Assembly: GCA_002763075.1 (NCBI GenBank)
Contig: PFDB01000010.1
Location: 6,553-70,552 of the forward strand
Source of the DNA: Candidatus Pacearchaeota archaeon CG10_big_fil_rev_8_21_14_0_10_34_76
GTDB lineage: Archaea > Nanobdellota > Nanobdellia > Pacearchaeales > GW2011-AR1
Reading direction: 5' to 3'
DNA: 64,000 nt
How positions within the stretch are numbered: the first letter of the stretch is position 1; every line of letters starts with the position of its first letter. Below the pieces are notes generated by a model. That model was given only the letters and a program-made list of their open reading frames with translations. It did not search any database and had not been told where the DNA came from. Position numbers and translations under genes: made by a program. Below are positions 1 to 64,000 of this stretch, piece after piece.

Positions 1-393
1 ATACATTCAACTCCTGAAGCAATATACACTGCTCTCCAGAGAGCTCCATCACATCTTGCAAGAAGCAGAATGGCAGAAGCAGGAGCAATAGAAGGAATAT
101 ATTGGTGTATGGTAGATTCTGCACAAGCTGCGTTGATGACTATAGGAAAACTTCCTCCCTCTCCAGAACATCTCACTAGAATGCTCAAAGAAAACTTTGT
201 TGATAGCAAGATGCTTCCAATGGAATTTGCTATTTGGTATAGGGATCTCTTTGCATTGCATAAATCGATAATTCATGGAGAAATACACGAGATAAAAGGT
301 GCTGAGATAGATGTTTGGCAGGATCGTGGGGAAAAATTCCTAAGAAAAATGACAGACATTATAGACAAGCTTATTGAATCCAGGAAAAAATAA
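1..393 (+). CDS. C-terminal fragment of a helical (HEPN-like) domain protein; the 5' end lies outside the window
   Basis: Frame 1 is open from base 1 through the listed ATG at 70 to the stop at 391-393. IYWCMVDSAQAALMTIGKLPPSPEH aligns with IYWGIVTPTQALMMLAGQAPPTPKV in the C-terminal half of the 599-aa nucleotidyltransferase protein at 10142..11941. Confidence 0.5.
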   Translation: MHSTPEAIYTALQRAPSHLARSRMAEAGAIEGIYWCMVDSAQAALMTIGKLPPSPEHLTRMLKENFVDSKMLPMEFAIWYRDLFALHKSIIHGEIHEIKGAEIDVWQDRGEKFLRKMTDIIDKLIESRKK

Positions 394-414
394 AATCTAA
401 AAAAATAAAATTAA

Positions 415-1167
415 TTATCTCACAAGACCATAAAGCTCTGTTCTTGCCTGATCTTCATTTGGATTGCTCATCAATGTAGTCTTAACATATCCTGCTTTTC
501 TTTCATCATCTGGAAGTTTTTGGTCAACTAATTCTTTTGCATCTCTCTCTTTATATGCAAGAGCCACTCTAGCGCTTTCTCCTGAGAAACTAACTATTTT
601 AAGTAATGCATTCTTGACTTTTTGAACATCTCCCTGATTTCTCAGATCCTTATATTCATGAGCGTCATTATTTTTATCTATGGTCTCTCCAGCATATCCT
701 CTTGCTAGTCCCCTGATTTGGTCCTTTGTTGCTATTCTTTCTCCAGTTTCAGGATTGACTGCCTCAGTATCATATGCATGAGAAATTCTCTTTACATCTA
801 CAAATTTTTTAATAGAATCTGCAATTTCATTATGTTCATCCTGACCTGCAATCTGAACAGGAGTGACCCCTAAGTAACCTCTAGCAAGTTTGCTTTCATC
901 AGCACCACCAACAACATCAGACTTATAATTATTAAAATGATTTCTAGCTATACCTTGGTCATCCGCTGCCCATGCTAAATATGCATTATCAATTAAATGA
1001 TCTGGAATCTCATCAGTTATAGCAACCCCTTCCTCCTGAGCCCTATTAGCAGCATATCCTCTAAATGCTGCCCTCTGCCCAGCATCTTCACTGTTCCTGC
1101 TTCTCATAGCTGAAACTACTTGTTCTAGTCCACTATGCATTTCTTTAAATTCATCTATTCTTGTCAT
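415..1167 (-). CDS. hypothetical hydrophilic protein
   Basis: 250-aa ORF with no competing ORF and no motif I recognise. Confidence 0.55.
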   Translation of the reverse strand: MTRIDEFKEMHSGLEQVVSAMRSRNSEDAGQRAAFRGYAANRAQEEGVAITDEIPDHLIDNAYLAWAADDQGIARNHFNNYKSDVVGGADESKLARGYLGVTPVQIAGQDEHNEIADSIKKFVDVKRISHAYDTEAVNPETGERIATKDQIRGLARGYAGETIDKNNDAHEYKDLRNQGDVQKVKNALLKIVSFSGESARVALAYKERDAKELVDQKLPDDERKAGYVKTTLMSNPNEDQARTELYGLVR

Positions 1168-1335
1168 TTTATCCTAATAACCTTAAAAATAAATAGTATT
1201 TAAATCTTTCGGTTATGTCTAAACTGGCTAGGGGTAACAAATAACTCTGAAAAATATCCAAACACTTTGCCCTCTTTAATAATCATACAATTACATTATT
1301 ATTCCATACAATAGCAATAGAAGTATAAACTTACT

Positions 1336-4116
1336 TTAGAAAATATCCAACACCTTGTCTTCCTTCATTACCTCATCTTTCTCTACAAACATTTGCTCAA
1401 TTTCATGTTCAACTTTTTCTTCAGCATCCTGCATCTGCTCAACCAAATTTTCTTTCCTTAACTCGTCATCAAGCCCAGAAGCTACTTTTTCTTCATCACT
1501 TTTATCTTCTGGTCTCGGGGTGTTTATTTCTTTATCAAAGCCATCTATCATAGCATTTTCCATCTGCGCATTCAAATCAAATATGCTGTTATCTTTCACA
1601 GAACTAAAATGTTCTGAACTCACAGGAATAGCTTCATTAAGATCAGGAACCTCTTGATTTTTTCTTACACCAAATCCTGGAAGATATTCCCCATCCCCAT
1701 TTTCTAAGGCCTGTAATATTAATTCTTCTTCATTTATTGCCTCGGAAGCAATTTGCTTCATAGGTGCATTTGTCCTATTCTCCTCGGTTCTTGCTGGGGA
1801 TTCACCTTGAGACTGATAACTATTTGGATAGCTAGGCATCTTACCTTCCAAGCTCTTCTCAATTTCTGCAACAACCATAGATACTTTTTCAGCAGCATCC
1901 GCATTCACAGATATGCTCTTTATCCCATTCATCACTAAGAACTTTGCCATTTCAGGCTTGCTTCCTGCCTGCCCACATATAGAACTCTCAACACCATATT
2001 TATTGCAAACATTAAGAACATGCTTTATTGAATTTAAAACTGCAGGGTGCATCTCATTGTATATGTCTTGTACTTCAGGATTGTTCCTGTCTATTGCTAA
2101 TGTATATTGCGTCAAATCATTTGTTCCAAAACTTACAAAATCAATACCCTCCTTGCAAATATCCTCTATAATCTGCACAGCTGCAGGAGTCTCTACCATA
2201 ATCCCAAATTTCACATTCTTAGGCATCCCAATCTTCTTTACGCTTTCCTTTGATCTTTGAACTTCTTCAAGAGAGATTATTTGTGGAAGCATAATCCCAA
2301 ACTTCTTTTCAGGATAATCGTCAGCAAGTTCTTTTATTGCCTGCAATTCAGATTCAAGAATATCTATATTTCTAAGACTAAACCTTACTCCATGATTCCC
2401 AAGCATTGGATTCCCTTCTACTTCTTTAGGAGCGCCTTCAAGATTTGAATATTCATCACTCCTTATATCAGATGTCCTAAACCAGACTTCCTTAAATGGT
2501 TTTGAAAGTTTTTTAAATCCAGTATGTAATAGTTCAACATAATCTTCTGTCTTTTTATTCTTCACATACCATACAGGGTGTTTCCCAGAGACAGCTATCA
2601 CTCCTTCCATTCTGACAAGTCCTACCGCTGTTGATTTTGATTCAGCAGCCCTTTCTGCATAATCAGGAAGGTCAACAATGACTTTTATATGAGTCTTAGT
2701 AGGCACAATCGGATTTATTTCTACTTTCTGTTCAATCCCTTTTCCTTCAATTACCCTTCCAGTATTTCCATCAACAGTCACAATCTGTCCATCTTTCAAT
2801 GTGCTTGTAGCTGTTTTTGTTCCTACAATGGCTGGAATGCCCATTTCCCTCGATACAATAGCAGCATGCGAAGTGATTCCACCCTCATCAGTTATTATGC
2901 CTGCAGCTTTCTGCATACTCACAACCATATCTGGATTTGTCATCTTTGTGACAAGTACATCTCCTGTCTTTACTTTATCAAGTTCTTCTAATTTGTATAT
3001 TATTCTAACAACTCCAGACGATACTCCAGGAGATGCTGGCAATCCAGACAATAATACATTTCCACTCACTTCATGCCCTTTGAAGTCAGCTTGTGTTGTG
3101 ATTGGTCTGCTTTGCACAATATATATCTCATCATTCTCTATAGCAAATTCAATATCTTGTGGTTTTTTATAATGCTCTTCTAATCTTAATGCAAAATGCG
3201 CTAATTTTTTCAGCTCATGTCCACTAAGAACTCTCGCACTGCTCTTCTCAGGATTTAAGTTAACGTCTGTTATTTTTCCCGAAGCAGCCCTTACAACTGC
3301 GATTTTCTTATCAGATACCTGTGCATCAGTTATCTCAAAATCAGAATTTAAAACATAATGATCCGGTAATATTTTTCCTGAAACAATCCCTTCCCCTAGT
3401 CCCCAAACTGCCTCAATAATTATGCTATTGTCGTTCTTCAATGGGTTCTTAGAGAACATGACTCCTGATTTAACAGAATCAACCATCTTTTGCACTACAA
3501 CTGAAAGCAATGCAATACCTTCCGAAAATCCCTTTTTCTTCCTATAGTAAATTGCTCTTGCAGTAAAAAGGGAAGAAAAACACATCTTTACAGTTTTTAT
3601 CAGCTCTTGTTTCCCTTTGATGTTTAAGAAAGAATCCTGTTGCCCTGCAAAGCTTGCATCTGCCAGATCTTCTGTAGTAGCACTAGACCTCACTGCAACA
3701 AACGGAGGCTCATGAGAATTTCTTAATATATCAAGAGCACCACCCCTAGCATCACTGAATCCTTTCTTGTCAACATCTAAGACATCATATGCCTCCACAA
3801 TATCCTGTTCAAGATCTTTTGGCATATTTGCATTATCTATCATCTCCCTTATAGTCTTGGATGCTTGGCTCAATGAGGCAGTATCATTCACATCTAACTT
3901 GTTAAGAATATCTGATATTTTTTCTTTCAAGCCCGATTTTTCTATAAAATATTTATAAGCTTGTGCAGTTATAACAAACCCTGGAGGCACAGGAAACTTA
4001 TGATTATACATCTCGGCCAAACTAGCCCCTTTTCCACCAGCGATAGGAACATCCTTATTGCTCAGTTCAGAAAACCATCTTATCAAATCTTCTCTTCTTG
4101 CCTCTTTCTCACCCAT
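1336..4116 (-). CDS. ppsA: phosphoenolpyruvate synthase (pyruvate, water dikinase) with an acidic C-terminal tail
   Basis: N-terminal GGKGASLAEM, phosphohistidine swivel motif GGITSHAAIVSREMGIPAIVG, and PEP-utilising barrel motifs SFGTNDLTQY and SSICGQAGS. A TATA-like TTATTAA (4138-4144, minus sense) lies 21 nt upstream of the ATG. Confidence 0.95.
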   Translation of the reverse strand: MGEKEARREDLIRWFSELSNKDVPIAGGKGASLAEMYNHKFPVPPGFVITAQAYKYFIEKSGLKEKISDILNKLDVNDTASLSQASKTIREMIDNANMPKDLEQDIVEAYDVLDVDKKGFSDARGGALDILRNSHEPPFVAVRSSATTEDLADASFAGQQDSFLNIKGKQELIKTVKMCFSSLFTARAIYYRKKKGFSEGIALLSVVVQKMVDSVKSGVMFSKNPLKNDNSIIIEAVWGLGEGIVSGKILPDHYVLNSDFEITDAQVSDKKIAVVRAASGKITDVNLNPEKSSARVLSGHELKKLAHFALRLEEHYKKPQDIEFAIENDEIYIVQSRPITTQADFKGHEVSGNVLLSGLPASPGVSSGVVRIIYKLEELDKVKTGDVLVTKMTNPDMVVSMQKAAGIITDEGGITSHAAIVSREMGIPAIVGTKTATSTLKDGQIVTVDGNTGRVIEGKGIEQKVEINPIVPTKTHIKVIVDLPDYAERAAESKSTAVGLVRMEGVIAVSGKHPVWYVKNKKTEDYVELLHTGFKKLSKPFKEVWFRTSDIRSDEYSNLEGAPKEVEGNPMLGNHGVRFSLRNIDILESELQAIKELADDYPEKKFGIMLPQIISLEEVQRSKESVKKIGMPKNVKFGIMVETPAAVQIIEDICKEGIDFVSFGTNDLTQYTLAIDRNNPEVQDIYNEMHPAVLNSIKHVLNVCNKYGVESSICGQAGSKPEMAKFLVMNGIKSISVNADAAEKVSMVVAEIEKSLEGKMPSYPNSYQSQGESPARTEENRTNAPMKQIASEAINEEELILQALENGDGEYLPGFGVRKNQEVPDLNEAIPVSSEHFSSVKDNSIFDLNAQMENAMIDGFDKEINTPRPEDKSDEEKVASGLDDELRKENLVEQMQDAEEKVEHEIEQMFVEKDEVMKEDKVLDIF

Positions 4117-4179
4117 CGCAAAAAAAAGTTATAAGAGTTAATAAATCTTGTTCTGTTCAAAAATCACTTAACACAATCA

Positions 4180-4713
4180 TTAATGGCCTTTCAATCTCAC
4201 AGATATAAGAATAATGTCAATTATTATGATATTCAGAAGAATAAATAATACAAGATAGTTGCCTATTCCGAGGTAAATTCCTGCAAAAACGCTCAAAATA
4301 AATCCTAATATGGAGTAAAACAAAATTTCTCCTGCCCTCTTCTTCACTGGAATACCCCTCATTGGTTTTCTTTCAGGCAATTTAGAGATTTCCTTCACGT
4401 CAAAGATAATTGGAATATTATTTTCTTTCGCAAATTCATTCTCCGAACTTGCCCCCTTAGATTTTTCCCATCCAGGAAGCATCAAAACAGCATCAGATCT
4501 CTTAAGAATATTTAATGTCCTATGCTCTTGTTCATTTTTATTGAGCTTACTATTGATATAATGAACATTCAAATGAGGACAATATGGGACAAATCCCTCT
4601 TTCCATATGCCTACCGAAGCATCAACAGCTTTCTTCAAATTTTTCTCTGTTTCTTTCTTTGTCTTTGCAGTATAAGGTCCTGAAACATAGACTATTTTAG
4701 ATTTATTTTGCAT
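4180..4713 (-). CDS. nucleoside 2-deoxyribosyltransferase-like (DUF4406-type) protein with a C-terminal membrane anchor
   Basis: IVYVSGPYTA ... AVLMLPGWEKSKGASSENEFAKENNIPII matches the Rossmann-like NDT/DUF4406 pattern. The last ~50 aa form two hydrophobic helices. Confidence 0.6.
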   Translation of the reverse strand: MQNKSKIVYVSGPYTAKTKKETEKNLKKAVDASVGIWKEGFVPYCPHLNVHYINSKLNKNEQEHRTLNILKRSDAVLMLPGWEKSKGASSENEFAKENNIPIIFDVKEISKLPERKPMRGIPVKKRAGEILFYSILGFILSVFAGIYLGIGNYLVLFILLNIIIIDIILISVRLKGH

Positions 4714-4796
4714 ATTAAATCATCTTCATCAAAGTTTATAAATCTTATCAATGTAGTAATTTTGTAGTTACGATAAAAACATTTATATTCACTATA

Positions 4797-6125
4797 GTGG
4801 CTAAGAACTTTATGGTAAGAAAGAGAAGAAAAACAGGAGAAATCCTTCCAAGAGCATATGGTATTAGGATATCTATGCCTAGAGGAATAGAAGACGTCTT
4901 TGTTAGCCCTGCTCCATATATACTAGCACAGCTGATGCTTGAAACTCGCTCAGAGATAAGAGCAAGAATAAAAGATTATGCCGAAAGGAATAAGGTAGAT
5001 GAAACCGAATTGACAGAAGAATTTGTAGAAAAAGTTAAAAAAAGAAATGGCTCAAAAAACATTCTTAATTTTTCAAGAAGAACAAGAACAAGACGTTCCA
5101 ATCTTGCCCTAGAAGGATTAACACACAGAGGATCTAGATTTTCAGGCAGTGTAAAATCGACGGAAGAAGGGTCTTATCTATTCACAATTCCAGAACCTCC
5201 AGCGTTCAGAGACACTCCAATTGGTTTTCCAGGCGCATGGGTGAATACAAAGGATAAAATTTACTCAGAAGAAAAAGGTAAAATGGTTGTAGTTGGAACA
5301 CATTTAGCAGTTCCAGAAATAGCCCTAATAACAGATGAACAAACAAAAATGTCTCAATCAGAAAATATGACTGGCTTGTATCCAACACAAAGGCAAATGA
5401 GATCTCCAATGCCTGTTTTGCCATTCACTTTTAACATATTCAAAAATCTAGAAAGAATGACTGATAAAGAGAGAGAAAGACATTCTCTTATTACAGACTT
5501 GATAATGCGTCATTACATCAATGGTGCCACTCAATATGAGATAAGTGTAGAAGCTTTGAATCATACAGAACTTCTTAGCCCAGAACTTATATCTGCAATA
5601 AAAAATCCCAGAGATAGAGCAAGGTTCAAAGTTCTAAGGCAAAAGGAAAAAGAGTTTATAGAGGGCAGTCTAACAGATTCAGAAGAAAGAAGATATGCAG
5701 CAATTACTAATCTAGTAGAAAACATCTCAACATATCTTAAAGAAACACACGGATATATTCCAACGGGGTATGGAAGAGAATTCGTAGGAACTCCATGGGA
5801 AGCCATTGCTAGAAGGTTTGAACCCCCAAGAGAATCTACAAGCGGACTAGTGTATTCCATTGTAACAAGCGAAGGACACGTTCCATTAATCATTAAAAAA
5901 CAATTGGGAAATAAGTCTCATAACTGGCAAGATGTAAATGACCCTATGCAAACACTCCACATAGCTCATAAGATAGATAGAACTTACGACATAGTGGATG
6001 ATATGACAAGACAGGATTGTGCGGTTACCCTTCCTTCTCCAGATAAAAAATTAAGAGAATTGGGAATCCAAATACCTCAAATCCTGCAGAAAGACTACGA
6101 TGAGCTTAGAAAAATAAGGCAATAA
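4797..6125 (+). CDS. hypothetical protein
   Basis: 442-aa ORF listed from GTG 4797. The in-frame ATG at 4812 lies ~22 nt after a TATA-like TTTATAT and is the more likely start. No recognisable domain. Confidence 0.6.
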   Translation: MAKNFMVRKRRKTGEILPRAYGIRISMPRGIEDVFVSPAPYILAQLMLETRSEIRARIKDYAERNKVDETELTEEFVEKVKKRNGSKNILNFSRRTRTRRSNLALEGLTHRGSRFSGSVKSTEEGSYLFTIPEPPAFRDTPIGFPGAWVNTKDKIYSEEKGKMVVVGTHLAVPEIALITDEQTKMSQSENMTGLYPTQRQMRSPMPVLPFTFNIFKNLERMTDKERERHSLITDLIMRHYINGATQYEISVEALNHTELLSPELISAIKNPRDRARFKVLRQKEKEFIEGSLTDSEERRYAAITNLVENISTYLKETHGYIPTGYGREFVGTPWEAIARRFEPPRESTSGLVYSIVTSEGHVPLIIKKQLGNKSHNWQDVNDPMQTLHIAHKIDRTYDIVDDMTRQDCAVTLPSPDKKLRELGIQIPQILQKDYDELRKIRQ

Positions 6126-6317
6126 TTAAAATTTATTTAATGCCCCTCCAATCATTATCATTCCCAACCCTATAAGATAAAATGGGCTTAGCACATTATT
6201 GGCTTCTGAAAAAGAAGCACTTGCGATTGTCAAGCCAGTGACTCCAACAAAAGAATTCAAAAGAACAATTACTCCCACCCACATAAGTGCAATCCCTCCC
6301 AATTTCATCTTTTTCAT
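6126..6317 (-). CDS. small two-helix membrane protein
   Basis: 63 aa, two hydrophobic segments. It starts 2 nt downstream of the ABC exporter stop on the same strand. Confidence 0.45.
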   Translation of the reverse strand: MKKMKLGGIALMWVGVIVLLNSFVGVTGLTIASASFSEANNVLSPFYLIGLGMIMIGGALNKF

Positions 6318-6319
6318 AT

Positions 6320-8140
6320 TTATTCAATGTCATCAGGATTTAATAACTCTTTCGAAGACAAATATCCTCCTCTTTGTAGTTCCCAAAGTTCTCTATAAAG
6401 TCCATTCTGTCTTATAAGATTATTATGCTTGCCTACCTGTACAATCTGTCCATTATCCATAACTATTATCTTATCAGCTTTCATTATTGTTGACAGCCTA
6501 TGCGCGATGATTATGCTTGTTCTTCCTTGCATCAATCTCTCTAAATCTTTCTGTATCTGGTGTTCAGTCTTTGAATCAAGAGATGATGTCGCCTCATCAA
6601 GAACAAGTATTTTCTTATTGGCCAAAATTGCACGAGCGATAGATACTCTTTGTTTTTCTCCTCCAGAAAGCCTAACCCCTCTCTCCCCAACAATTGTTTT
6701 CTCTTTTTTAGGAAAATTCTGTATAACTTCATCAAGTTGGGCAAATTTCATTGCTCTGAATACTTCTTCCTTAGATGCCGAAGGATTTGAAAATGCTATA
6801 TTATTATAAATTGTATCATCAAACAAGACACATTCTTGAGGAACAATAGAAAGCTCATTTCTCAATGATTCTTGTTTGAAATCCTTGATGTCATTTCCAT
6901 CTATGAGGATTTTCCCAGCATCAACATCATACAACCTGTAAATTAATTTCAGCAAGGTTGTCTTTCCGCATCCGCTGTGCCCCACCAACGCAACTTTCTC
7001 ATTCTTGTTTATTTTTAGATTAAATTTCTCAAAAAGCTTTCTCTTGCCATAATTGAAGGAAATGTCCCTAAATTCTACATTTCCATCTTTGATAACCAGA
7101 TTTTCTGCACTCGTCTTGTCTTTTATCTCATTCTCAATTTTAGCATACTGGAATAATGATTCAAAGTCAGACATTGATCTATAGAACCCCCTCATCCCAT
7201 TAACGAATCCATACAATGGTCCAAAAAGATTTGTATATGCTGTATAGATAAAAACAACTGTCCCTATACTTATCTCTCCATCCAAGAACCTAAGCAATGG
7301 AAACAAAATTAGAAGAAATGTTCCAACAGCGATTATGAATGTATGTCCTGCATCCAGAACACGATAATAATCAAAGTATTTCACTCCTGTCTTTCTTGTC
7401 TTGTCGTTTAGTTTTCGGTATCTCGATTTGATAATATTTTCCTTTCCAAAATATTTTATTGAATCAACGTTTGTCAAGAAATCTCCTATATTCGCTTTCT
7501 CCATATCTTCTGCATTATTGAATTCAAGATTTGCCTTTTTTTGAATATTCTGCATGTAAATGCTGAATGTGATAAACACAAAAGTAGTCAACGCGACGAC
7601 AACCCCTGTCATCAAATCGAAAAACATTAATGACCCTCCAACCAATATCAATTGGAAAATTAAAGGAATAGTGTTGAATATGAAGAAATCATTTATTCTC
7701 TCAATAGCACTCCCTCCTCTACTCAATCTTGATATCATTGATCCAGTTTTATGAGTGGTATGGAATTTATGAGAAAGTCCTATTATATGATTAAAAAACT
7801 TGGTCTTTAGATCAAAAACAATATTTGTGTCAAGCCTGTTCATTAGGTATATCTGTATCCATTTACACCCAGTCCTTATCAGCATAACAACTGCATATGC
7901 TATCATCACACCCAATAATATGCTTACAAATGCCTCTCTCCCTAACATTCCTGCAGAGAATTCAGTCCCCCTATCGACTATGACCTTGAAAAGGAATTTA
8001 TCAACAAGATGAGTTATGGCACTTACAAGCACAACAAATATTATTGTCCAAAAAAGAAATTGATATTTCCTAAGAAATTCCCAATAAACTTTTAAGTTGT
8101 ACTTGAAATTTATTTCCCTAGCTTTTTTTATTCTGACCAT
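6320..8140 (-). CDS. ABC exporter, fused permease and ATPase (MsbA/MdlB type)
   Basis: Six-TM N-terminal domain followed by Walker A GHSGCGKTT, signature LSGGEKQR, Walker B ILVLDEATS and H-loop IIIAHRL. Confidence 0.92.
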   Translation of the reverse strand: MVRIKKAREINFKYNLKVYWEFLRKYQFLFWTIIFVVLVSAITHLVDKFLFKVIVDRGTEFSAGMLGREAFVSILLGVMIAYAVVMLIRTGCKWIQIYLMNRLDTNIVFDLKTKFFNHIIGLSHKFHTTHKTGSMISRLSRGGSAIERINDFFIFNTIPLIFQLILVGGSLMFFDLMTGVVVALTTFVFITFSIYMQNIQKKANLEFNNAEDMEKANIGDFLTNVDSIKYFGKENIIKSRYRKLNDKTRKTGVKYFDYYRVLDAGHTFIIAVGTFLLILFPLLRFLDGEISIGTVVFIYTAYTNLFGPLYGFVNGMRGFYRSMSDFESLFQYAKIENEIKDKTSAENLVIKDGNVEFRDISFNYGKRKLFEKFNLKINKNEKVALVGHSGCGKTTLLKLIYRLYDVDAGKILIDGNDIKDFKQESLRNELSIVPQECVLFDDTIYNNIAFSNPSASKEEVFRAMKFAQLDEVIQNFPKKEKTIVGERGVRLSGGEKQRVSIARAILANKKILVLDEATSSLDSKTEHQIQKDLERLMQGRTSIIIAHRLSTIMKADKIIVMDNGQIVQVGKHNNLIRQNGLYRELWELQRGGYLSSKELLNPDDIE

Positions 8141-8333
8141 TTTCTAAATGCTTATATATCTCAATAAACTCTATTATTTTAGATGTTTAGAAGCAAAACA
8201 CCTTCATTTGTAGAGTCCCAATCATCCAAAGATTCCTCAATGCACGATGAATATGAATGGGATGAAACTTTGATGGATGACACTGATGAAGAGATATAAT
8301 ATCCAGGATTATTAAATTTTACCAATAAAAATT

Positions 8334-8873
8334 TTACTCTGCAAGTTCTACAACAACTCTTCCCTTGCAAGGGACTTTTGATTTCACCATGTTCAATACA
8401 CGTCTTGCAAATCTAACAACCTTTTCATTCTCGCAATAAACTACAAAAAGCTCTTTTCCTGCATTTACCATTGCAGCTCTACCCTCAATAACTCCAAATG
8501 AATGCTTCATTCCAGATGAAAGTCTGTCTGCTCCAGCTCCTGCAGCAGTCTTGTTATTTCTAAGAATATGATGTGGATAAACCTTTATTTGAAGATAAAA
8601 TTGTTTTGGGACATTCTTCTCTAGAGCCTTATTCATCAAGAGCCTGCATGCTTCAAGAGAATTATCTCTTATCTGAGCTCTCTCTTCTGCAATGAATCTT
8701 GCAACGTGCTTCAATTTTCCTTGATTATATGCATCAACATTTCCAAGATTATATTTTACTATCTTATTATGAGGAACTTGCTTGATATAAGATTTAGATT
8801 TGTTCTTAGATACACGAGTATACGGACGAGCGTGCTTTTTTGAATATGCAAGTGCTTTTCTTAACGATGCCAT
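8334..8873 (-). CDS. rpl10e: 50S ribosomal protein uL16 (L10e)
   Basis: ARPYTRVSKNKSKSYIKQVP, RLSSGMKHSFG and overall length fit archaeal L10e. The stop/start abuts the L35Ae gene. Confidence 0.9.
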   Translation of the reverse strand: MASLRKALAYSKKHARPYTRVSKNKSKSYIKQVPHNKIVKYNLGNVDAYNQGKLKHVARFIAEERAQIRDNSLEACRLLMNKALEKNVPKQFYLQIKVYPHHILRNNKTAAGAGADRLSSGMKHSFGVIEGRAAMVNAGKELFVVYCENEKVVRFARRVLNMVKSKVPCKGRVVVELAE

Positions 8874-9217
8874 TATATCTTATCCTCTTTAGCCTTCTTT
8901 TCTGAAACTTTTTTCTCCTTCTTCTCTGGTTTTTCAACCTTTTCTGTCTTTGTGGCATCTCCTTTGACTTCTATTTCAGTTGTCATTGCCTGTCCAGGCA
9001 ATCCACTCTCAAAAATAGCTCTTACAAGACCGTTATTACCATGTGCGCTAGAGATTTTTCCCTTAATTTCTTTCCCAGCAGGGCTCGTCCAGACTACTTC
9101 TTTTCCAGTCATTTTACTGGCTTCATCTCTGCTTCCAAGTCCAATGTCTAGAAGGTAATGCCTTTCATGTATCCTATGCCTTCCTCTTCTGAACTGCACA
9201 ACTATTCCTTTAACCAT
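8873..9217 (-). CDS. rpl35ae: 50S ribosomal protein eL33 (L35Ae) with a Lys/Glu-rich tail
   Basis: VQFRRGRHRIHERHYLL ... KGKISSAHGNNGLVRAIF is the L35Ae signature. Confidence 0.85.
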   Translation of the reverse strand: MVKGIVVQFRRGRHRIHERHYLLDIGLGSRDEASKMTGKEVVWTSPAGKEIKGKISSAHGNNGLVRAIFESGLPGQAMTTEIEVKGDATKTEKVEKPEKKEKKVSEKKAKEDKI

Positions 9218-9237
9218 ACTTCGTGCAAGAAATCTGG

Positions 9238-9255
9238 GTTTTTAAATGTTAAGTT
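9238..9255 (-). promoter_or_regulatory. BRE/TATA promoter of the rpl35ae-rpl10e operon
   Basis: Minus-sense AACTTAACATTTAAAAAC. The TATA heptamer (9239-9245) lies 21 nt from the ATG at 9217. The 18-mer is identical to 11962..11979. Confidence 0.6.
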
Positions 9256-9347
9256 AAATATATCCCATCTAATAGCAGACTGATTGTGATTACAATATAT
9301 TCTTACAATTGATAAGAAATCTTTAAAACCCTCTCTTTTTCATATAT

Positions 9348-10145
9348 ATGATGGTAACTGTAGAAATTAGAAAAAATTGTAAAGAACAAAGAGCAAGAGC
9401 AATGGACGATGTTTCCAAACCAATAGGTGTTATTGCCAGAAAAATAGCAACTGATTTAGACACTACTCCAGAGACTATTAGAATCTATTTAACAGCAAAA
9501 AGAAATGGCTTCAAGAGCAGTCATGAACATAGGATTGCAAGGGGAAATTTTAGTTCAGCAAGAGAACTTTTTGATAACTATGCAACCAAAATGGGCTGGA
9601 GAAATTGGGATGAATATCGTAGTTATAGAAAGTTTTTAAAAAGCGAAGAAGAAGAAACTGAACAGCAAAAATTTGACCAAGGGATAGAACTGGTTCCAGA
9701 TGCAAGAGATTTATTAAATATCCCACAATACTCTGTAAGGGAAGCTCCTCCGGAATATACTAGGGTGGAGGAGATCATGAGGACAAGACTTCCAGATAGA
9801 CATAGAATAGTTTTAGAGGATTTTTTCTTTCATGACCAAACTCTATCATCAATTGCAAAAAGGCAGGGAGTTAAACGTCAGGCTATAGGTCATGTAAAGA
9901 GAAGAGCCATAAATAAATTGAGAGATCTTTTAGAAAGAGAATATTGTATTCCTCAAGAAGAAATTCAAGATGGAGAAATAATCTTTATCCATGCATTCAG
10001 ACATGCAGGATATTCAACTAGACAAACAGCTGAACTTCTTAATTCAATTTGGCATGATTCTAAAATGACTCAAAATAGTTTGATGTACAGAATAGGAAAA
10101 GCAAACAAAAGAAAAGTAGACTATCCTAAAATCCAAGAAGGTTAA
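9348..10145 (+). CDS. HTH protein with a sigma-70 region-4-like domain
   Basis: LPDRHRIVLEDFFFHDQTLSSIAKRQGVKRQAIGHVKRRAINKLRDLL resembles sigma-70 region 4. The N-terminal part (GFKSSHEHRIARGNFSSARELFDNY) resembles the repeat unit of the protein at 55057..56064. Confidence 0.6.
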   Translation: MMVTVEIRKNCKEQRARAMDDVSKPIGVIARKIATDLDTTPETIRIYLTAKRNGFKSSHEHRIARGNFSSARELFDNYATKMGWRNWDEYRSYRKFLKSEEEETEQQKFDQGIELVPDARDLLNIPQYSVREAPPEYTRVEEIMRTRLPDRHRIVLEDFFFHDQTLSSIAKRQGVKRQAIGHVKRRAINKLRDLLEREYCIPQEEIQDGEIIFIHAFRHAGYSTRQTAELLNSIWHDSKMTQNSLMYRIGKANKRKVDYPKIQEG

Positions 10146-11941
10146 AATTCTATCTCAAATCCACCAAGTTCTTTTTTAAGAACATCAAAGACATGACTCT
10201 CAATGCTAGCCTTCATCTCCTGATCGCTCATAGATATTGCCTTTTCAAGTTCCTTGGCGTTTGAATCTTCAAACTTAGTCTTCCCAATTTTAATAACTCT
10301 CCCTTCCTCAACAAAAAATGCTCCACTTCCTGTCAGGATAATCTCTGCTTTTCTCTCCCCATATCTGATTTCAAGCATATTCTTATCAATCACAGCCAAC
10401 TCTTTTCTTTGAGAATACTCTGTCAATGCTTTTACTAATTCGCTGGCCTCTCTCCTTACTTTGTCAGATTCTCCTTGCGTTATCTTTCCAGTCTTAGCCT
10501 TCTGTCTTATAGCCATTATATCTCTTAACACACCGATAAATCTCTTTGATATTCTTCCTGTTTTAACAAGTTCCTTTTCAAAATCTTTCACAAGTTGCTC
10601 TTTACTCCTATTTCCAATAAGGGCCTTAAGTAAATCGAACACATCATTATATGTCTGTTCCACTCCCTGAAGAACAATTCTTCCTTCAAGCTTCTTTCTA
10701 ATCTCTTTCAGCTTCTTATCATATTCATTAGCTTCTTTCAATATCTCATCAATTTCTTTTCCAGGAATGCTCTTTATCTTTCCATGTTCATAATCCTTCC
10801 ACATTTTCATCATTTTATCAAGAAAATTCCATTCTTTTATTCCCATAATCTTTTCTTTCTCAACAAAGAGCTTCTTAACTTCTTGAGCTATGACCTTAGG
10901 CGTTGGCGGAGCTTGACCTGCAAGCATCATCAATGCCTGTGTTGGAGTCACAATCCCCCAATATATGTCTACAAAAGCATCAAGCATCCTTCTAGTGACC
11001 AAACCCTCATTTTGTTCCCCATATTTCATGAATTTATCTACTGCTTCTGGGCTTGGCTTTATCTTTCCCATCTGCAATAGTAGTTTCCATGGCAAGAAGG
11101 TTCCCCTGTCATACATAGGAACACCATCTCTGATAAATGTGAACATTACAGGATTTGCATCCTTTACATTATCCCAGAAATCAGTAAGAAGATAGACTTG
11201 CACATTCAATGGATTACTTATTCCTGCAAGAGCATTTGCCTCTCTTATATAATCATAAATAATGCCTCTTAATTTCTCAAGAAGTTGAAGTCTTGGCATT
11301 CTCTTGACATCAGTATCATCTATTATCACAAAAGTGTCTACATCAGAATCTTTTCCTGCAGTTCCAGTCACCAAGCTCCCTCCAATAACATAAGAGGCTA
11401 CATACTTCTCAAATTTTCTCAAGACAAGACTTTTGTGTATTGTAGCAAGCCTAAGTTGTCCTAAAAATCCAGTATCATGCAATGGAAAGCTGCTTCCAAT
11501 AGCATCCAAAAATTCATATTTGCTGTCTAATCCATAATTCCACACATCAACTGGTGTTTTTATATGAACCCAGATATTTTGCTTGCTTTCCTGCACAAGT
11601 TTCACAACCTCTGGCTTTATTTTCTTTGCAACATCCTTGAAATGATCTTCAGGAATTATCATCATCATGTGCAATGGTTTCTTTTCTATCTCTTCAGGAA
11701 GAAGTCCCTCATCATCTTCAAAAATTTTAAATGAGTTTGCAGGAAGTACCCCGAGAACCATAGTAAAAGGAAATTTCTTTAGTATTTTTTTCTTAAGATC
11801 TTCAAGCTCCTTCTTTGTCTTTTCAGCCTGCTGTATAGCTTCTGTATTTTGGCCAGGCATCTGGCTCTGAGGAACGTATTTATCGGGAGAATTAAGCTGT
11901 CCTCCAAGTCCTTTCTGCTCTGGTTTCTTCCCTGGCTCCAT
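10142..11941 (-). CDS. Pol-beta superfamily nucleotidyltransferase domain protein with a helical C-terminal domain
   Basis: IGGSLVTGTAGKDSDVDTFVIIDD is the GS-X(n)-DxD minimal NTase motif. The C-terminal half is paralogous to the protein at 1..393. Confidence 0.75.
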   Translation of the reverse strand: MEPGKKPEQKGLGGQLNSPDKYVPQSQMPGQNTEAIQQAEKTKKELEDLKKKILKKFPFTMVLGVLPANSFKIFEDDEGLLPEEIEKKPLHMMMIIPEDHFKDVAKKIKPEVVKLVQESKQNIWVHIKTPVDVWNYGLDSKYEFLDAIGSSFPLHDTGFLGQLRLATIHKSLVLRKFEKYVASYVIGGSLVTGTAGKDSDVDTFVIIDDTDVKRMPRLQLLEKLRGIIYDYIREANALAGISNPLNVQVYLLTDFWDNVKDANPVMFTFIRDGVPMYDRGTFLPWKLLLQMGKIKPSPEAVDKFMKYGEQNEGLVTRRMLDAFVDIYWGIVTPTQALMMLAGQAPPTPKVIAQEVKKLFVEKEKIMGIKEWNFLDKMMKMWKDYEHGKIKSIPGKEIDEILKEANEYDKKLKEIRKKLEGRIVLQGVEQTYNDVFDLLKALIGNRSKEQLVKDFEKELVKTGRISKRFIGVLRDIMAIRQKAKTGKITQGESDKVRREASELVKALTEYSQRKELAVIDKNMLEIRYGERKAEIILTGSGAFFVEEGRVIKIGKTKFEDSNAKELEKAISMSDQEMKASIESHVFDVLKKELGGFEIEF

Positions 11942-11961
11942 GACTTAAACAACTAGTATAA

Positions 11962-11979
11962 GTTTTTAAATGTTAAGTT
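11962..11979 (-). promoter_or_regulatory. BRE/TATA promoter of the nucleotidyltransferase gene
   Basis: Exact copy of the 18-mer at 9238..9255. The TATA (11963-11969) lies 21 nt from the ATG at 11941. Confidence 0.55.
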
Positions 11980-12066
11980 TTGTGAGAATTCTCCAGTAGG
12001 TATTTCCGATGGAAAATTTAGATCTAAGAAGAATTATAAACAACCCTGGCTTTTTTTATTTATCAA

Positions 12067-12453
12067 ATGAAGGCCTATATCACCTGTCCAGTCAGCCATA
12101 CTAACACTAGATTAGATTTGCTTCCTGAGATAAAAAAAATTGCAGAAGAAGCTGGTTTAGATACATATGTCTTTGAGGTCGGCGGAACACCAGAAGATAT
12201 TTTCAAGAGAGATCATGATCAATTAAAATCATGTGATTTGATAATTGCAGAAGTTTCCGAAACAAGCCATGGGGTAGGCATAGAGATTGGGATGTCTTTT
12301 TTTATTGGGATGAAAAGGATCTTGCTCCTTGAAAAAGGGAAGGAAGTCACAAAGCTCGCACAAGGCATGCCAAACACAAAAATAATTCATTATCAAAACC
12401 TAGAAGACTTAAAATCTAAGCTTATTCATGCATTATCCGAGATGAGTTCTTAA
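12067..12453 (+). CDS. nucleoside 2-deoxyribosyltransferase family protein
   Basis: 128 aa. MKAYITCPVS ... CDLIIAEVSETSHGVGIEIGMSF fits the NDT/Rcl-like fold pattern with a conserved Glu in the E-x-G segment. Confidence 0.65.
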   Translation: MKAYITCPVSHTNTRLDLLPEIKKIAEEAGLDTYVFEVGGTPEDIFKRDHDQLKSCDLIIAEVSETSHGVGIEIGMSFFIGMKRILLLEKGKEVTKLAQGMPNTKIIHYQNLEDLKSKLIHALSEMSS

Positions 12454-12498
12454 TAATTCATTATCAATCTTTAAATAATCTCTTTCTATTTTAATAAT

Positions 12499-13041
12499 AT
12501 GAAAAAAGAAGGTATTGAAAAAAGATATCTCTCTGAATTTGTATATGGGGGTATCGATGGGTCGATTACTACATTTGCCATTGTTGCAGGCTCTCTCGGG
12601 GCATCACTAAGCTCTGCAATAATCCTCATACTTGGATTTGCTAATCTTTTTGCAGATGGATTCTCAATGGCTGTCTCAAATTATCTATCTGTGAAATCTA
12701 ATAATGAACTTCATAAAAACCATAAGCATGCAAAAATGTTCAAATCAGAACTAAAAGATCCTCTCAAAACTAGTCTCGCAACTTTGATATCTTTCATGGT
12801 AATAGGATTTATCCCTCTTTTCTCGTTTGTTCTTTATTTCTTTATTCCAATCTCAGAATCATTAAAAATAACATTGTCAATAATCCTCACAGCCATTGCA
12901 TTTTTAGTTGTCGGCGGAATAAAAGGCTTGATTGTAAAAAAACATCCCATAAAATCAGCTATTCAAACACTTTCGATAGCTGGAGTTGCTGCCTTCATTG
13001 CATACATGGTTGGATATCTTTTAAGGGGAATCCTCGGATAA
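12499..13041 (+). CDS. VIT1/CCC1 family iron/manganese transporter
   Basis: EFVYGGIDGSITTFAIVAGSLGA followed by several TM helices is typical of the VIT family. Confidence 0.75.
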   Translation: MKKEGIEKRYLSEFVYGGIDGSITTFAIVAGSLGASLSSAIILILGFANLFADGFSMAVSNYLSVKSNNELHKNHKHAKMFKSELKDPLKTSLATLISFMVIGFIPLFSFVLYFFIPISESLKITLSIILTAIAFLVVGGIKGLIVKKHPIKSAIQTLSIAGVAAFIAYMVGYLLRGILG

Positions 13042-13084
13042 AAGATTAAATACTCAATTTATTTTACTAAGAAAAGGTGATAAA

Positions 13085-13624
13085 ATGCCATATGCAGTAA
13101 CACATATATTAGTTCCAATATTGATTGCAGCAATTTTTAGAGATGTAGTAGCAAAGAAAAAATTCTCTCTCCACTATGTTCTTCTAGCAGGCCTAGGTGG
13201 AGTTCTTCCAGACATAGACATCCCAATTTCTATGCTTCTGAACACATTTGGAATAATAAATTGGAATCTCCATAAAACATTTACCCATTCAATATTTTTC
13301 CCATTAATTGTGTTTGCACTATTCCTCATCTTCAAGCCTTTCAAGCTAAATGCAAAAGTCTGTAATATAGGAAAGCACAAGCTCAATCTAAGTTATATCT
13401 TCTTAGCAATTGCTTTCGGAATATTGATTCACTTGATTTTAGATTCATTATTTGGCTCAAATTCATTTCTCTTATATCCCTTCTCAAATTATGATTTCGG
13501 TATGGATTTATTTTCCTACTTTTCATATTCTTGGAACTCTCTTGCAGCACTCCTAGACGGAATTCTCCTTGTAATTTGGATATTATATCTCGAGTTAAAG
13601 CACAAAATCAGTGATTTCATTTAA
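13085..13624 (+). CDS. membrane-bound metal-dependent hydrolase (YdjM/DUF457 family)
   Basis: N-terminal THILVP, LPDIDIP and HKTFTHS motifs within a polytopic membrane protein. Confidence 0.65.
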   Translation: MPYAVTHILVPILIAAIFRDVVAKKKFSLHYVLLAGLGGVLPDIDIPISMLLNTFGIINWNLHKTFTHSIFFPLIVFALFLIFKPFKLNAKVCNIGKHKLNLSYIFLAIAFGILIHLILDSLFGSNSFLLYPFSNYDFGMDLFSYFSYSWNSLAALLDGILLVIWILYLELKHKISDFI

Positions 13625-14036
13625 AATGAAACAAAAAATCCCTCCACAATTAAAAAGATTTGTTCAATACACTGCAATAGGCACAACCACATTTTCTTTT
13701 GATTTAAGTTTACTTTATGTTTTAACTGAATTTTTCGGAGTTTACTATCTTCTTTCTGCAATTCTTTCGTTCATTCTTGCTAACTCTATCAATTACACAA
13801 TAAATAGAAGTTGGGGATTTAAGAAAACAAAACAAACCCTAGTCCGCGGGTATATTTACCTCATGATAATAAACACTGCCAGTTTATTTTTAATAGTCAC
13901 ATTAATGGCAGGGTTAGTTGAACTCTTCTCGTTTGATTATTTAATTGCTAGGATAACTGTAGGAATATTAGTTGGAGGATTAGATTTCATTATGAACTCC
14001 AAGATAACTTTCAAGACTCCAATATTCAAGAAATAA
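13611..14036 (+). CDS. GtrA family membrane protein
   Basis: FVQYTAIGTTTFSFDLSLLYVL ... ANSINYTINRSWGFK, four TM helices, ~140 aa. Confidence 0.75.
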   Translation: MISFKMKQKIPPQLKRFVQYTAIGTTTFSFDLSLLYVLTEFFGVYYLLSAILSFILANSINYTINRSWGFKKTKQTLVRGYIYLMIINTASLFLIVTLMAGLVELFSFDYLIARITVGILVGGLDFIMNSKITFKTPIFKK

Positions 14037-14054
14037 AAAAGTCCTTGGGTAATT

Positions 14055-14315
14055 TTAATAAAACCCTAAAGAGACTCTAGTTCCCAATATGTTCTTCATT
14101 CTTCTCATAACACTATTTGGCAGATAATCAATTATCTTAGCCCTATGCTCTCCCACTTCTGCTCTTGCTTCATAAAATGCGGCATGGATCTCTAAAGAAC
14201 GACCTTCTCCTAGGTTTAGAATAAATCCGTCTATCATCCTAAAATACGTTTCATTTAGCGCATCATAGTCTCTGGTCGAATAAACACGCCTTTCGTTTAT
14301 CATACCATTATTCAT
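14055..14315 (-). CDS. hypothetical small protein
   Basis: 86-aa ORF with no motif. Confidence 0.4.
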   Translation of the reverse strand: MNNGMINERRVYSTRDYDALNETYFRMIDGFILNLGEGRSLEIHAAFYEARAEVGEHRAKIIDYLPNSVMRRMKNILGTRVSLGFY

Positions 14316-14412
14316 CTAAACCATTCTCCTATAATTTAATGTACTTGTAAATTGTTATTTATATAATGTTCGCAAAATGCTTAATCTAATTTCAGTAGTT
14401 AATTTAATTAAA

Positions 14413-14458
14413 TTTCCCAGAGAAAATCGAACCCCCACTATTTGGTGTAAACAATAAC
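14413..14458 (-). repeat. tRNA-Val(UAC) 3'-half-like fragment A
   Basis: Minus sense: GTTATTG-TTTACAC-CAAAT-AGTG-GGGGG-TTCGATT-TTCTC-TGGGAAA. This gives an anticodon loop identical to the tRNA-Val at 18795..18865, 9 nt to a T-arm with a TTCGATT loop, and no 5' half. It shares 18 nt exactly with fragment C and 17 nt with fragment B. Confidence 0.6.
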
Positions 14459-14540
14459 ATGGTTTAACTAAGGAAGAACAATAACATTTTAAATTCTTTA
14501 GTTTTTCAAACTACTACGAACGTATAAAACAAATTAAGGG

Positions 14541-15089
14541 TTATTTAGTTAACTCTTCTGCAATAGATATATAATTTCTGTTCCAGATATCAACATTATC
14601 TTCCTCGTTTGTTTGGGCAAATGTTTTTTCTGAATCTGCTAACATTAGAACTCTATCCCAATTTCTCTCACTACCTTTAATCTTGTTAGATATTTTTAGA
14701 GGCACTTGAAAAACAAATTCTTTAACTTTTCCATTTGGTTCTGCATATGCTGCTGCAACTTCCATGTATGCCGTCCTGTCTTTAGCATTTTTCATTAATT
14801 CCAATAGTTTATCTACTGGCATCTTTCTATTAAAATAATTAGTGTATGGTCCAGGAAAACCAGATAAATGTTTGATGAATAAGCTATGGTCTTCTCTTAT
14901 AGCTAACACATTAAATTCCTTAGAAGCTTGGACTGCAGTAAATTTAGCTATTTCCTTACTTGTATCTGCTTGAATTTCTGGATATTCTTTCGGGATATTT
15001 TTGACTTCTATTCCAAACTTAGAAAAAGCTTTTTGTGCTACAAATATTTTTCCTTTATTTTTCGTTATAAGATAAACTACTTTAGCCAT
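14541..15089 (-). CDS. non-canonical purine NTP pyrophosphatase (Ham1/RdgB/ITPase family)
   Basis: ITKNKGKI ... EIQADTSKEIA ... REDHSLFI ... FPGPYTNYF fits the Ham1 family. TATA-like TTAAAAG (15111-15117) lies 21 nt upstream. Confidence 0.75.
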   Translation of the reverse strand: MAKVVYLITKNKGKIFVAQKAFSKFGIEVKNIPKEYPEIQADTSKEIAKFTAVQASKEFNVLAIREDHSLFIKHLSGFPGPYTNYFNRKMPVDKLLELMKNAKDRTAYMEVAAAYAEPNGKVKEFVFQVPLKISNKIKGSERNWDRVLMLADSEKTFAQTNEEDNVDIWNRNYISIAEELTK

Positions 15090-15157
15090 AACAAATTATA
15101 TAATTTATCTCTTTTAACCCTTTCTAAAACCTCAATGTTTGTTTACAAAAAGATTAT

Positions 15158-15200
15158 TAGAATGGGTTAGTAAAACCATATCATTGGTGTAAACAATAAC
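15158..15200 (-). repeat. tRNA-Val(UAC) 3'-half-like fragment B
   Basis: Minus sense: TATTG-TTTACAC-CAATG forms a complete 5-bp anticodon-arm-like hairpin, followed by a GGTT-TTACT-AACC hairpin. 15184-15200 is identical to 14442-14458. Confidence 0.55.
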
Positions 15201-15246
15201 CTATGTTTCCTAGAATTTTAATAATAATACTTAATTATTAAGCTGT

Positions 15247-15621
15247 TTAGAATGTTTGATCGCCACAAAAATATATCTTTTCATTAATAATTTTATCATC
15301 TTTCCAGTGTTGAACATTAACTCTATAACTTGTTTCCATTACTCCTTCTTTATTTTCAATAGTTATAACCCACTCAGTCATTGAAACATTATCTTCTTTT
15401 CCACCAAAAGTAACAGATTTTATCTCAGCGCTGTTTAATTTTTCAATTTCCTGAAGAAATTTCATCTCCCTTTTTCTATTCTGCTCTTTTCCAGTTATAG
15501 CTCCATTCCCATTTACCTGTATAACTACGTCATCTCCGTAATATTCATCAAATGCCTCTATGATTTTGCCTTCTCTAATCAATGTATTCAGTTTTTCTAC
15601 ATTATTTTTTAATTGCATCAT
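15247..15621 (-). CDS. SnoaL-like / NTF2-fold protein
   Basis: The ORF is listed to 15675, but the ATG at 15621 (MMQLKNN...) has a TATA-like element 21 nt upstream. The ~124-aa alpha+beta pattern (FDEYYGDDVV ... VNVQHWKDDKIINEKIYF) fits a SnoaL-like fold. Confidence 0.55.
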   Translation of the reverse strand: MMQLKNNVEKLNTLIREGKIIEAFDEYYGDDVVIQVNGNGAITGKEQNRKREMKFLQEIEKLNSAEIKSVTFGGKEDNVSMTEWVITIENKEGVMETSYRVNVQHWKDDKIINEKIYFCGDQTF

Positions 15622-15886
15622 TTTTATTCTTGTCCCATTATTATTTATCATGGTCAATAGAATACTTATATCCACGCAGTAGTTAGTTATAATTGTCGTA
15701 TGAGGATGTACTTTATTTCAATAAATCTTTTAATCAATTACCTTAAATGCTGTATAATCGATAAAACTATTACAAATGATTTAGAATACGGGATAAATGG
15801 AATGCATAACCTTTTGTGAGATTTAGGTTATGCGAATAAACTAATGATTGTTTACCTAAACTTATTTTATGAAACCCTACAAATAA

Positions 15887-16024
15887 TTATAAACCTCTCC
15901 CGAAAGAATCAGGTTCTTGTTTAAGCTTTTTTCTTTTCTTTTTGATGTCTTTCCTTAAGGCTTCCTCAGGTGTTTTAGGCAAATATTCCTTTGGGTCTAC
16001 CTTTTTCTGTTCTTCTAAGGCCAT
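15887..16024 (-). CDS. possible 45-aa Lys-rich peptide
   Basis: ATG..TAA ORF MALEEQKKVDPKEYLPKTPEEALRKDIKKKRKKLKQEPDSFGRGL in an otherwise ORF-free gap. No other support. Confidence 0.2.
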   Translation of the reverse strand: MALEEQKKVDPKEYLPKTPEEALRKDIKKKRKKLKQEPDSFGRGL

Positions 16025-16109
16025 TAATTATAAAATAATCCTAATTATATAAATCTGTCTTTTAATTGTTCAATTAATCAAAATTGATAAAACGAACTGA
16101 AGAAACAAA

Positions 16110-16352
16110 TTATCTTAAACTAATGGTCCAATAATCTAGTGCCCAACTATTTTGTATTTTTATCTTTATAATCCGAACATTATTTTTATTTAATCCATAT
16201 TTTTCTAGCAAATAATGTAATTCTCGATAAGCTACATTTTTAGCATGTTCATTGTTATAATTTATTATAACCTCAAATATTTTATTAATATTGCTCACTC
16301 TAGAAATATCTTTTTTTGATTTCTTGTAAATATTATGTGTCAAAACTACCAT
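16110..16352 (-). CDS. hypothetical small protein
   Basis: 80-aa ORF with no motif. Confidence 0.4.
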   Translation of the reverse strand: MVVLTHNIYKKSKKDISRVSNINKIFEVIINYNNEHAKNVAYRELHYLLEKYGLNKNNVRIIKIKIQNSWALDYWTISLR

Positions 16353-16457
16353 TTTTCCTTATTATAATAGTGCATAGAAAAATATAAACTTTTCTATAAT
16401 TACTGGAAATGAAAGCTAAGAAACTTTGGCAATACTACTGTTTTATGTGAGTTAAAT

Positions 16458-16496
16458 GGACATAGGGAGAATCAAACTCCCACTATTTGGTGTAAA
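16458..16496 (-). repeat. tRNA-Val(UAC) 3'-half-like fragment C
   Basis: Minus sense: TTTACAC-CAAAT-AGT-GGGAG-TTTGATT-CTCCC-TATGTCC, a perfect 5-bp T-arm with a 7-nt loop and no 5' anticodon-stem partner. 16479-16496 is identical to 14434-14451. Confidence 0.6.
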
Positions 16497-16544
16497 TAAG
16501 GAAGGGATTTTTCTGGGAGAGAATAAGAAGGAGGCATTATATTT

Positions 16545-16856
16545 TTAGAGATTGTATCTCTCTTCTAAGTTAACTTTGATTTTAGACAGAACGGGATTTC
16601 CAATACTGGTTTTTATCTTTTCAACATAAACATCTGGTAAAATTTTTTCTAAGTATTTTTTTATCTTAGATACGTCCTCTCCAGAGGGAACTGCAAATCG
16701 AACTGTGTTTTCGCTATCTTCCGCATTTTCTACAAGTACATTTCGATTACTCTCTAAACAGAACTCTCTAATTCTTCCTCGCAGCATAACTTGAGTTATA
16801 GATGAAGATTTTGTTTTTACTTCATAAATATCCCAGTTAATAAGAGGTTTTAGCAT
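16545..16856 (-). CDS. hypothetical protein (possibly an acylphosphatase-like fold)
   Basis: 103-aa ORF with TATA-like TTATTAA 21 nt upstream of the ATG. The fold guess rests only on a weak beta-alpha-beta pattern. Confidence 0.45.
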   Translation of the reverse strand: MLKPLINWDIYEVKTKSSSITQVMLRGRIREFCLESNRNVLVENAEDSENTVRFAVPSGEDVSKIKKYLEKILPDVYVEKIKTSIGNPVLSKIKVNLEERYNL

Positions 16857-16948
16857 GAATTATATTAAGTTATATTGTTAATAAATATTATCTCTAAACC
16901 ATTACATGGGAACTTTCATAATAATTTTGATATTATAAAAAAGTTATT

Positions 16949-16990
16949 AGCCTTGGGTGGATAAATCACCTTATCCGTGTAACCAACAAC
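16949..16990 (-). repeat. divergent tRNA-half-like fragment D
   Basis: Minus sense: GTTGTTG-GTTACAC-GGATAA-GGTG-ATTTATC-CACC-CAAGGCT, colinear with fragment B (TTATTAG ... hairpin ... GTGTAA(A/C)CAA(T/C)AAC) with compensatory changes in the hairpin. Confidence 0.4.
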
Positions 16991-17080
16991 TTATGCTGTA
17001 TGACGTAATACTATTCAACTATATATAAAGACAAGGCATGATGTTCACATAGAGTTTTAACTTTTGATCCTATTAACATT

Positions 17081-18775
17081 GTGAAAAATAAAAATAATAC
17101 AAATGATAATGCAACAAAAATAAATCGTACTCCGATTTATATAATTTGTATGCTCTTTATAATTTCTCTTAGCGCAGCACAGGTTTCATCAGAACCAGGA
17201 ATTTATCTTAATGGTACAGGGGAAGTGTTAATTAATGACTCAAATAGTTTAGATGGTTTTTCCAAAGCTACATGGAATATGTGGATTAAACAAGAAGCAT
17301 ACAATAGTAATTCAGGGGTAGTTGGAAAATATGAGGCATCTGCGATGGGTAGATCATATCTTATTAGGAATTCTCTTTCAAATGGAAGTTCTGTTTCAGT
17401 TGCTATTTCCGGTGATGGAACTAATACTGGGCTTTATACAAGTAATTCTATTCTTGCATGTGGCATTCGTGAAAATAATCAATGGACAATGATTACAGTT
17501 ACTTATGATGGTTCTTTAATAAAATATTATAGAAATGGAGTTTTCTGTGACCAAGATAAAACAATAATTCCTTCAATCTATAATTCTATTTCCCCTCTTC
17601 GTTTAGGTGGGGGCAACAATATTTTTTTCAATGGGGGGATAGATGAATTTACATTTTATGATCAATCTCTTTCCAGAGAACAAATAACAAGACTCCATGA
17701 CGAAAGTTTTCATGGAAACAATCTAGGTCAGTCAATTCCAGTTTTAGTATATCATAAAATAGAAAACTCTGCAAATGATGCAATTGTTGTTAGTCCAGAC
17801 CAATTCCAAGCACAGATGGATTATTTGTATAAAAATGAATTTAATACAATTACCTTGCAAAATTATGTTGATTGGAAAAATGGAAATTATGATATGCCAA
17901 AAAAGGCAATCATTATTGTTTTTGATGATGGATTTTTATCAGTTTATGATACTGCAAAACCAATAATGGATAAATATGGTTTTAAGGGCTCAGTTCCAGT
18001 TGTTACAAGGTATGCTTCATTTACAGGAAACAGCTCGGGTTATATGAAATGGGACCAAATAAATGATTTAGCTAATAATGGCTGGAGCATTGAATCTCAC
18101 AGTATAACTCATAGTCATCTACTTACATTAAATGAATCCCAGTTCAGATATGAGCTTTCCTATTCTAAAGAGCTTCTTACTAACAAAACAGGAAATGTTC
18201 CTAATTCATTTGTTTTTCCTTTTCATGAATCAAATGCAAATTATACAAGTATTTGTGGAGAGTATTATGATTTGTGTTGGACACAAGGAAGCTTAAATCC
18301 TACTTATGATTTTAAATCTACTCCCGGAACTGAATATCTCAGTTTAAGAAGAATTAATATTGTGAATATTACCACATTAGAATATTTTGCTAATTACCTA
18401 AGAAGAGATACTAATAAATTTGGAGAATGGAATATGGAAGAAGGAGCTGGAAATACAACAATAGACAGTTCAGGAAATGATAATACTGGTTATCTTTTGG
18501 GCGGAGCTTCATGGTATTCTAAAAACCTCAATTCTACTCTTTCGTCAATATTTGACAAGTTTAAAACACTCTCAGATGATAATAAAATAGAAGATGGTTT
18601 AGATAATATTATAGATAGTGATAAGGGGAAAGCTCCTATAAAATTAGAGAAAGAAAAAACATGGCCTGATAACATGGATATAGAAGGGTATTATTACTCC
18701 ATTCATGATCCTATTAAATTAGAAAAAGAAGATAAAGATAAGGAAAATAAAGGCAAAATTTATACTAAGATATAA
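17081..18775 (+). CDS. secreted/membrane-anchored LamG (concanavalin-like) plus polysaccharide deacetylase (NodB) protein
   Basis: N-terminal hydrophobic helix; LamG-like ITVTYDGSLIKYYRNGVF ... LRLGGGNNIFFNGGIDEFTFYDQSLS; NodB motifs IIIVFDDGFLSVYD and ESHSITHSHL. Confidence 0.8.
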   Translation: MKNKNNTNDNATKINRTPIYIICMLFIISLSAAQVSSEPGIYLNGTGEVLINDSNSLDGFSKATWNMWIKQEAYNSNSGVVGKYEASAMGRSYLIRNSLSNGSSVSVAISGDGTNTGLYTSNSILACGIRENNQWTMITVTYDGSLIKYYRNGVFCDQDKTIIPSIYNSISPLRLGGGNNIFFNGGIDEFTFYDQSLSREQITRLHDESFHGNNLGQSIPVLVYHKIENSANDAIVVSPDQFQAQMDYLYKNEFNTITLQNYVDWKNGNYDMPKKAIIIVFDDGFLSVYDTAKPIMDKYGFKGSVPVVTRYASFTGNSSGYMKWDQINDLANNGWSIESHSITHSHLLTLNESQFRYELSYSKELLTNKTGNVPNSFVFPFHESNANYTSICGEYYDLCWTQGSLNPTYDFKSTPGTEYLSLRRINIVNITTLEYFANYLRRDTNKFGEWNMEEGAGNTTIDSSGNDNTGYLLGGASWYSKNLNSTLSSIFDKFKTLSDDNKIEDGLDNIIDSDKGKAPIKLEKEKTWPDNMDIEGYYYSIHDPIKLEKEDKDKENKGKIYTKI

Positions 18776-18794
18776 TCTGCTTTTTTGTTATTTA

Positions 18795-18865
18795 TGGCCC
18801 GTAGAAGAATCGAACTTCTGCATGCTCGGTGTAAACGAGCCGGTCTACCATTAGCCTAACGGGCC
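18795..18865 (-). tRNA. tRNA-Val (anticodon UAC)
   Basis: 71 nt: acceptor GGCCCGT/ACGGGCC, anticodon arm GCTCG-TTTACAC-CGAGC, T-arm AGAAG-TTCGATT-CTTCT, discriminator A. Confidence 0.85.
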
Positions 18866-18945
18866 TAAGCTCAATATATACTGAAATGAGCATTTTTAAA
18901 TTTCACTATATGAAACTTTAAAAACGTCTGTTTTTATTTCTGACA

Positions 18946-19398
18946 ATGACGAATAAGAGAGATTTAAGAGAACAAGCCAAAGAAAATTTTTATTCAGATT
19001 TGGCAGACAAGATCTATCTTGAGGTGAAAAGAATTGCCCAAGAAAATCCAAACCCTAATTTCAGCAGGGTAACTATCCCAAGAAACGGATACCTTGAATC
19101 ACTAGCCCAGACAGAAGTTATTCAATACGGAGTTCAAGGAATTCTTGGAGAAGCATTTATAGTGGATGAGTCGCAAAGCGACATCACTGTCTGTTTTATG
19201 CCTGGGGCCTTATTCCAGAACTCAATTGGAAGAGACAGTCTTCCAAAGGCAAATTTTCTTCCTATGGGCAAAAAAGCAGCAGATTTGAAAGTACATCATG
19301 CTATGGTAACAGATAAGAGTCATAAACAAAAATTAAAAAACCCGGGATCCTTGCCACCTACACAAAAAACCTTAGAAACAGACTGGGATAATTTCTAA
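18946..19398 (+). CDS. hypothetical protein
   Basis: 150-aa ORF with no motif. Confidence 0.5.
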   Translation: MTNKRDLREQAKENFYSDLADKIYLEVKRIAQENPNPNFSRVTIPRNGYLESLAQTEVIQYGVQGILGEAFIVDESQSDITVCFMPGALFQNSIGRDSLPKANFLPMGKKAADLKVHHAMVTDKSHKQKLKNPGSLPPTQKTLETDWDNF

Positions 19399-19468
19399 CG
19401 TCATAGTTAAAATATCTATAATGTATCTCTAAAAACCTTTAAAAAATGTGAAAAGAGTAAATTATCAA

Positions 19469-19539
19469 GCGGCATTAGTTTAGTGGTAGAACGTTAGGTT
19501 GCCAATCTGAAAGCGGGGGTCCGATTCCCCCATGCCGCA
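19469..19539 (+). tRNA. tRNA-Gly (anticodon GCC)
   Basis: 71 nt: acceptor GCGGCAT/ATGCCGC, anticodon loop TTGCCAA, T-arm GGGGG-TCCGATT-CCCCC, discriminator A. Confidence 0.85.
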
Positions 19540-19680
19540 TTTCAATTCCATGAAAAATCCAAAGGTGGTTGCATCATCATTAATAGCCCTAGTTTGTATA
19601 GTCTTAACATTTACAGTCAATTGGCTCTTCATTATCCCCGCTACAGTCTTATCCATATACGGATGGAAACTCCTTATAAA

Positions 19681-19812
19681 ATCAAAAAGTCCTTAAATGA
19701 TTTCTGCGGACTGAAGTCCGCAGTTTGTCAAGAATGCTTCAAGGCATTGCTTGAGGTTTGGATGTTCAAAGTTCTCACGCACCAGGGCGTGTGGTTTTCC
19801 ACAAACTTTGAT
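19681..19812 (+). repeat. multi-hairpin interspersed element, copy R1
   Basis: Starts ATCAAAAAG. Hairpins at 19704-19723 (CTGCGGAC-tgaa-GTCCGCAG), 19729-19753 and 19767-19810. Shares GTCAAGAAT..TTGAGGTTTGGATG.TCAA with copy R2. Confidence 0.7.
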
Positions 19813-19844
19813 ATAATACAAATCATTTTAAACCCATATAAGAA

Positions 19845-20153
19845 TTGAAATTTATGAAAAGACCAATTGTATGGATAACCTCTCCAAGTGTAATACCTGG
19901 TTCTAATGGGCTTCCGAAGGAAATAGAAAAATTGATTCCCAATAATCCAGCACAAATTCATTGTATTGCAGATGAAGAGTTTAAGGTCTTAAGAGAAAAA
20001 TACACGCCCTCTGAAGATGAAATCTATGAACTCAATGGAAGTCTCCCATTCCAAGGAAGATGGTTTTCTTCAAGGGATGGACTCTCTTCTTACAAGAATT
20101 TTAGAACTTTCAGCCACCAAGCTGAGATTATTGCACTCTATCCATCCCCTTAG
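19845..20153 (+). CDS. hypothetical protein
   Basis: 102-aa ORF from TTG (in-frame ATG at 19854). No motif. Confidence 0.4.
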   Translation: MKFMKRPIVWITSPSVIPGSNGLPKEIEKLIPNNPAQIHCIADEEFKVLREKYTPSEDEIYELNGSLPFQGRWFSSRDGLSSYKNFRTFSHQAEIIALYPSP

Positions 20154-20172
20154 ATTTTTCTAAACTTATCTC

Positions 20173-20817
20173 TCATAGACTATTCACAACATCATGAGCA
20201 ATGACTTCTGAATATTCATCATTATTGAAATCATTATGCCATCTCCCTAAGTTACTTATAAAAAATTTTGTACCTTGAGATTCAAGATCTCTTTTATCCA
20301 ATGCCCTTCCATTAAATATAATGTCTTCTGATCTATAAACCAGGACTTTTTTAACATTTTCAGGTATTTTTTTATCAAATGCGAATGGATCCATCAGCAC
20401 AAGAACATCCACAGGTACATTCATAGAGTCCAGCATCTTCACAACATTTACTGCATTCCTACATCCAAGACTATGCGCAACAAAAATAAAGCTTCTTCCA
20501 TCATTAATATCATTCTCTAGTGGGCGTACACCTCTCTCAATTTTCCCAAAATGGACATTCCATTTATTAATCTTGTAATGCTCTTTTCCATTATCTATCA
20601 ATAGATTTCTTATCTCTTTTACAACACCCTCAGTTATATTTCCTCCAAAACCTCCAAATCCATATATGGATATAAGATCGCTTCTTTCAGATTGATAATT
20701 ATGTTCAATCTTCTCAGCATCAATATCAAAGTAGTCTATTCCATTAACGTTAGAAGCACATCCAGTTAGAATCCCCAAGGACATTACACCCACAGCTATT
20801 TTTTCCAAGCCCATCAA
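20173..20817 (-). CDS. lipoprotein, alpha/beta-hydrolase (lipase/esterase-like)
   Basis: Lipobox-like LGILTGC after an N-terminal hydrophobic stretch; nucleophile-elbow motif FVAHSLGC. Confidence 0.6.
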   Translation of the reverse strand: MMGLEKIAVGVMSLGILTGCASNVNGIDYFDIDAEKIEHNYQSERSDLISIYGFGGFGGNITEGVVKEIRNLLIDNGKEHYKINKWNVHFGKIERGVRPLENDINDGRSFIFVAHSLGCRNAVNVVKMLDSMNVPVDVLVLMDPFAFDKKIPENVKKVLVYRSEDIIFNGRALDKRDLESQGTKFFISNLGRWHNDFNNDEYSEVIAHDVVNSL

Positions 20818-20820
20818 GAA

Positions 20821-22428
20821 TTACTCCATACCTGCATAAGGGTTTGAATTCATTCCTGCACCACTCCTCTTATTCCCGGAAGAGATTAAAATATCATCTA
20901 TTCTCAATATCATTATTGCAACTTCAGTAGCAGAACTCACTGCTTGCATTTTCACTTTCAAGGGTTCAATAATCCCTGCTACAATGCAATCCTCAATCTT
21001 ATCATTAAAAAGATTAAGCCCATCTTTAGAAGCTCCAGAAGCATGTCTCTGCTTGAGTTCAGTAAGTACATTTATTGGATCAAGTCCTGCATTTTCAGCA
21101 AGTGTTTCTGGAATACTCTCAAGAGCAAGTGCAAATTCCTCCACAGCTAATTGCTCTCTTCCACCCAGTGTCTTTGAATATTCTCTTAATCTCTTAGCAA
21201 GCTCTATTTCTACAGCTCCTCCTCCTGCAACAACTCTCCCACTCTTTACAGCAGAGATAACATCCCCCAATCCATCTTTTATTGCTCTTTCCATTTCATC
21301 AATAACATGACTTGTACTTCCATATACAAGAATTGTGACAGATTTGGGATTTTCGCATCCCCTAATGTATGTTATTGCTTCATCTCCCCTCTTGACCTCT
21401 TCAACTAGTTTTGCTTTTCCAAAAGACTCCATGCTTAATTCGTTAATATTAGAGATTATTTTTCCAGAAGTAGCCCTTGCAAGTCTGCTCATATCTGACT
21501 TTGATACTCTTCTAAATGCCATGATTCCTGCTCTTGCAAGGTAATATTGAGCAACATCATCAATACCTTTCTGGCAGAAAACAACATTTGCTCCAGAGGC
21601 AATAACCTTATCTGCAATCCCCTTAAGAGCTACCTCTTCAGAAGTGATGAACTCCTGTAATTGTTGTGGCGTAGATATAGATACTTTTGCCTCTCTTTCT
21701 GGGCTTCTTAGCTCAAGAGGCAAATCGAACAAGACAATTTTAGCATCGTGTATCTTTTTTGGCATCTCATCGTGAGTGACTTCTTTGTTTAGCACAACCC
21801 CCTCAACCAACTCGCTCTTTTCAGCATCCTCTCCTTTTATTTTCTCAATTTTTATATCATCAATATTAATTTCATTCCCAACAGAAACACGATCGGCAGC
21901 AGCAACAATCAAGTCAGCAAATTTACTTCGGTTTCCTTCAGCACCTTTTCCAGTCATAGCAGTCATGGCTATCTGCTTTAGAATAGATTTATCTTCAAGA
22001 GGTATAGATATCTCTTTTAAAATTTCTTTTGATTTTTCAGCAGCGAGTGCATACCCTCTTGCTATAACTGTAGGGTGAATTCTTTTATCAAGAAGCTTTT
22101 CAGCATTCTCTAAGAACTTCCCTGCCAGCATCGCCACAGTTGTTGTACCATCACCCACCTCATTTTCCTGGGTTTTAGCAATTTCAGCAATTATTTTAGC
22201 GGCAGGATGATCAATCTCCATCTCATTCAGGATTGTTACTCCATCATTTGTTATTATAATATCTCCTGTGGAATCCACAAGCATCTTATCCATACCCTTA
22301 GGTCCTAAAGTTGTTTTAACAATCTCAGAAACAACTCTTGCTGCAAGAATATTGTTCCTCTGAGCATCTCTCCCCACGGTTCTGGATACATTTTCAGGCA
22401 TAATATAGACAGGTTGTTTATCGCTCAT
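20821..22428 (-). CDS. ths: thermosome subunit (group II chaperonin)
   Basis: [28 protein letters not shown] and VAGGGAVE motifs. Start moved to ATG 22428 (MSDKQ...), which has TATA TTAAAAA (22450-22456) 21 nt upstream; the listed TTG at 22440 is too close to the TATA. Confidence 0.95.
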
Positions 22429-22534
22429 GTTAAATCTCAACCCTCCTCATTTTTAAACATTTATGGATTAAAGAATAACCTTTAAACTTTTCTGCAGGAC
22501 ATATATCATTATAAATAACCTTTTTATTTTTATT

Positions 22535-23110
22535 TTGATAAAAATGTCTAGAAGGGTAGCAGTTGGTGACGTAATGACTAGAAATTTTGTTTCTGTGACT
22601 CCCAACACTAATTTACAGAAATGTGCAAAAGAAATGGTGTCAAATAGGGTAAATAGCTTAATGATTTCTGAAAATAGAAAGCTTCTCGGAATTCTTACAG
22701 CAAGAGACATTCTTTGGACAATAATCAAGAAACCATCAATTAATCTCGCCGAAATTAATGTGAGAGACATTGCTACAAAAAAAGTCGCGGTGATAAAACC
22801 TTCTGCAGACATAAGTCAAGCTTTGCATAAGATGAAACAATTTGGCTTTCGTCGCCTTCCAGTCCTATTTCGTGGGGACCTTGTAGGTTTAGTCACCCTT
22901 AAAGACATTCTTAGAGTTGATCCAGGGCTTTACAATCAACTAGGAGAACTTGCAGATATAAGAGAAGAAACAGATAAGATAAAACGCCTCTCAATTATGA
23001 AAGAGGACTGGGAATCAGAAGGCCTCTGCGACGAATGTGGCTCTCTTTCAGATCTTATGAAAATAGAAAAAAGGATGCTATGCAGCGACTGTAGGAATGA
23101 GTTGTATTGA
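22535..23110 (+). CDS. CBS-pair domain protein with a C-terminal zinc ribbon
   Basis: Two CBS repeats (VGDVMTRNFVSV ..., VRDIATKKVAVI ...) followed by CDECGS-X(n)-CSDC. Confidence 0.8.
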   Translation: MIKMSRRVAVGDVMTRNFVSVTPNTNLQKCAKEMVSNRVNSLMISENRKLLGILTARDILWTIIKKPSINLAEINVRDIATKKVAVIKPSADISQALHKMKQFGFRRLPVLFRGDLVGLVTLKDILRVDPGLYNQLGELADIREETDKIKRLSIMKEDWESEGLCDECGSLSDLMKIEKRMLCSDCRNELY

Positions 23111-23242
23111 GATTAATTCATACTATTAATGGATTCCATAATGATACTAAGAAATTACTATATTCACACTTTAAAGATTAAAAGAGAATAGTGATATTTT
23201 TCACGAACATAAATATATAACTAAAGTCAATTTTATTTTGGG

Positions 23243-24046
23243 ATGAAAAAGATTTTGATAGGATGTATTTTCATAATGCTTATTGCAGTTATTTCGGCAT
23301 TTATTTTTATAACTAGTAATCAAGATAAAAAAGTTGGAGATGAAAATTTACAACAAAATACCGAAGAAAAATCTGAAGATGCAGAGGAAAATAAGCTCTC
23401 TGAACCAGCTCAAAAAATATTACCTGTTCTTATGAATTTAGGTCTAGATATAGAACCATTGAACAATGAAACTAATTTGGCAGGTGATTTAATTTTTAGT
23501 AAATCTCTCGTTTACGATGATGGGAGAGTTTCCGGTGATAAGGTATTTGTTGATTTTGGAATTAAGGAGAAGTATTCTCCTGAAGGTATTGGAAATATAG
23601 AATACTGGTTTCATGTACCCTTGAACACAAAAGTCAAAGCTCCTACTGGTGGCGTTGTTAAAATTGATTATTTTGAACATACTGAGGATTGGGGTGTTAA
23701 TATTCTTCCTAATGATTCAGATTTAATTGTAAGTTTTGAACATCTTGTTAATTTGATGGTGAAAGATGGAGAATATGTAACCGCCGGAGAATTTATAGGA
23801 GAGGCAGCTCCCAGAAATACTTTTGATGACAAGATTGCTATGACTGAGCTGGCGGTTTGGAAAGGCGGTAATACAATAATAAAGTATTGTCCATTTGATT
23901 ATCTAGACGAATCGTTAAAGCCAGTTTATCAGGAAAAATTAAACAAGTTAGCAACAGAATGGGAAGAGTTTGTGGATAAGGATGTTTATGAACAGGAAAG
24001 GTGGGTTTCTCCCGGATGCTTAGTAAGTTTTATACAAGAAAAATAA
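23243..24046 (+). CDS. membrane-anchored protein with a degenerate M23/barrel-sandwich-like domain
   Basis: N-terminal TM helix. VKAPTGGVVKIDY ... SFEHLVNLMVKDGEYVTAGEFIGEA resembles the M23 peptidase core, but the HxH catalytic motif is not seen. Confidence 0.5.
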   Translation: MKKILIGCIFIMLIAVISAFIFITSNQDKKVGDENLQQNTEEKSEDAEENKLSEPAQKILPVLMNLGLDIEPLNNETNLAGDLIFSKSLVYDDGRVSGDKVFVDFGIKEKYSPEGIGNIEYWFHVPLNTKVKAPTGGVVKIDYFEHTEDWGVNILPNDSDLIVSFEHLVNLMVKDGEYVTAGEFIGEAAPRNTFDDKIAMTELAVWKGGNTIIKYCPFDYLDESLKPVYQEKLNKLATEWEEFVDKDVYEQERWVSPGCLVSFIQEK

Positions 24047-24112
24047 GTAGCATCCTTAGAAAAGAATATTTATGAGAATTGTCTAAAAGAGATAAATTAG
24101 GGAAATGTAAAT

Positions 24113-24231
24113 ATCAAAAAAACGATGTGCCACCACGCCTTAAAAGGCATGGTTTGAAAAGGCACTCGTTTCCGTCAAGAATTGAAAATTCTTGAGGTTT
24201 GGATGCTCAAGGAATCTGTCAAGTTCCTTGA
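24113..24231 (+). repeat. multi-hairpin interspersed element, copy R2 (most complete)
   Basis: ATCAAAAAAACGATG leader; long-range stem CGA(T)GTGCC (24123-24131) with GGCACTCG (24161-24168); hairpin 24175-24195 (8 bp, GAAA-type loop); GGTTTGGATGCTCAA; hairpin 24207-24231 (8 bp). Confidence 0.75.
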
Positions 24232-24336
24232 CATAATCTCCGAAATGCTCTAATATTGTCCCGCTTCTGAAATAAATTTATAACGGAATCTTTAAATATA
24301 ATCCAAGCTAATCCATAAAATAAGAAAGAGGATTAG

Positions 24337-24849
24337 ATGAGCGAAAAAGACAAAATAATAAAAGAAAAGCTCTTTTACAAGGGAATTGTCAATTTAAGCG
24401 AGGCATATGAATATGCTTATAGTTTTCTGAGGGAAGGTGAAGAATATGGGATTACAGAAGAATATTATTCTGAGAAGATTGCAGGAGAATCTAAGGACGT
24501 GGAAATTAAATGGGTGGCCACAAAAAAGGTAACTGATTATTTTAAAATCAACCTAGACATCAAGTGGAAAGTTCTTGGAATGAAAAATATTGAGGTTGAG
24601 ATAGATGGAAAAAAGAAGGAGATGAACAAGGTCTCAGAGTTAAGCATAGATATCAAAGGCGTTCTTGAAAAGGACTATAATAGTAAATGGGAATCAAATC
24701 CAACCCACAAATTCTTCAAGGAAATGTATCACAAATATGTAATCCCTCAAAGGACAGAGAAAAAAGAGAATGATGTTATTGAAATGGTTCAAAAATTCAA
24801 GGATGAAATGAAAGCATTCTTAGATCTTACTGGAAGAGGCCTAAAATAA
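24337..24849 (+). CDS. hypothetical protein
   Basis: 170-aa ORF with no motif. Confidence 0.55.
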   Translation: MSEKDKIIKEKLFYKGIVNLSEAYEYAYSFLREGEEYGITEEYYSEKIAGESKDVEIKWVATKKVTDYFKINLDIKWKVLGMKNIEVEIDGKKKEMNKVSELSIDIKGVLEKDYNSKWESNPTHKFFKEMYHKYVIPQRTEKKENDVIEMVQKFKDEMKAFLDLTGRGLK

Positions 24850-24903
24850 TCTCTTTCTTGAAATATACAAATCTTTATATAGAAATCCGACAAATTCTCA
24901 CCA

Positions 24904-26292
24904 ATGAAGAGAATAGTTTTACCAGTCTTATTGCTTATTTTTATGTCTGTGGTAGTTTCTGCCCAATCTTTGGAGATAGAGAAGATAGAAAAGTCTTCAA
25001 CAATAATAACAGAAATTGGGAACCCAATTGAATACACACTAAGAATAACTAATACTGGCACAACAAGCGAGTTCGAGATATATACTTTTGCAGGATTTAC
25101 AATGACTCCCGAAGACAAATTCACAATAAATTCAGGGGAAACAATAAACATAGGTGTTAAAGCTTACGCCAATGAAGATATATTAGAGACCACAAGGGGA
25201 TCGTTTGTCATTGAATACCAGATAAGAAATTCTGCAAACGAGATTACAAAAGACAAGTTAAGGGTTAATATAATAGATTTAGAAGATCTCTTAGAAATAA
25301 TAGTTGAAGATATAACACCTCAGCAGGAAACCGCAGAGATATCAGTAAGAAATAAAGAAAATCTTCAATTGAATGATATTTCAATTTCAATTATTTCTCC
25401 TTTTTTTGAAAGCGAAAATATTATGACTATTTCTCCAAAAGAAACTAAAAAAATCACAATAGAACTGAATAAAGAGAAACAGAGCAAACTGATAGCAGGG
25501 AATTATGTTTCTACTGTAGATATTGAACTTCAAGAAGAAAAAACACAGACATTCATACCCTTCAACTATCTTGAGAAAGAAGGCCTTGCAGTATACACAA
25601 ATACTGAGGGGGTAATAATCCGTGAAACAACGATAGAGAAGAAAAATACTGGGAATACTGCATTGGAGGCTACCGCAATAAAAAAATTGAATTTATTCTC
25701 AAGACTATTCACAACATTTTCAGAGAAACCTATAAGCTCTTCTAAAAATGGATTCTTTGTAGAATATGTGTGGCAAAAAGAACTTGCACCTGGAGAATCA
25801 TTAAAAATAGTAACAAAAACAAACTACACTCTTCCATTCATAATAATGATTTTAATAATCCTTGTAGTTTTAGCTGTCAAAATATATCTTGAGACTACAC
25901 TGAATCTCAAGAAACACGTTTCTCTTGTAAAAACAAAGGGAAGTGAGTTTGCTCTCCGTGTAGTGATAAATGTCAAGGCAAAGAAACATCTTGATAACAT
26001 ACAGATAATAGACAGAATTCCTCAAATGGCAAAGTTATACGACAAATTTGGGATAAAGCCAGATAAGATGGATCCTCAAACTAGGAGAATATTCTGGAAT
26101 ATTAAATCTCTAAATGCAGGAGAGGAAAGGGTCTTTTCATATATAATCTATTCAAAGATAAAGATAGTAGGAAAATTTGAGCTTCCTGCAGCCACAGCCA
26201 TATATGAAAAAGATGGAAAAACTCATGAGGTCTACTCCAACACAACTAATTTTGCTACGGAAACTGTAGAAAGCGACAAAGATATATTTTAA
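24904..26292 (+). CDS. secreted beta-sandwich (CARDB/DUF11-like) protein with one internal TM helix
   Basis: Signal-like N-terminus, repeated beta-rich segments, a TM helix at LPFIIMILIILVVLAVKIYL, and a C-terminal domain IFWNIKSLNAGEERVFSYIIYS. Confidence 0.6.
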   Translation: MKRIVLPVLLLIFMSVVVSAQSLEIEKIEKSSTIITEIGNPIEYTLRITNTGTTSEFEIYTFAGFTMTPEDKFTINSGETINIGVKAYANEDILETTRGSFVIEYQIRNSANEITKDKLRVNIIDLEDLLEIIVEDITPQQETAEISVRNKENLQLNDISISIISPFFESENIMTISPKETKKITIELNKEKQSKLIAGNYVSTVDIELQEEKTQTFIPFNYLEKEGLAVYTNTEGVIIRETTIEKKNTGNTALEATAIKKLNLFSRLFTTFSEKPISSSKNGFFVEYVWQKELAPGESLKIVTKTNYTLPFIIMILIILVVLAVKIYLETTLNLKKHVSLVKTKGSEFALRVVINVKAKKHLDNIQIIDRIPQMAKLYDKFGIKPDKMDPQTRRIFWNIKSLNAGEERVFSYIIYSKIKIVGKFELPAATAIYEKDGKTHEVYSNTTNFATETVESDKDIF

Positions 26293-26299
26293 ATTCTAA

Positions 26300-27106
26300 C
26301 TATTCGAGGTCAGTTTCAGAATCATCATCCCAGTCATGCGGAAATGGGGTATCCTGAGGCAATAAATATTCAAGGTCTGAACTATCCAAATCTCTAAACT
26401 CTGGTTCCTGAGCAATCTCAGATAAACCTGAACTTGAGTAATCTGCTCTTACCAAAACGGGCGCACCTTCATCTCTATACATAGATTCAAGTTCTTTTTT
26501 TAATTCTAAAATTTCCCCTCCAAGCATAGCTCTTTTCCTCCCTAATTCTTCCTCAATTTCAGAAGCAGAACCCTCAGCTATCTTTAAGGCATCTTCCAAA
26601 TCTTCTATTCTCTCTCTAAGTTCGACAGGTACAGCATTAGCAAGATCGTATATTTTTTGAATAACTGGCATAGCATCTAATTGTTGTCCAGGTTTGAGCA
26701 TTTCATAAAGTCTAGAAACTGCTTTTCTTAGCCTGTCATCTGTTGCGAAATTTACACGACTTCTAGAATTTTCTGGTTCATAAACTAAAGTTGATCTATC
26801 TGCAGGGTGATCCAACCTTTCTCCAGCATCTTGTATAATACCATAAACTGCAGTAACTACTACTTCAACAAGAGCATCTCTTTCAGGAGAATCAAGTTTT
26901 ATTCCCTCTTTTTCCAGAACATTTCCAACCGCTTCATAGAGTCGAGGATTAGGAGCATCCTCTTCAGGATTTGTAGAATCTCCAAGAATGTCTTTTTTCC
27001 ATCTTCCTAATTGTCCTTTTCTATATGATCTAAGCATGTGGGCTAAACCTTCCCCAGTAATAACTGGCATTCCTCTTACAGTTCTACTTTTATCGTGATT
27101 TGTCAT
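26300..27106 (-). CDS. hypothetical acidic protein
   Basis: 268-aa ORF with a coiled-coil-like central part and an acidic C-terminus. Confidence 0.55.
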   Translation of the reverse strand: MTNHDKSRTVRGMPVITGEGLAHMLRSYRKGQLGRWKKDILGDSTNPEEDAPNPRLYEAVGNVLEKEGIKLDSPERDALVEVVVTAVYGIIQDAGERLDHPADRSTLVYEPENSRSRVNFATDDRLRKAVSRLYEMLKPGQQLDAMPVIQKIYDLANAVPVELRERIEDLEDALKIAEGSASEIEEELGRKRAMLGGEILELKKELESMYRDEGAPVLVRADYSSSGLSEIAQEPEFRDLDSSDLEYLLPQDTPFPHDWDDDSETDLE

Positions 27107-27153
27107 GAACTATGACTATCAAAGGTCGCTTTTTAAAGTTTACGAATAAAAAG

Positions 27154-27501
27154 TTAAGTTTTTTCAAACATTGGTTGTTTTGGAGGCCACAAATCACTTT
27201 GCATTTTTGCAACTCTTTTAGCTTTCTTCTTATCTTTAAATTTCCTATATTGAATGCCTGTCCAAGCCACTAAAGCTGTAGCCAAAACCTCATATCCGAG
27301 ATTTGAGGAATTAGCATGTCCAATTCCGTCTGTACGTCCTTGATTATAACCTCTGTCATACCCTAATCTTTCAGCACACTCTAATGTCTGAAGCATCTCT
27401 TCATAATTAAATTCAAAAACAAAGGGGTAGTTGCTCTCTTCTAATCTTCCTGGTTCGTAACTAACACTATTTTTTAACAATGCTCTCAAATCATTAGGCA
27501 T
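27154..27501 (-). CDS. hypothetical protein with one C-terminal TM helix
   Basis: 115-aa ORF upstream of, and co-oriented with, 26300..27106. Confidence 0.5.
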   Translation of the reverse strand: MPNDLRALLKNSVSYEPGRLEESNYPFVFEFNYEEMLQTLECAERLGYDRGYNQGRTDGIGHANSSNLGYEVLATALVAWTGIQYRKFKDKKKAKRVAKMQSDLWPPKQPMFEKT

Positions 27502-27592
27502 TAAATTTACTATATTTCTAATTATTTAAATATAGTTTTACTAAAAAACTAAAACAAAAGTCTTTAAAACCCAATTCTCTCAATAATATTAG

Positions 27593-27744
27593 CCCCTCAT
27601 AGCTCAATGGTTAGAGCACCTGGCTGTAGTCAATATGACTAACGCTGACTATCTCCAAAAGAGAATGGATGAAGCGCGATCAGACCATATTCGCTAGAAT
27701 ATGACAGAACCCGGGTTACCCCAGTTCGATTCTGGGTGAGGGGA
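27593..27744 (+). tRNA. tRNA-Tyr (anticodon GUA) with an 80-nt intron at 37/38
   Basis: Acceptor CCCCTCA/TGAGGGG (the C1-G72 pair typical of archaeal and eukaryotic tRNA-Tyr), D-arm GCTC-AATGGTTA-GAGC, anticodon stem CCTGG/CCGGG, loop CTGTAG|intron 27630-27709|C, T-arm CCCAG-TTCGATT-CTGGG, discriminator A. The intron 3' ACAG pairs with loop CUGU, a 4-bp helix as in a bulge-helix-bulge motif. Confidence 0.85.
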
Positions 27745-27745
27745 T
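27732..27745 (+). repeat. 14-bp direct repeat, copy 1 (3' end of tRNA-Tyr)
   Basis: ctgggtgaggggat, identical to 28840..28853. Confidence 0.8.
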
Positions 27746-27808
27746 AAAACTAAACTGTTCGATTCCGTAGAATCTTAGGTAAGTTTTTATATCTATATCT
27801 ACAATTAT

Positions 27809-28285
27809 ATGAGTAGAAAAATGAAAGATAAATCATATTTCATAATTATTCTTGCTTTAATCGGAGCTATTATTTTACTCGGCAGTTTTGCATTTTTAGG
27901 AAAAGAGAAGATTGTTTCAGATTCTAAAGAATGTGAATGGGAAAAATACTATCAGGGGTTATATGGAAGCGCTTCAGTTTACCGAGATATAACAGGTGAA
28001 TTAAGAAAGGGTGGTTTTGTTGTGCCTTTAGATATTAGTTATGAAGAAATTAGATTCAAAGAATTAGGGGTGTTAGCATCCACCACAGAAGAAAATAGTA
28101 GGTTTATGTTAAATGGGGTAGATTGTGGGGTGCTAACTAGAGATATATTTGTATTACACGATTTTTCTGAAAGTTGTTTAAGTGCATTGAAAGAAGGACT
28201 AAATAGTTTTGATAATACTGACAGAAGAGTTGTAGTGCATGAAATTTACGTTGGTTTAGAATATAAACCAGCAAATTGTTTGTAA
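27809..28285 (+). CDS. membrane-anchored hypothetical protein
   Basis: 158 aa with an N-terminal TM helix and four Cys in the ectodomain. Confidence 0.5.
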   Translation: MSRKMKDKSYFIIILALIGAIILLGSFAFLGKEKIVSDSKECEWEKYYQGLYGSASVYRDITGELRKGGFVVPLDISYEEIRFKELGVLASTTEENSRFMLNGVDCGVLTRDIFVLHDFSESCLSALKEGLNSFDNTDRRVVVHEIYVGLEYKPANCL

Positions 28286-28382
28286 TATTTCAAGCTAAAT
28301 AGTCTTTCAGTCTGTATAATTATCGGTATAAATGAAAATAGCATCTTTTAAATAATAAAGAAGCGACAAAAATTTAATAAAA

Positions 28383-28823
28383 ATGGGAAAAATAAGAGGT
28401 AGAGAATGGTTAGGATTAATTCCCTCAATAATGACCACACTTGTTTTAGGCATTATTTGGATTATTACAGGTTTTCAAAAGCCCATCACCTATTACCTTA
28501 TTGTAATCATTCTATTTTTTATTTACTTGCTAACTCATACATTCTGGTTTTATATATTTGAATGGGGCGAGTCAAAATTGAAATATGATGAGGAGTTAAT
28601 AAAACTTGAAAAAACAGATTCTGCAATGCTTTGGGGATTTACTATTGCAACTGGATTTTCTTTTATTTTTGCAGGAATAGAGAAAATAGGAACTAATCCC
28701 ACCATAACTATTATGGGATTAATTATTTTGATTGTAGGAAATCTTATTTACTATGGGGTTTATTTTCCAAGATATAGATATTTAGTTAGAAAAAGATTAA
28801 TTGCCTTGAATAGCAAAAATTGA
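28383..28823 (+). CDS. polytopic membrane protein
   Basis: 146 aa with four hydrophobic helices. Confidence 0.5.
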   Translation: MGKIRGREWLGLIPSIMTTLVLGIIWIITGFQKPITYYLIVIILFFIYLLTHTFWFYIFEWGESKLKYDEELIKLEKTDSAMLWGFTIATGFSFIFAGIEKIGTNPTITIMGLIILIVGNLIYYGVYFPRYRYLVRKRLIALNSKN

Positions 28824-28839
28824 GCAGAATTGCTATACA

Positions 28840-28853
28840 CTGGGTGAGGGGAT
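28840..28853 (+). repeat. 14-bp direct repeat, copy 2
   Basis: ctgggtgaggggat duplicates the last 13 nt of tRNA-Tyr plus 1 nt. It is followed directly by a T8 run. Confidence 0.8.
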
Positions 28854-28860
28854 TTTTTTT
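28853..28860 (+). terminator. oligo-T terminator candidate
   Basis: Run of 8 T about 30 nt after the stop of 28383..28823. Archaeal termination typically uses oligo-T tracts. Confidence 0.35.
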
Positions 28861-28919
28861 GTGTAATTTTAAAGTAATAAAAAAGAAAGATTTATATATC
28901 TACCATTTACATTAATTTC

Positions 28920-29264
28920 ATGCCAAAAACCTTAATACTTGAAGAAACCACAGAAGGATTTGAAGTTACAAATTTTAAACCTTTCACACACGAAGTAGAC
29001 GGATTAGAATATGTCTTAGTCGAAAAGGAAAAAACTGGAGAAACCATTAACTCTAGAGATTTAGTTTTTAGAGAAACTTCTGTTTTACGAGTACCTTTAG
29101 GAACTGATGAGCACATCCCTGTCAGGTCTCACGGAGAGAGAAGAGGTTATGACTTGGCTTATTTAGTGGAAAAAATTAAAACTGTAAGCCCTTCAGCCTT
29201 TGGTAGCCCAAATAATAAAGTAGTAGTGACTTATTTTGATAGAAGAGATAAAAACCAAAAGTAA
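28920..29264 (+). CDS. hypothetical protein
   Basis: 114-aa ORF with no motif. Confidence 0.45.
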   Translation: MPKTLILEETTEGFEVTNFKPFTHEVDGLEYVLVEKEKTGETINSRDLVFRETSVLRVPLGTDEHIPVRSHGERRGYDLAYLVEKIKTVSPSAFGSPNNKVVVTYFDRRDKNQK

Positions 29265-29306
29265 TCTAGTGCGATTTCGATACACACCTTATGAGATAAT
29301 AAAAAA

Positions 29307-30299
29307 TCAAAAGGATTCTATTTCTTTAATCAATTCTTCTATAGGCACAGCATACGTGCCACTATGACTGCAAGCCACTCTAGCAGTAAGATTAGCAATC
29401 ATCCCTGCTTCTTCATAAGAGGCTTTTGAACTCAAACTTAAAGCAAGTGCAACAGTTACACTATCACCAGCCCCGACGGGAGAAGGTCTCACAACCGGCT
29501 TGGTCTCAATCCAATCTGGATTTTTGACTCCACGTCTAAAAAGATAAATGCCTTCTTTTCCAAGAGTAACGTATGCAGCATCAGATTCAACAATCCTAAA
29601 AAGAGATTCAGAAAAGAATTCTTGGTCTATTGACCTGGGTATCTTCACGATTTCAATTGCTGCATCTTTATCTGGACATATAACACTACCTCTCTTAAAA
29701 GCAAAGATATTAACAGGTTTAGGGTCAGCTATTACATCAATCCCTCTTTCATTACCTAGTGCAATGACTCTTTGAGCTAACCCAACACCATAATTTCCTC
29801 TAAACATTTCTTTATCATAATCTGAAAGAACAAACGCATCAAAAGGACCATCTTCTTCTAAACGACGATATATTTTATCAGCTGTTTCTTGTCCCAATTC
29901 TCTTATTTTTTCGCTATCTATTCTAGATAATTTTTTACCTGTGCCTTCATTTACAATGCTTTCCTTCAAGGTTGTAACACCAGAAGAGAAGAAATGTCTA
30001 AATGAAATATTGTTACGGATAGCCATAGATCTCATCTCTAAACCCTCATTATCTTGGCCAATAGTAGAGTATAGAAATGAATTCCCTGCCATCTTAGAAA
30101 TTCCATTAGCAACGTTTGCAGCTCCTCCCAAGCTATAAGAAGATCTTTTTTTATTCAGAACAGGAACAGAATGATCATCTGGAACCGACCTATTTCTCTC
30201 AGAAACTAAAGTAGTTTTATCAAGCATCACATCCCCAATAACCGCAACCTTCTTTCCAGGGAAAGCTGACACAATCTCTAAGAGCCTACTTTTATCCAT
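29307..30299 (-). CDS. PfkB-family carbohydrate kinase (RfaE/HldE kinase-domain-like)
   Basis: N-terminal VAVIGDVMLDK, GGAANVA and C-terminal VGAGDSVTVALALSL are ribokinase/PfkB signatures. Confidence 0.8.
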   Translation of the reverse strand: MDKSRLLEIVSAFPGKKVAVIGDVMLDKTTLVSERNRSVPDDHSVPVLNKKRSSYSLGGAANVANGISKMAGNSFLYSTIGQDNEGLEMRSMAIRNNISFRHFFSSGVTTLKESIVNEGTGKKLSRIDSEKIRELGQETADKIYRRLEEDGPFDAFVLSDYDKEMFRGNYGVGLAQRVIALGNERGIDVIADPKPVNIFAFKRGSVICPDKDAAIEIVKIPRSIDQEFFSESLFRIVESDAAYVTLGKEGIYLFRRGVKNPDWIETKPVVRPSPVGAGDSVTVALALSLSSKASYEEAGMIANLTARVACSHSGTYAVPIEELIKEIESF

Positions 30300-30355
30300 T
30301 CCAATACGTTTTCAAGGGAAGGTTATAAGCTTTCCCCCACTACAAAAGATATATT

Positions 30356-31321
30356 TTAATTACCAGTCAAATCCAATATAATCTCATTGTTATCTTCAAA
30401 AAGTTCATCAACATTATTCTCTTGATCAACAATAAAAATCACCTCGTTAGCAGATCTTCCTATTCTTGCATTTTCTACAGTAAGTATTTTAGTGGTACCT
30501 ATTTCTATCTCTCCAAGATCAAAAGATTCCTTCCCACCTTCAAATTTAACTATCTCACCATCAGCAAATACTCTAAGTGAAGAAGATTTCGCCACATTCA
30601 ATCCCTGATTAATTATCTTAATTTCAAAATCAAGATACCTTCCAGCTTTTTCAGCATTTACTTCACTCACCTTCAGATCAGCCAAACCAGGAGAATCATA
30701 CAATATGTTGATTGCATCTATAAAGTAATTATCAATTTGCTGAGAACAATCTAATGTAGGATAAAGGATGCTTTTTGGATTATTATTATGATCAAACCCT
30801 AAAACATGGAGAATTTCATGAAGTGCGATATTTGGCCTCTCACATTTCTCTGGTCTGAATAGAGATATTTTTCCTTCCAATATAACAGAATACAAACTAG
30901 TATTTATTATCTGAGTTGGCCCACCCTCCCCAGCTATAAAATGTCCTTTGTTTTCAGGCTCAGGCGCAATCTCAGAGCAGGTAACTATAATCTGAGGGTT
31001 ATTCAATACCTGTCTAAAATCTAACGTAGTCATTTCATCTATTATATCAAATGCCCTGAGGACTTGTCTTTGTTTGTCTAAATTGCATTCGTCCTCTACA
31101 AGATAAGTTATTTCCCTATCTGGAAATCTCATATTAGAGTAAAATTGTTTACTTCTAGAACTAGATACATTTTCATTTCCAACAATAATCTTACTATTAT
31201 TCTGCTCATTTTTCACAATAAATTGAATGCTTTCTCCAGGAAGGTTGATATAAAAAAGGTAAAGCGCTGCTCCAAGTAAGCCTAACAGAACAACCAATAT
31301 AATTACATCTAAAACCTTCAT
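30356..31321 (-). CDS. membrane-anchored zinc metalloprotease (metzincin-type HExxHxxGxxH) with a C-terminal CARDB-like domain
   Basis: ALHEILHVLGFDHNN zinc motif. Start set to ATG 31321 (MKVLDVIILV...), which has a TATA-like element 21 nt upstream; the listed start at 31384 would overlap the divergent gene. Confidence 0.75.
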   Translation of the reverse strand: MKVLDVIILVVLLGLLGAALYLFYINLPGESIQFIVKNEQNNSKIIVGNENVSSSRSKQFYSNMRFPDREITYLVEDECNLDKQRQVLRAFDIIDEMTTLDFRQVLNNPQIIVTCSEIAPEPENKGHFIAGEGGPTQIINTSLYSVILEGKISLFRPEKCERPNIALHEILHVLGFDHNNNPKSILYPTLDCSQQIDNYFIDAINILYDSPGLADLKVSEVNAEKAGRYLDFEIKIINQGLNVAKSSSLRVFADGEIVKFEGGKESFDLGEIEIGTTKILTVENARIGRSANEVIFIVDQENNVDELFEDNNEIILDLTGN

Positions 31322-31372
31322 TAAACTATTAAAAGAACTAAGATATTTAAAACTTACAATACTAAACTTGTA

Positions 31373-31603
31373 ATGAAAAAACAAAAATTATATTTATATT
31401 TTGGAATTGGAATCTTTTTAGCTCTAACTTTCTCGTACTTCATTAAAATACCCTTAAACTCTGGATCAAATTACGTCACCACAACATCTATTCTTGGATT
31501 ACTAATGTTTTATAATCCATTCATTTTAGGTGCATACATCGTTATAGCCACAATTCTCATATATAACGGGATAAAAAAACATGACTCTCAAAAATGTGAT
31601 TAA
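31373..31603 (+). CDS. small membrane protein
   Basis: 76 aa, three hydrophobic segments. TATA-like ATTTAAA (31345-31351) lies 21 nt upstream. First gene of the plus-strand redox module. Confidence 0.5.
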   Translation: MKKQKLYLYFGIGIFLALTFSYFIKIPLNSGSNYVTTTSILGLLMFYNPFILGAYIVIATILIYNGIKKHDSQKCD

Positions 31604-32150
31604 CTCTTGGAAGCTCGTTTTTAAGGATAAAAAATATATCTTTCTATCAATCATAGTGGCAATCCTTTTTTATTCTATAAATGTTCTAATAAATGGCTAT
31701 AAGACTATCTTTTCCACTTATAATCTCCTAGGAATTTCAGAAGCAATAACAATATTTTTTGCCCTATCAACAGCCCTTAGGAGTTCAATAGAACTTCACT
31801 CATTTGTTAGTCTTATTGCAACAAGTATCTTGCTTGGGACTCTAGCAAGTTTAATCTTTTATAAGATAAATGTAATGAAAGAGCATAACACCACTAAATC
31901 AGGAGCACTAGCTTCAATAGGAGTGTTTCTAGCCGCTTTGGCCCCAGGATGCGCAGTATGTGGCATTGGTCTCATATCTATTCTTGGATTGAGCGGAATC
32001 ATAGCCACATTGCTTCCATTTGACGGTCTAGAGATATCTATTTTTGCGGTAATTATATTAATTTTTGCAAATTGGAAGATATCAAAAGATTTATTAGTGT
32101 GCAAAATCAATAAAAAATACAACGAGAAGATGAAAGGAGGAATTAAATAA
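31581..32150 (+). CDS. polytopic membrane protein with an intramembrane CxxC (paralog A1)
   Basis: ~5 TM helices. ...LAALAPGCAVCGIGLISILGLSGIIATLLPFDGLEISIF... plus a distal Cys (LLVCKIN). The stop abuts the start of the DsbA-like gene. Confidence 0.7.
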   Translation: MTLKNVINSWKLVFKDKKYIFLSIIVAILFYSINVLINGYKTIFSTYNLLGISEAITIFFALSTALRSSIELHSFVSLIATSILLGTLASLIFYKINVMKEHNTTKSGALASIGVFLAALAPGCAVCGIGLISILGLSGIIATLLPFDGLEISIFAVIILIFANWKISKDLLVCKINKKYNEKMKGGIK

Positions 32151-32852
32151 ATGAGCGAAGAAAACAAAGGAACAATAACGATAAAGAAAGACACCTTATG
32201 GAAATATGCTACATTCAGCTTGCTTGGCATTATAGTTTTAGGAGCAATATTTTTCATATTGCCTGGAAACAGCCCAACAGGAAATGTAGTTGCAGATGGA
32301 GGCCAGCAGATAGTGACTGCTAAAGTCCAGATCACAGAAGCAGACCATATACTTGGAAACCCTAATGCTCCAGTGATAATTGTGGAATATTCAGACTATG
32401 AATGTCCTTTCTGTGAAAGATTCCATAGTGAGACTTTTGGCCAAATAAAAAGCCAGTATATTGATACAGGAAAAGTTGCTTTTATCTATAGGCACTTCCC
32501 ATTAAATTTCCATCCTAATGCACAGAAAGCGGCAGAAGCTTCTGAATGTGCAGCTGAGCAAGAAAAGTTCTGGGAGATGCATGAAATGCTTTTTGAATCA
32601 GGAGTTCAAGGAGGAGTCCAAACATACATTACTTATGCGACGGTACTTGGATTGAACACAGAGCAGTTTAGCGAATGTCTTAATTCAGGAAAGTATGTTT
32701 CAAGAATACAAGCAGATATGACACAAGGACAGAAAGAAAAAATATCTGGAACACCTGGATTCTTTATAGGGAAAGAAGGCAAAGATTACCAACTTGTAAG
32801 TGGAGCACAACCTTTCAATAATTTCAAGCAAGTAATAGACTCAAAGCTTTAA
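32151..32852 (+). CDS. membrane-anchored DsbA-like thiol:disulfide oxidoreductase (paralog B1)
   Basis: N-terminal TM helix, then a thioredoxin fold with active site YSDYECPFCERFH. Paralog of 40168..40914. Confidence 0.85.
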   Translation: MSEENKGTITIKKDTLWKYATFSLLGIIVLGAIFFILPGNSPTGNVVADGGQQIVTAKVQITEADHILGNPNAPVIIVEYSDYECPFCERFHSETFGQIKSQYIDTGKVAFIYRHFPLNFHPNAQKAAEASECAAEQEKFWEMHEMLFESGVQGGVQTYITYATVLGLNTEQFSECLNSGKYVSRIQADMTQGQKEKISGTPGFFIGKEGKDYQLVSGAQPFNNFKQVIDSKL

Positions 32853-32936
32853 ACATAATTTATTTTTTTATTTTTTATTCCTTATCCTTGGGAAACAAAT
32901 ATAAAGGAGAAGAAATTCATTAAAAATGTCTTAAAA

Positions 32937-33440
32937 ATGGCAAAACCAAAATGTGAAATATGTGACAGGGAATTCAAAAATCAGGAAGCTTTAGAGTTTC
33001 ACAATCAAGCAAAGCATCCTTCAAGTTCTCCACAAAAGTCAACAAAATCAATTAAGGGCTCTAAGAAAGCAATTGCATGGGCAGTTGGCCTTATTATAAT
33101 AGTTGGAATAATTGCTTTGATCATTTTTTCATCATCAGGCGCAGAAGGAAAATATGATACCTTCTCTCAATGTATCGCAAATAGTGGAGCAGTAATGTAC
33201 GGAGCTTATTGGTGTCCCCATTGTCAAGACCAAAAAGAAATGTTTGGAAAAAGTTGGGAACACGTAAACGATATCGAATGCTCTCTTCCTAACAGAGCTG
33301 GACAAACAGCAGAATGTAATGAGGCAGGCATTCAGTCTTATCCAACATGGGAATTTGCAGACGGAAGTAGGCAGACAGGCGTATTGTCATTCCAGCAACT
33401 CAGCCAATTAACTGGCTGTCCAGTTGTACAGGATGAATAA
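32937..33440 (+). CDS. C2H2 zinc finger - TM helix - thioredoxin-like (CPHC) ectodomain protein
   Basis: KCEICDREFKNQEALEFHNQAKH fits C-X2-C-X12-H-X4-H with the conserved F and L. It is followed by one TM helix (AIAWAVGLIIIVGIIALIIF) and MYGAYWCPHCQDQKEMFG ... SYPTW, which resembles the Trx-like domain fused to cyanobacterial VKOR. Confidence 0.8.
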   Translation: MAKPKCEICDREFKNQEALEFHNQAKHPSSSPQKSTKSIKGSKKAIAWAVGLIIIVGIIALIIFSSSGAEGKYDTFSQCIANSGAVMYGAYWCPHCQDQKEMFGKSWEHVNDIECSLPNRAGQTAECNEAGIQSYPTWEFADGSRQTGVLSFQQLSQLTGCPVVQDE

Positions 33441-33632
33441 ATTCTTTTAACATGAGGTTTTGTGCTTGATGAAATAGGTATTAGAAAAAGTTTTCAGGGC
33501 ATTTCAGAACCTCTTTGATTTTATCCTTGTACTTTCTTTCCAATTTATCTGACTGCTTCTTAGCCTCCAAAAATTTAGCTATTTGATTAAATCCATTTAC
33601 TCGGTAGCAAGCTGAAAAATTAGGTTCTTGAT

Positions 33633-34184
33633 TTAGTTTCTTCTACTCATAAACCACAATACAATTATTCCTAAAAATGCAGTAAATGCCATCATTGGAA
33701 TTGTAATATATCCAAATTCTGCAAAGAATGATTCAGAACACGACGCACTATATCCCAACGCAGAACAAGGAAGGTCAACAGGATTCTCAGATGTCTGGTT
33801 ATAATAATGGAATCCAGCTATCAAAAGGCCAATCACTGAAAGCATTACAAGATAAGGCATTATCCTTCTTCTTTCTTTCCTTATTAATGCCATTCCTGCT
33901 ATGAAAACCATGGGATACATAAATATTCTTTGATACCAGCATAATGTACAAGGGGCAAACTTCAATAACTCAGAAAAAATCAAGCTTCCAACCATTGCTG
34001 TCAAGGATATAATAAACATAAACAATAGTCCTCTTTTTCCAAAGAATTTCCATAATTTATCTCCAAATCTCTTTCCAGAAGCCTTGAAAATTACCCAATC
34101 TAACAGATAAGCAACTATTACAACTTGTGCTATCAATGTGAGCACTGCAAAGATTTTTATCACACTTTGATCCCAAAATACCAT
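33633..34184 (-). CDS. DsbB-family disulfide bond formation protein (BdbC type)
   Basis: PCTLCWYQRIFMYP active-site motif, a second Cys pair (CSALGYSASC), and four or five TM helices. Confidence 0.85.
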   Translation of the reverse strand: MVFWDQSVIKIFAVLTLIAQVVIVAYLLDWVIFKASGKRFGDKLWKFFGKRGLLFMFIISLTAMVGSLIFSELLKFAPCTLCWYQRIFMYPMVFIAGMALIRKERRRIMPYLVMLSVIGLLIAGFHYYNQTSENPVDLPCSALGYSASCSESFFAEFGYITIPMMAFTAFLGIIVLWFMSRRN

Positions 34185-34220
34185 ATCTCAAAAAACAAAC
34201 TAGTGTTTATAAATTATTTT

Positions 34221-34235
34221 ATGAACCTAGTTCAT
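34221..34235 (-). promoter_or_regulatory. inverted-repeat operator candidate in the DsbB-like promoter
   Basis: ATGAAC-CTA-GTTCAT (6-3-6 perfect inverted repeat). Minus-sense layout: operator - 11 nt - TTATAAA - 21 nt - ATG(34184). Confidence 0.5.
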
Positions 34236-34247
34236 GAATTATTAAGG

Positions 34248-36332
34248 CTATATTCTCGCCCTTCTCAATAAGTTTGCATTACTCACAACAGTAATACTTG
34301 AAGCAGCCATCGCAATTTCTGCCATTATGGGATGTAATAGTCCAGCAATCGCAACAGGAATAGCAACAACATTATAAGCAAATGCCCAAAACAGATTCTG
34401 TTTTATCTTCCTGAATGTAGCTTTACTCAAGTTGATTGCTTCTACAACTCCAACTAAACTTCCCTTAACAAGCACAAGATCTCCTGCCTCAATTGCAATA
34501 TCAGTTCCTGTTCCCATTGCAATACCCACATTACTTTGTTTTAGAGCAGGAGCATCGTTAACTCCATCTCCTACAAACGCAACAAATCCCTCTTTCTGCA
34601 ACCTTTCAACTTCTTTTGCCTTATCTCCTGGCAAAACATTAGCAATGACTTGAGTTATTCCAACCTGAGAAGCAATAGCCTTTGCAGTTCTTTCATTATC
34701 CCCAGTAATCATAACCGTCTTGTAACCTTTTTCATTTAACATTCTTATTGCTTGAATAGAGTCTTCTTTTACTGCATCAGAAACAGCAATCACTCCAATA
34801 ATTTTTCCAGAAGAGGAAACAATCATTGTTGTTTTCCCTTTTTCCTCAAAACCTTCAATAATTTTTTCAAAACCTTTTAATGAAATCTTTCTTTCATTCA
34901 TCAATCTAGCATTTCCAATTACTATCTTCTTTCCAGTAAGAGTTCCTTCGACACCCCTACCCCTAAGAATCTTGAAGCCTTTCACATTCCCGTGTTTCTT
35001 AAGACCTGCTTTATCAACAATTGCCTTTGCAATAGGATGTTCGCTTAACTTCTCAAGTGATGCTGCGATTTCAAGTAATTTCTTTTCTCCAATCTTAGAA
35101 TAAATATCTGTAACTTCTGGCTTTCCTTTAGTTATTGTTCCAGTCTTATCAAATACAATTGTCTTCACTTGTTTCATTGTCTGAATAGCTTCTCCCTTTC
35201 TTATCAAAATTCCTCTTTTAGCACCCATTCCGCTTCCAACCATCAATGAAATAGGCACAGCAAGCCCCAAAGAACAAGGACATGCAATAACAAGCACAGA
35301 AATTGCAACCCCAAGTGCTCTACTCAGCTCACCAGTAAAAAACCACCAATTCACAAAACTAAGCAAAGCAATTATCAATATGATTGGTACAAAAACTCCA
35401 GTAATTTTATCCGCTAATCTCTGTATAGGCACCTTTGTCCCTTGTGCTTCCTCAACAAGTTCAATAACATGAGCAAGGAAAGTGTCTTTTCCAATTTTTG
35501 TTGCTTTAACATAAAGTATTCCGTCTTGGTTTATAGTTGCTCCAATAACCTTATCTCCCTTTGTCTTATCAATAGGTAAGCTCTCTCCGGTAACCATACT
35601 TTCATCAACAGCGCTTTCTCCTTTCACAACTTCTCCATCAGTAGGAATTTTTTCTCCAGGTTTTATTATCATAACATCTCCTACTTTCACTTCAGAAATA
35701 TCAATCTCTATCTCCTCCTTTCCTCTCAGCACTCTTGCCTTTTTAGCGCCGAGTTCAAGTAATTTTTTTATTTCCTGTGAAGCTCTTCCTTTTGCCTTTG
35801 CTTCAATATATTTTCCTGTAACAAAAATGGCCATAATCATACTTGCAACTCCAGAATAATCAGCAACAAACTCAAAATAACTAAAGAACCCTGTCAAATA
35901 AGCAATGACTGTTCCAAGAGCGATAAGAGAATCCATGTTAAAATAGAATGTATAGAACCCACGTAATCCACCTCGTATAGTACTCCATCCAAAAATAAAC
36001 ACCACCGGGAAACCCAATATAAGAAGCACAGGAATCATCCAACCCATAGGCAAGATATCGATTCCAAATACTCTATCTAAAATCATTAGAATAGCAACAG
36101 GAATTGCAAATATCCAACTCCCAATCAGCTTTCTTTTCCAGCTTCGCATCTCAAGCTCTTCAACACTACTCTCTTGAACTTTAGCATGATCGGCATGTTC
36201 ATCATGAGACATTCCTTTCATATTTTCATGACTCTTCATCTTTCCATTCTTCATCCCTTTCATATCATGTCCACTCATGTCCATCCCTTCATGATGCTTA
36301 TGATCCATATTAGGACTATCTGTTTTTTTCAT
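34248..36332 (-). CDS. copA: copper-translocating P1B-type ATPase
   Basis: CPC motif ([12 protein letters not shown]), DKTGTIT, MITGDN and [10 protein letters not shown]. The N-terminus is His/Met-rich ([39 protein letters not shown]) instead of an HMA domain. Confidence 0.93.
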
Positions 36333-36334
36333 TT

Positions 36335-36793
36335 TTACAAATCTTTCCTCATCCTTAATTTATTATCACCATTTTTGTAATGATTTTTCTTAATATCAAT
36401 TACATAAAACCCAGTTTGATTGTACAAGGAGATTGCCTTAAAATTCCTTGACCAAACATTGAGCAAGATACCCTTTGAACTATTTTTCTTAGCCAAGCTT
36501 ATGACTTTTTTAATTAATAACTTGGAATATCCCTTTCCTTGAAAACCTTTTCTAACGGCCATGTTATCTAATTCGGTTTCTTTATTTTCATGAGACAGGG
36601 CAATGTAACCTATGCCAATTTTGTTATTTTCAATAATGTAAACTTCATCTTTCCATTTACTAAAAATTTTGTTAACAAGAATCCCACAATCTTTTTTGTT
36701 CTTATTCCATCTATATCCACTTTCCCACTCTATCTCTGAGATTTCATCAGCATCCTTAATTGTTGCTTTTCTTAACTTCATCTTATTCCACAC
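36335..36793 (-). CDS. GNAT family N-acetyltransferase
   Basis: [17 protein letters not shown] acetyl-CoA binding motif; ~150 aa. Confidence 0.8.
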
Positions 36794-36995
36794 TCACAAC
36801 TTTATAACCAACTTTTGCAACTGCCTTTCTCATATCTTCTTCAGATGTCTTGTCCTCACACTCAACAAAAGCCTTATTTGTCACAGCACTCACACTACAC
36901 TCCTTAACTCCAGAAACTTTTCTCAGGCTTCTCTCTATGTTACTAGCGCAGGAAGCACAGTGCATCCCACTAATTGATATTTTTACTTTTTTCAT
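36783..36995 (-). CDS. copZ: HMA-domain copper chaperone
   Basis: 70 aa with the ISGMHCASCASNIE (MxCxxC) motif. Confidence 0.9.
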   Translation of the reverse strand: MKKVKISISGMHCASCASNIERSLRKVSGVKECSVSAVTNKAFVECEDKTSEEDMRKAVAKVGYKVVSVE

Positions 36996-37014
36996 TTTGT
37001 TTTGCCTCCTTTCA

Positions 37015-37350
37015 TCATTCTTTAATTCCTAGAAGATTATACAATCCTCCCTCTAGATTCACAACATTAGTATATCCCTTTTCTAAAAGCAGACTACAAA
37101 CATACCTTGAAGCATTTCCTCTTCGGCAATAAACAAGCATTTTTGTGTTTTTATCACTAGGCAATTTATCAGCATAATCATCTAAATTATCACTCTCCAT
37201 GACTAAATCAGTCCCCTCCAAAACTTTTGGATAATCAATTGGAGCCCTTATAACAAAAACTCCTGGCTCTTTCATCAATTTAACAAATTCCTCAGGGTTC
37301 ACGGACAAGTAAGTTACTCTTCCATCTATGTTCATCATCTTTTCATTCAT
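37015..37350 (-). CDS. single-domain rhodanese-like sulfurtransferase
   Basis: Active-site loop YCRRGNASR and C-terminal NLEGGL. Confidence 0.8.
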   Translation of the reverse strand: MNEKMMNIDGRVTYLSVNPEEFVKLMKEPGVFVIRAPIDYPKVLEGTDLVMESDNLDDYADKLPSDKNTKMLVYCRRGNASRYVCSLLLEKGYTNVVNLEGGLYNLLGIKE

Positions 37351-37364
37351 ATTATTCTTAATGA

Positions 37365-37622
37365 CTACTTTCTCCTCCTGTTATTAGATGAGTTGCCTTG
37401 AAGCTGCTGAACAAGCCAAACTATCAACAAAACTAATGCAACTAAAAAAACAAGCATAAAAATCCAGCCGAATGCCATTCCTCCCCAAGAGCCCATCATT
37501 CCCCAGCCATAGTTTGAACCCATCATTCCTCCCCATCCACCAAATGGCATTATAAATAGGAAAAATGCAAGTACAATCACAAGAACTACAATCCATGTAG
37601 TGGAATTATTATTTTTCGCCAT
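37365..37622 (-). CDS. small Gly/Met/Trp-rich membrane protein
   Basis: 85 aa: TM helix, GGWGGMMGSNYGWGMMGSWGGMAFGW, TM helix. Extended SD AAGGAGGCGAT lies before the ATG. Confidence 0.65.
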   Translation of the reverse strand: MAKNNNSTTWIVVLVIVLAFFLFIMPFGGWGGMMGSNYGWGMMGSWGGMAFGWIFMLVFLVALVLLIVWLVQQLQGNSSNNRRRK

Positions 37623-38031
37623 GTTTATCGCCTCCTTTCATTGTATGTAGAATATGTATACAATTCTTAGCCATATGCTTATCAATCATGTCCATCATAG
37701 GTAAAATTGTCTTTTCATTCAACTTGTAAAATCTGAATTTTCCATCACTTTCCATTTCAACAAACCCACATTTTCTCAATCTAGAAAGATTATGACTCAC
37801 AGAAGTCTGATCCATTTTCAACTCATTCATTATTTCAGAAACATTCTTTTTTCCATCTCTCAAAAAGTTAATTATTTTTAATCTCGGCTCACTCACTAAA
37901 GTTCCAAAGAATATCTTATAAGATTCATAAAGCTCTGCTTCACTCATGTGCCCATGTTCAATGTGTTTTAACATGTCTTTACTCATCATATGATGATTTA
38001 ATACATATATAGTATTTAAACCTTTTGACAA
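37609..38031 (-). CDS. ArsR/SmtB family metalloregulator
   Basis: SEPRLKIINFLRDGKKNVSEIMNELKMDQTSVSHNLSRLRKCGFV is the ArsR-type wHTH. Confidence 0.85.
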   Translation of the reverse strand: MSKGLNTIYVLNHHMMSKDMLKHIEHGHMSEAELYESYKIFFGTLVSEPRLKIINFLRDGKKNVSEIMNELKMDQTSVSHNLSRLRKCGFVEMESDGKFRFYKLNEKTILPMMDMIDKHMAKNCIHILHTMKGGDKHGEK

Positions 38032-38046
38032 AACCAGATTATCGGA

Positions 38047-38493
38047 CTATTTCTTCAGCATCAGCAAACTTCCAAGCAAAACCAACACAACTAAAACCTG
38101 TATCTCGATACCTTGAAAAGGAAGGCTTGCAAAACTAAAAGATATTCCTATGAAAGACAATATCAAAGGAAGCAAACCAGTAATACACAATGGACAAACA
38201 CCCACAACAAGTCCTCCAATAGCTCCAACTCCAGCAACAGCACTTTCTTTTTTACACTCCTTTCTTTGCTTATATCTCATAAATGCAAGCACAGAAGTCA
38301 TAGCAACGAGAACTCCAATCATTAAAGTTAATCCCAGAGAAATCCCAAGCTTCACCCAATCAACACTTTTTGCATAAATCACAATAAGCGGAATAGTATA
38401 ATAAAACCCACTAAGGATAATATTCAAAATCAGATAAAAAATAAAAATTCCTACAACCCAGAATACATACGGCTTTCTGAACAATTCTTTCAT
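38047..38493 (-). CDS. polytopic membrane protein with an intramembrane CxxC (short paralog)
   Basis: ...GAIGGLVVGVCPLCITGLLPLILSFIGISFSFASLPFQGIEIQVL... has the same G-x-CxxC ... LPF-G-(L/I)E(I) layout as A1, A2 and A3. Confidence 0.65.
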   Translation of the reverse strand: MKELFRKPYVFWVVGIFIFYLILNIILSGFYYTIPLIVIYAKSVDWVKLGISLGLTLMIGVLVAMTSVLAFMRYKQRKECKKESAVAGVGAIGGLVVGVCPLCITGLLPLILSFIGISFSFASLPFQGIEIQVLVVLVLLGSLLMLKK

Positions 38494-38514
38494 CTTTATT
38501 TAAAATCTCACGAT

Positions 38515-39051
38515 TCATTCTTTATATATTATCTCTTGAGTTATATCAATAAATTCAAGGCATAACTTTTCTATTTTATCCAATTGCTGCTCATCCCTGA
38601 CCTTAAGATCAACTCCATAAGTATAATCCTCTCTGAGTTCAATTACACTATTTTCATGATTCATCTGCTCGTCTTCATATTTCATAAAATCTAGAATTTC
38701 TTTTTTGATATCTATTATTCCCTGCTCTTGCAGAGAGTCTATTAAAGTTATTGTGCAAGTCTGATTTTTCGATTCGTATCCAAATTTTGCTGTAATAGAC
38801 AAAAAACAGTGATATAATGAATAAAATCCTACACCCATAGCTAAATCCGAGAAATCATTCTCTCTTAAAAGTCTAAACCCTTTAAGAAAATGTCTGGCCT
38901 TATCCACGTGCTGAAATGCAAGGTTTTTGTCAGGGTTTATTTTAAGCAATCCTCTGTGACGAGGTTTTTTGTTTTGTTTTTCAGATTCATTGAGTTCCCT
39001 CTCTGCTTTTCTCAAACACCATTCAATTTTTTTAGAAACTTGTGAATCCAT
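38515..39051 (-). CDS. HEPN domain protein
   Basis: The helical pattern HVDKARHFLKGFRLLRENDFSDLAMGVGFYSLYHCFLSITAKFG is typical of HEPN. It overlaps the upstream MNT gene by 20 nt. Confidence 0.6.
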   Translation of the reverse strand: MDSQVSKKIEWCLRKAERELNESEKQNKKPRHRGLLKINPDKNLAFQHVDKARHFLKGFRLLRENDFSDLAMGVGFYSLYHCFLSITAKFGYESKNQTCTITLIDSLQEQGIIDIKKEILDFMKYEDEQMNHENSVIELREDYTYGVDLKVRDEQQLDKIEKLCLEFIDITQEIIYKE

Positions 39052-39622
39052 TCATTATCTCCATATAATTATCATAGCCACATAAAATAATTCCTGTTCT
39101 AATTATCTCCAATATTGCTTTATTATTACTTCTTAAATTTCTTATAAAATCATGTTTTGTTGATTTGATTGCATGAATCTTTTTTGGCAAAACGGCCTGT
39201 ATTTCCTCCAACTTGACATTTACTTCCTTAAATTCTCCTTCCTTAAGGATAATCATAATATCTATATCTTTGGCCTGTGCGTAATTTCTGCTGGCAGATC
39301 CATAAAATAAAATTATCCTTCCCTTTTTACATAAATTTTTGAATTCATTTCTCCATCGATCATGTTTCCCTGCCTCATTTACAAACGCAAATCCCATTAG
39401 TTTCTGTGCCAACTCGTCATATATATCGATTTTATAGATAATTGATTTTCCAATTTGTTTACTTGCCAGAAGGCCAGCTTTTTCGAGCCTTTTCAAGATT
39501 TTCATTGCACCAACCTGAGTTATTTCCAATTTTTTGCTAAGGGAATTTGCATTATAAAAATTAGTAAAATCTTTATAAATTATAATTAAAGCTTCCTGCT
39601 CTTTTCTTGTTAACTCTATCAT
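39032..39622 (-). CDS. wHTH plus minimal nucleotidyltransferase (MNT) protein
   Basis: wHTH (LSKKLEITQVGAMKILKRLEKAGLL) followed by ILFYGSASRNYAQAKDIDIMIIL (GS..DxD). Confidence 0.75.
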   Translation of the reverse strand: MIELTRKEQEALIIIYKDFTNFYNANSLSKKLEITQVGAMKILKRLEKAGLLASKQIGKSIIYKIDIYDELAQKLMGFAFVNEAGKHDRWRNEFKNLCKKGRIILFYGSASRNYAQAKDIDIMIILKEGEFKEVNVKLEEIQAVLPKKIHAIKSTKHDFIRNLRSNNKAILEIIRTGIILCGYDNYMEIMNGFTSF

Positions 39623-39696
39623 CTTAACTTAAAATTATGATATAATAACTTATAGTTAGTTTATAAACCTTTATGGTTTAAATAATGAAGAATTTA

Positions 39697-40089
39697 TCAC
39701 TTAACATTCAACTTTCCAAAACCCATTCCCATAGTGCATGAGAAAGTGTAACTTCCTTTCTTAAGTGCAGGCAATTCCAAAACATCTGATTCTGATTGAA
39801 GATATTTAGAATATTTTTTCCCATCAAAATTAAAAACAACTGACCTTAAACATCCTCTAACTGATGAATCAGCACTCAACGAAATTGGCTGTCCAGCTTT
39901 CACTTCAACATCTTCATAATTGAAACCATCCTGACTAAGAACAACTTTCTGAGTCTGACCATCCAGAGCGTTTTCACCTTCATTGATAACATTTCCAGTC
40001 ACTCCTTTGCTTCCTGCATTAACAAATACGAAACCTCCAACTAAGATAATCATTACTCCTATGCCCATTAAAATCATTGAATTTTTCAT
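39697..40089 (-). CDS. membrane-anchored cupredoxin-like protein
   Basis: N-terminal TM helix. The C-terminal GSYTFSCTMGMGFGKLNV plus upstream Cys is the Cupredoxin_1-type copper-site pattern. Confidence 0.7.
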   Translation of the reverse strand: MKNSMILMGIGVMIILVGGFVFVNAGSKGVTGNVINEGENALDGQTQKVVLSQDGFNYEDVEVKAGQPISLSADSSVRGCLRSVVFNFDGKKYSKYLQSESDVLELPALKKGSYTFSCTMGMGFGKLNVK

Positions 40090-40110
40090 ATTTCTTCTAG
40101 TGAAAATGCC

Positions 40111-40137
40111 TTTTTAAGCTCTTCGATGAGACTAGTC
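40111..40137 (-). promoter_or_regulatory. TATA plus GACTAGTC operator module (cupredoxin promoter)
   Basis: Minus sense: GACTAGTC (40130-40137) - 12 nt - TTAAAAA (40111-40117) - 21 nt - ATG(40089). Confidence 0.6.
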
Positions 40138-40167
40138 AAATAAAAAATAAAAAATAAAAAAACATGT

Positions 40168-40914
40168 TTAGGCTAGTTCAGCGTCAATGATTTGCTTAAA
40201 TACAGAGTAGGGTTGTGCTCCCGAAAGGGGCTTTCCATTGATGAAAAATCCTGGAGTGCCCTGCACACCATAACTGCTCCCATCATTAAGGTCTTTTTGC
40301 ACCTCGCTTCTAAACTTCCCAGAATCAAGACAAGTATCTATATCATATCCAACATCATTTGCCCATTTCTTCAGATCCTCATTTGTGAAACTAACTGTGC
40401 TTCTAACTGGACCAGTATTTGCATCTCCTCCATCAAGGATATTTCCTTCTTGGAAAATTTTGTCATGCATCTTGAAATATGCTTCATCACCACCTTGTTC
40501 CATCACACAATTTGCTGCTTCTGCAGCAGGTGTTGCAGCAGAATGGATGCTATCAAGAGGAAAATCTCTGTAAACAAACCTTACTTTACCTGTATCTATA
40601 TATTCTGATTTTAGTAATGGAAATGTTTCTGTCCAGAACTTTCTACAGAATGGACACTGATAATCAGAAAACTCTATTATTTCAACAGGAGCATTCTCCT
40701 CCCCTAAAACAGGATCGTCATCTGCGCTTACTTCAACTCGAGAAGGTTGAGTAGGCAAGGTTGGAGCATTATTCTCACCAGTGTTCTCCCTTAGGCCTCC
40801 ATCATTTCCTGTAAAAAAGAATATGGCTCCTATAACCAATACAGCCAAAAGCAAAAGTGTGCTATATTTCCATAATGCATCTTTTCTTATAGTTATTGTT
40901 TTTTCTTCACTCAT
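40168..40914 (-). CDS. membrane-anchored DsbA-like thiol:disulfide oxidoreductase (paralog B2)
   Basis: FSDYQCPFCRKFW active site. The N-terminus MSEEKTITIRKDALWKY matches MSEENKGTITIKKDTLWKY of B1. Confidence 0.85.
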   Translation of the reverse strand: MSEEKTITIRKDALWKYSTLLLLAVLVIGAIFFFTGNDGGLRENTGENNAPTLPTQPSRVEVSADDDPVLGEENAPVEIIEFSDYQCPFCRKFWTETFPLLKSEYIDTGKVRFVYRDFPLDSIHSAATPAAEAANCVMEQGGDEAYFKMHDKIFQEGNILDGGDANTGPVRSTVSFTNEDLKKWANDVGYDIDTCLDSGKFRSEVQKDLNDGSSYGVQGTPGFFINGKPLSGAQPYSVFKQIIDAELA

Positions 40915-41483
40915 TTTAACCTCCTTTCACTTTTGTAAAAATTAATCTCACAAGTACCTGCTGAACTCATATCCTCGCTTATTTTCATAATTGAGAAAAA
41001 GAGAATTCCTATAGCTAAAAGTGAGATCTCAAGCCCCCCAAGAGGAAGAAAGACTAAGAAAGCAGAACTCAATCCAAATAAAGATAATGATCCAACTCCG
41101 CATGCAGCGCATCCTGGAGCAATCATTCCCAAAAAAATTCCTCCAACCACAAAAACCCCTGATTTCCCAGAGGTTGTTTTTATGATTAATGTTTTATAAG
41201 TTATCAAACTAAAAAGCATACCAAATAAAACACTAATAATGAGCAAGCTCATGTAAGAGCTAAGTTTTAATGTGGCTCCAAAACCAATTACTAAACTAAA
41301 AAATAAGTTGATTGTTTTTAAAAATCCAAACTCTGGGTAAAAAGAAAAAAGAATTTTCCAGTTGCTTATCACAACATTCACTAAATAAAAAAAAACAGCC
41401 AGGGTTGTTGTTAATAATGGGTATTTCCAATTCATAAAAACTTCTTTCCATGTCTTAATTATTTTATTTATCTTCATTTTCAC
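40911..41483 (-). CDS. polytopic membrane protein with an intramembrane CxxC (paralog A2)
   Basis: ...LGMIAPGCAACGVGSLSLFGLSSAFLVFLPLGGLEISLL... plus a distal Cys (GTCEINF). 4-nt overlaps with both neighbouring genes. Confidence 0.7.
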   Translation of the reverse strand: MKMKINKIIKTWKEVFMNWKYPLLTTTLAVFFYLVNVVISNWKILFSFYPEFGFLKTINLFFSLVIGFGATLKLSSYMSLLIISVLFGMLFSLITYKTLIIKTTSGKSGVFVVGGIFLGMIAPGCAACGVGSLSLFGLSSAFLVFLPLGGLEISLLAIGILFFSIMKISEDMSSAGTCEINFYKSERRLK

Positions 41484-42112
41484 CTGGATGTGTACTCTAT
41501 TAAGATTTCATCTTTATCTTTCATGACGTAATTCTCAAATTCGTTGTTTTCAACACCATTGACATGCATCTTTAATTCTCCATTATCTGTACAGTACTCG
41601 AATATACATTTTGAACTGAATTGTTTGTCCCAAACATAAAAGAAATACCCCAAGGTGAGAGTTTCAGGCTTAGAACTTGGATTATTATTTTCTAAATGAA
41701 TAGTTCCATCTGTTTCATGAGTATGAGTTGGAGACATTCTCATTCCGCTTAAGGAAGTATCAACAATCTTGCCAACGCTCAACCCTATGTCTGTAGAGAT
41801 AGGAATTGTTTCCCCATCAACTTTGATTGTTATTCTTGGATGCCAGTGCACCGCTCCAGAAGGAATAGTGATTTCCCTGCCCCCGAGATCTACATTAAGG
41901 TCTTTCACATTTCTTTCAGGGATTAGTGCTATTACTCCAAAAATTATTAACCCAATGACTACAATAAAAATTGTCAAGTTCCTCATTTTTTTAACAGGCA
42001 ATCTTTTTTTATCCTTAGGCAAAATTTCAGAATGCTTTGCATTATTGTGCGCAATTAAACCCTCAGTGTTCTTGAATACCCTACCACAGACCCCACATGT
42101 TTTCTTCACCAT
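41480..42112 (-). CDS. C2H2 zinc finger - TM helix - His-rich ectodomain protein
   Basis: TCGVCGRVFKNTEGLIAHNNAKH (C-X2-C-X12-H-X4-H), one TM helix, then an ectodomain with HWHP and SPTHTHETDGTIH. Confidence 0.75.
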   Translation of the reverse strand: MVKKTCGVCGRVFKNTEGLIAHNNAKHSEILPKDKKRLPVKKMRNLTIFIVVIGLIIFGVIALIPERNVKDLNVDLGGREITIPSGAVHWHPRITIKVDGETIPISTDIGLSVGKIVDTSLSGMRMSPTHTHETDGTIHLENNNPSSKPETLTLGYFFYVWDKQFSSKCIFEYCTDNGELKMHVNGVENNEFENYVMKDKDEILIEYTSR

Positions 42113-42223
42113 TTTATTATATTATAATTAAAAAGCTATAATACTTTACTATCTGAACAATACCTCTTAAAATGGCTAAAAAGCTCAAATTTGGTCATTT
42201 TAACGTTCATAAGACCATTTTGA

Positions 42224-42721
42224 CTAGAATTTTAAGAATACCTCTAGGGTTTTTCCTTTCTGAATCCTTTTTACAAGCCCTCTTCTTTCAAGCTCTTGAA
42301 GAACATAACTTAATTTAGCCTTAGACATATCAGTTCTTATTCTCAATGTTGATTGTGTGATTCCAGGTTGTTCTCTTATTGCCTTCACAATTTTTTGTTC
42401 GAATGGATCAAGAGCCTTTAATAAAATAGAAAACTTCATATCTTCAATTTTTTCATCCCTCTCTTTTTCAAGTCTTTCAAGGATTGCTTTTTCAGTTTTA
42501 TTAAAAAAGAGAAGATAAAATCCAAGTGCTATTATAAAGGAAAATATCCCTATCGCTATATGTGAAACAGACAAACCCCTTTCAAGTTCAAGACATCCTG
42601 GCTGATTAAAACACCCCATCTCATTTGATTGCTCTGATAAATTCAAGGAATAATAAACAAACATCCCCCCAACAATCAATCCAATAACAATTAAAAGCAC
42701 ACCCAGTTTTTTATTTTCCAT
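42224..42721 (-). CDS. membrane-anchored wHTH regulator with an extracytoplasmic Cys pair (sensor paralog 1)
   Basis: TM1, loop NEMGCFNQPGCLE, TM2, then a cytoplasmic wHTH (ITQSTLRIRTDMSKAKLSYVLQELERRGLVKR). Confidence 0.75.
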   Translation of the reverse strand: MENKKLGVLLIVIGLIVGGMFVYYSLNLSEQSNEMGCFNQPGCLELERGLSVSHIAIGIFSFIIALGFYLLFFNKTEKAILERLEKERDEKIEDMKFSILLKALDPFEQKIVKAIREQPGITQSTLRIRTDMSKAKLSYVLQELERRGLVKRIQKGKTLEVFLKF

Positions 42722-42764
42722 GATAATTGGGGGAATTAATATTTTAAAAATATATCTTATTCCA

Positions 42765-43028
42765 TTATTTCATCTTATTGTATATTGTAGCAAACAGCCA
42801 TCCAACAATCCATGCCAATACTACTATCTCAACAAGTCCAATAATCCCGCTTACTATTGAAACATTTGGGTTTGTTATCTTGCTAATATCCAATCCATGG
42901 AAAAGATATCCAAATAAACTCATTGTAGCTTCTGGAATAACAATTATCAACACGACGCACACAATAAATACTATTCCTGAAACAATTGCTAGCGAATTCG
43001 CCACATTTTTTGTATTTAATTTATCCAT
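42765..43028 (-). CDS. small two-TM membrane protein
   Basis: Start set to the ATG preceded by AAAGGAGGTGAGAAA (SD, 7-nt spacer). The listed MKGGEK extension is read-through of the SD. Confidence 0.6.
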   Translation of the reverse strand: MDKLNTKNVANSLAIVSGIVFIVCVVLIIVIPEATMSLFGYLFHGLDISKITNPNVSIVSGIIGLVEIVVLAWIVGWLFATIYNKMK

Positions 43029-43060
43029 TTTCTCACCTCCTTTCATAACTAAACATCAGA

Positions 43061-43579
43061 TTACTTTAATCTTATCTTGCAAGCTCCTTCCACAGATTTC
43101 CCTGTCAGATATATAGATACCATCAAAATAAAAATTCCAAGAACCTGTATCTCTAGTCCTCTAAAAGGAAAATACATCAATGCTAAAGGCATTCCAACAA
43201 GCCCAAAGAGGAATGCTCCACATGTTGGGCATCCAACTCCAAAAGCAGCAATTCCCGAGCCAATAAATCCAACTATTCCCTTTCCTTCCATTTTTTTATA
43301 ATTCTCAAACTTAAAGAAAATCATTGACATCAAAATTCCAGATAATACAGCAGTCACTATAATACTCGCCACACTAAATGTTATAAAAGCAGTCCCAGAC
43401 ATCATCACAGATATCCAGATGCTGTTATCAGCCACCTTAGCAACTAAAAAATAATACAAAATACCAAAAATCGCAATTCCTACTAACGAAGCTATTAACT
43501 TATACTTTCTACTACTCAACACTTCCCCAACAATAACAAATGTGTTGCCACATTCATCTTTTAGATTCATCCCAAACAC
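43061..43579 (-). CDS. polytopic membrane protein with an intramembrane CxxC (paralog A3)
   Basis: ...GSGIAAFGVGCPTCGAFLFGLVGMPLALMYFPFRGLEIQVL... plus a distal Cys (GACKIRL). Confidence 0.7.
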   Translation of the reverse strand: MFGMNLKDECGNTFVIVGEVLSSRKYKLIASLVGIAIFGILYYFLVAKVADNSIWISVMMSGTAFITFSVASIIVTAVLSGILMSMIFFKFENYKKMEGKGIVGFIGSGIAAFGVGCPTCGAFLFGLVGMPLALMYFPFRGLEIQVLGIFILMVSIYLTGKSVEGACKIRLK

Positions 43580-43785
43580 TCCGCATATATATTAGGATGA
43601 TGGCTCATATGTTCTCTCCAGCTTTCTTCGGTGTATCCTGGTTGAACATTACATTTTTCATTCCCAGAACTTCCAGCATCACTAATTGCATAGATTATCC
43701 CAGGAAATAAGGTAAGCAACAATAACCCGATCGAGACAATCCCTAAAACTATGTATAATATTATTTTTTTATTCATTAATGGCAT
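43567..43785 (-). CDS. small membrane-anchored protein with a Cys/His motif
   Basis: 72 aa: TM helix followed by CNVQPGYTEESWREHMSHHPNIYAEC. Confidence 0.5.
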   Translation of the reverse strand: MPLMNKKIILYIVLGIVSIGLLLLTLFPGIIYAISDAGSSGNEKCNVQPGYTEESWREHMSHHPNIYAECLG

Positions 43786-44255
43786 TTTCCTCCTTTCAAT
43801 ACGTTATTCATTTTTCTCCTATGATTTACCATAACAATTATTCCAAGAACATTAGATAATATTCCAATAGTCAATATCTCTGACTGATATTGAGCAAGAA
43901 AAACAGCCAACCCAGATAAACCTATAATTGGAATCACATTAAGAAGAAAATGACTACAACACGCAACCATACTTCCCGCAGAAAGAGTTCCAGTTCCTGC
44001 AACAGTTGCATTCACTCCGGCACTATGCCTTATTGATGTAAAAAGCCCGACTTGTATCCCAAATCCCCCAGCAAGAGGAATGATAAAATACCACAAGCTC
44101 CTCAAACTAAAAAATGCAAAAGCAACTCCTTGGAAAATGCTTATAACGCCTAAGTAAAATAGAACAAGTCCAATTCCTGCTAACAATCCATACAAAATTG
44201 CATTACTTTTTCTACTATTTTTTACATATCTCATGTTATTCCATACAGCATTCAA
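43776..44255 (-). CDS. polytopic membrane protein with a vicinal CC (divergent member of the CxxC family)
   Basis: ...GTLSAGSMVACCSHFLLNVIPIIGLSGLAVFLAQYQSEIL... is colinear with the CxxC..GLSG..LP..E segment of A1-A3. Confidence 0.6.
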   Translation of the reverse strand: MNAVWNNMRYVKNSRKSNAILYGLLAGIGLVLFYLGVISIFQGVAFAFFSLRSLWYFIIPLAGGFGIQVGLFTSIRHSAGVNATVAGTGTLSAGSMVACCSHFLLNVIPIIGLSGLAVFLAQYQSEILTIGILSNVLGIIVMVNHRRKMNNVLKGGKCH

Positions 44256-44727
44256 GAAGTTTTTTTACAGATGCAAAAACACTCTTTTTTTCATTGCTAC
44301 TTCCCATATTTATTTTCCCTGATTTCTTAAGATTAGAATCAATGTTCAATTTCCAAAACATTCCATACAGCTCTGCAGAATCTTTATACATTTCATCTGC
44401 CTCTTTCTCCTTTCCATCATGCAAAAGTCTGTTTCCTGTTTCAAATAATCTCATACTACTTGCCAGAAAGTGCTTGCTCATGCACCATTTCTCTCCTCCA
44501 TCATCATCTCTCACAATCAACTTCAAAAGTTTCTTTCTCAACTCTCTTACATTTTCAAGCATCTCAAGATATTTTTTGTCTTCTGTCTTCACATAACTAA
44601 AGAAACAATGCTCTTCCAAGGAGACAAGATTCATTATTCCAATAGAAAGATCTTCCCATGCAGATATATCTAACTCTTTCTTTCCCTTCACTTCTTCAAT
44701 CTTTTTCACAAAGTTATCAATTTTCAT
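44236..44727 (-). CDS. cytoplasmic helical protein with a Cys-rich C-terminus
   Basis: 163 aa with no TM helix. Cys at EEHCFF and KWCMSKH, and a terminal LLECCME. Confidence 0.55.
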   Translation of the reverse strand: MKIDNFVKKIEEVKGKKELDISAWEDLSIGIMNLVSLEEHCFFSYVKTEDKKYLEMLENVRELRKKLLKLIVRDDDGGEKWCMSKHFLASSMRLFETGNRLLHDGKEKEADEMYKDSAELYGMFWKLNIDSNLKKSGKINMGSSNEKKSVFASVKKLLECCME

Positions 44728-44728
44728 A

Positions 44729-45265
44729 TTATATTATTACAAACTGGATTAATAATGAGGAGATTATAAGCAACGCAAATGTCACAATAAGTCCTTGGAA
44801 TGGAATTCCTTTTCCATTTCTCTTTTCTTTTATCTTCCTACTCAATGAAGGAGAGACAAATACTATTACTCCTCCAAATAAACTACTTATCAAAGAGTAG
44901 TCAATAGCATAAGTTATTCCATATTCTCCTAAGAATGGTAAATACAATGGCCCTAAAGCACTAAATATTGGCATCAATGGCAATACAGTAAGAACAAACA
45001 CGCCCACAATTATCAACGTCTTCTGAAATGGAATATATCTTTTTTTTACAATTCTAGCAAACCACATCCCCATAGACATAGCAAAAGCCCCGATGAAAAG
45101 TGCTACGATTACCTTGCTGACTCCAAGCCAAACAGCTCCTGCAGCAGCAGCCCCTGCTCCAATAGTGCAAAGAGGACAATGCGCATATACACTTTCGGCC
45201 AGCATCAGAATAAATACAGGCATAGCAAACAGCCAAACCATCCACTTGTTGAATATTTTTTTCAT
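44729..45265 (-). CDS. polytopic membrane protein with an N-terminal HCPLC motif
   Basis: Signal-like helix, then AHCPLCTIGAGAAAAGAVWLG and four further TM helices. First gene of a seven-gene minus-strand operon. Confidence 0.65.
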   Translation of the reverse strand: MKKIFNKWMVWLFAMPVFILMLAESVYAHCPLCTIGAGAAAAGAVWLGVSKVIVALFIGAFAMSMGMWFARIVKKRYIPFQKTLIIVGVFVLTVLPLMPIFSALGPLYLPFLGEYGITYAIDYSLISSLFGGVIVFVSPSLSRKIKEKRNGKGIPFQGLIVTFALLIISSLLIQFVII

Positions 45266-45286
45266 GCTTACTCAAGTAAGATATTT

Positions 45287-45313
45287 ATTATAAGAGCTTT
45301 TGCGCGACTAGTC
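45287..45313 (-). promoter_or_regulatory. TATA plus GACTAGTC operator module (promoter of the 45265-42224 operon)
   Basis: Minus sense: GACTAGTC (45306-45313, within near-palindrome GCGCGACTAGTCACGC) - 12 nt - TTATAAT (45287-45293) - 21 nt - ATG(45265). 45289-45313 is an exact 25-nt copy of 47765-47789. Confidence 0.7.
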
Positions 45314-45337
45314 ACGCATCACATTCCCCAATGAAAA

Positions 45338-45976
45338 TTGGGTTGCACCCAGATATCAGATAAACATAAATATAATGGATATTACACTGCAAACATGGAA
45401 TATAACCCCGAAAGAAGAGAATTAAAACTGTCAAAAAAAAACAATGAACTGGATACATTTGTCTTAGATTTTGTAGGGCTTCTTAAGGATTATGTGGTCG
45501 TTTCAGGTTACGTCTCTATTCTTACTGGCAGATCTAGAGCTACAGAAGATATTGACCTGCTTATACCTTCTTTAAATTTTGAGGAATTTGAGGAATATTG
45601 GAAAAAGTTTGAAAAAGCAGGTTTTGAATGTCTGAATACTTCTAAGGAGAAAGAAGCGTTTGATATGCTTAAAGATCATGCTATACGCTTTGCACGAAAG
45701 GGAAAACCTATCCCGAATATGGAATTTAAGGTTATAACAAATGACGTACAAAAATACTCCTTAAACCATAAAATAAAAGTTATTTTAGGCCATAAAGAGA
45801 TGTTTATTTCTCCATTTGAAATGCAGATTGCTTACAAATTATTTTTAGGAAGCGAAAAAGATTTAGAAGACGCTAAACATATTTACGTACTGTTCAAGGA
45901 AAATCTTAATAATGATGAGCTCCTTAATCTATTAAATAAATTAAATGTGACAGATAAATTCCAGTTGATACAATGA
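45338..45976 (+). CDS. nucleotidyltransferase-fold protein (DUF6036/AbiEii-like)
   Basis: VVVSGYVSILTGRSRATEDIDLLIP is the G-x(n)-DxD pattern. Listed from TTG; the in-frame ATG at 45395 (MEYNPERRE) is the likelier start. Confidence 0.6.
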   Translation: MGCTQISDKHKYNGYYTANMEYNPERRELKLSKKNNELDTFVLDFVGLLKDYVVVSGYVSILTGRSRATEDIDLLIPSLNFEEFEEYWKKFEKAGFECLNTSKEKEAFDMLKDHAIRFARKGKPIPNMEFKVITNDVQKYSLNHKIKVILGHKEMFISPFEMQIAYKLFLGSEKDLEDAKHIYVLFKENLNNDELLNLLNKLNVTDKFQLIQ

Positions 45977-46128
45977 AGATAAATTTGAAAGAGCTTGAAA
46001 AGGAAAAACAAAAGAATTTTGAGGAAAGACTAGCTTTTGTAGAATTATGGGCAAATTACGTTAAAACTCATCCTGATGAGGTTTGGAGTGAGCAACAAAA
46101 AATGCTTATTGACTCACAATACTCTTAA
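45973..46128 (+). CDS. 51-aa companion ORF
   Basis: ATGA start/stop overlap with the NTase-fold gene. MKINLKELEKEKQKNFEERLAFVELWANYVKTHPDEVWSEQQKMLIDSQYS. Below the ORF-track length cutoff. Confidence 0.35.
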   Translation: MKINLKELEKEKQKNFEERLAFVELWANYVKTHPDEVWSEQQKMLIDSQYS

Positions 46129-46179
46129 TGTGTTTAGATTTACTAAAAAGGCATAACGCCTCCGACCAAAAAAAATAAA

Positions 46180-46245
46180 ATCAAAAAAACGATGCGAAAA
46201 GGTGCTCGTTTTTTGGATGCTCAAGGAACCTGTCAAGTTCCTTGA
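46180..46245 (+). repeat. multi-hairpin interspersed element, copy R3 (internally deleted)
   Basis: ATCAAAAAAACGATGCG..GGTGCTCG keeps the long-range stem with a compensatory T-A to C-G change. This is followed by TTTGGATGCTCAA and a 9-bp hairpin at 46221-46245. Confidence 0.7.
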
Positions 46246-46257
46246 AATAAAAAATAA

Positions 46258-46740
46258 TTAAATCCTCATCCACTCTCTAAAAGTCCCGTCGTTTTGAACA
46301 GCATATATAACGAAATCTCCTGATTTTGTTCCAGGCATTCCAGGGCTTCCATTCGGCATTCCAGGCATTGCAATTCCCTTTATGTCAGGTTTTTCTGTAA
46401 GAAGTTTCTCTACAGCTTCTAAAGGTATATGTCCCTCAATAAAATAATTTCCAATTATCGTTGTATGACAACTTTCCATTTGCGAAGGTATCTCATATTT
46501 TGCCTTTAAGGTTGAAAGACTTTCAAGATTGACAACTTCCACATCAGAGTTCCCCTTTCTTTGGAAATAATTAACAAAGACTCCACAACATCCACAGCTC
46601 CCCGTCTTGTATATTGTCATCTCGCCATCATATTCGCCTAACGAAGGATATCCGCTTGCTTTATTACTTCCAAATACAATAAACAAAGCAACCACTATTA
46701 TGATTACTCCTACTCCAACTATTATTGTTTTCTTTTTCAT
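46258..46740 (-). CDS. DUF411 (CopG-like) metal-binding protein, membrane-anchored
   Basis: SCGCCGVFVNYF, ESCHTT and IEGHIP motifs, with a Met/Pro-rich GMPNGSPGMPG segment. Confidence 0.75.
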   Translation of the reverse strand: MKKKTIIVGVGVIIIVVALFIVFGSNKASGYPSLGEYDGEMTIYKTGSCGCCGVFVNYFQRKGNSDVEVVNLESLSTLKAKYEIPSQMESCHTTIIGNYFIEGHIPLEAVEKLLTEKPDIKGIAMPGMPNGSPGMPGTKSGDFVIYAVQNDGTFREWMRI

Positions 46741-46747
46741 ATTTTAA

Positions 46748-46984
46748 TTAGCATCCTCCGACCATTGTAGATGCAGCACTCTGAGCAGCACTTCCTGTGC
46801 TTTGTGCAACACCAACAGAGCCTCCTATTCCTGCTTGGAATGTCATGAATAAAGCTATCAAAAACAATGCTCCAATCACAATCCACAAAACTATTCTTTT
46901 ATCCATTTTGATTATAAATCCTCCTTTCATTTTGTTTTCCCCTTCAGAGTTTTCTGAATTTGAAATATTACTGCAACAATCCAT
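46748..46984 (-). CDS. small membrane-anchored peptide ending in MVGGC
   Basis: Start uncertain: ATG at 46906 (MDKRIV..., 52 aa) or the ATG inside ATGAAAGGAGG. One TM helix; the last 20 nt of coding sequence plus stop are identical to 47055-47074. Confidence 0.5.
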   Translation of the reverse strand: MDCCSNISNSENSEGENKMKGGFIIKMDKRIVLWIVIGALFLIALFMTFQAGIGGSVGVAQSTGSAAQSAASTMVGGC

Positions 46985-47054
46985 TATTTTTCCTCCTTAA
47001 AGGATGGATAAAAGGAAAGGAATGCTAAGTCATAAAAAAATAAAAATTTACTCA

Positions 47055-47741
47055 TTAGCATCCTCCGACCATTGCTCCTCCAGAAGAGCTTTGTCCTTTC
47101 TCTATCCCTCTGTATAGATTAGATGCAAGATTGATATAATCAGTGCTATCTATTCCATTAGCTTCTAACACTTGTGCTTTCTGCTCATGAATCCCTGGGA
47201 AGAATAGAACTTTCCACTTCCCTAATTCCCTAAGTATATCTGCATCGCTCATTTCAGGATTGTTTATCAAAAGATACTTTGCAAGACCCCTCATTGCATA
47301 GCTATGTGCACATCCACAAGCCCTCTCCCCATTTGAGAAGATAATTGATTCAGCACCACAACAATACTCACAAGAGATTGATCCTGCAATCATTATATAT
47401 CTCTCAAGTTGTTCAGCATTCAACTGCAAGTCTTCGTATTCAGAAAGCTTTGCAATTGTAGCATCCGCAAGCCTTGGATTATTTGGAGATACATCATCGT
47501 AGCTAATCCCCATACTTGCTCCATATACTGCAGGGATTCCCTCAGGTATTATTTCTGAAGCAGAAACTGTCCCAACACCTGTAGCAAGTCCTGTAGGCCC
47601 AATAGATGAATAAACCTTTCCTGTATTAAATACAATTACTAATGCAAGAATAGCTATTATTCCTATTTGGACATAAAGCTCTGTCTTTCCGGAGCTGGTC
47701 GATCCTCCTTTCATTTCATTCTCACTTTCGTGTTTTTCCAT
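47055..47741 (-). CDS. membrane-anchored Cys-rich protein ending in MVGGC
   Basis: TM helix, then an ectodomain with SCEYCCGAESIIFSNGERACGCAHSYAMRGL and C-terminal GGAMVGGC. Confidence 0.65.
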   Translation of the reverse strand: MEKHESENEMKGGSTSSGKTELYVQIGIIAILALVIVFNTGKVYSSIGPTGLATGVGTVSASEIIPEGIPAVYGASMGISYDDVSPNNPRLADATIAKLSEYEDLQLNAEQLERYIMIAGSISCEYCCGAESIIFSNGERACGCAHSYAMRGLAKYLLINNPEMSDADILRELGKWKVLFFPGIHEQKAQVLEANGIDSTDYINLASNLYRGIEKGQSSSGGAMVGGC

Positions 47742-47762
47742 GCAATCTCTAGAATAAAAAAT

Positions 47763-47789
47763 TATATAAGAGCTTTTGCGCGACTAGTC
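47763..47789 (-). promoter_or_regulatory. TATA plus GACTAGTC operator module (promoter of the 47741-46258 operon)
   Basis: Minus sense: GACTAGTC (47782-47789) - 12 nt - TTATATA (47763-47769) - 21 nt - ATG(47741). Confidence 0.7.
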
Positions 47790-47870
47790 TCATAACTATT
47801 TCCCGAGGATAAAAATAATTTAGAGATTCATTACATATATCTTTAAAAATAAAAAATCAATCTTTTCTCT

Positions 47871-48164
47871 ATGTTAGATCCACCGCCATTCTATAGGGGA
47901 CACGAAGGATTTCAAGAATTGATATCAAATAAAGATCTTGCCAGGCCTGGAAGAGCTATAAGAGTATACAATTATAGCAGGGATTCTGGAGATGAGGGCT
48001 TATATGTACTAGGAACAGAAAATCAATTATTCGATTCTGAGGGAAATATAGTAAAACCCGAGGATGTCTTGAGCAGGGAATCTGCGCCAGACGGATGGAG
48101 TGTTGAAGGCCCTGCATTACACCTTCTTCCCGAGTCAGAACTTGAGAAGATACTAAAACAATAA
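47871..48164 (+). CDS. hypothetical small protein
   Basis: 97-aa ORF with no motif. Confidence 0.45.
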   Translation: MLDPPPFYRGHEGFQELISNKDLARPGRAIRVYNYSRDSGDEGLYVLGTENQLFDSEGNIVKPEDVLSRESAPDGWSVEGPALHLLPESELEKILKQ

Positions 48165-48167
48165 TGA

Positions 48168-48557
48168 TTATTTCAGAGTATTCAAATGAACAACTAACTT
48201 TTTCATATCTTCAGCATCTCCTTCCAACTCAGAATAATATTTCTCATCCATTTCAAAATAAAATTTATTCAGGAATTTTATAGTCTTTTCATAATCTTCT
48301 ATCCCGTTCTTCTTCACAAGTTTGTAGAATGCACAGGCATAATCAGTCAAAGCCTTTGTGATTTCTCTTATCTCAGAATCTTTAATGTTTGGAATCTCAT
48401 CTTGAAAACGCTTCATATCGTCAAGCTCCTTATGGATTGTCTTCTCAAAATCTTGCTTTTTAATGTTCGAACGATGAATAATCCCGTGTTCCACTAAGCC
48501 TTTTTGGAAATTATCCAATCCATCCAGCATTTTTTGATTAAATCCACACAAAGGCAT
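48168..48557 (-). CDS. helical protein, MPxxGFxQ family (paralog 2)
   Basis: Start set to ATG 48557 (MPLCGFNQKMLDGL...), with GGAGG 9 nt upstream. The N-terminus parallels MPPSGFSQDAINGL of the upstream gene. Confidence 0.55.
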   Translation of the reverse strand: MPLCGFNQKMLDGLDNFQKGLVEHGIIHRSNIKKQDFEKTIHKELDDMKRFQDEIPNIKDSEIREITKALTDYACAFYKLVKKNGIEDYEKTIKFLNKFYFEMDEKYYSELEGDAEDMKKLVVHLNTLK

Positions 48558-48558
48558 T

Positions 48559-48909
48559 TTATTTTTCCTCCAATTTAAATTGAGCAAGATAATCTCCAAT
48601 GTTCTCTAGTTCAGTTCGGATAGCCTCGCCTTCCCTTTTTTTGCCTTGTGAAATTTCTGCTATGAGGTCTCTGAAATTGACTGAGACAAACTTGGCCAGC
48701 CCATCTATACCTTCCCGAGAAACAGTTCCGTTTAAAGCTAAGGGAGTACTCGTTTTTACAATTCCTTCCAAATATTCTATACTTGCATCTAAATGTTCTC
48801 TTTCAGATATGTTTTCATGCCTATATCTATCCAGAGTATTCTCGTAAGTGGATTTTACAAATGTAAGTAATCCATTTATCGCATCTTGACTGAATCCGCT
48901 TGGTGGCAT
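48559..48909 (-). CDS. helical protein, MPxxGFxQ family (paralog 1)
   Basis: 116-aa ORF, tandem with 48168..48557. Confidence 0.55.
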   Translation of the reverse strand: MPPSGFSQDAINGLLTFVKSTYENTLDRYRHENISEREHLDASIEYLEGIVKTSTPLALNGTVSREGIDGLAKFVSVNFRDLIAEISQGKKREGEAIRTELENIGDYLAQFKLEEK

Positions 48910-49018
48910 TTTGTTTTTCTCCTTAATTTCCCATAAGAAAAAGACCTAATATTAATTATCTCCCCTGTACAGGAGGTATAATAACAAGGTATTTATACTC
49001 GGAAATCTAACCTTTAGT

Positions 49019-49765
49019 ATGGTAAATGATGAAATGTTTAATCTCCTAAAGATAGGGCTCACAGAAGGAGAGGCAAAAGTCTATCTAGCTCTAAGTGAAC
49101 TAGGAAGTTCTACAGTAGGCCCAATAGTCAAAAAATCAGGGGTCGCCTATTCAAACATTTACGATATTTTGAATAGATTAGCAGAAAAGGGGATAGTCAG
49201 TTTTATCATAAAAAATAAGACAAAATACTTCCAGGCAGCCTCACCCTCAAATTTGATAAATTACTTAGATAGAAGAGAAGCTCAGATAATTGAACAACGA
49301 AATTCACTAAAAAAGATTCTTCCCGAAATTGAAAAACTACAAGGAATGAAGCAAAAACAAGAAGCAGAGATATTCCTAGGTAAAAAAGGATTAAGAACTG
49401 CATATGAAAAGATGTGCAAGGGCATATCAAAAAACGATGAAATTTTATTCTTCTATATACATGATGAAAAATATGGTGAAGAATCCAATCTTTTTTACAA
49501 TAGCATAGTTGATTTAGTAAAGCATGCAAAAAACAGAGGTATCTGTAATAAAGAATATAAGAATTCTTGGTTCGCAAAAAAGTCATCTCACTTAACTATG
49601 AGATTCTCAAGTATGCCTCTTCCAGGAAATATCGATATAACTTCAGACAAAGTCCTTTTGGTATCTTGGGGAGATCCTGTTTTTTCTGTTTTGATAAACT
49701 CTTTTTCTTTAGCAAATAATCTAAGAAATTATTTCAATGAAATGTGGAAGGTTGCTAAAAAATAA
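49019..49765 (+). CDS. TrmB family transcriptional regulator
   Basis: LTEGEAKVYLALSELGSSTVGPIVKKSGVAYSNIYDILNRLAEKGIV wHTH plus a TrmB-type C-terminal domain. Confidence 0.8.
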   Translation: MVNDEMFNLLKIGLTEGEAKVYLALSELGSSTVGPIVKKSGVAYSNIYDILNRLAEKGIVSFIIKNKTKYFQAASPSNLINYLDRREAQIIEQRNSLKKILPEIEKLQGMKQKQEAEIFLGKKGLRTAYEKMCKGISKNDEILFFYIHDEKYGEESNLFYNSIVDLVKHAKNRGICNKEYKNSWFAKKSSHLTMRFSSMPLPGNIDITSDKVLLVSWGDPVFSVLINSFSLANNLRNYFNEMWKVAKK

Positions 49766-49825
49766 AATCGGTTCTTCAGTACAGCAAAATTTTTAACTGA
49801 AAAATTTTGGGTGCCAAAAATTCCT

Positions 49826-50314
49826 TTAAGAATTTTTTAGGACAACAACATTAGTCATTCCCCTGCGTTTTCTCTCAACTAAATTTCTGCCCTCAAGCCT
49901 GTCAACTATTCTAGAAACTTTCTGCTTGCTCATTCCTGTTTTTTCAATTAAATCAGCCTGGAATATCGTTCCTCCAGATTCCTGTATCATCTTAAAGACC
50001 TTTTTGTCCTCTACCTTCAAATCAGATAAGTCAATTTTCTTTGGTTTTATCTTTTCAGGAACTTTTCTTATAATTACTCTTTCCTCGGGCTTAGTAAATA
50101 TCAATATAATTCCAATAATCACAAGTATTCCCACTATTGCCAACGCCAAAAAAGTCTGTTGAGTTATTGAATCATACATAGGACAACTCAGAGCGTGCTC
50201 TCCAGTACACGAACTTTTAACTATCTCCCTTAAGGTAGAATTAAAGAGCAAGATAATTACTATTATGACTAAAGAAATTCCTATTATTAACATGCCAACA
50301 TGTTTATTTTCCAT
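49826..50314 (-). CDS. membrane-anchored wHTH regulator with an extracytoplasmic Cys pair (sensor paralog 2)
   Basis: TM1, loop KSSCTGEHALSCPMYD, TM2, then the wHTH IFQADLIEKTGMSKQKVSRIVDRLEGRNLVERKRRGMTNVVVLK. Confidence 0.8.
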   Translation of the reverse strand: MENKHVGMLIIGISLVIIVIILLFNSTLREIVKSSCTGEHALSCPMYDSITQQTFLALAIVGILVIIGIILIFTKPEERVIIRKVPEKIKPKKIDLSDLKVEDKKVFKMIQESGGTIFQADLIEKTGMSKQKVSRIVDRLEGRNLVERKRRGMTNVVVLKNS

Positions 50315-50335
50315 ATAATAGAGAAAAAAACATCC

Positions 50336-50367
50336 TTTTTAATAGTATTGGATGAATGAAACTAGTC
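50336..50367 (-). promoter_or_regulatory. TATA plus GACTAGTT operator module (sensor paralog 2 promoter)
   Basis: Minus sense: GACTAGTT (50360-50367) - 17 nt - TTAAAAA (50336-50342) - 21 nt - ATG(50314). Confidence 0.5.
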
Positions 50368-50916
50368 CTTTTCACAGATCTTCTCAAGTTTAGAAAGAGC
50401 TCCACTCTCTAATTTCTTCTTTTCATCATGAATTTTCTGTAATATGCCCTGATAACCAATCTGCCAATCTTCTACTTGTCTCCATGTTAATGGCTCCCAA
50501 ATTTCTCTAGTTTGGTCAAAAACAAAAACCTGGTCCACCTTTCTAAAATCTCTTTCGCCTTCGTTATTTGCAATAAGTTTAATGTCAATGTCATCATCAA
50601 TAAGTATTTCCAACCTATATTGCGGAATTACTTTCTTAGATTCAGACAAGAAACCTTTTTCAGTTTCAATTCTTTGAGTATAATAATTTGAAATAACTAT
50701 TTTCTTATCACCATCAGAAAAATATTCTCTGCTCTCATTTACCGGAGGAGTTGCATAATTCCAAACACTAGTAAGTCTCTTTTCTTCCTTTTTACGCTCA
50801 TTATTATTATGCAAGGCAGATGCTCCAATCCATAAAATACCCAATAACGCCATTGCACCAATCGTCCATTCTATTTTACTACCTTTCTCTGTGTGATACT
50901 GTTCATTTTCAGCCAT
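50362..50916 (-). CDS. membrane-anchored hypothetical protein (last gene of the SPFH operon)
   Basis: 184 aa with an N-terminal TM helix. The C-terminal EIWEPLTWRQVEDWQIGY resembles the G(K/S)WE motif of the two small upstream proteins. Confidence 0.55.
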   Translation of the reverse strand: MAENEQYHTEKGSKIEWTIGAMALLGILWIGASALHNNNERKKEEKRLTSVWNYATPPVNESREYFSDGDKKIVISNYYTQRIETEKGFLSESKKVIPQYRLEILIDDDIDIKLIANNEGERDFRKVDQVFVFDQTREIWEPLTWRQVEDWQIGYQGILQKIHDEKKKLESGALSKLEKICEKD

Positions 50917-52153
50917 TTTTCCCCCCAGAGCGTAATTTCTGTAAAACTTGTATTAGATCTTCCGCAAGTTCAGGTAATGAGAGATTTCCCTGCCTTATCT
51001 GAATTGTAGCTTGACTAAGTGCCTTTCCTACTGAATCTGCAATTTTTACTGCAATAGGATTTTCTTCAGACCTTAATGCTGAGTCAACCACTTTTTCAAG
51101 CAGATTAGATCCAGAATCATTCTTTCCAACATCTGGATGAGTTCTCTGTAAGTAGTCTAATTGCAATAAAGGCATAGCGATATCAGTAATTCTTTGATAA
51201 ATTATTGCCTGTGTCAATGGATTATCTTTCTGTAATAACTGTTGTTCTAAATCTCCGATTAAACTTCTTACTGCCTGTGATGTTTCGATTTGAAGTCCTA
51301 AATACTCTTTTCTAGTCCTAATAAATTCATCTCCATTTAATCTTTCCATGGAAATCGCATGTCTCGTTTCTGCCTCTTTTTCCGATCTTATAGTATTTAA
51401 CTGCTGAATCTCCAAAGCATTTTTATCTTTAAGAAACTCACTAATTAATTCTACTTGTCTTGTAGCTTGCTGTTTTATTTGTTCATTCTCAGGCATTATA
51501 ATTCGTAATAATGCTGATCTGAATCTAAACCCTGACTCCTCAAAAAAGGATTTGAACTTTTCACTAGCCATGTCTTGGACTCCCTTATAATCTGCTTCCT
51601 TAAATTCATGAAGTCTCTTTTTAGATTCAATTTGAAATTCTCTTAAAGACTGAGAAGTACCTCCAATGATGAATTGACTCAAATATCCATTTTCCAAGGA
51701 TCCTTGTTCTATACACCTCGTAGCATTTGAAACTTTATAAGTCAAGGAAATATTTGCAAATCCTCCTGCATCAATAGGATTCTCTCCGATTGGGAAGCCT
51801 ATCCCGTGGGTAATCTCTCCAGAATACACAGAAAAAATCTCTAAGTCTCTAGCAGGTCCCGCCCAATAATCTTCCCCTTGGACTGTTTTAATGATCTTCC
51901 CATTTTTTCTTACTACTAATACAGAGTTAGCTTTTGGAGTGAATCCTCTTCCAAATAATGTTACAGGTCTTGAATAATCATAAAGATTGGAAGGGTTTCT
52001 CATGTCATATGGGCTATCTTCCCTCTTTGTCTGATTAAGAAACTCGGGAACTAAGATTGTTTGTTGAGACAGACCCCTAGTCAAGCCATCCGAATCCTCT
52101 TTTTCTTGCGGTCTTTCCCTTCTCTTTGCTTCAACTTTTTGTACTTTAGCCAT
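50909..52153 (-). CDS. SPFH/band-7-like domain protein with a long coiled coil
   Basis: VLVVRKNGKIIKTVQGEDYWAGP ... ISLTYKVSN ... ESGFRFRSALLRIIMPEN follows the SPFH core pattern, and the C-terminal half is heptad-rich. No TM helix. Confidence 0.55.
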   Translation of the reverse strand: MAKVQKVEAKRRERPQEKEDSDGLTRGLSQQTILVPEFLNQTKREDSPYDMRNPSNLYDYSRPVTLFGRGFTPKANSVLVVRKNGKIIKTVQGEDYWAGPARDLEIFSVYSGEITHGIGFPIGENPIDAGGFANISLTYKVSNATRCIEQGSLENGYLSQFIIGGTSQSLREFQIESKKRLHEFKEADYKGVQDMASEKFKSFFEESGFRFRSALLRIIMPENEQIKQQATRQVELISEFLKDKNALEIQQLNTIRSEKEAETRHAISMERLNGDEFIRTRKEYLGLQIETSQAVRSLIGDLEQQLLQKDNPLTQAIIYQRITDIAMPLLQLDYLQRTHPDVGKNDSGSNLLEKVVDSALRSEENPIAVKIADSVGKALSQATIQIRQGNLSLPELAEDLIQVLQKLRSGGKNG

Positions 52154-52562
52154 TTTGTAAAACTAACTCTCCTATAGCTTCCTCTGTTTTTTCCTCAAGT
52201 TTTGAAAATGTAACTTCTTTTGATTTGACAATGGCTCTTTCATAAGCTTCATGCAAATCCTCTTCCCACGATCCTTGAGAATACAATTTAACTGCTGATA
52301 TTGAATTCGCCCTAAAGACTTTCCTCTCCTTAAATGAAATTGTGATTATCTGCGGCCTTGGATGACACTCAGAATAATATTCAATTCTTATTCTTCCCTC
52401 ATCTGCATACCTAAAGTGCACCACATTTTTATCGTACCAATCATTTATGTTTATTCCCAACCATGTTAAAACAGCTTCCGCCTTAGAATACACTTCTTTT
52501 CCTCTATTCTCATGAGTGAGATTTTTGCGTTCACGTTTCAATTTTTCAAAAAGAATACTCAT
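52146..52562 (-). CDS. hypothetical small protein (WE-motif paralog)
   Basis: 138 aa. KLYSQGSWEEDLHEAYERA parallels STYSPGKWEAQFRVLYAES of 52559..52918. It overlaps both neighbouring genes. Confidence 0.5.
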   Translation of the reverse strand: MSILFEKLKRERKNLTHENRGKEVYSKAEAVLTWLGININDWYDKNVVHFRYADEGRIRIEYYSECHPRPQIITISFKERKVFRANSISAVKLYSQGSWEEDLHEAYERAIVKSKEVTFSKLEEKTEEAIGELVLQNG

Positions 52563-52918
52563 CCGGCCCTCCTTGGAAATTTCATTTTCTTCTGAGGAAA
52601 TTCTGAGCCTGCACGTCTTTCCAAAGATTCGGCATATAATACTCTAAATTGAGCCTCCCATTTTCCTGGAGAATATGTTGATACAGAAAATTGTCCTTCT
52701 CCATAAACTGAATCAAAAAGAATCTCTGGCCCATCTTTTTTTAATATTTTAAGTTCTTCTCTATTAGGAGAGTCACATCCATAGGGGTTTCTTGCGATCC
52801 TTAGGGTTTCATCTTCAAAAATAAGCCCATTTCCCAAGGTATTAACTATTGACTTAGCCCTCCGTAGCATTATTCTTTGAGCTAATTCATTTAGTCTTTC
52901 AAAATTTTGACAAGTCAT
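52559..52918 (-). CDS. hypothetical small protein (WE-motif paralog)
   Basis: 119 aa, first gene of the four-gene operon. Confidence 0.5.
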   Translation of the reverse strand: MTCQNFERLNELAQRIMLRRAKSIVNTLGNGLIFEDETLRIARNPYGCDSPNREELKILKKDGPEILFDSVYGEGQFSVSTYSPGKWEAQFRVLYAESLERRAGSEFPQKKMKFPRRAG

Positions 52919-53031
52919 TGTAAAACAGTCCCATCTATCATAAAATCTTATAGAAAAATTGCCGATATAATCTAGGTAGAAAAAAAATCAACCTAAAAGT
53001 TTATTAATTATCTAAGACAAATTCTAAGTAT

Positions 53032-53817
53032 ATGACAATAGAATCCTTATTTGGAGGAAACTCCACTAAAGAAAAGATAATAGAACTTTTATCGAAAAAC
53101 TGGCCACTTAGTGCAAAAAAGATTTATAATCAACTCCAAAAAGAATATCACATTTCAATAACTTACCAAGCAACACACAAGGCTCTAAAAGAGCTTTTTG
53201 AAAGCAAGGTTCTTGAAAAGAGAAAAGAGGGCTATCTTCTAAACAAAGAATGGGCAGAAAAACTAGAGAGTTTCAGCGAAAAGATAAAGGACGAGTTAGA
53301 ACAAGAAAACGAAAATAAAGAAATTAAAACAGTTCAGAAATTTACCTTCAACAATCACATAGAATTTCTAAAATTCCAGCTAGGATTTATGGAAGAGATT
53401 GTGAAAAAAGATAAAAAATTAGACATGATCTTCCACTACAGGCAAGCTCCATACCCACACGTATTATCTAACGAACAAATAGGTAGAATGAAAAAAATCA
53501 TGCCTAAAGTAAAATGGACAATCATAGTGAAAAAGGATAATCCTATGGGGAGGTGGTGTGCAAAACAATGGAGACAAATGGGAGTTAATGTCATTTTTGA
53601 CTCTAATATTTCTGAAGACAGAATGATGTTCCTAAACGATTATATCCTAAATGTTTACACCTCTAAAACTTCTCTAAAAGCCTGGGACGATTCTTATGAT
53701 ATAAAAGATGTCAATGATTTCAATGTAAATTCTACAATAGAAGACATCTCAGATCCGAAGTTCAAAACAATTGTAACAATAATGAAAGACAAAGAGCTTG
53801 CTGATATGCTGAGATAA
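53032..53817 (+). CDS. wHTH transcriptional regulator with an uncharacterised C-terminal domain
   Basis: KIIELLSKNWPLSAKKIYNQLQKEYHISITYQATHKALKELFESKVLEK is a wHTH. Confidence 0.6.
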   Translation: MTIESLFGGNSTKEKIIELLSKNWPLSAKKIYNQLQKEYHISITYQATHKALKELFESKVLEKRKEGYLLNKEWAEKLESFSEKIKDELEQENENKEIKTVQKFTFNNHIEFLKFQLGFMEEIVKKDKKLDMIFHYRQAPYPHVLSNEQIGRMKKIMPKVKWTIIVKKDNPMGRWCAKQWRQMGVNVIFDSNISEDRMMFLNDYILNVYTSKTSLKAWDDSYDIKDVNDFNVNSTIEDISDPKFKTIVTIMKDKELADMLR

Positions 53818-53818
53818 T

Positions 53819-54163
53819 ATGAAAAATTCAAAAGATTATAGTTCTATATTCTGGATCCATATGATAGTTAATCTAATATTATACTCATCATGGATTCTAT
53901 TTTCTTGGTATTGGATTCTTATTGGTGAAGTACTGCTTCAAATCCAGTATTATATATTTGGAGGATGTATTCTGACTAAAGCAGAATTCGGAAAAGAAAA
54001 AGAAGATACAAGTTGTATAGGTTATTATATGGAAAAATGGGGAATGATTAAGAAAAACACTCCAAAGATAAAATTTTTCATAAGAGATATTTCTCCTTGG
54101 ATAGTTTTTATTATCGCGCTTATTTGGCAGATACTATTAAAAAATAATCCCTTGCTTTTTTAG
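53819..54163 (+). CDS. membrane protein
   Basis: 114 aa with three hydrophobic helices. It starts 2 nt after the upstream stop. Confidence 0.5.
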   Translation: MKNSKDYSSIFWIHMIVNLILYSSWILFSWYWILIGEVLLQIQYYIFGGCILTKAEFGKEKEDTSCIGYYMEKWGMIKKNTPKIKFFIRDISPWIVFIIALIWQILLKNNPLLF

Positions 54164-54310
54164 TTACCCCATATAGTATTAGAAGTTTTTTACAAAACTT
54201 TCTTAGATTCAGAGTTCTTAACCCAGATAATGGTCAGAATTTCATAAAAGGATTATAAGAAAATTAGTCTTTATCCAAAAATATTTAAACTATAGCAATA
54301 CTATAGACGC

Positions 54311-54550
54311 ATGGAAAATATCACAACAATACAACTAAGAGAAAGCGTCAAAAAAATGCTCGAGCAATTGAAACAAAAAAAGAATGAGACTTATGAAGAC
54401 GTAATTGTGAAACTCATAGATGAAATAGGGGGAGAAAGGAAACGGGTTGAACAACTAATGATTGAAGGTTATAAAGAAATGGCTGAAGAAAGCTTAAAAA
54501 TAACCAAAGAGTTTGAAGCTATTGAAGATTTCAAAGATTGGGAATGGTAA
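54311..54550 (+). CDS. antitoxin candidate (partner of MazF)
   Basis: 79 aa. The N-terminal ITTIQLRESVKKMLEQLK is a beta-strand/helix typical of RHH-type antitoxins. It overlaps the toxin gene by 13 nt. Confidence 0.55.
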   Translation: MENITTIQLRESVKKMLEQLKQKKNETYEDVIVKLIDEIGGERKRVEQLMIEGYKEMAEESLKITKEFEAIEDFKDWEW

Positions 54551-54891
54551 ATATAAAAAAAGGTGACATAATTATCGCTGATTTGGAGCCAGTGAAAGGT
54601 CATGAACAAGGAGGAATAAGGCCTTGCCTTATTATTCAGAATGATTTAGGAAATAAATTCAGTCCAACAACAATAATTTCTGCAATAACTTCCAAAAGAT
54701 TTCTTAAAAAATACCCTACAAACATTGAAATATCCAAAAATGAATCCAAACTTGAAAAAGATTCTACTGTTATGCTAAATCAAATAAGAACAATAGACAA
54801 ATCAAGAATAATAAAGGTGGTCTCTTCTCTGGACAAAGAGACTATGAAAGGAGTTGACCTTGCTCTTAAAAGAAGTCTTGAATTGAATTAA
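54538..54891 (+). CDS. mazF: MazF/PemK family endoribonuclease toxin
   Basis: GDIIIADLEPVKGHEQGGIRPCLIIQND ... TTIISAITSK is the PemK signature. Confidence 0.85.
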   Translation: MGMVNIKKGDIIIADLEPVKGHEQGGIRPCLIIQNDLGNKFSPTTIISAITSKRFLKKYPTNIEISKNESKLEKDSTVMLNQIRTIDKSRIIKVVSSLDKETMKGVDLALKRSLELN

Positions 54892-54894
54892 AAA

Positions 54895-54983
54895 ATCAAA
54901 AAAACGATGCGCCACCCCGCCTTAAAAGATGTTGTTTGAAAATTCTTGAGGTTTAGATTTTCAATGTTTTAGAAAAACTTTGA
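54895..54983 (+). repeat. multi-hairpin interspersed element, copy R4 (truncated)
   Basis: ATCAAAAAAACGATGCGCCACCCCGCCTTAAAAG (2 mismatches to R2 over 34 nt), then TTCTTGAGGTTTAGATTTTCAA and the hairpin CAATGTTTT-aga-AAAACTTTG. Confidence 0.7.
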
Positions 54984-55056
54984 CCTAAAATGTTTTACTA
55001 CTAAACAATTACTAATAAAACGATAGCTTTAAAAATATCTCCCCCTCTTATTTTTT

Positions 55057-56064
55057 ATGCCAAAAAGAATACCTGAAGAAACAAGAGAAGAAATTAAGAG
55101 ATTATACGATAGTGGGAATGGAATATCTCCAGCAGAAATAGCCAGGCAAACAGGAGTTTCGTATGGTTCTGTTTATGGAATGACAAGAGCAAGACAAAGA
55201 ATTAATCCAGAGACAGGTAAGACATTTGCTTCTCAAACAGAATATGGAGATTATCTAACAAGACAAAGAATTAATCCAGAAACAGACAAGCCATTTGCCT
55301 CTAGAGGAGAATATTTAGAGTTTAGAACAAGACAAAGAATTAATCCAGAGACAGATAAGCCATTTGCCTCTAGAGGAGAATATTTAGAGTTTAGAGCAAG
55401 ACAAAGGATTAATCCAGAGACAGATAAGCCATTTGCTTCTGAAAAAGAATATGAAGATTATCTAGTAAGACAAAAAGTTAATCCAGAGACAGGTAAGACA
55501 TTTGCTTCTCAAACAGAATATGGAGATTATCTAACAAGACAAAGAATTAATCCAGAAACAGACAAGCCATTTGCCTCTAGAGGAGAATATTTAGAGTTTA
55601 GAGTAAGACAAAAAGTTAATCCAGAGACAGGAGAACATTTCAAGTCTTTAAGTGAAAGACAAGGTTATCTAGCAAGACAAAGGATTAATCCAGAGACAGA
55701 TAAGCCATTTGCTTCTCAAAAAGAATATTTAGAGTTTAGAGCAAGACAAAGGATTAATCCAGAAACAGACAAGCCATTTGCTTCTCAAGGAGAATATGAA
55801 GGTTATAGTGCAAGACAAAGAAGTCAAAAAGTAAGAAACAGAGAATTAGGTGATTTTATAAGAAGAAGATTAAAATGGATTGGTCTAAATCAAAGTTGGT
55901 TAGCTGAAGAAATAGGTGTTTCTAGACAAGCGGTTAACTTATATGTCGCCGGTAAATCTACTCCGAGGGGTGAAAATTTAAGAAGATTATTATCTGCTCT
56001 GGATATTAAGGAATCAACTAATCTGCCAAAAAGTTTAGAAGATTTAATTGAGGAAAGATTATAA
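55057..56064 (+). CDS. dual-HTH protein with nine tandem 23-aa repeats
   Basis: N-terminal HTH (ISPAEIARQTGVSYGSVYGM), 9 x RQRINPETDKPFASxxEYxxFxx, and a C-terminal XRE-type HTH (LNQSWLAEEIGVSRQAVNLYVAG). Confidence 0.8.
   Translation: MPKRIPEETREEIKRLYDSGNGISPAEIARQTGVSYGSVYGMTRARQRINPETGKTFASQTEYGDYLTRQRINPETDKPFASRGEYLEFRTRQRINPETDKPFASRGEYLEFRARQRINPETDKPFASEKEYEDYLVRQKVNPETGKTFASQTEYGDYLTRQRINPETDKPFASRGEYLEFRVRQKVNPETGEHFKSLSERQGYLARQRINPETDKPFASQKEYLEFRARQRINPETDKPFASQGEYEGYSARQRSQKVRNRELGDFIRRRLKWIGLNQSWLAEEIGVSRQAVNLYVAGKSTPRGENLRRLLSALDIKESTNLPKSLEDLIEERL
55192..55812 (+). repeat. nine in-frame tandem 69-bp repeats
   Basis: Repeat units start at 55192 + 69n. Units 1-2 (55192-55329) and 5-6 (55468-55605) differ at only 4 positions, a higher-order 138-bp duplication. 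Confidence 0.9.
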
Positions 56065-56128
56065 TCTCTTTTTTGGTTATAAATTATAATAAATCTCAAA
56101 TCAGTTATAATAGGGGTAAACTTCTTTT

Positions 56129-56812
56129 TTATCCAAAAACACCACTTCTAGGTCCGAATACCATAAACCAAGCGGTAACAACTGTAAGCACGAATGTCAA
56201 GAAAATAGTCCAGAAATGATCTTCCTTCTTCTTTCTTGTCTCAGAGCGCATTTCTTTGAATATCATATAATTCAATGAGAATAATATAATTGCAGAGATT
56301 AAGAAAACAATCACTGCGCTTGGTATTAAATTATCATTAAACAACATAAAAGCAGTCATAGCCCCCATAAGTCCTCCCATAAAGCCAGCCATCATTCCTT
56401 CCATGAACCCCATCACACCACAGCACTTTCCATTCCATATCCCAAGTACAATTCCAACCCCCATTCCAAAAACGCTTCCAACAAACATACCATTAGTTGA
56501 AGCTACAAAAAATCCAGCCAAAAACCCAGCAATCATTCCTGTTGTCATTCCAACCATCATCCCCGACATACATGGCATTTCCCCATAAGCCCTAACTTGT
56601 CTTATAGCAGGAACAAGGAAAGCATAGCTCAATGCAGCAAAAAACATAAAGAATCCTTGCTTAGACATGAAATCTGGTATTTCGCTAAATCTAAAGAAGT
56701 ACAATATTCCCAAAATAATGAAGGATGTCAGCAATGAATAGAAAATTGTCTTGATTAACTCTCCCTCTACTCTATCCCCATGTTTCACTTCTTTCAAAAA
56801 TTCCCTAAACAT
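56129..56812 (-). CDS. polytopic Gly/Met-rich membrane protein with a CC motif
   Basis: GEMPCMSGMMVGMTTGMIAGF ... WNGKCCGVMGFMEGMMAGFMGGLMGAM across six or seven TM helices. Confidence 0.6.
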   Translation of the reverse strand: MFREFLKEVKHGDRVEGELIKTIFYSLLTSFIILGILYFFRFSEIPDFMSKQGFFMFFAALSYAFLVPAIRQVRAYGEMPCMSGMMVGMTTGMIAGFLAGFFVASTNGMFVGSVFGMGVGIVLGIWNGKCCGVMGFMEGMMAGFMGGLMGAMTAFMLFNDNLIPSAVIVFLISAIILFSLNYMIFKEMRSETRKKKEDHFWTIFLTFVLTVVTAWFMVFGPRSGVFG

Positions 56813-56859
56813 GTTTTCTCCTTGTTTTTTTAATATTTAAGTTCTTTGGTGAATCAAAA

Positions 56860-58074
56860 TCATTTTGCAATCTTGGAAATTTCATCAACTGCCCTAATGA
56901 ATTTCATTGCATCTTCTTCAGTATTATAAAAATAAAATGAGGCCCTAACACTTCCATTAATATTGTGTTTGTTAAACCATCCATGAACACAATGAGCTCC
57001 ACCTCTTACCATAATCCCATACCCTGAATCAAGTATTTTAGCAACTTCATGAGGAGTCATTCCTTTAATATTGAAATTAAAAATTCCATTTCTCAACACT
57101 GAATCGGCAGGTCCTATAATCTCTACTTTTTTATTATCCTTCAACCCATCCGTGATTATTTTATTTAGATTATGCTCATGTTTCCCAATGTTTTTCATCC
57201 CAATCTTCCTCAAATATCTGCATGCTTCTCCAAAACCAATTATTCCAGAATAATTCTGCAATCCTGCCTCAAATCTATGGGGAATATCTTCAGGAACAAA
57301 ATCCTCAAAACTAGAATCTTTTATTGTTTCTCCTCCAACAATAAACATCTTGAGTTTCTCAAGCTCCGAAAACTTGCCGTATAATGCTCCTGTCCCAGAA
57401 GGTCCACACATTTTATGTCCAGAAAAAGCAAGAAAATCGCAATCAATTTTCCCAACATCAATCTCTATGTGCGGAACACTCTGACAAGCATCTATCATAA
57501 CCTTGACTCCTTTTTCATGAGAGAATTTTGCTATTTCATTAATAGGATTTTCAACCCCATCAAGATTACTTATATGTACAATAGAAACAAATTTTGTTTT
57601 TTCATTAAAACAATTTTTAAAATTCTTCATGTTAAAAGTATTATCCAAATTTGATTCGCAAACTACAACTTTTATTCCATTTTCCTCTGCAAGTTTAATC
57701 CAGGGAATTAGATTAGAACTGTGTTCTTTATCTGTGATTATAACCTCATCTCCCTTTTTCCAACTCAATCCACTGATAACTAGGTTTATTGCTTCAGTAG
57801 CATTTCTTGTAAATACAATTTCCTTTTCCTTAGCAGAAATAAATCTAGCAATTTCTCTCCTAGCACTAGAAATTTCTTCATCTAATCTCCTTCCAAATTT
57901 ATGAGAACTTCTTCCAGCACACGCAGTGTAATAATAATAATATTCATTCATTTTATCAATTACACATTTTGGCTTTAGAGAGATGCATGCAGAATCAAGA
58001 TATATGGTCTTAGGATTATTTTCAAGAATAGGAAAATCTTTCTTTATTTTTTCAGCATTAAAACCAAAGATCAT
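56860..58074 (-). CDS. cysteine desulfurase (class V aminotransferase, SufS/CsdA-like)
   Basis: PLP-lysine motif FSGHKMCGPSGTGALYG and catalytic-Cys segment VRGGAHCVHGW. Confidence 0.85.
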   Translation of the reverse strand: MIFGFNAEKIKKDFPILENNPKTIYLDSACISLKPKCVIDKMNEYYYYYTACAGRSSHKFGRRLDEEISSARREIARFISAKEKEIVFTRNATEAINLVISGLSWKKGDEVIITDKEHSSNLIPWIKLAEENGIKVVVCESNLDNTFNMKNFKNCFNEKTKFVSIVHISNLDGVENPINEIAKFSHEKGVKVMIDACQSVPHIEIDVGKIDCDFLAFSGHKMCGPSGTGALYGKFSELEKLKMFIVGGETIKDSSFEDFVPEDIPHRFEAGLQNYSGIIGFGEACRYLRKIGMKNIGKHEHNLNKIITDGLKDNKKVEIIGPADSVLRNGIFNFNIKGMTPHEVAKILDSGYGIMVRGGAHCVHGWFNKHNINGSVRASFYFYNTEEDAMKFIRAVDEISKIAK

Positions 58075-58487
58075 GATACTCCCTCAGAATAATTAGAAAT
58101 TTTGTCTTCCCCAGAATTTGACTTCAACCCGTTTTCCACACTACTTATCACACAAAACCCATTAGAATTTTCACCATTGCAATTTCTATACATAACATAA
58201 TTATATATTCCTACAGCAGAAAAATAGAAAGAAAGAATAGTTATGATAAGAATTACCATTATAATAATTTTATAATTTCTGTAAAATCCCCTTCCTAAGA
58301 CTGGAGAGATTTTCATAAGCCTTCCAGTTATATCGCTTTTAATTCTCTCATCAAATCCGCTTCTGCACTTCCTAAATGTCACATTTCTGAATAAGCAATC
58401 AAAACTTTCAACAGCAAGTTTTCTATATCTGACACTAAATATTCCCATGACAGCCAAAAATGGCAATGCAATCCAACATAATACCAT
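58071..58487 (-). CDS. membrane protein with conserved Cys pairs
   Basis: 138 aa with two TM helices. Cys in FDCLFRNVTFRKC and NCNGENSNGFC. ATGA overlap with the desulfurase gene. Confidence 0.5.
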   Translation of the reverse strand: MVLCWIALPFLAVMGIFSVRYRKLAVESFDCLFRNVTFRKCRSGFDERIKSDITGRLMKISPVLGRGFYRNYKIIIMVILIITILSFYFSAVGIYNYVMYRNCNGENSNGFCVISSVENGLKSNSGEDKISNYSEGVS

Positions 58488-58508
58488 GTTAATATCATAG
58501 ATATTATC

Positions 58509-58538
58509 TATATAACCACTTTTGTGAAACTAGTTTCA
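58509..58538. promoter_or_regulatory. divergent promoter with a perfect 14-bp palindrome operator
   Basis: TGAAACTAGTTTCA (58525-58538). Minus sense: AACTAGTT - 12 nt - TTATATA (58509-58515) - 21 nt - ATG(58487). On the plus side, the palindrome lies 34 nt before ATG 58573 of sensor paralog 3. Confidence 0.7.
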
Positions 58539-58572
58539 TAAGGTTTATTAAGAATAGAAAAATAAGATTATT

Positions 58573-59046
58573 ATGGATAACAAATATGTGGGTTATATAC
58601 TCCTTGGAGTTTCCGCATTGATTATTCTATACATATTTATATTTCAATCAATGATAAATGAGATTGATGAAGGTAGCTGTTCAATTGAAACCTGCCCATA
58701 TCATGCATCATTTAACAAACTTTTATACTTGTCTCTTAGCATTGTTGGAATATTAATAATCGTAGGATTGGTCTTAGTATTATCAAAACCTAAAGAAAGA
58801 ATAGTAATTAAAAAAATTATGCAAAGACCTCATAAAATAAAGCTAGATACCTCATTTCTAAAACCCGAAGAAAAACACGTCCTGAATATAGTATTGGAGA
58901 ACAAAGCAATATTCCAGGCTGATTTGATTGAGAAAACAGGATTCGGAAAGGCCAAAATTACTCGCATTCTAGACAGGCTTGAAGGTCACAATTTTATAGA
59001 GAGAAAACGCAGAGGCATGACAAATGTTGTTGTTCTGAAACAATAA
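58573..59046 (+). CDS. membrane-anchored wHTH regulator with an extracytoplasmic Cys pair (sensor paralog 3)
   Basis: TM1, loop DEGSCSIETCPYHAS, TM2, then the wHTH IFQADLIEKTGFGKAKITRILDRLEGHNFIERKRRGMTNVVVLK. Confidence 0.8.
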   Translation: MDNKYVGYILLGVSALIILYIFIFQSMINEIDEGSCSIETCPYHASFNKLLYLSLSIVGILIIVGLVLVLSKPKERIVIKKIMQRPHKIKLDTSFLKPEEKHVLNIVLENKAIFQADLIEKTGFGKAKITRILDRLEGHNFIERKRRGMTNVVVLKQ

Positions 59047-59047
59047 T

Positions 59048-59680
59048 ATGAAAAAAATATCTCAATTATTTGTAGCATGGTGTTTAGCAAAATCAGAAAA
59101 AACAGATGAAAGTTCGTATGGTAAAATTAAAAGAAAACTTTTCTCAAATGTTTCTGGCAAAATCTTAGAAATAGGTCCGGGGACAGGGATAAATCTCAAA
59201 TATTATCCAAAAAACATAAAGTGGATTGGGATAGAACCTAATAATGAAATGATAAAATATCTTAAGGAGAAAGCCAAAAAGTTAAAGATAGATTACAAGA
59301 TAATAAGAACTAACGCAGAAAAAATTCCTATAAAAAATAATTCTATTGATTTTGTAATTTCTACACTCGTCTTATGTTCCGTAGATAATCAAGAAAAAGT
59401 TCTGAGTGAAATAAAGAGAGTGCTAAAAAAGAATGGTAAATTTCTATTTATAGAACATGTTGCAGATAAAAAAGAAACATTCAGAAGACAAATACAAAAC
59501 CTTGCACCCAAAACACCTTGGAAATTTTTTTCAGATAATTGCAGGCCAAACAGAGAAACCTGGAAATCAATAAATAATTTAGGGTTCAAAAAAGTCCAAA
59601 TTGAACACTTCAACCTTAAAGGAGTCAACCCACTAATATTTATTTTCAAGCCACATATAATCGGTGTTGCTCAAAAATAA
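59048..59680 (+). CDS. class I SAM-dependent methyltransferase
   Basis: ILEIGPGTGINL (motif I) ... SIDFVISTLVLCSV ... LKKNGKFLFIEH. Confidence 0.8.
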   Translation: MKKISQLFVAWCLAKSEKTDESSYGKIKRKLFSNVSGKILEIGPGTGINLKYYPKNIKWIGIEPNNEMIKYLKEKAKKLKIDYKIIRTNAEKIPIKNNSIDFVISTLVLCSVDNQEKVLSEIKRVLKKNGKFLFIEHVADKKETFRRQIQNLAPKTPWKFFSDNCRPNRETWKSINNLGFKKVQIEHFNLKGVNPLIFIFKPHIIGVAQK

Positions 59681-59714
59681 TAATGCTTAAATACCATTTA
59701 GTCTAAGAATAGAA

Positions 59715-59957
59715 ATGTTATCTGTTAGCAGAGCAGCTATATCAATTCTTTTAGGGCAATCATATGGAGGCTCAAGACCAGAAGATAGACCCGCCGACCC
59801 ATACCTAGATCCGAGTCCCAATCCACTATTTGGAAAAAGGATTGTCCAACCACCATTAAGGCCAATAATAGATGAGAGAACAGGGCATGTAATGTATGTA
59901 AGAACTCCTACAATAAATACATGTTCTTCTGATGAAAATAAAGGAGATCAAGACTAA
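59715..59957 (+). CDS. small Pro-rich protein (SSDEN paralog 1)
   Basis: 80 aa. PPLRPIIDERTGHVMYVRTPTINTCSSDEN parallels the next ORF. Confidence 0.45.
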   Translation: MLSVSRAAISILLGQSYGGSRPEDRPADPYLDPSPNPLFGKRIVQPPLRPIIDERTGHVMYVRTPTINTCSSDENKGDQD

Positions 59958-60178
59958 TGTTTCTTACACTAAATCAATTGATAAGAACACTTCAGTTTGA
60001 TGGATCTGTCAGGCAACCTCATGACAATGATAGACAAAATTACTGGTCTGGAGATTATCCAGAAGTCTCTAGTTCAGATCGCGAAGAAATAACAGCCCCA
60101 CCTCTAGTTCGTAAGGTTGATTCAAAGGGATACATGACATATCATCAAAATCCAACCTCTTCAGATGAAAATCACTGA
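59957..60178 (+). CDS. small protein (SSDEN paralog 2)
   Basis: 73 aa. PPLVRKVDSKGYMTYHQNPTSSDEN. It overlaps both neighbouring genes. Confidence 0.45.
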   Translation: MFLTLNQLIRTLQFDGSVRQPHDNDRQNYWSGDYPEVSSSDREEITAPPLVRKVDSKGYMTYHQNPTSSDENH

Positions 60179-60728
60179 TTTAAAGAAACACGGCCTTGGC
60201 TTCACTCAAATTTTCTGGGGAAATGGAAAGGGAAAAAGTACCAGCTCTTTCGGGACAGCTCTAAGAGCCTGTGGAAATGGCTATCGAGTGCACATGGTTC
60301 AATTTATGAAGAATGGAGCAGATTCTTTAGAAGAGCAAATTCCCGGAGAAATAAAGGCCCTTGAAGAATTTGATAACTTTTCCTATAAAAGATTTGGGAC
60401 AGACGGGTGGATTATTAAAAAACCAACTGAAAATCAGATAAAGGCAACTCAAGATGCACTTACATATGTAAAACAATCCCTTCAAAATCCAAATTATGAT
60501 ATAATAATTGCAGATGAAATCCTTTATGCAATTCAGCTTGGTCTTCTTTCAGAAGATGAAATTATTTCTCTCATTGAAAATAAGCCAGAAGGCAAAGAGC
60601 TTATTCTTACAGGTTCTCACGTTCCCTATCCAAGGATTTTTGAAAAAGCAGAGCTAGTGACTGAGATTAAAAAAATAAAACATCCCTATGATTCTGGTTT
60701 CATAGCCAGAAAGGGAATAGAATACTAA
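60165..60728 (+). CDS. cobA: ATP:cob(I)alamin adenosyltransferase (CobA/CobO/BtuR family)
   Basis: QIFWGNGKGKSTSSFGTALRACGNGYRVHMVQFMK P-loop segment, IIADEILYA, and C-terminal TEIKKIKHPYDSG. Confidence 0.8.
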   Translation: MKITDLKKHGLGFTQIFWGNGKGKSTSSFGTALRACGNGYRVHMVQFMKNGADSLEEQIPGEIKALEEFDNFSYKRFGTDGWIIKKPTENQIKATQDALTYVKQSLQNPNYDIIIADEILYAIQLGLLSEDEIISLIENKPEGKELILTGSHVPYPRIFEKAELVTEIKKIKHPYDSGFIARKGIEY

Positions 60729-60750
60729 AAATTAATTCTTTTAGATACAT

Positions 60751-61050
60751 TTAAGCTTCAAGGATACACTCCATAGCTAAAGCAAAACAGCCCTGGATAC
60801 AACCATTAAGTGTAGTCGAATTACTCCAACCACACGCAGTTTGCTTAGCTTCGCATTTATTTACACATTCAGTAAAACAACCTGAACAGGTGCCTCCATT
60901 GTCTACACAGTCATTGAAAGTATCATTGGCTACAACAAAAGGGTCACATGAGTCTGGGTCTAACTGTGCCACAGACTGATCAGCCAATAAAATAACTCCG
61001 ACAACAAGAACTGCAAAAAGCAACCCTGTAGACATTATCCATTTATTCAT
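60751..61050 (-). CDS. secreted small Cys-rich protein
   Basis: Signal/TM helix, then ~70 aa with 10 Cys (CDP..., NDC, GTCSGC, TEC, NKC, TAC, NGC, QGC, MEC). Extended SD AAAGGAGGTGATAAATA precedes the ATG. Confidence 0.6.
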   Translation of the reverse strand: MNKWIMSTGLLFAVLVVGVILLADQSVAQLDPDSCDPFVVANDTFNDCVDNGGTCSGCFTECVNKCEAKQTACGWSNSTTLNGCIQGCFALAMECILEA

Positions 61051-61128
61051 TATTTATCACCTCCTTTAAACTAATAAATAAAAATGTAAATTGGGGTTTT
61101 TATAGATTTCCCCAATATAATCCAATAA

Positions 61129-61497
61129 TTAAGCAGCCTTTCTTTTATTTTTTTCAGTGCCCAGTAGAACCCTTTCTATTGCAGAACCTGCATGTAAGAT
61201 AAGGTCCCATCCCCAAAATTTAGTATAATATCCCTGAGATTCTCCCAAAAACAATGTAGCATAAATAAATATCACAATGGCTAACTCAAATTCTATAGGG
61301 ATATCTATTTTGAAACTCTTTTCGAACAAGAATGGCAAAAATGTAAGTGATAATGTGATAGATGCCACAAAGACGACAAGCCAATTTTGGTTTACAACTC
61401 CTGCAACCATTGCAATAAGGAGAGTTGCCCTTATCACAGATAAAAGAAGAATATGTACATTCTCTTTATTATCAACACTCTTTGGAAAAAATTTCAT
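61129..61497 (-). CDS. membrane protein
   Basis: 122 aa with three TM helices. LGESQGYYTKFWGWDLILHAGSA, then a short basic tail. Confidence 0.5.
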   Translation of the reverse strand: MKFFPKSVDNKENVHILLLSVIRATLLIAMVAGVVNQNWLVVFVASITLSLTFLPFLFEKSFKIDIPIEFELAIVIFIYATLFLGESQGYYTKFWGWDLILHAGSAIERVLLGTEKNKRKAA

Positions 61498-61647
61498 TTC
61501 AACTTTTCTGTTATTTAATACAAGAAACCAGGATTTATAAGGATTTCAATTCATTTTTGATTTCCCACTTCAATAATCTATAATCCTTAATCTCTTAGAC
61601 TATCTTGTCTATATGTCCCAATACTTTTTTACAAATAAATCAAAAAG

Positions 61648-61718
61648 TGGACCCGCCGGGAATCGAACCCGAACCTTCCGACTGCCAGCCGGAAATTCTA
61701 CCGTTAAACCACAGGCCC
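61648..61718 (-). tRNA. tRNA-Ala (anticodon GGC)
   Basis: 71 nt: acceptor GGGCCTG/CGGGTCC containing the G3:U70 alanine identity pair, anticodon arm TCCGG-CTGGCAG-TCGGA, T-arm TCGGG-TTCGATT-CCCGG. Confidence 0.85.
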
Positions 61719-61790
61719 TAACCAATATCAGAATTAAGCCTTTAAAATCATTTAGAATCTGTATGAAGTGCATTAAAAATCAATAAGATA

Positions 61791-62435
61791 CTATTCGCAG
61801 ATTTCTTTTTTAGGTACCTTTTCAGTTGTGTATACGCATGTCAGAATCTTATTTGCATTACCTTCTTCCCCAGAGCTCTGGAAATTGAAAACAAACTGAA
61901 ATTTTTTCTTATTTTCATTAGTTATCATAATTTCCTGAAAATCATAACTAAGAGAATCAACTATTTGATATCCTTCTTCAACCACATGCATGCCAATGCC
62001 AAAATATCCATCTACTTCCGAATCAAGGTTATAAGCATCTAAATCACAATATATGTTTTTATCAACACATACTCCATTTTGTTCATCATTACATTCAGAG
62101 ATATATGTAAAATTCTGAATTGAATAAGATATTTGGCTCTCACGACAATTCTCAGAACTCCCAGAATCACTTCCACTATTTCCTCCACCACCACCTCCAG
62201 AGCTTCCTCCACCATTGCCTCCAGAACCTCCATCACTACTGCCTCCCGAATCAGCCATACTTCCTAAATCATTTTCAGAATCTTTTATTATATTTCCTGA
62301 AATTATAGAATTTTCATCTCCCTCTCCTCCAAAATCTTCTGGATTAGACGGACTTTCATCCGCAATCATTAAATATCCCAAGGCCAATCCTAAAATCATA
62401 ATAATAATCGCTATTAATATCACCTTGATTTTCAT
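61791..62435 (-). CDS. membrane-anchored secreted protein with a Gly/Ser-rich linker
   Basis: N-terminal TM helix, GGSSDGGSGGNGGGSSGGGGGGNSGSDSGSS low-complexity tract, then a Cys-containing C-terminal domain. Confidence 0.6.
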   Translation of the reverse strand: MKIKVILIAIIIMILGLALGYLMIADESPSNPEDFGGEGDENSIISGNIIKDSENDLGSMADSGGSSDGGSGGNGGGSSGGGGGGNSGSDSGSSENCRESQISYSIQNFTYISECNDEQNGVCVDKNIYCDLDAYNLDSEVDGYFGIGMHVVEEGYQIVDSLSYDFQEIMITNENKKKFQFVFNFQSSGEEGNANKILTCVYTTEKVPKKEICE

Positions 62436-62467
62436 ATAGAAATTTAGGCATAAGTTTTTTATAAATC

Positions 62468-63850
62468 TTACTTGTTAAGAATATCTTCTGAAGGATCAGC
62501 CCCATCTGAATATATTATGAATTTCATCTTATCTTTCATCTTCAATATTTTCTCGCTTATTTTCCATGCTTCTTTTACCTCATCATCCCTAGCAAATAAG
62601 GCCTTATTTCCTTTGATTGCTTCCTCAAGCAAGACAGAATATTCGTCAATGCTATTTGGACCAAATTCCATTTCCCTAGAAAATTCAAAATTAACAAGTT
62701 TTGCATTTTCATCTTTTACAGGGTTTCTAGAATTCATAGATATAGAAACATTCTGCTTAGGATAAATATTGATAATGATTTTGTTATTTCCAAGACCCTC
62801 ATAACCCTTTCCTAAGTTAGCATGATATGGCTTAAAATTTATTCTAATTTGCCCAAATCGTCTCCTAAGTTTTTTCCCAGTACGCAGAACTAATTTTACA
62901 CCATCCCATCTTTTATTCTTACAATTCAATTCTACCTTAGCATATGTTTCAGTCTTCTTTTCTTTCAACCCCTCTTTCTTTATTTCAGAAGTGTAAGACT
63001 TATATTGTCCAATCAAATGATTCCTTGCTGAAGAAACCTCTAGTCCCTTAAGGACATTTATCTTAGCATCATGAATACTCTTAGGGCTTAAATCATCTGG
63101 CCTATCCATCAAAATTAAAGATAAAACTTGGAGCAGATGATTTTGTATCATGTCCCTTATAGCTCCAGCATCATTATAATAATTGATCCTATTTCCTACT
63201 CCTACCTCCTCATTTACTATAACTTGAATACTTTCTACAAACTCCCTATTTAATGTAGAATAAAGTATTGGATTAGTAAAAAAAAGAACATTAAGATTTT
63301 TTACAGTCTCTTTCGCAAGATAATGGTCTATCCTATACACTTCTTCTTCTGAAAAAGTATTATGAATTTTTTTATCCAATAGATTAGAGGACTTAAGATT
63401 ATTACCAAATGGTTTCTCAAATATAATCCTTGTATATCCATTATGTGCTTTATTTAGATTGTATCTTTTCAGATTAGAGACAATTCTTGGAAAAAATTTG
63501 AATCCTGTAGAAAGATAATATATCCTATTGCACCCTCTTGTTTCACAATTTGACATCATTCCTTTAAGTCTCTTAAAACATTCAGGATTTGAAAAGTCTC
63601 CCTCAAGATACTTCACATTGAGCTTGCCTACAAGCTTCCTTTCGTTCTTGTTCCTAATAGATTTAACAAGGAACTTCTTATATTGCTTGTCAGAGAATGA
63701 TTTTCTGGATATCCCAATAAGAGTAGAACTTTTGCTTAAGACTCCCCTATCTACAAGATTCGCAAATGCAGGAACCAACTTTTTTCTAGTAAGGTCTCCA
63801 GTTCCACCAAAAAGAACGAAAGTGACAACCTTTTTTTTATCGTCGTCCAT
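62468..63850 (-). CDS. zwf: glucose-6-phosphate 1-dehydrogenase
   Basis: FVLFGGTGDLTRKKLVPA (NADP site), EKPFG and RIDHYLAKE active-site motifs. TATA-like TTATAAG lies 21 nt upstream. Confidence 0.9.
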   Translation of the reverse strand: MDDDKKKVVTFVLFGGTGDLTRKKLVPAFANLVDRGVLSKSSTLIGISRKSFSDKQYKKFLVKSIRNKNERKLVGKLNVKYLEGDFSNPECFKRLKGMMSNCETRGCNRIYYLSTGFKFFPRIVSNLKRYNLNKAHNGYTRIIFEKPFGNNLKSSNLLDKKIHNTFSEEEVYRIDHYLAKETVKNLNVLFFTNPILYSTLNREFVESIQVIVNEEVGVGNRINYYNDAGAIRDMIQNHLLQVLSLILMDRPDDLSPKSIHDAKINVLKGLEVSSARNHLIGQYKSYTSEIKKEGLKEKKTETYAKVELNCKNKRWDGVKLVLRTGKKLRRRFGQIRINFKPYHANLGKGYEGLGNNKIIINIYPKQNVSISMNSRNPVKDENAKLVNFEFSREMEFGPNSIDEYSVLLEEAIKGNKALFARDDEVKEAWKISEKILKMKDKMKFIIYSDGADPSEDILNK

Positions 63851-63891
63851 AATTTTAAATAACCATCCTGACTTATAAACCTAACTTAAAG

Positions 63892-64000
63892 ATGGTTGAT
63901 AAAAAAGAACTTGTTATTATCGCAGATATATTAAGAAGAGATTCTATAGTTTCAACAACGATTGCAGGCTCTGGCCATCCAACTTCTTGTCTCTCATGTG
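63892..64000 (+). CDS. transketolase N-terminal subunit; the 3' end lies outside the window
   Basis: MVDKKELVIIADILRRDSIVSTTIAGSGHPTSCLSC... matches the transketolase GSGH-x-x-S-x-LS thiamine-diphosphate region. Open to the window end. Confidence 0.5.
   Translation, partial: MVDKKELVIIADILRRDSIVSTTIAGSGHPTSCLSC

Follow-up and report, generated by a model that had tools for sequence, protein, structure and literature searches.

A DPANN membrane protein family with an invariant Cys pair, probably a new partner in extracytoplasmic thiol and copper handling

The 64,000 nt stretch analyzed here (the window), from Candidatus Pacearchaeota archaeon CG10_big_fil_rev_8_21_14_0_10_34_76, contains a 14-kb island encoding six polytopic membrane proteins with Cys motifs, labelled A to F in Table 1. 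Do these proteins form one family, and do their cysteines belong to a metal conduit or to a redox partner, the two options of the first-pass annotation? All six open reading frames were confirmed. Their grouping in a single family held for A, B, C and D, which are true paralogues according to BLASTP, the family HMM and hhalign, but not for E and F, which belong to separate families. The BLASTP values within the window were 7e-37 for A and C (40% identity), 2e-10 for A and D, 1e-5 for B and D, and 2e-5 for B and A. Proteins A and C fell in the type I cluster, D in the type II cluster and B in the type III cluster, and the subfamilies aligned with each other at a probability of 97% (hhalign). 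The motif common to the four proteins consists of a Gly-rich helix, G-C-x-x-C-G, G(L/M)(S/P) and LPFxG(L/I)E(I/L), and the similarity of this C-terminal region is far above chance.

Table 1. Features of the island and its flanks, in window coordinates.
Feature	Coordinates	Strand	Description	Basis
A	31581..32150	+	type I, 189 aa, APGCAVCG ... LPFDGLEIS ... CKI	HMM 172 bits, type I cluster
DsbA-like protein 1	32151..32852	+	membrane-anchored, CPFC, coupled to A	Thioredoxin_4 1e-33, DSBA 3e-17
Thioredoxin-like protein	32937..33440	+	membrane-anchored, WCPHC, N-terminal C2H2 zinc finger	Pfam Thioredoxin, zf-C2H2
DsbB homologue	33633..34184	-		Pfam DsbB 3e-17
CopA-type P1B ATPase	34248..36332	-	CPC motif, His/Met-rich N-terminus	Pfam E1-E2_ATPase, Hydrolase
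HMA metallochaperone	36783..36995	-	MHCASC	Pfam HMA 2.5e-12
Rhodanese-domain protein	37015..37350	-		Pfam Rhodanese 1e-8
sm85	37365..37622	-	two-TM protein, Gly/Met/Trp-rich loop	sequence
ArsR/SmtB-type regulator	37609..38031	-		Pfam HTH_5 2.6e-14
B	38047..38493	-	type III, 148 aa, GVCPLCITGL ... LPFQGIEIQ, C80 in the presumed cytoplasmic loop	HMM 120 bits
Cupredoxin_1 protein	39697..40089	-	conserved Cys, Cys, Met	Pfam Cupredoxin_1 1e-7
DsbA-like protein 2	40168..40914	-	CPFC, coupled to C	Pfam Thioredoxin_4 1e-36
C	40911..41483	-	type I, 190 aa	HMM 169 bits
Zf210	41480..42112	-	cytoplasmic C2H2 zinc finger, TM, His-rich outer domain	Pfam zf-C2H2, weak
wHTH regulator (DUF7343/MarR)	42224..42721	-	membrane-anchored, Cys pair in outer loop	Pfam
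D	43061..43579	-	type II, 172 aa, GVGCPTCGAFLFGL ... FPFRGLEIQ ... CKI	HMM 212 bits, type II cluster
sm72	43567..43785	-	anchored small protein, 2 conserved Cys + HH	conservation
E	43776..44255	-	not A–D family; separate membrane family, ACCSH	own homologues, hhalign
p163	44236..44727	-	soluble Cys-containing protein, same operon as D	conservation, synteny in L084-L086
F	44729..45265	-	not A–D family; separate membrane family, AHCPLCT after signal-like segment	
DUF411 (CopG-like) protein	46258..46740	-	CGCC	Pfam DUF411 6e-25
p78	46748-46984	-	ends in MVGGC; with p228, first genes of type II operon	conservation, synteny
p228	47055-47741	-	ends in MVGGC; with p78, first genes of type II operon	conservation, synteny

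The A–D family comprised 295 matches at 90% clustering and 2088 representatives at 50% identity, with protein lengths of approximately 150–190 aa. The 76 species-genome loci retrieved with the type I subfamily were nearly all from DPANN archaea. The first-pass annotation had staked its proposal on the conservation of the cysteines among homologues, and the CxxC was invariant in 271 of 271 sequences. G136 was also invariant, as were P146 and G149 (269/269 each), and E151 was present in 267/269. A third Cys, on the presumed cytoplasmic side, was found in 266/268 sequences, either in the tail or in a cytoplasmic loop depending on the subfamily. A, C and D carry the further downstream Cys (CKI or CEI) that had been described as usual in these proteins, whereas B lacks it; B and its subfamily have instead a Cys, invariant among them, in the cytoplasmic loop ahead of the Gly-rich helix. 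Searches of Pfam, NCBIfam, PDB sequences and PDB folds (Foldseek, no match at E < 4) returned no characterized family, in agreement with the earlier view that these polytopic membrane proteins, with their CxxC in the membrane, could not be assigned. Judged from its sequences, this is an undescribed and unnamed family, almost confined to DPANN archaea.

The set formed by the Gly-rich helix, GCxxC, G136, LPFxG(L/I)E and the third, cytoplasmic Cys was found in A, B, C and D and not in E or F. The initial view that all six proteins share one homologous Cys hairpin is consistent with their being polytopic, with Cys motifs, in a single island, and the AF2 model of E has a loosely similar helix order. 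However, the family HMM scored both E and F at negative bits, also at Z=1, hhalign against the A–D family reached 0.6% for the E family and at most 8%, over the CxxC motif alone, for F, and each has its own conserved family with other invariant residues. A single family of six is highly improbable, and the membership of E and F was refuted at the sequence-profile level. The Cys motifs reported for these two proteins are real, ACCSH being invariant in 101 E homologues and AHCPLCT in 11 F homologues. E, with 406 homologues at 60–90% identity, probably starts at the ATG at 44234, and had no match in searches of Pfam, PDB sequences and folds. Both E and F share an operon with D.

Lys and Arg residues of the A–D family were enriched at the N-terminus, in the loop 95–107 and in the tail past K169. 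In natural fusions with DsbA (see below), the family tail directly enters the DsbA anchor on its Lys-rich N-terminal side, which requires a cytoplasmic C-terminus. The conserved core is the C-terminal hairpin, preceded by three further helices. In the topology that we infer, the Gly-rich helix would rise from the Lys-rich cytoplasmic loop and end in the CxxC, followed by two short helices carrying the invariant G136 and P146, and the last TM helix would open with G149 and E151 and return to the Lys-rich cytoplasmic tail. In this arrangement the CxxC would be close to the Glu, both of them near the outer membrane face. In the AF2 model of A (pLDDT 79.7, pTM 0.71), the helix is interrupted at C124, and C127 lies within the opening turn of the helix that follows (local pLDDT about 54). 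This may correspond to the geometry typical of active CxxC sites, in the part of the model where confidence was lowest (pLDDT 54–67 right around the CxxC).

Two members had been described as translationally coupled to DsbA-like genes, and the junction sequences of A and C confirmed this, the neighbors being identified by Pfam. The stop codon of A (32148–32150) abuts the ATG of the DsbA-like gene at 32151, and the final codons of A contain GGAGG; C and its partner overlap by ATGA with GGAGG upstream. At both junctions the family gene carries, in its 3' end, the SD sequence for the DsbA-like gene. The linkage was kept across approximately 70 species-level genomes. In species-representative genomes 49 of the 75 type I genes were followed on their strand, after no more than 300 nt, by a DsbA-like gene, six more being at contig ends (49/69 evaluable loci, plus three natural fusions), and 64/75 had one within 1.5 kb. 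The active site of the partner was CPFC in 44/49. The in-frame fusions belonged to three independent 50%-identity clusters, and one was verified on its contig. Two other neighbors of C recurred at type I loci, Zf210, which overlaps the start of C (20/76), and the membrane-anchored wHTH regulator (26/76).

Such pairing and fusion are known for DsbB–DsbA and VKOR–Trx pairs, and the family could similarly re-oxidize the co-encoded DsbA-like protein and pass electrons to a lipophilic or other acceptor. As in DsbB and VKOR, the CxxC would be located where a TM helix reaches the outer side, and among the 31 type I loci flanked by 5 kb or more on each side DsbB was nearby in only five, leaving many DsbA-like genes with no obvious local oxidase. 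However, the family has one outer Cys pair, with no second (shuttle) pair as in the four-helix fold of DsbB, and its conserved cytoplasmic Cys would have no role in an oxidase. A DsbB homologue is also present in the window itself and, in L013 and L018, belongs to the string of genes that contains the family-DsbA pair. The WCPHC thioredoxin-like protein, which recurs next to DsbB in L012, L049 and L048/L050, is probably the partner of DsbB. To our knowledge, quinone synthesis is not known from DPANN archaea, which also counts against an oxidase. The similarity to DsbB raised by the first-pass annotation was not recovered in sequence or fold: hhalign against an 11-sequence DsbB alignment gave 0.2%, and DsbB (PF02600) matched none of the window proteins scanned with Pfam. 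Neither DsbB nor VKOR nor DsbD/CcdA was among the 25 Pfam families listed for 124 members, and VKOR (PF07884) had no Pfam, PDB-sequence or Foldseek match to the A–D family. We consider an analogue of DsbB or VKOR decidedly unlikely.

The other members had been placed in cop or Cys-rich operons, and types II and III indeed occurred in conserved copper operons with Pfam-confirmed neighbors. Type III was directly preceded by a Cupredoxin_1 gene in 54/69 evaluable loci; this gene heads an operon in which ArsR, HMA and CopA genes lie downstream of type III. In the window the cupredoxin gene and B are parted by an inserted gene pair, and sm85, located after ArsR, recurs in 15/25 type III loci. Type II closes a conserved 8-gene DUF411 (CopG-like) operon; sm72 overlaps the start of D, and a gene of about 69 aa is directly upstream of type II in L084-L086.

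It is possible, albeit unlikely, that the family is a thiol-lined relay of the Mer type. In such a relay, Cu(I) (or Hg(II)) would be handed over by the adjacent extracytoplasmic Cys protein to the outer CxxC and cross the membrane to the cytoplasmic Cys, from where it would reach the HMA chaperone, the ArsR sensor and CopA; alternatively the path would be reversed and would load outer cuproproteins. The conserved operons (cupredoxin, ArsR, HMA, CopA, DUF411, multicopper oxidase) argue for such a relay, as does the parallel with MerT, MerF, MerC and MerE, in which a Cys pair lies in the first hairpin helix and a cytoplasmic Cys in a loop or tail (PMC5715351). MerT (PF02411) was matched weakly by Pfam in 2/124 members (best E = 0.002), but MerC (PF03203) and MerF (PF11431) were absent from the families listed for six window proteins and the 124 members, and no Mer family was among the PDB-sequence or fold matches. 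The likeness to the MerT/MerF hairpin noted at first did not amount to detectable homology: with Mer queries checked as genuine, hhalign gave 0.2% for MerT and 2.3% for MerF, and MerC (28% with type I, 3.5% with the whole family) stayed below its reversed control (53% and 37%), which scores higher because CAAC is palindromic within a Gly/Ala-rich helix. Moreover, the family has one cytoplasmic Cys and not a pair, its conserved Glu would be atypical as a ligand of Cu(I) or Hg(II), and type I is tied most stably to DsbA (29 of the 31 well-flanked loci) and not to copper genes (any copper-island gene in 11). Neither the window nor the loci that had Pfam gene tables contained a merR, merP or merA gene. 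The metal conduit and the redox partner remain the two leading hypotheses.

The invariant Cys pair, together with the DsbA adjacency and fusion of one subtype, makes the A–D family probably a new membrane partner in the extracytoplasmic handling of thiols and copper. We propose, tentatively, that it may well be a membrane thiol-disulfide relay serving adjacent Cys partners. Thiol exchange would take place between the outer CxxC and a Cys pair in the membrane-anchored extracytoplasmic protein encoded next to it, namely the CPFC of the DsbA-like protein for type I, the cupredoxin with Cys, Cys and Met for type III, and, for type II, small Cys proteins of the DUF411 operon. The direction, the most tentative element of the model, would likely be reducing, the cysteines of the partners being held reduced by cytoplasmic thiols during copper or oxidative stress. 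The relay would be functionally akin to DsbD/CcdA or ScsB-ScsC, and the oxidizing arm would be the neighboring pair of DsbB and CPHC thioredoxin. A precedent is the DsbA-like ScsC, which is reduced by the membrane protein ScsB in copper defense (PMC10907172). Several objections apply to this relay. The outer CxxC and the cytoplasmic Cys would be a full bilayer apart, and for two electrons to be carried by a single cytoplasmic Cys the protein would have to dimerize. A CxxC so placed would suit the oxidases DsbB and VKOR as well, and the HMA, CopA and DUF411 genes of the type II and III operons would fit a metal hand-off equally well.

With the Mer transporters the A–D family shares a Gly/Ala-rich hairpin helix with a Cys pair, cytoplasmic Cys placed in either a loop or the tail, a partner with a periplasmic CxxC, and a metal-resistance gene context, and type I has the GCAAC string in common with MerC. 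The family differs from them in that the hairpin is C-terminal, after three helices, with a single cytoplasmic Cys, an invariant Pro and a near-invariant Glu, and in that mer genes are absent from the surroundings covered by Pfam gene tables. DsbB and VKOR similarly have an adjoining DsbA-like gene, occasional fusion and the outer CxxC, whereas the A–D family lacks their second outer Cys pair, shows no evidence of a quinone site and coexists with a true DsbB in the same window. Compared to DsbD, it is much smaller, lacks the alpha and gamma periplasmic domains, and has its CxxC in one helix with a distant cytoplasmic Cys instead of one Cys per inverted repeat; the six-TM inverted-repeat layout of DsbD/CcdA (PF02683, PF13386) was not found, nor any Pfam, PDB-sequence or Foldseek match to these proteins. 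Like the A–D family, DsbD/CcdA and ScsB are membrane proteins with essential cysteines, encoded with a DsbA-like or thioredoxin-fold partner and tied to copper stress, and they appear to connect the cytoplasmic and outer faces of the membrane.

With a GC content of about 34% the window is AT-rich, and the six ORFs that the first-pass annotation had grouped into one family of cysteine-motif membrane proteins (A to F in the table) were all found where it had placed them. In an all-against-all BLASTP comparison of these six proteins, A, B, C and D proved to be paralogues. A and C shared 40% identity (E = 7e-37), and the other matches linked A to D (2e-10), B to D (1e-5) and B to A (2e-5). Protein E reached E-values of only about 0.5 against A and B, and F had no BLASTP match among the other five. 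The profile built from 124 family sequences scored D at 212 bits, A at 172, C at 169 and B at 120; E and F received negative bit scores, even with the search space set to one sequence. Profile-profile comparison with the A–D family gave a probability of 0.6% for the family of E and of at most 8% for F, the latter across 13–15 columns corresponding to the CxxC alone. The family thus has four members, not six: the grouping held for A, B, C and D, and E and F are unrelated cysteine-motif membrane proteins located in the same island. The features that define the new family, namely the Gly-rich helix, GCxxC, G136, LPFxG(L/I)E and a cytoplasmic third cysteine, were all present in A–D (residue numbers are those of protein A).

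Coordinates and description of the features in the window
Feature	Position	Strand	Description
tRNA	27593-27744		long intron, 152 nt span; detected by Rfam, missed by ARAGORN; fits an archaeal origin
A	31581-32150	+	A–D family, type I
DsbA-like gene 1	32151-32852	+	
C2H2/WCPHC protein	32937-33440		membrane-anchored, extracytoplasmic, N-terminal cytoplasmic C2H2 zinc finger; WCPHC thioredoxin-like domain; pairs with DsbB (genes overlap in locus L049)
sm85	37365-37622		85 aa, two TM segments, Gly/Met/Trp-rich loop (GGWGGMMGSNYGWGMMGSWGGM); between the ArsR and the rhodanese/HMA/CopA genes
B	38047-38493	-	A–D family, type III
Polbeta/HEPN pair	38515-39622		nucleotidyltransferase (Polbeta) and HEPN-like partner between the cupredoxin gene and B, interrupting an otherwise conserved operon
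DsbA-like gene 2	40168-40914	-	
C	40911-41483	-	A–D family, type I
C2H2/His-rich protein	41480-42112		membrane-anchored, extracytoplasmic, N-terminal cytoplasmic C2H2 zinc finger; His-rich outer domain; coupled to type I genes in 20/76 loci
wHTH regulator	42224-42721		membrane-anchored (DUF7343/MarR)
D	43061-43579	-	A–D family, type II
E	43776-44255	-	invariant ACCSH
F	44729-45265	-	invariant AHCPLCT following a signal-like segment
p78	46748-46984		invariant C-terminal MVGGC
p228	47055-47741		invariant C-terminal MVGGC, SCEYCCG and ACGCAH
wHTH regulator	49826-50314		membrane-anchored (DUF7343/MarR)
wHTH regulator	58573-59046		membrane-anchored (DUF7343/MarR)

The A–D family is real, large, lineage-restricted and unannotated. 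Searches of the six proteins against Pfam and NCBIfam returned noise only (Ndc1, COX14, EI24, MFS, Patched at E = 8e-4). A word-indexed search with the A–D alignment retrieved 295 homologues, every one unnamed or "hypothetical", and those with labels belonged to Pacearchaeota or Nanoarchaeota. When 1.84 billion cluster representatives were searched exhaustively with HMMER, 2088 matched at E <= 1e-3 and 1156 at E <= 1e-10. Among one genome per GTDB species, the type I alignment found 76 loci, nearly all labelled Pacearchaeota, Woesearchaeota, Nanoarchaeota or plain archaeon, with one Undinarchaeales. Two of them (L056 and L057) came from MAGs labelled Patescibacteria or Paceibacteria and showed the same arrangement of MarR-TM, family and DsbA (or DsbB) genes as the DPANN loci; these MAGs could be misbinned, or genes could have passed between CPR bacteria and DPANN archaea. 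No mention of the family was found in the searchable literature on DPANN, Pacearchaeota, DsbA and disulfides.

Conservation was evaluated in 271 sequences, 147 of which each represent a 50%-identity cluster of their own. Loss of the cysteines in homologues, which the first-pass annotation had named as evidence against its reading, was not seen: C124 and C127 were both present in 271/271. P146 and G149 were each found in 269/269, E151 in 267/269 and G136 in 268/270. Clustering of the family sequences gave three subtypes, with clear homology between them (hhalign probabilities of 97%). A and C belong to type I (about 186 aa), which carries APGCA(A/V)CG ... LPFDGLE(I/L)S; D belongs to type II (about 168 aa), with GVGCPTCGAFLFGL.GMPLAL.YLPF(R/K)GLE(L/I)Q, and B to type III (about 150 aa), with GVCPLCITGL ... 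LPFQGIEIQ. In types I and II a further cysteine (CKI/CEI) follows the last helix at a distance of about six residues. It is missing from type III, whose invariant cysteine lies instead in the Lys-rich loop directly before the Gly-rich helix; a cysteine at one or the other position was present in 266 of 268 sequences.

Lysine and arginine were concentrated at the N-terminus, in the loop A95-107 and in the tail after K169, which by the positive-inside rule places these three segments in the cytoplasm. The Gly-rich helix (A108-123) would then lead from the cytoplasm to the outside. In this topology C124 and C127 lie 16–19 residues from the cytoplasmic start of the Gly-rich helix, and E151 is 17 residues away from the point where the last helix reaches the cytoplasm; these similar distances put the CxxC and the invariant glutamate at a like depth, close to the outer face. 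The third cysteine, in either of its two positions, would be at the mouth of the hairpin on the cytoplasmic side. The AlphaFold2 model of A (124-sequence alignment) was a helical bundle with a mean pLDDT of 79.7 and a pTM of 0.71. In this model the helix breaks at C124, and C127 belongs to the opening turn of the helix that follows; both lie within the stretch of lowest confidence (residues 121–150, pLDDT 54–67).

Membership in every candidate known family failed in the sequence and fold comparisons. In a Pfam scan of the 124 members, Vma12 (14 members, best 7e-5), MgtE (4 members) and MerT (2 members, best E = 0.002) were taken as hydrophobic-hairpin noise; MerC, MerF, DsbB, VKOR and DsbD were not among the 25 families listed of the 38 matched. 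The family profile had no match at E <= 10 among all PDB sequences, MerF included. Foldseek searches of PDB gave nothing better than E = 4 with the model of A, and nothing below E = 1.5 with the models of A and E. No relationship between the A–D family and a characterised family could be detected.

The mercury transporters resemble the A–D family in design: in both, the first helix of a hairpin carries a Cys pair, and there is cytoplasmic cysteine at a variable place. In Mer transporters the Cys pair of the first TM helix is needed for transport (PMC5715351). The first-pass annotation had seen a resemblance to the MerT and MerF hairpin, which did not hold up as homology, since hhalign with genuine sequences gave 0.2% for MerT and 2.3% for MerF. 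Against a 110-sequence MerC alignment, type I reached 28%, with CAAC aligned on CAAC, and the whole family 3.5%. The reversed MerC alignment scored higher (53% for type I and 37% for the whole family), and kinship with MerC was rejected on that ground. As column-shuffled controls gave at most 3.3%, the MerC signal reflects a palindromic CAAC in a Gly/Ala-rich helix and is no evidence of descent. A Mer-like metal relay is on balance an unlikely function for the family. What stood of the earlier interpretation is an uncharacterised, Cys-dependent protein linked to DsbA.

The translational coupling of two members to DsbA-like genes was borne out. The stop codon of A (32148-32150) is followed immediately by the ATG of the first DsbA-like gene at 32151, with GGAGG encoded inside the last codons of A, and C and the second DsbA-like gene overlap as ATGA. 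The association extends well beyond the window. Among 75 type I genes in species-representative loci, 49 had a DsbA-like gene at most 300 nt downstream on the same strand (6 more were at contig ends) and 64 had one within 1.5 kb; the active site was CPFC in 44 of the 49 adjacent genes. In the 31 type I loci flanked by 5 kb or more on either side, a DsbA-like gene was found in 29, any copper-island gene in only 11 and DsbB in only 5. Three separate 50%-identity clusters consist of in-frame family-DsbA fusions of 417–442 aa. For one of them a TARA contig confirmed a single unbroken ORF, with the stop codon absent and the internal SD and ATG kept. The fusions agree with the proposed topology: in them the tail of the family protein leads into the DsbA membrane anchor on its Lys-rich, cytoplasmic side.

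A marine relative, 47% identical, also forms a family-DsbA pair, adjoining PPIase, DoxX and cupredoxin genes. On the marine TARA contigs L001-L004 the type I-DsbA pair stands beside PPIase, DoxX, Fe-SOD, COX2-like cupredoxin and SUF genes, a set that recalls the mycobacterial DoxX/SodA/rhodanese thiol-stress complex. The three wHTH regulators of the window are paralogous and may be envelope redox or metal sensors; each has two TM segments at its N-terminus, and its outer loop contains a Cys pair. One of them flanks family genes in 26/76 loci.

Types III and II were found in copper-related operons. In 80 metagenome loci of type III, a Cupredoxin_1 gene lay directly upstream in 54 of 69 evaluable loci, and in 32 of 62 the next gene downstream was ArsR. 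Of the 25 loci evaluable as far as 4.5 kb downstream, 19 had ArsR, 16 HMA, 16 CopA and 15 sm85, a small two-TM ORF whose loop may be a Met-rich Cu(I) site. The gene order in the window was as elsewhere, apart from the inserted Polbeta/HEPN pair. The type II gene D is the last of a tightly packed operon (the ORFs p228 and p78, then DUF411, F, p163, E, sm72 and type II) present in the window, in loci L084-L086 and in many others. For ten further pairs of type II and E-family proteins the longest carrying contigs were equally long, which suggests that each pair is on one shared contig. This conserved, eight-gene operon is copper-linked, and all its genes lack an assigned function; p228 had no Pfam match. 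E and F are fixed members of this DUF411 operon, sharing it with D without kinship. The E family has at least 406 homologues at 60–90% identity, some of which were named 'Cu+-exporting ATPase' by JGI. Neither the E family nor F had a Pfam match, and the E family found nothing in PDB sequences or PDB folds. Each represents its own unannotated membrane family.

We propose that the outer CxxC would exchange with the Cys pair of the partner, the family acting as a membrane thiol relay. This reading draws on the invariant CxxC and glutamate near the outer face and on the conserved cysteine on the cytoplasmic side. It also draws on the gene neighbourhoods: type I is paired near-obligately with a DsbA-like protein that is membrane-anchored and has a CPFC site, fusions included, and every subtype has a neighbouring partner that is extracytoplasmic and bears cysteine. 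An invariant buried acid beside a CxxC is also typical of thiol-disulfide enzymes (Asp26 in thioredoxin, Glu24 in DsbA). The opposite function, a DsbB-like oxidase, would fit two traits that the family shares with DsbB and VKOR: its CxxC lies where a helix ends at the outer face, and its gene is coupled or fused to that of a DsbA-like protein. The profile checks gave no sign of the DsbB kinship that had been considered (0.2% by hhalign against an 11-sequence homologue alignment), a conserved cytoplasmic cysteine would be useless to an oxidase, and a separate DsbB and CPHC-thioredoxin pair in the same neighbourhoods could supply the oxidising arm. An oxidase thus seems quite improbable. For the thiol relay the reducing direction is favoured, outer partners being kept reduced by cytoplasmic thiols. 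Besides the arguments from the cytoplasmic cysteine and from the separate DsbB pair, copper stress is known to call for reduction and isomerisation of envelope disulfides (PMC10907172). Neither CcdA nor VKOR was found among the remaining membrane ORFs of the 64-kb window. We hold a reducing thiol relay tentatively, at a little under an even chance. Its weak points are the distance from the CxxC to the cytoplasmic cysteine in the proposed topology, the inner cysteine being single and not paired, and the low confidence of the model around the active region. The small remaining share of probability goes to other roles, for example a sensor or a complex subunit.

It is possible, if somewhat doubtful, that the family constitutes another class of membrane cysteine relay, DPANN-born and structurally unrelated to DsbB, VKOR and DsbD/CcdA, which radiated into three subtypes specific for a DsbA-like protein, a cupredoxin or a DUF411 (CopG-like) operon. 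If so, it would link cytoplasmic thiols to extracytoplasmic disulfide and copper chemistry in quinone-poor, reduced-genome episymbionts. DPANN archaea have tiny genomes and no known quinone synthesis. Their surface is the place of host interaction, and the family would help explain disulfide and copper handling there. The pairing rules (type I with DsbA, type III with cupredoxin, type II with the DUF411 operon) make its function cheaply testable. Few known membrane families connect the cell interior with extracytoplasmic thiol chemistry (DsbB, VKOR, DsbD/CcdA/ScsB), to which a large unannotated family, DsbA-coupled and sometimes fused, would add. The ScsB-ScsC system associates a membrane Cys protein with a DsbA-like protein in copper defence (PMC10907172), and the A–D family likewise joins the two in a copper-defence setting. 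The resemblance to Mer, DsbB/VKOR and ScsB-ScsC is one of design only: the pairing of a membrane Cys protein with a periplasmic thioredoxin-fold partner is already known, and what is new is the scaffold.

Follow-up and report, generated by a model that had tools for sequence, protein, structure and literature searches.

ACTAGT palindromes as probable operators of an envelope copper-stress regulon in DPANN archaea

Does a short palindrome that recurs before copper-, cysteine- and sulphur-related genes of a Pacearchaeota (DPANN) genome mark a regulon and, if so, which protein reads it and which signal does it follow? In the window, i.e. the whole 64,000-nt stretch of DNA that was analysed, a first-pass annotation had proposed a RACTAGTY operator held at one distance from the TATA box and linked to three membrane wHTH regulators. 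Our analysis suggests that the ACTAGT palindromes are probably operators of a DPANN (Pacearchaeota/Woesearchaeota) envelope copper-stress regulon under membrane-anchored DUF7343 regulators. A literature search returned no publication that deals with the operator or DUF7343; as proposed, such a regulon is undescribed so far for these organisms.

Operator sites and promoter layout in the window

At four promoters, the arrangement RACTAGTY-12 nt-TATA-21 nt-ATG described at first pass is correct to the nucleotide in all coordinates and spacings (Table 1). Only part of this 'lock' is specific. A TTTAWAAA box lies at -29 to -22 in 354 non-target promoters, and the TATA-21 nt-ATG part is uninformative because it is the general promoter layout of this organism; the TATA-to-ATG spacing is its leaderless-mRNA norm, and the special feature is the operator-to-TATA spacing alone. 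Against shuffled controls, the bare RACTAGTY count in the window is not significant (7 observed vs 3.2 expected; at least 7 in 8 of 100 shuffles), whereas placement is. Six of the 13 ACTAGT hexamers in the window are intergenic, or seven including one that straddles a stop codon (P = 7e-4; intergenic fraction 9.5%), and four sites share one offset from the ATG (P ~9e-6, or 5e-4 with the 25-nt duplicate counted once). This duplicate (45289–45313 and 47765–47789) is exact, as noted earlier, with no identity beyond the 25 nt.

Table 1. Coordinates of operators, promoter elements and genes in the window
Feature	Position	Strand	Remarks
Compressed palindrome ATGAACCTAGTTCAT	34221–34235		6-3-6 instead of 7-2-7; upstream of DsbB gene; TATA 34206–34213
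DsbB-family gene	33633–34184	minus	downstream of ATGAACCTAGTTCAT
Cupredoxin-like protein, membrane-anchored	39697–40089	minus	CupA-like
Variant operator GACTAGTC, context TTTGACTAGTCTCAT	40130–40137	target minus	12 nt to TTAAAAA (40111–40117), 21 nt to ATG (40089); upstream of cupredoxin-like gene
Regulator R3	42224–42721	minus	R1-like architecture; 21% identity to R1; separate ortholog group
Six-gene operon	42765–45265	minus	first gene: HCPLC membrane protein, 44729–45265
Variant operator GACTAGTC, context GCGTGACTAGTCGCGC	45306–45313	target minus	12 nt to TTATAAT (45287–45293), 21 nt to ATG (45265); within exact 25-nt promoter duplicate
DUF411 protein (CopG family)	46258–46740	minus	in operon 46258–47741
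Small MVGGC protein	46748–46984	minus	in operon 46258–47741
Cys-rich 228-aa protein	47055–47741	minus	first gene of operon 46258–47741
Variant operator GACTAGTC, context ATGAGACTAGTCGCGC	47782–47789	target minus	12 nt to TTATATA (47763–47769), 21 nt to ATG (47741); upstream of Cys-rich 228-aa gene
Regulator R2	49826–50314	minus	R1-like architecture; loop C-x7-C-P-M-Y
Hybrid site holding GACTAGTT (50360–50367)	50357–50370		function uncertain
Met-rich 227-aa membrane protein	56129–56812	minus	core conserved regulon target; homologs compared
Degenerate relic of second operator, ATGATTTTGATTCA	56850–56863	minus	9 nt upstream of TTAAATA (56834–56840)
Cysteine desulfurase	56860–58074	minus	Aminotran_5 by Pfam call on 404-aa counterparts in close relatives
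138-aa Cys-containing membrane protein	58071–58487	minus	first gene of target operon; close relatives only
Target-operon TATA box TTATATA	58509–58515	minus	preceded by BRE-like AAAAG at 58519–58523
Canonical operator TGAAACTAGTTTCA	58525–58538		perfect 14-mer in 85-nt divergent region; minus strand: AACTAGTT (58528–58535), 12 nt to TTATATA, 21 nt to ATG (58487)
Regulator-gene TATA box TTTATTAA	58544–58551	plus	serves R1
Regulator R1	58573–59046	plus	TM1 (6–24), outside loop C-x4-C-P-Y-H, TM2 (53–71), C-terminal wHTH

The palindromic RACTAGTY stands merely as the core of a longer unit: the full conserved consensus is a 14–16-mer, (R)TGAAACTAGTTTCA(Y), of which GACTAGTC is a rare variant. The canonical copy in the window ends 37 nt from the ATG of its target operon and 34 nt from that of R1, where the operator end lies 5 nt upstream of the TATA box and covers the BRE position. 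ACTAGT is also the SpeI site. An RNA element or hairpin as the nature of the site was ruled out on checking.

The relaxed sites need closer reading. GACTAGTT does lie 17 nt from its TATA (TTAAAAA), as first stated, and additionally shares bases with the TAG stop of gene 50362–50916. The hybrid site around it has a canonical half, TGAAACT, on the plus strand and a GGACT-type other half, and lies 42 nt before ATG 50314, within the regulator-side range of other genomes. For ATGAACCTAGTTCAT, the 11 nt given earlier apply (as ~11) if counted from the core, and it is otherwise 7 nt to TTTATAAA; its end lies 36 nt before ATG 34184, which is the offset of the canonical 16-mer. An additional ACTAGT occurs at 34199–34204, downstream of the DsbB TATA. 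Where the window has the relic at 56850–56863, close relatives have TGAAATTAGTTTCA.

Conservation across related loci

Footprinting covered 80 independent species-level loci from other species, picked through the 2TM-Cys-loop-wHTH regulator (Pfam DUF7343). The perfect 14-mer TGAAACTAGTTTCA has 56 copies in 55 of these 80 regulator-selected loci vs 0.01 expected. It ends exactly 37–38 nt before the ATG in 46 of 77 site-gene pairs; several of the others are off by a multiple of 3, an expected effect of ORF starts called too far upstream. The layout ...TTTCAC-AAAAG-NNN-TTWWATA recurs in 46 promoters; the 14-mer spans about -51 to -38 of leaderless promoters, directly next to the BRE-like AAAAG and 9 nt away from the TATA box. 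On the target side, five gene families from dozens of species keep the operator spacing to within ±1 nt, while the regulator-side distance is free (20 to 92 nt, mostly 34–92 nt); in ~35 loci the regulator gene is the immediate divergent neighbour of the site.

Conservation of the 14-mer at a fixed offset before the same gene families therefore supports the regulon idea, and footprinting bears out the original proposal of a fixed-position palindromic operator at Cu/Cys/S envelope genes with a membrane wHTH link. On this comparative evidence, dozens of DPANN archaea share the ACTAGT palindrome as a genuine regulatory DNA site whose position in the promoter does not change.

Target genes and the likely signal

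In the related loci, the site lies upstream of the Met-rich 227-aa gene in 39 of 47 cases, of the Cys-rich 228-aa gene in 17 of 21 (the canonical 14-mer at 37–38 nt) and of DsbB genes in 2 of 5. The latter two (L052 and L068) have it at about the offset of ATGAACCTAGTTCAT (37 nt in L068), in canonical form in L052 and as TGAAACTGGTTTCA (1 mismatch) in L068. Genes for cupredoxins (2/38) and HCPLC proteins (2/16) rarely have a site of their own and are mostly operon-internal (cupredoxin genes in 31 of 38, typically just after the Met-rich gene). Close relatives have TGAAACCAGTTTCA or TGAAACTGGTTTCA 37 nt before the gene orthologous to the cupredoxin gene of the window, and the central-hexamer variants ACCAGT and ATTAGT also occur among them. 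The site was found upstream of none of the CopA (0/28), HMA/CopZ (0/23), ArsR (0/20) and DsbA (0/14) genes in the related loci.

Several target products have metal-related features. The Met-rich protein has ~14 invariant Met plus C81, C130 and C131; the DUF411 protein matches the solved DUF411 structure 6WIS at 1e-18; and the cupredoxin-like protein finds its best solved-structure match in S. pneumoniae CupA, a Cu(I) chaperone, with Cys...C-x-M-x-M aligned (E-value 0.05, marginal). The six-gene operon encodes, after the HCPLC protein, a 163-aa protein, a 159-aa CC membrane protein, a 72-aa protein, a 172-aa GCPTCG membrane protein and a DUF5676 protein. CopA lies at most 6 kb from the regulator in 31 of the 80 loci, HMA in 37 and cupredoxin in 44, and in L081 and L086 the cluster includes a multicopper oxidase. 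Genes for DsbA, rhodanese and cysteine desulfurase lie near the cluster or belong to it; the cysteine desulfurase of the window is a lineage-specific insertion into its operon. Copper is the likeliest signal, because the targets include CupA-like, CopG/DUF411 and Met-rich proteins and the neighbours CopA, CopZ and multicopper oxidase. Of the envelope thiol/metal stress suggested earlier, the target set favours the metal side over a general thiol signal.

Membrane regulators and the variant operator

The regulators combine an extracytoplasmic Cys-x(4-10)-Cys-Pro-Met/Tyr loop, whose cysteines are invariant or near-invariant, with positive charges after TM2 and a cytoplasmic, MarR-like wHTH. This domain (~60 aa) superposes on the MarR family at 1.1–1.5 A, scores above the Pfam MarR cutoff and has MexR and other MarR members as its closest solved matches. 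R1 has a K/R-rich linker after TM2, a DUF7343/MarR-like wHTH and the recognition helix GFGKAKITR, while that of R2 is GMSKQKVSR (family consensus KAK). Autoregulation had been suggested for all three regulators; the site arrangement argues for it convincingly for R1 only, that of R2 being an uncertain hybrid half-site and R3 having no linked site. The supposed seven-gene operon ending in R3 more probably comprises six genes and leaves R3 to a promoter of its own, because R3 has its own TATA (in a 43-nt gap) and belongs to a distinct ortholog group that stands alone elsewhere. This group has no ACTAGT site nearby, and R3 is probably outside the regulon.

The three GACTAGTC sites have G at position ±4 in 6/6 half-sites. 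They differ from the consensus at its most conserved flanks, with 4 mismatches to the 14-mer, and by mismatch count alone are no better than background; the 47782 and 40130 sites each keep one near-canonical half, TGAGACT, and the 45306 site has no canonical half. Of the regulators sampled, the KQK helix is confined to R2 and two relatives (P0242 and P0248). On the P0242 contig (L086), the orthologous operon, with gene order as in the window, is preceded by GGGACTAGTCGCAC-AAAAG-CGG-TTAAATA-21-ATG, i.e. GACTAGTC at the place matching 47782–47789, and the L086 proteins are 60–67% identical. The variant is present in 0/80 KAK loci, and a metagenome scan for the variant promoter returned chance matches alone. 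Taken together, GACTAGTC appears as a lineage-specific operator variant that co-occurs with KAK-to-KQK in the recognition helix of R2, which makes R2 a candidate binder; co-occurrence in two related genomes possibly reflects one evolutionary event. The promoter at 45306–45313 seems to have arisen by an operon split, because gene 44729–45265 is usually operon-internal elsewhere (directly after DUF411 in several loci), and the 25-nt duplicate reads as the mark of that split.

Mode of regulation and alternative readings

Most likely, a membrane-anchored DNA-binding sensor switches on copper- and thiol-handling envelope genes. A membrane-tethered regulator dimer would bind the palindrome, Cu(I) at the extracellular Cys/Cys/Met loop would alter the dimer, and the bound dimer would aid TFB/TBP loading on the adjacent BRE/TATA, in a cis-layout as reported for CopR of P. 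furiosus. Where the site overlaps the BRE of the divergent promoter that serves the regulator gene, it would damp regulator synthesis. In this genome, insertions may have split the cluster, each piece keeping or copying the promoter; the paralogue R2 (KQK for KAK) probably took over the GACTAGTC variant at three promoters, and the canonical site would remain with R1. The link between regulator and site rests on adjacency, in loci chosen through the regulator.

By analogy, activation from the BRE-abutting site is the likeliest mode; the palindrome of the ArsR gene in this genome, by contrast, covers the start site, where repressors classically bind. The same operator, regulators and regulon could also work by repression, with the regulator at -51 to -38 blocking TFB at the BRE until the signal derepresses, a possible though less probable reading. 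MarR-type wHTH proteins are mostly repressors, and the closest solved matches (MexR and other MarR members) belong there. The core promoters of the targets are slightly weaker than typical (median 8.25 vs 8.9 bits, P = 0.03) and their BRE/TATA elements are near consensus strength; being close to typical, they do not look activator-dependent, which keeps repression a live alternative. At the promoter of the regulator gene itself, site and BRE overlap, and the extra ACTAGT at 34199–34204 lies downstream of the DsbB TATA. However, archaeal repressor sites usually overlap the TATA/BRE or start site and need no fixed spacing, whereas here spacing is rigid on the target side and free on the regulator side; and CopR, TFB-RF1 and EarA, the archaeal factors characterised with a site just ahead of the BRE, are activators. 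Rather unlikely is a loop that reads the extracytoplasmic thiol–disulphide state instead of copper, in an oxidative-folding or thiol-stress regulon. Its two conserved Cys, in a ~30-aa outside loop, could switch between oxidised and reduced forms, as cysteines do in the periplasmic parts of ToxR and CadC; DsbB is targeted in the window, L052 and L068; DsbA, rhodanese and cysteine desulfurase are neighbours or members; and many targets are Cys-rich. Yet the most conserved targets are the Met-rich membrane protein and the CupA-like CxMxM protein, not thiol oxidoreductases, DsbA is a direct target in 0/14, and the pattern C...C-P-M/Y-H/Y suits a Cu(I) site. Since copper itself causes thiol stress, the two readings overlap.

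Which protein reads the sites is a further question. The GACTAGTC sites might tentatively be seen as weaker, degenerate R1 sites that give a graded response, the KQK helix being unrelated: they keep the ACTAGT core and exact position, two of them retain TGAGACT, relatives tolerate ACCAGT and ATTAGT, and the covariation comes from two genomes only. A variant operator read by R2 better fits the A-to-G change at one symmetric position in all six half-sites, the 45306 site, which lacks a canonical half and is yet an exact copy of a maintained promoter, and the recurrence of the variant with a KQK regulator at the orthologous L086 promoter despite 60–67% protein identity. It is very improbable that the palindrome is read by another factor (the ArsR-type 37609–38031, the TrmB-like 49019–49765 or a restriction-modification enzyme), with the membrane wHTHs as mere members. 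The operator–regulator pairing is predicted here from sequence and adjacency, and an ArsR homolog is near the regulator in 19/80 loci; but the ArsR gene of the window has its own, different palindrome over its start site, a classical repressor position, and ArsR genes have the ACTAGT site in 0/20. The TrmB-like gene occurs in 1/80 loci, and a restriction-modification target would not sit at one promoter offset. Divergent regulator–site pairs in ~35 species and the joint change of helix and operator favour the membrane wHTH family.

Comparison with known systems

CopR of Pyrococcus furiosus (also Sulfolobus/Saccharolobus) is close in layout: in this archaeal copper-responsive regulon, the copper-induced promoters have a (semi-)palindrome immediately ahead of the BRE, and the divergent regulator gene is damped by the same bound protein, i.e. 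autorepressed (PMC7830388). TFB-RF1 and EarA likewise activate from upstream of the BRE. The proteins themselves differ. CopR is soluble, of the Lrp/AsnC HTH type, and has its TRASH metal domain in the cytoplasm; the regulator here is integral to the membrane, exposes a Cys loop on the outside and carries a MarR-like wHTH. There is no relation between the operators (TGAAACTAGTTTCA here vs TTNNCAWWWTGNNAA for CopR), and copA, which CopR controls, is excluded here along with copZ (0/28 and 0/23).

ToxR and CadC use periplasmic cysteines; their OmpR-type wHTH is N-terminal and is followed, after a single TM helix, by a large periplasmic domain at the C-terminus. This order is reversed here, with an N-terminal 2-TM hairpin, a ~30-aa loop as the sole sensor and a minimal C-terminal wHTH. 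Membrane-anchored one-component DNA binders are shared with such transmembrane transcription regulators (bacterial ToxR, CadC and TcpP; Sulfolobus ArnR/ArnR1), which are widespread in archaea (PMC10269533); ArnR/ArnR1, also membrane-bound one-component regulators, are experimentally shown activators (PMC6396743), and regulon and phylum differ. With the MarR family (e.g. MexR and OhrR), the regulators share the ~60-aa wHTH fold and, by prediction, a palindromic operator of ~14–16 bp, but the N- and C-terminal helices for dimerization and the ligand pocket are replaced by two TM helices, and the site is placed ahead of an archaeal BRE and not over a bacterial -35/-10. Some MarR proteins sense copper or oxidation via Cys.

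A division of labour like that of CusRS/CopRS beside CueR/CsoR/CopY would also apply, with an outside-copper sensor for envelope proteins and a separate cytoplasmic regulator with P-type ATPase and chaperone (in this genome the ArsR-type gene, which has a palindrome of its own); unlike CusRS/CopRS, one protein would suffice, without histidine kinase, phosphorelay or sigma factor, on archaeal basal machinery. S. pneumoniae copY-cupA-copA likewise has a copper-regulated gene for a membrane-anchored cupredoxin-like protein with Cys...CxMxM. There, cupA is under the soluble repressor CopY and co-transcribed with copA, whereas the cupredoxin gene here is co-transcribed with that of the Met-rich membrane protein in most genomes and is predicted to be controlled through the ACTAGT operator.

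Operator sites and promoter geometry

The layout reported by the first-pass annotation (operator, 12 nt, TATA box, 21 nt, ATG) proves exact to the nucleotide on re-check at all four minus-strand promoters concerned: three carry the variant operator GACTAGTC, and one carries the core AACTAGTT within a perfect copy of the canonical 14-mer TGAAACTAGTTTCA. Its 25-nt duplicate is likewise an exact identity that stops at the ends listed in the table, and its two relaxed sites match their description. One of these overlaps the stop codon of the gene upstream, and the other, a 15-mer, stops 36 nt short of the DsbB start codon, at the offset of the canonical 16-mer.

Operator sites, regulators and associated features in the window
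Feature	Position	Strand or reading	Description
Variant operator GACTAGTC	40130-40137	minus	-12 nt-TTAAAAA-21 nt-ATG; cupredoxin
Variant operator GACTAGTC	45306-45313	minus	-12 nt-TTATAAT-21 nt-ATG; HCPLC operon from 45265
Variant operator GACTAGTC	47782-47789	minus	-12 nt-TTATATA-21 nt-ATG; 228-aa/MVGGC/DUF411 operon from 47741
Operator core AACTAGTT	58528-58535	minus	-12 nt-TTATATA-21 nt-ATG; within perfect 14-mer TGAAACTAGTTTCA (58525-58538); Met-rich operon from 58487
25-nt duplicate	45289-45313 and 47765-47789		
Relaxed site	50360-50367		
Relaxed site, 15-mer	34221-34235		DsbB promoter
Additional ACTAGT (AACACTAGTTTG)	34199-34204		between TATA box and ATG of DsbB
ACTAGT	11952-11957		between TATA and ATG of gene 10142-11941
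Degenerate internal site	56850-56863		Met-rich gene
R1, regulator	58573-59046	plus	
R2, regulator	49826-50314	minus	
R3, regulator	42224-42721	minus	
Cupredoxin	39697-40089		
Met-rich 227-aa protein	56129-56812		
Cys-rich 228-aa protein	47055-47741		
DsbB	33633-34184		
ArsR/HTH_5 gene	37609-38031	minus	
Palindrome CATCATATGATG	37983-37994		23 nt downstream of TTTAAATA
Interrupting genes	45338-46128 and 47871-49765		212-aa ORF (real start probably ATG 45395), 97-aa ORF, two paralogous small proteins (48168-48599, 48559-48909), TrmB-like regulator (49019-49765)
tRNA	27593-27744	plus	152 nt

The evidential weight of RACTAGTY lies in its position and conservation, not in its bare count: seven copies in the window against 3.2 expected are not significant (8 of 100 shuffles reach seven). 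ACTAGT occurs 13 times in the window, with 6-7 copies falling in the 9.5% that is intergenic (P = 7e-4); no other palindromic hexamer with G+C shows enrichment in the window's intergenic DNA. That four sites should share one identical offset has a probability of ~9e-6, or 5e-4 with the duplicate counted once. A scan of the window with the canonical 14-mer returns a match with at most two mismatches only at 58525, and by mismatch count alone the variant sites cannot be told from background.

The claimed spacing lock stands for the operator-TATA distance; the TATA-ATG distance carries no information, and we reject it as part of the signal because it is the genome-wide leaderless layout. TTTAWAAA occupies positions -29 to -22 from the ATG in nearly every window promoter and in 354 non-target promoters of related genomes, and the consensus of the window and 80 related loci further comprises an A-rich BRE with AA at -33/-32. 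Since archaeal TATA boxes have their established place ~26 bp upstream of the start site, this position is the signature of leaderless mRNAs and implies that transcripts of these DPANN genomes would be predominantly leaderless.

Two other origins of the sites were considered and rejected. An RNA element or hairpin is ruled out because an Rfam search at the sites gave no family and the folding energies of the palindromes (0 to -3 kcal/mol) do not improve on those of shuffled sequences; a restriction site or chance is ruled out because neither yields a fixed promoter offset across species. The DsbB promoter also carries a core hexamer downstream of its TATA, in addition to the palindrome upstream of it. 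The ACTAGT at 11952-11957 has flanks unlike the operator and is probably a chance occurrence.

Conservation of the operator in related genomes

Footprinting in related genomes, proposed in the first-pass annotation, bears the motif out. We compared 80 loci that encode R1 relatives, one per species-level genome and the best 80 of at least 568. The perfect 14-mer is present 56 times, in 55 of the 80 loci (0.01 expected). Intergenic ACTAGT in these loci stands predominantly in this context, and the 14-mer lies within the divergent region adjoining the regulator gene in ~35 loci. Of 77 site-gene pairs, 36 place the site end on the non-regulator side exactly 37 nt before the ATG and 10 place it at 38 nt; several outliers are off by a multiple of three, as expected of over-extended ORF calls. 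The regulator-side distance is free (20-92 nt, mostly 34-92). Alignment of the target promoters gives (R)TGAAACTAGTTTCA-C-AAAAG-NNN-TTWWATA-21/22 nt-ATG with all other positions diverged, so that the motif keeps a fixed position in orthologous promoters while its flanks diverge, as an operator should.

The gene families served are the same as in the window. The site precedes the Met-rich 227-aa membrane protein in 39 of 47 cases, the Cys-rich 228-aa protein in 17 of 21 and DsbB in two of five. It precedes only 2 of 38 cupredoxin genes, 31 of which sit inside an operon (usually right after the Met-rich gene), and 2 of 16 genes for the HCPLC membrane protein, the others being mostly operon-internal and, in several loci, directly after DUF411. 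No site lies upstream of CopA (0/28), HMA (0/23), ArsR (0/20) or DsbA (0/14).

Tandem operator copies are seen at four loci, either adjacent or overlapping with 14 nt between starts (L040, 5038 and 5052; L077, 36 and 50) or 28-48 nt apart (L005, 5911 and 5939; L032, 5895 and 5943), which suggests that binding may be cooperative or involve several dimers at some promoters.

Predicted membrane-anchored winged-helix regulators

All three regulators consist of two hydrophobic helices (about 6-24 and 53-73) separated by a ~30-residue loop with two Cys, a Lys/Arg-rich stretch after the second helix and a C-terminal 60-residue winged helix (wHTH). Kyte-Doolittle analysis gives two hydrophobic 19-mers at 2.4-3.3, and AF2 places helices at 3-32 and 42-70. 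By the positive-inside rule, the loop would lie outside and the wHTH in the cytoplasm. The loop motif, C-x(4-10)-C-P/E-M/Y/A-Y/H, offers S/S/S(Met) ligands. Relatives of these proteins are annotated as Pacearchaeota, Woesearchaeota or Nanoarchaeota.

The three proteins match Pfam DUF7343 (PF24034) at 33.8, 51.1 and 34.9 bits (cutoff 27.6; profile positions 4-61 of 62), and in a test of the families PF01047 and PF12802 they score 28.4-30.4 bits against MarR PF01047 (cutoff 24.6), with only residues ~98-154 covered. Foldseek superposes ~60-66 residues at 1.1-1.5 A on MexR, PcaV, MftR and others; PDB matches end at the wHTH, and structure and sequence searches give generic MarR/ArsR-type wHTH domains only. 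MarR proteins are soluble homodimers whose N- and C-terminal helices form the ligand pocket, whereas the three regulators lack these dimerisation and ligand-pocket helices: their N-terminal 75 residues are the two TM helices and the loop, and nothing follows the wing. As single chains that combine a predicted DNA-binding domain with predicted TM segments, they fall within the definition of transmembrane transcription regulators (TTRs), for which one such segment suffices (PMC10269533). TTRs in general provide a precedent for DNA binding from the membrane (PMC10269533), as do ArnR/ArnR1 (PMC6396743).

In other genomes, R1-like and R2-like proteins do not separate cleanly by identity, and site presence does not track identity. 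The regulators had all been tied to a site; this does not hold for R3, which belongs to a distinct 165-aa ortholog group (at least 65% identity among at least 120 proteins) and has its own TATA. Its orthologs elsewhere usually adjoin a DsbA/Thioredoxin_4 cluster (L081-L083, L086). We also rule out R3 as the regulator of the GACTAGTC variant, because the L081-L083 orthologs stand alone beside DsbA clusters that lack ACTAGT promoter sites. R3 is not counted within the ACTAGT regulon.

Variant operator and possible shift in R2 specificity

The three GACTAGTC sites are at least four mismatches from the 14-mer, yet they occupy the orthologous position, and all six of their half-sites have G in place of the consensus A. 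The recognition helix in 212 sampled R1/R2 relatives reads G-K-A-K-(M/I/V)-(T/S)-R; K-Q-K is found only in R2 (GMSKQKVSR) and two of these relatives, P0242 and P0248. The P0242 contig (L086) carries GGGACTAGTCGCAC-AAAAG-CGG-TTAAATA-21 nt-ATG ahead of the orthologous operon, and GACTAGTC is in no promoter among the 80 KAK loci. The contig of the third KQK regulator (L087) is too short, with an unrelated gene downstream, and is uninformative. A metagenome-wide scan for GACTAGTC-N4-AAAAG-N3-TTWWA gave 49 matches, all by chance and none encoding relatives of window proteins. Co-occurrence of the KQK helix and the variant operator in the window and L086 weakly suggests that R2 may have shifted its operator specificity (Fisher P = 6e-4 only if two related genomes are treated as independent).

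A fuller scenario, which we put forward tentatively and consider rather unlikely, is that envelope copper defence in DPANN archaea depends on a family-specific, membrane-tethered one-component activator that reaches TFB/TBP from the membrane at a rigid distance, and that in this lineage the single helix change KAK to KQK, together with the symmetric A-to-G change, divided the regulon into two circuits insulated from each other, whose sensor loops differ (C-x4-C-P-Y-H and C-x7-C-P-M-Y in the two regulators). DPANN archaea have very few regulators. If true, the split regulon would show an archaeal transcription factor and its operator evolving together, in a natural and readable case.

Mode of action

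The operator occupies about -51 to -38, touches a BRE-like AAAAG (-36 to -32) and lies 9 nt from the TATA with a tolerance of +/-1 nt. We lean towards activation: a regulator bound just upstream of the BRE would activate its targets in a signal-dependent manner and would repress its own gene where the site overlaps its own BRE (the 34-nt class, including the window). This combination is favoured by the fixed target spacing and by factors known to activate from upstream of the BRE, i.e. P. furiosus CopR, whose sites at copper-induced promoters are arranged in just this way and which acts as a repressor of its own divergent gene (PMC7830388), and TFB-RF1 and EarA, activators bound directly upstream of the BRE (PMC5937170, PMC5512572).

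Repression of the targets by the same regulator appears distinctly less probable. MarR-type proteins are usually repressors, and the core promoters of the targets fall little short of average strength, which speaks for repression, although this comparison of promoter strength does not separate an activator from a repressor. Against it, those archaeal factors that have been characterised at a position directly upstream of the BRE are activators, and the spacing is held to +/-1 nt at targets but is free towards the regulator's own promoter. A further alternative to tethered binding is proteolytic release of the wHTH from the membrane.

Copper as the favoured signal

A thiol-redox signal remains a rival to copper, and several observations together favour copper. 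The cupredoxin matches Pfam Cupredoxin_1 (32.3 bits, cutoff 27) and has an N-terminal hydrophobic segment; its best PDB match, at a marginal E = 0.05 with both Cys and CxMxM aligned, is the pneumococcal Cu(I) chaperone CupA (4F2E/2MRY). The DUF411 protein matches a solved DUF411 structure (6WIS, E = 1e-18), that of CopG, a copper resistance protein. The core target, the Met-rich family, has ~14 invariant Met, C81, C130-C131, N107 and E138 within ~7 predicted helices, and no relative in Pfam, NCBIfam or the PDB; the quality of the single-sequence AF2 model (pLDDT 63) does not allow a fold search. The family could represent a new type of membrane transporter or sink for Cu(I). Within 6 kb of the regulator, CopA genes are present in 31, HMA genes in 37 and cupredoxin genes in 44 of the 80 loci, and multicopper oxidases are in the cluster of L081 and L086; the ligands of the loop motif point the same way.

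Almost every target is a membrane protein or is secreted; copA and copZ, by contrast, accompany an ArsR-type gene. This suggests that the ACTAGT regulon and the ArsR-type regulator may divide their labour between outside and inside, resembling bacterial CusRS versus CueR. In the window, the ArsR gene heads arsR-85 aa-rhodanese-HMA-GNAT-CopA, and the palindrome CATCATATGATG, unrelated to the ACTAGT operator, is centred on its probable leaderless start codon. The motif, (TTA)TCATATGA(TAA), is found at the start of ArsR homologs in 14 of 20 loci (full TCATATGA core in 12 of the 14; partly coding). The palindrome is probably an autoregulatory operator of a cytoplasmic metal regulon.

Comparison with known systems

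Archaeal CopR combines HTH_AsnC with a C-terminal TRASH domain, whereas the three regulators match neither in Pfam/NCBIfam; both systems have a palindromic site directly upstream of the BRE and a divergent gene, although copper induction is only predicted here. ToxR/CadC have an N-terminal OmpR/PhoB wHTH, a single TM segment and a C-terminal periplasmic sensor, whereas our regulators have the reversed order, no Trans_reg_C match and a sensor of only ~30 aa, the loop.

The regulon had been put forward as previously undescribed, and full-text literature searches (DUF7343; the operator sequence; DPANN transcription factor, copper and membrane) gave nothing relevant. One-component membrane-anchored regulators, archaeal metal regulons and sites upstream of the BRE are known already; the regulator family, operator, regulon and phylum-specific distribution have not been described. 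DPANN archaea are uncultured or hard to grow, and to our knowledge almost nothing is known of their gene regulation. Here, a regulator family whose loci number more than 560 across species-level genomes is paired with an operator essentially invariant over order-level distances, in a promoter geometry fixed to +/-1 bp. The regulon is compact, with a majority of envelope proteins that are rich in Met and Cys and uncharacterised, and it makes several hypothetical proteins candidates for copper handling that can be tested. Among archaea, control of transcription from the membrane would extend beyond Sulfolobus ArnR, and the 60-aa wHTH, 14-bp site and fixed BRE/TATA distance offer a simple in vitro system for BRE-adjacent archaeal factors.

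Cluster organization

The genes around the window sites encode (i) a CPC-motif P-type ATPase, an HMA protein, an ArsR-type regulator and a rhodanese; (ii) two DsbA-like proteins and DsbB; (iii) a cupredoxin-like protein and DUF411; and (iv) many Met- or Cys-rich membrane proteins without family assignment. The uncharacterised targets have no family in Pfam/NCBIfam, also at E up to 10, nor, for some of them, a match in a PDB sequence search.

Operons elsewhere are organized as [site]-Met-rich-cupredoxin and [site]-228 aa-MVGGC-DUF411-HCPLC... In L086 the genes form a single uninterrupted cluster, ordered as in the window (R2-like regulator, operator, 228-aa protein...DUF411, HCPLC...R3...multicopper oxidase-cupredoxin...DsbA). 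The window cluster is broken by plus-strand and unrelated genes in two blocks, which look like insertions that split an ancestral operon, and every piece carries an operator-promoter of its own. The promoter copy ahead of the separated HCPLC operon is the 25-nt duplicate, and promoter duplication accounts for the 45306/47782 pair only. In the closest relatives, L084 and L085, TGAAACCAGTTTCA or TGAAACTGGTTTCA is present at 37 nt in the cupredoxin promoter, and the Met-rich gene has a separate internal site, TGAAATTAGTTTCA, whose counterpart in the window is degenerate.

Elsewhere in the window, Rfam finds a fourth tRNA, not reported by ARAGORN, which presumably contains an intron.

Follow-up and report, generated by a model that had tools for sequence, protein, structure and literature searches.

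What do three small membrane proteins that each end in a DNA-binding fold perceive, and which genes do they control? P1, P2 and P3, encoded in the window (the whole 64,000-nt stretch of DNA analysed here; Table 1), had been described in the initial annotation as paralogous regulators of one architecture that sense redox state or metal. Hydropathy predicts two transmembrane (TM) segments in each, and all three match DUF7343 (PF24034; 34.9, 51.1 and 33.8 bits for P1, P2 and P3, gathering score 27.6). The C-terminal ~60 residues additionally match MarR and MarR_2 above the gathering scores (P1, MarR 28.4 against a threshold of 24.6 and MarR_2 29.7 against 27; P2, MarR_2 39.4 and MarR 29.2; P3, MarR 30.4 and MarR_2 27.9). 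P2 is 100% identical to COU60_02595, a hypothetical protein of a Candidatus Pacearchaeota MAG. The proposed common architecture, in which two TM segments enclose an outside loop bearing two Cys and a linker joins TM2 to a C-terminal winged helix, holds throughout; the three are not equivalent paralogues. P2 and P3 are 51% identical and P1 is only 22–32% identical to either, and by sequence the trio falls into two orthogroups, type A (P2 and P3) and a separate P1 type, so that the wHTH consensus once quoted for all three fits P2 and P3 and not P1. Homologues number 1025 for P2 and 695 for P1, with 629 50%-identity representatives at E ≤ 1e-10, and a species-level genome scan confirmed at least 572 relatives. 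The best explanation of P1–P3 is that they are one-component transcription factors integrated into the membrane, from a family found widely among DPANN archaea (Pace-, Woese- and Nanoarchaeota). A literature search retrieved nothing on this family and no mention of DUF7343.

In AlphaFold2 (AF2) models of P1 and P2 (pLDDT 83.4 and 84.7) two helices form a hairpin whose tip carries the Cys pair, and the winged helix comes next. The best Foldseek matches of the wHTH are MexR, MarR and HsmR, and its core superposes on MexR/MarR at 1.1–2.5 Å over 64–74 alignment columns. MarR-type dimerisation helices are absent from the models, in which the chain stops after the wing strands (residue 159 of 162 in P2, 163 of 165 in P1). 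The linker of P2 is basic, 27 residues long and predicted to be disordered; in P1, TM2 runs into the linker as a continuous rigid helix. Foldseek and sequence searches of the PDB gave no match to the full architecture and covered only the wHTH core of ~65–70 residues.

Three features put the loop outside the cell, as had been assumed: its net acidic charge (on average 0.5 K/R and 2.2 D/E), the basic stretch after TM2 (8.4 K/R in 25 residues) and the need for a DNA-binding domain to lie in the cytoplasm. The Cys pair, previously said to be always present, proved near-invariant, being kept in 193/194 close relatives (type A), 119/120 P1-type sequences and 134/136 full-length 50%-identity representatives; its spacing, given earlier as x4 to x6, is in fact x5 in P1, x7 in P2 and x4 in P3. 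Type-A loops carry the motif C-x3-H-x3-C-P-M, or with variable spacing C-x3-H-x(2–5)-C-P-M, a Cys2/His/Met set in which His lies between the Cys residues in 180/194 sequences (93%) and Met stands at +2 after the second Cys in 177/194 (91%). P3 itself reads C36-x4-C41-P-Y-H, without the internal His and without the Met. P1-type loops share G-C-F-x4-C, invariant and located at C37 and C43 in P1. Among distant representatives the two Cys alone are constant, with His and Met varying and the rest of the loop hypervariable; judging from these motifs, the ligand may differ between clades. We infer that the loop senses a redox or metal signal and relays it to the wHTH, while two Cys separated by 4–9 residues at the tip of an extracytoplasmic hairpin might equally form no more than a structural disulfide.

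Table 1. Features of the window discussed in the text (AF2, AlphaFold2; strand "." where none applies).
Feature	Position	Strand	Basis or remark
DsbB	33633..34184	-	behind cupredoxin gene
CopA-type P1B ATPase, His/Met-rich N-terminus	34248..36332	-	behind cupredoxin gene
Rhodanese	37015..37350	-	behind cupredoxin gene
ArsR-type HTH	37609..38031	-	behind cupredoxin gene
Co-directional genes from cupredoxin gene 39697..40089 onward	33633..40089	-	putative string
Variant operator TTTGACTAGTCTCA	40127..40140	-	37 nt upstream of ATG of cupredoxin gene 39697..40089
Module behind P1-type genes	40168..42112	-	in 33–34 of 70 metagenome loci
DsbA	40168..40914	-	module behind P1
GCxxCG membrane protein	40911..41483	-	module behind P1
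C2H2-ZnF-TM protein	41480..42112	-	module behind P1
Conserved intergenic element just past P1 stop codon, directly upstream of next promoter	42149..42214	-	sequence
P1, P1-type membrane-anchored wHTH regulator, 165 aa	42224..42721	-	ORF, Pfam
Cys-motif membrane protein string downstream of CGTGACTAGTCGCG	42765..45265	-	target string
DUF5676	42765..43046	-	CGTGACTAGTCGCG string
GCxxCG protein	43061..43579	-	CGTGACTAGTCGCG string
ACCSH-motif protein	43567..43785	-	CGTGACTAGTCGCG string
ACCSH-motif protein	43776..44255	-	CGTGACTAGTCGCG string
c15	44236..44727	-	CGTGACTAGTCGCG string
HCPLC protein	44729..45265	-	CGTGACTAGTCGCG string
Variant operator CGTGACTAGTCGCG	45303..45316	-	37 nt upstream of ATG of 44729..45265
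Target string downstream of TGAGACTAGTCGCG	46258..47741	-	same gene order behind canonical sites in other genomes
DUF411/CopG-like protein	46258..46740	-	TGAGACTAGTCGCG target string
CEYCCG-motif protein	46748..46984	-	TGAGACTAGTCGCG target string
CEYCCG-motif protein	47055..47741	-	TGAGACTAGTCGCG target string
Variant operator TGAGACTAGTCGCG	47779..47792	-	37 nt upstream of ATG of 47055..47741
P2, type-A membrane-anchored wHTH regulator, 162 aa	49826..50314	-	ORF, Pfam DUF7343 and MarR_2, AF2 model
P2 winged helix, residues 101–159; recognition helix begins SKQK (family GKAK)	49838..50014	-	AF2, Foldseek, helix comparison
P2 TM hairpin, residues 3–73	50096..50308	-	AF2: helix 3–35, loop 36–44, helix 45–73
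P2 tip-loop codon M46	50177..50179	-	AF2, codon coordinates
P2 tip-loop codon C44	50183..50185	-	AF2, codon coordinates
P2 tip-loop codon H40	50195..50197	-	AF2, codon coordinates
P2 tip-loop codon C36	50207..50209	-	AF2, codon coordinates
Hybrid operator AAGGACTAGTTTCA, left half GAC-type, right half canonical	50357..50370	-	42 nt upstream of P2 ATG
Divergent target string from canonical site	56129..58487	-	Cys membrane protein, SufS-like, Met-rich protein
227-aa Met/Gly/Cys-rich membrane protein	56129..56812	-	commonest operator-adjacent family elsewhere, 38 site-adjacent homologues
SufS-like cysteine desulfurase	56860..58074	-	divergent string
Cys-containing membrane protein	58071..58487	-	first in divergent string
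Canonical operator TGAAACTAGTTTCA, only exact copy in window, bidirectional promoter	58525..58538	.	34 nt from P3 ATG, 37 nt from ATG of 58071..58487
P3, type-A paralogue, GKAK recognition helix, 157 aa	58573..59046	+	ORF, Pfam

The palindromic operator ascribed to these genes is tightly linked to the type-A members across DPANN archaea. The 14-base palindrome TGAAACTAGTTTCA gives 52 exact and 69 one-mismatch sites against 0.35 expected in 764 kb from 80 DPANN loci; since these loci were picked for carrying the TF gene, finding TF and site together in a locus is no independent evidence, which lies in adjacency and spacing only. The site lies within 150 nt upstream of 37/79 type-A genes, mostly 34–46 nt from the ATG, and the modal gap to the ATG of non-TF targets is 37–38 nt. 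Thirteen further sites with the same promoter layout occur in separate metagenome loci chosen through P1. Adjoining genes encode the TF (39), the Met-rich 227-aa protein (38), CEYCCG proteins (13), cupredoxins (4) and HMA proteins (3), and an ArsR-like gene is never first next to a site. The palindrome adjoins the BRE/TATA, on the upstream side, of apparently leaderless, often bidirectional promoters, with the putative leaderless transcription and the BRE assignment both read from spacing. Position, co-conservation and one co-variation in two contigs suggest that type-A proteins bind this operator. Of the three outcomes named in the initial annotation as counting against the proposal (loop Cys commonly missing, loop in the cytoplasm, no operator binding), each of which could be examined at least partly, none emerged. 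The initial annotation had linked each of the three genes to an ACTAGT-type operator; this is borne out for P3 (34 nt) and, with a hybrid site, for P2 (42 nt), and fails for P1, which has none adjacent. The bare hexamer ACTAGT was discarded as an operator signature (13 in the window, 10.2 expected), the extended palindromes alone being meaningful.

Genes headed by the operator point to copper. One operon type runs from the Met-rich membrane protein through cupredoxin and CopZ-like HMA to CopA; a second operator-headed set comprises Cys-motif proteins of the extracytoplasmic side, DUF411/CopG and PCYCGC among them. Walking along the operons from the 69 sites led to cupredoxin in 39 cases, HMA in 15 and CopA in 12. 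CPC, NX6YNX4P and PX6MX2SSX5[NS] occur together in 28 of 31 neighbouring P-type ATPases, a combination we take to be the Cu+ P1B-1 signature. The loci encode 30 GMxCxxC proteins, mostly CopZ-sized HMA chaperones; Cupredoxin_1, DsbB, DUF302, PCYCGC, DsbA and DUF411 are further neighbours, and one contig (L081) encodes a multicopper oxidase. An ArsR-type regulator, present in 21/80 loci and also in the window (37609..38031), could sense metal in the cytoplasm and act on some of these genes, too. The genomic setting is one of copper and extracytoplasmic thiol chemistry (CopA, CopZ-like HMA, cupredoxin and DsbA/DsbB neighbours). From these neighbourhoods, type-A proteins most likely control copper-resistance genes, and the signal proposed for P2 and P3, formerly redox or metal, likely narrows to copper.

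P2 differs from its family at the DNA-reading surface: its recognition helix has Gln at the family's Ala position (SKQK instead of GKAK). Among all fetched sequences, SKQK occurs in P2, P0002 and P0011 only, and a protein search with the P2 wHTH fragment returned short fragments and no new SKQK. Promoter-placed GACTAGTC was found only in the window (three sites) and on the P0002 contig, L081, always 37 nt from the ATG. All three window sites precede regulon-family genes, and the promoters at 45303 and 47779 have the 25-nt stretch GACTAGTCGCGCAAAAGCTCTTATA in common. The hybrid site AAGGACTAGTTTCA upstream of P2 overlaps the stop codon of 50362..50916. P2 probably recognises GACTAGTC rather than TGAAACTAGTTTCA, as suggested by a co-variation of SKQK and GACTAGTC in two contigs that may share ancestry. 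P1 was considered as the GACTAGTC binder and rejected, P1-type genes being found in many loci with canonical sites only.

P1, with the recognition helix MSKAKLSYVLQELE, has a different setting. Its nearest site, CGTGACTAGTCGCG at 45303..45316, heads a co-directional gene string 2.6 kb upstream. Upstream of P1-type genes no conserved palindrome and no shared inverted repeat was found, and these genes have a promoter and TATA of their own, GTTATAAG. The sequence TTTCTGCAGAAA, enriched in P1 loci and considered as a second operator, was dismissed as it codes for the DsbA active site CPFCRK. P1 stands at the head of a GCxxCG-membrane-protein/DsbA module and more likely reports extracytoplasmic thiol-disulfide status. 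This bears on the first competing explanation, which we consider unlikely though worth weighing: the Cys pair would be a redox sensor, a DsbA/DsbB-like substrate reporting oxidative-folding or thiol stress aggravated by copper. P1 may work mainly in this way; for P2 and P3 it would be an alternative. It agrees with DsbA, DsbB and several CxxC membrane proteins as conserved neighbours, with P1-type genes directly heading the GCxxCG-membrane-protein/DsbA module, with the retention of the two Cys, and not of His and Met, in distant representatives, and with a hairpin tip whose antiparallel geometry in the AF2 models makes a disulfide plausible. A plain disulfide switch does not, however, explain why type-A His and Met are kept nearly as well as Cys, and in the operons behind the operator it is CopA, CopZ and cupredoxin that prevail, not Dsb genes.

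On balance, we favour membrane-integrated one-component factors of a copper regulon, with P3 acting on canonical sites, P2 on variant sites and P1 linked to thiols. Both termini would be cytoplasmic, the TM hairpin holding the short loop ~10 residues beyond the membrane's outer face. There the type-A loop would bind extracytoplasmic Cu(I) or undergo copper-dependent oxidation; upon ligand binding two hairpins would pair and bring two wHTHs onto the 14-bp palindrome. Such ligand-dependent pairing is the most likely coupling because the wHTH lacks MarR dimerisation helices and the P2 linker is disordered; a disordered linker of 27 residues argues against direct conformational coupling. Bound at TGAAACTAGTTTCA, the factor would regulate its own gene together with the cop regulon, most likely through help with TFB/TBP recruitment. 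P3 (GKAK) would serve the canonical site at 58525, and P2 (SKQK) has probably changed its specificity to GACTAGTC, the site heading the promoters at 40127, 45303 and 47779. A bolder version is possible but doubtful: the family would be the first archaeal membrane-integrated metal regulator with extracytoplasmic sensing and the master copper regulator of Pace-, Woese- and Nanoarchaeota, with Cu(I) bound between the Cys/His/Cys/Met tips of two hairpins and so dimerising the protein, TFB/TBP recruited directly at bidirectional leaderless promoters by way of the 14-bp palindrome, and the single-residue Ala-to-Gln change and its symmetric AAC-to-GAC operator counterpart giving rise to an orthogonal second pair inside one genome.

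The Cys pair might instead be a mere structural disulfide or staple, with control exerted by a partner membrane protein (for example the Met-rich 227-aa protein), by a membrane property or by regulated proteolysis releasing the wHTH. Extracytoplasmic Cys pairs are mostly structural, the long, basic P2 linker, predicted to be disordered, is more readily seen as a tether or a cleavage site than as a relay for the signal, and no divergent partner is more constant than the Met-rich 227-aa gene. We nevertheless judge this account improbable, given neighbourhoods that hold no conserved protease, a Cys/His/Cys/Met set kept in type A despite an otherwise hypervariable loop, and a metal-specific genomic context. 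Least credible of all is that another regulator, for example of ArsR type, binds the palindrome and the membrane proteins are regulon members using their wHTH otherwise: ArsR-type HTH genes do occur in the loci and the window as counted above, but the site holds an autoregulatory position at type-A genes (37/79) and never adjoins an ArsR-like gene, the Ala-to-Gln helix change coincides with a symmetric AAC-to-GAC operator change in both informative contigs, and L081 (10.8 kb) carries the variant site, with an ArsR (HTH_5) Pfam match in none of its called genes.

Several known systems resemble the family in part. The bacterial ToxR, TcpP and CadC likewise tether a winged helix to the membrane with an extracytoplasmic part in a single chain; periplasmic Cys pairs modulate CadC and ToxR activity, and in the accepted model for ToxR-like proteins dimerisation drives DNA binding. 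Those proteins, however, have an N-terminal OmpR/PhoB-type wHTH, one TM and a folded periplasmic domain, whereas P1–P3 have a C-terminal wHTH, a two-TM hairpin and a loop of ~20–28 residues; the wHTH is of MarR/DUF7343 type with Trans_reg_C absent from the Pfam matches, and the host is archaeal with TBP/TFB promoters. For the archaeal ArnR, whose TM helices are C-terminal, we know of no conserved extracytoplasmic Cys pair. ArnR and ArnR1 of Sulfolobus acidocaldarius are membrane-bound one-component transcription factors acting at promoters (PMC6396743, as cited in PMC13286277), and the ArnR HTH is N-terminal according to PMC13286277. The domain order of P1–P3 is the opposite, ArnR controls genes for the archaellum and pili, a setting without metals, and this analysis detected no sequence relationship between P1–P3 and ArnR.

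Soluble MarR-family proteins (MexR, MarR, HosA) share the wHTH core; at ~140–160 residues they form an obligate dimer interface from N- and C-terminal helices, which are missing in P1–P3, proteins that sit in the membrane and have their putative sensor on the outside. E. coli MarR responds to copper and oxidation through a Cys, and the Foldseek matches include oxidised and reduced MarR structures. The archaeal CopR/CopT (HTH plus TRASH, C-terminal in CopR) and the bacterial CsoR, CueR and CopY have the same predicted output, copA/copZ-type genes, but these soluble proteins detect Cu(I) in the cytoplasm. Pfam and NCBIfam scans at E ≤ 1 gave no TRASH, CsoR or MerR domain in P1–P3; the ArsR/SmtB model NF033788 (NCBIfam HTH_metalloreg) reached 22.4 and 19.1 bits where the cut-off is 55, and HTH_5 was not among the Pfam matches. 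The two-component sensors CusS, CopS and PcoS also place two TMs around an extracytoplasmic copper-sensing segment and control copper resistance; they are histidine kinases with a phosphorelay to a separate response regulator, whereas P1–P3 join sensor and DNA-binding domain in one chain of ~160 residues. PF24034, with which homologues, too, are annotated in precomputed form, is a domain of unknown function, and its entry is silent on the TM hairpin, Cys pair, operator and regulon.

DPANN organisms are mostly uncultured and, to our knowledge, their gene regulation is almost unexplored by experiment. The analysis offers a defined regulator/operator pair, a regulon and a ligand hypothesis for relatives in at least 572 species-level genomes, and marks out a number of membrane protein families, rich in Cys and Met and so far uncharacterised, as probable copper handlers. 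If the copper-regulon reading is true, very small cells would sense the outside without a phosphorelay, and a third architecture would join the few membrane-bound transcription factors. P2 and P3 would illustrate how specificity is re-wired between paralogues in nature, and the protein would offer engineers a minimal module leading from sensor to DNA.

One further conserved feature accompanies P1, the intergenic element at 42149..42214. An Rfam search of three related loci carrying it gave no match. It consists of an inverted pair, TGAACG and (C)GTTCA, flanking a AAAGCCCAAATTTGGGCTTT-type palindrome.

The open reading frames of P1, P2 and P3, the three two-TM winged-helix (wHTH) proteins of the initial annotation, are all present in the window, and each protein exceeds the Pfam gathering score for DUF7343. 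Pfam MarR/MarR_2 matches are confined to the final ~60 residues, and an NCBIfam scan of the three returned wHTH matches only, all sub-threshold. P2 matches a hypothetical protein from a Candidatus Pacearchaeota MAG at full identity, which assigns the window to a DPANN archaeon. Of the claim that the three are paralogues, the common architecture stands, but P1 is only 22–32% identical to P2/P3 (51% identical to each other) and belongs to its own orthogroup with its own promoter. P1 should be split from the P2/P3 family (type A) as a sister group.

Coordinates of features in the window and of divergent-loop paralogues in related loci
Feature	Coordinates	Strand	Remark
P1	42224..42721	-	ORF
P2	49826..50314	-	ORF
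P3	58573..59046	+	ORF
Conserved ~77-nt intergenic element	42149..42214	-	directly 3' of P1 stop codon
P1-type downstream gene order	42721 down to 39697		
GACTAGTC	40127..40140		before cupredoxin, 37 nt from ATG
GACTAGTC	45303..45316		before HCPLC, 37 nt from ATG
GACTAGTC	47779..47792		before CEYCCG, 37 nt from ATG
Promoters sharing GACTAGTCGCGCAAAAGCTCTTATA	45285..45316; 47760..47792		2.5 kb apart
Hybrid site AAGGACTAGTTTCA	50357..50370		42 nt from P2 ATG
Canonical site	58525..58538		putative P3 site
CopA-type ATPase	34248..36332	-	His/Met-rich N-terminus
ACTAGT, then ATGAACCTAGTTCAT	34195..34240		between CopA and DsbB
Cupredoxin	39697..40089		
CEYCCG-motif protein	47055..47741		
227-aa family homologue	56129..56812	-	
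Toxin–antitoxin pair	54311..54891	+	type II
Repeat protein	55057..56064	+	335 aa
Divergent-loop paralogues	L007 6204..6698; L042 8693; L055 1147; L079 1055		

Hydropathy places two TM segments in these proteins. The AlphaFold2 model of P2 (57 homologues, pLDDT 84.7) comprises a hairpin (helix 3–35, loop 36–44 with C36 and C44, helix 45–73), a disordered basic linker (74–100) and a closing wHTH (101–159) that, unlike MarR, lacks the dimerization helices. P1 (pLDDT 83.4) forms the same hairpin with its loop at 36–40, and its TM2 and linker build a single helix up to residue 103, followed by the wHTH. Foldseek and PDB sequence searches matched the wHTH core alone (MexR, MarR, HosA) and found no solved structure of the whole architecture. 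The loop is net acidic family-wide (0.5 K/R vs 2.2 D/E), and type A carries 8.4 K/R within the 25 residues following TM2; since the DNA-binding domain must be cytoplasmic, this charge bias gives a predicted N-in/C-in topology with the loop outside the cell, in agreement with the external loop originally claimed.

The loop cysteines bear out the conservation initially asserted. The pair is kept in all 120 best P2 homologues, in 78 of 79 genes from 80 genome loci and in 193/194 pooled non-identical type-A sequences, while 119/120 P1-type homologues have an invariant C-x5-C. When 1.84 billion 50%-identity representatives were searched with a profile, two or more loop Cys were present in 134 of the 136 full-length two-TM matches, whose loops are otherwise hypervariable. 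Type A further features a His between the two Cys (180/194) and a Met at second Cys +2 (177/194; CPM in 145); the P3 loop is atypical (C-x4-C-P-Y-H). Other paralogue clades built in the same way display four Cys in the loop (ENCIEFCKLQKDSSCSLESC) or differ in spacing, and loop diversification has taken place repeatedly in the family.

An ACTAGT-type operator had been proposed for each gene. The bare hexamer is not enriched in the window (G+C ~34%), but the extended 14-mer palindrome TGAAACTAGTTTCA, found there as a single copy, is enriched in 80 loci of species-level DPANN genomes (764 kb), with 52 exact copies and 69 at ≤1 mismatch vs 0.35 expected from Markov simulations. It lies ≤150 nt upstream of 37/79 type-A genes, mostly 34–46 nt from the ATG; for targets on the opposite side, and for those with separate promoters, the ATG most often lies 37–38 nt away. 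In the consensus TGAAACTAGTTTCA-CAAAAGCGC-TTTTATA, the palindrome abuts the BRE/TATA ~22–28 nt before the ATG, a spacing that implies putative leaderless transcripts. Thirteen further sites of the same layout occur in a separate metagenome locus set chosen via P1-type proteins.

At three window promoters of regulon-family genes, GACTAGTC, with GAC-type half-sites, replaces AACTAGTT at identical TATA-box spacing and an ATG gap of exactly 37 nt. L081 holds the only promoter-placed GACTAGTC among the other fetched loci; elsewhere it occurs without the surrounding promoter layout, and two translated occurrences (L055, L084) are intragenic. The P2 recognition helix starts SKQK, as against GKAK or close variants in the family, and its Gln is common only to the P2 homologues P0002 and P0011 among fetched sequences. 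In the P0002 contig, L081, TGGGACTAGTCGCA precedes a CEYCCG-type gene by 37 nt and no canonical site occurs; the P0011 contig, being short, is uninformative about the operator. The coincidence of symmetric operator change and helix change in 2/2 informative SKQK contigs, a small sample possibly reflecting shared ancestry, supports a type-A family that reads the palindrome, with P2 predicted to read the GAC form and P3 (GKAK) the canonical site. The P2 promoter itself bears a hybrid site. The HCPLC and CEYCCG promoters contain an identical 25-nt stretch spanning operator, BRE and TATA, suggesting recent duplication or strong joint constraint.

Genes adjacent to sites in related loci encode the TF itself (39), a 227-aa Met/Gly/Cys-rich membrane protein (38), a CEYCCG-motif protein (13), cupredoxin (4) and HMA proteins (3). 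Binding of the palindrome by a different protein, such as an ArsR-like one, is the least likely rival; ArsR-like genes are never first beside a site. Co-directional walks recovered two recurrent operons: Met-rich protein, Cupredoxin_1, small Met/Gly peptide, HMA chaperone and P-type ATPase; and two to three CEYCCG genes, DUF411, HCPLC, c15/c18, PCYCGC and ACCSH. CPC, NX6YNX4P and PX6MX2SSX5[NS], which we take to be the Cu+ (P1B-1) signature, are present in 28/31 neighboring ATPases, and 30 GMxCxxC proteins are present, for the most part CopZ-sized HMA chaperones. Pfam confirmed Cupredoxin_1, DsbB, DUF302, PCYCGC, ArsR HTH_5, DsbA and DUF411 as neighbors; one contig has a multicopper oxidase, and the window encodes CopA, DsbB, rhodanese, an ArsR-type gene and cupredoxin. 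This gene content marks the context as copper resistance and extracytoplasmic thiol chemistry. The 227-aa family, which supplies the first gene of operator-headed cop operons more consistently than any other, is a candidate copper-handling membrane protein. Its Met/Gly-rich members, in the window and 48 related loci, conserve CM(S/T)GMM and GKCCG(I/V)MGFMEG and receive no Pfam assignment. The window CopA has a His/Met-rich N-terminus and is without MxCxxC; separate CopZ-like HMA proteins are encoded in many related loci.

Proteins of the P1 type, 165 residues long, make up a tight orthogroup (54–78% identity). Their genes have a TATA of their own, and no palindrome was found upstream of them. 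In about half of 70 loci, the gene is followed by (DUF302), a GCxxCG membrane protein, DsbA (CPFC), C2H2-ZnF-TM and cupredoxin, an order also seen in the window. The element 3' of P1 (TTTGCCTTTATGAACGgTctAAAGCCCAAATTTGGGCTTTTTAGcc..ATCGTTCAgACCCTAA) contains, between an inverted TGAACG/CGTTCA pair, a central palindrome (AAAGCCCAAATTTGGGCTTT) with a T-run, and runs up to the TATA of the next promoter, with TATA and leaderless ATG ~22 nt beyond. It occurs in the window and in L083, L089, L093, L102, L103, L105, L108, L112, L127, L130, L141, L143, L150 and L162; an Rfam search gave no match in three related loci carrying it. As a lead, it may serve as an array of P1 operators or combine a terminator with an upstream site. 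The near-palindrome ATGAACCTAGTTCAT recalls its TGAAC half-sites.

Because the wHTH lacks MarR dimerization helices and the P2 linker is disordered, pairing of hairpins would be the simplest coupling. Ligand-dependent pairing of TM hairpins, triggered by a Cu(I) bridge between the Cys/His/Met residues of two loops or by copper-promoted disulfide formation, would place two wHTHs on the palindrome beside the BRE. Sites next to the BRE are more typical of archaeal activators than repressors, although the factor may act in either sense. In P1, the continuous TM2–linker helix could pass a conformational change directly, and the DsbA context favors a thiol–disulfide signal. Rival explanations are a redox rather than metal signal, a purely structural disulfide, and a wHTH freed by proteolysis. 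The initial transmembrane one-component sensor reading is largely right in kind, with a putative mechanism: ORFs, architecture and Cys pair hold, but P1 is separate and the operator is an extended palindrome. The reading can be sharpened to P2/P3-type proteins as a probable copper-island regulator family with a defined putative operator, classed among membrane-bound one-component regulators. Targeted searches found no description of the two-TM wHTH family, nor any paper mentioning DUF7343 in the literature searched. The known archaeal membrane-bound factors ArnR and ArnR1 (PMC6396743) differ from P1–P3 in domain order and function.

A toxin–antitoxin pair (VapB/DUF7557-like antitoxin, MazF/PemK toxin) separates the two parts of the copper island. 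The nearby 335-aa protein has ~nine tandem ~27-residue repeats (RQRINPETDKPFASxxEYxEFR...) with an HTH-like segment on their N-terminal side and an HTH_3 domain at the C-terminus, and is predicted to be an unusual repeat-containing regulator.
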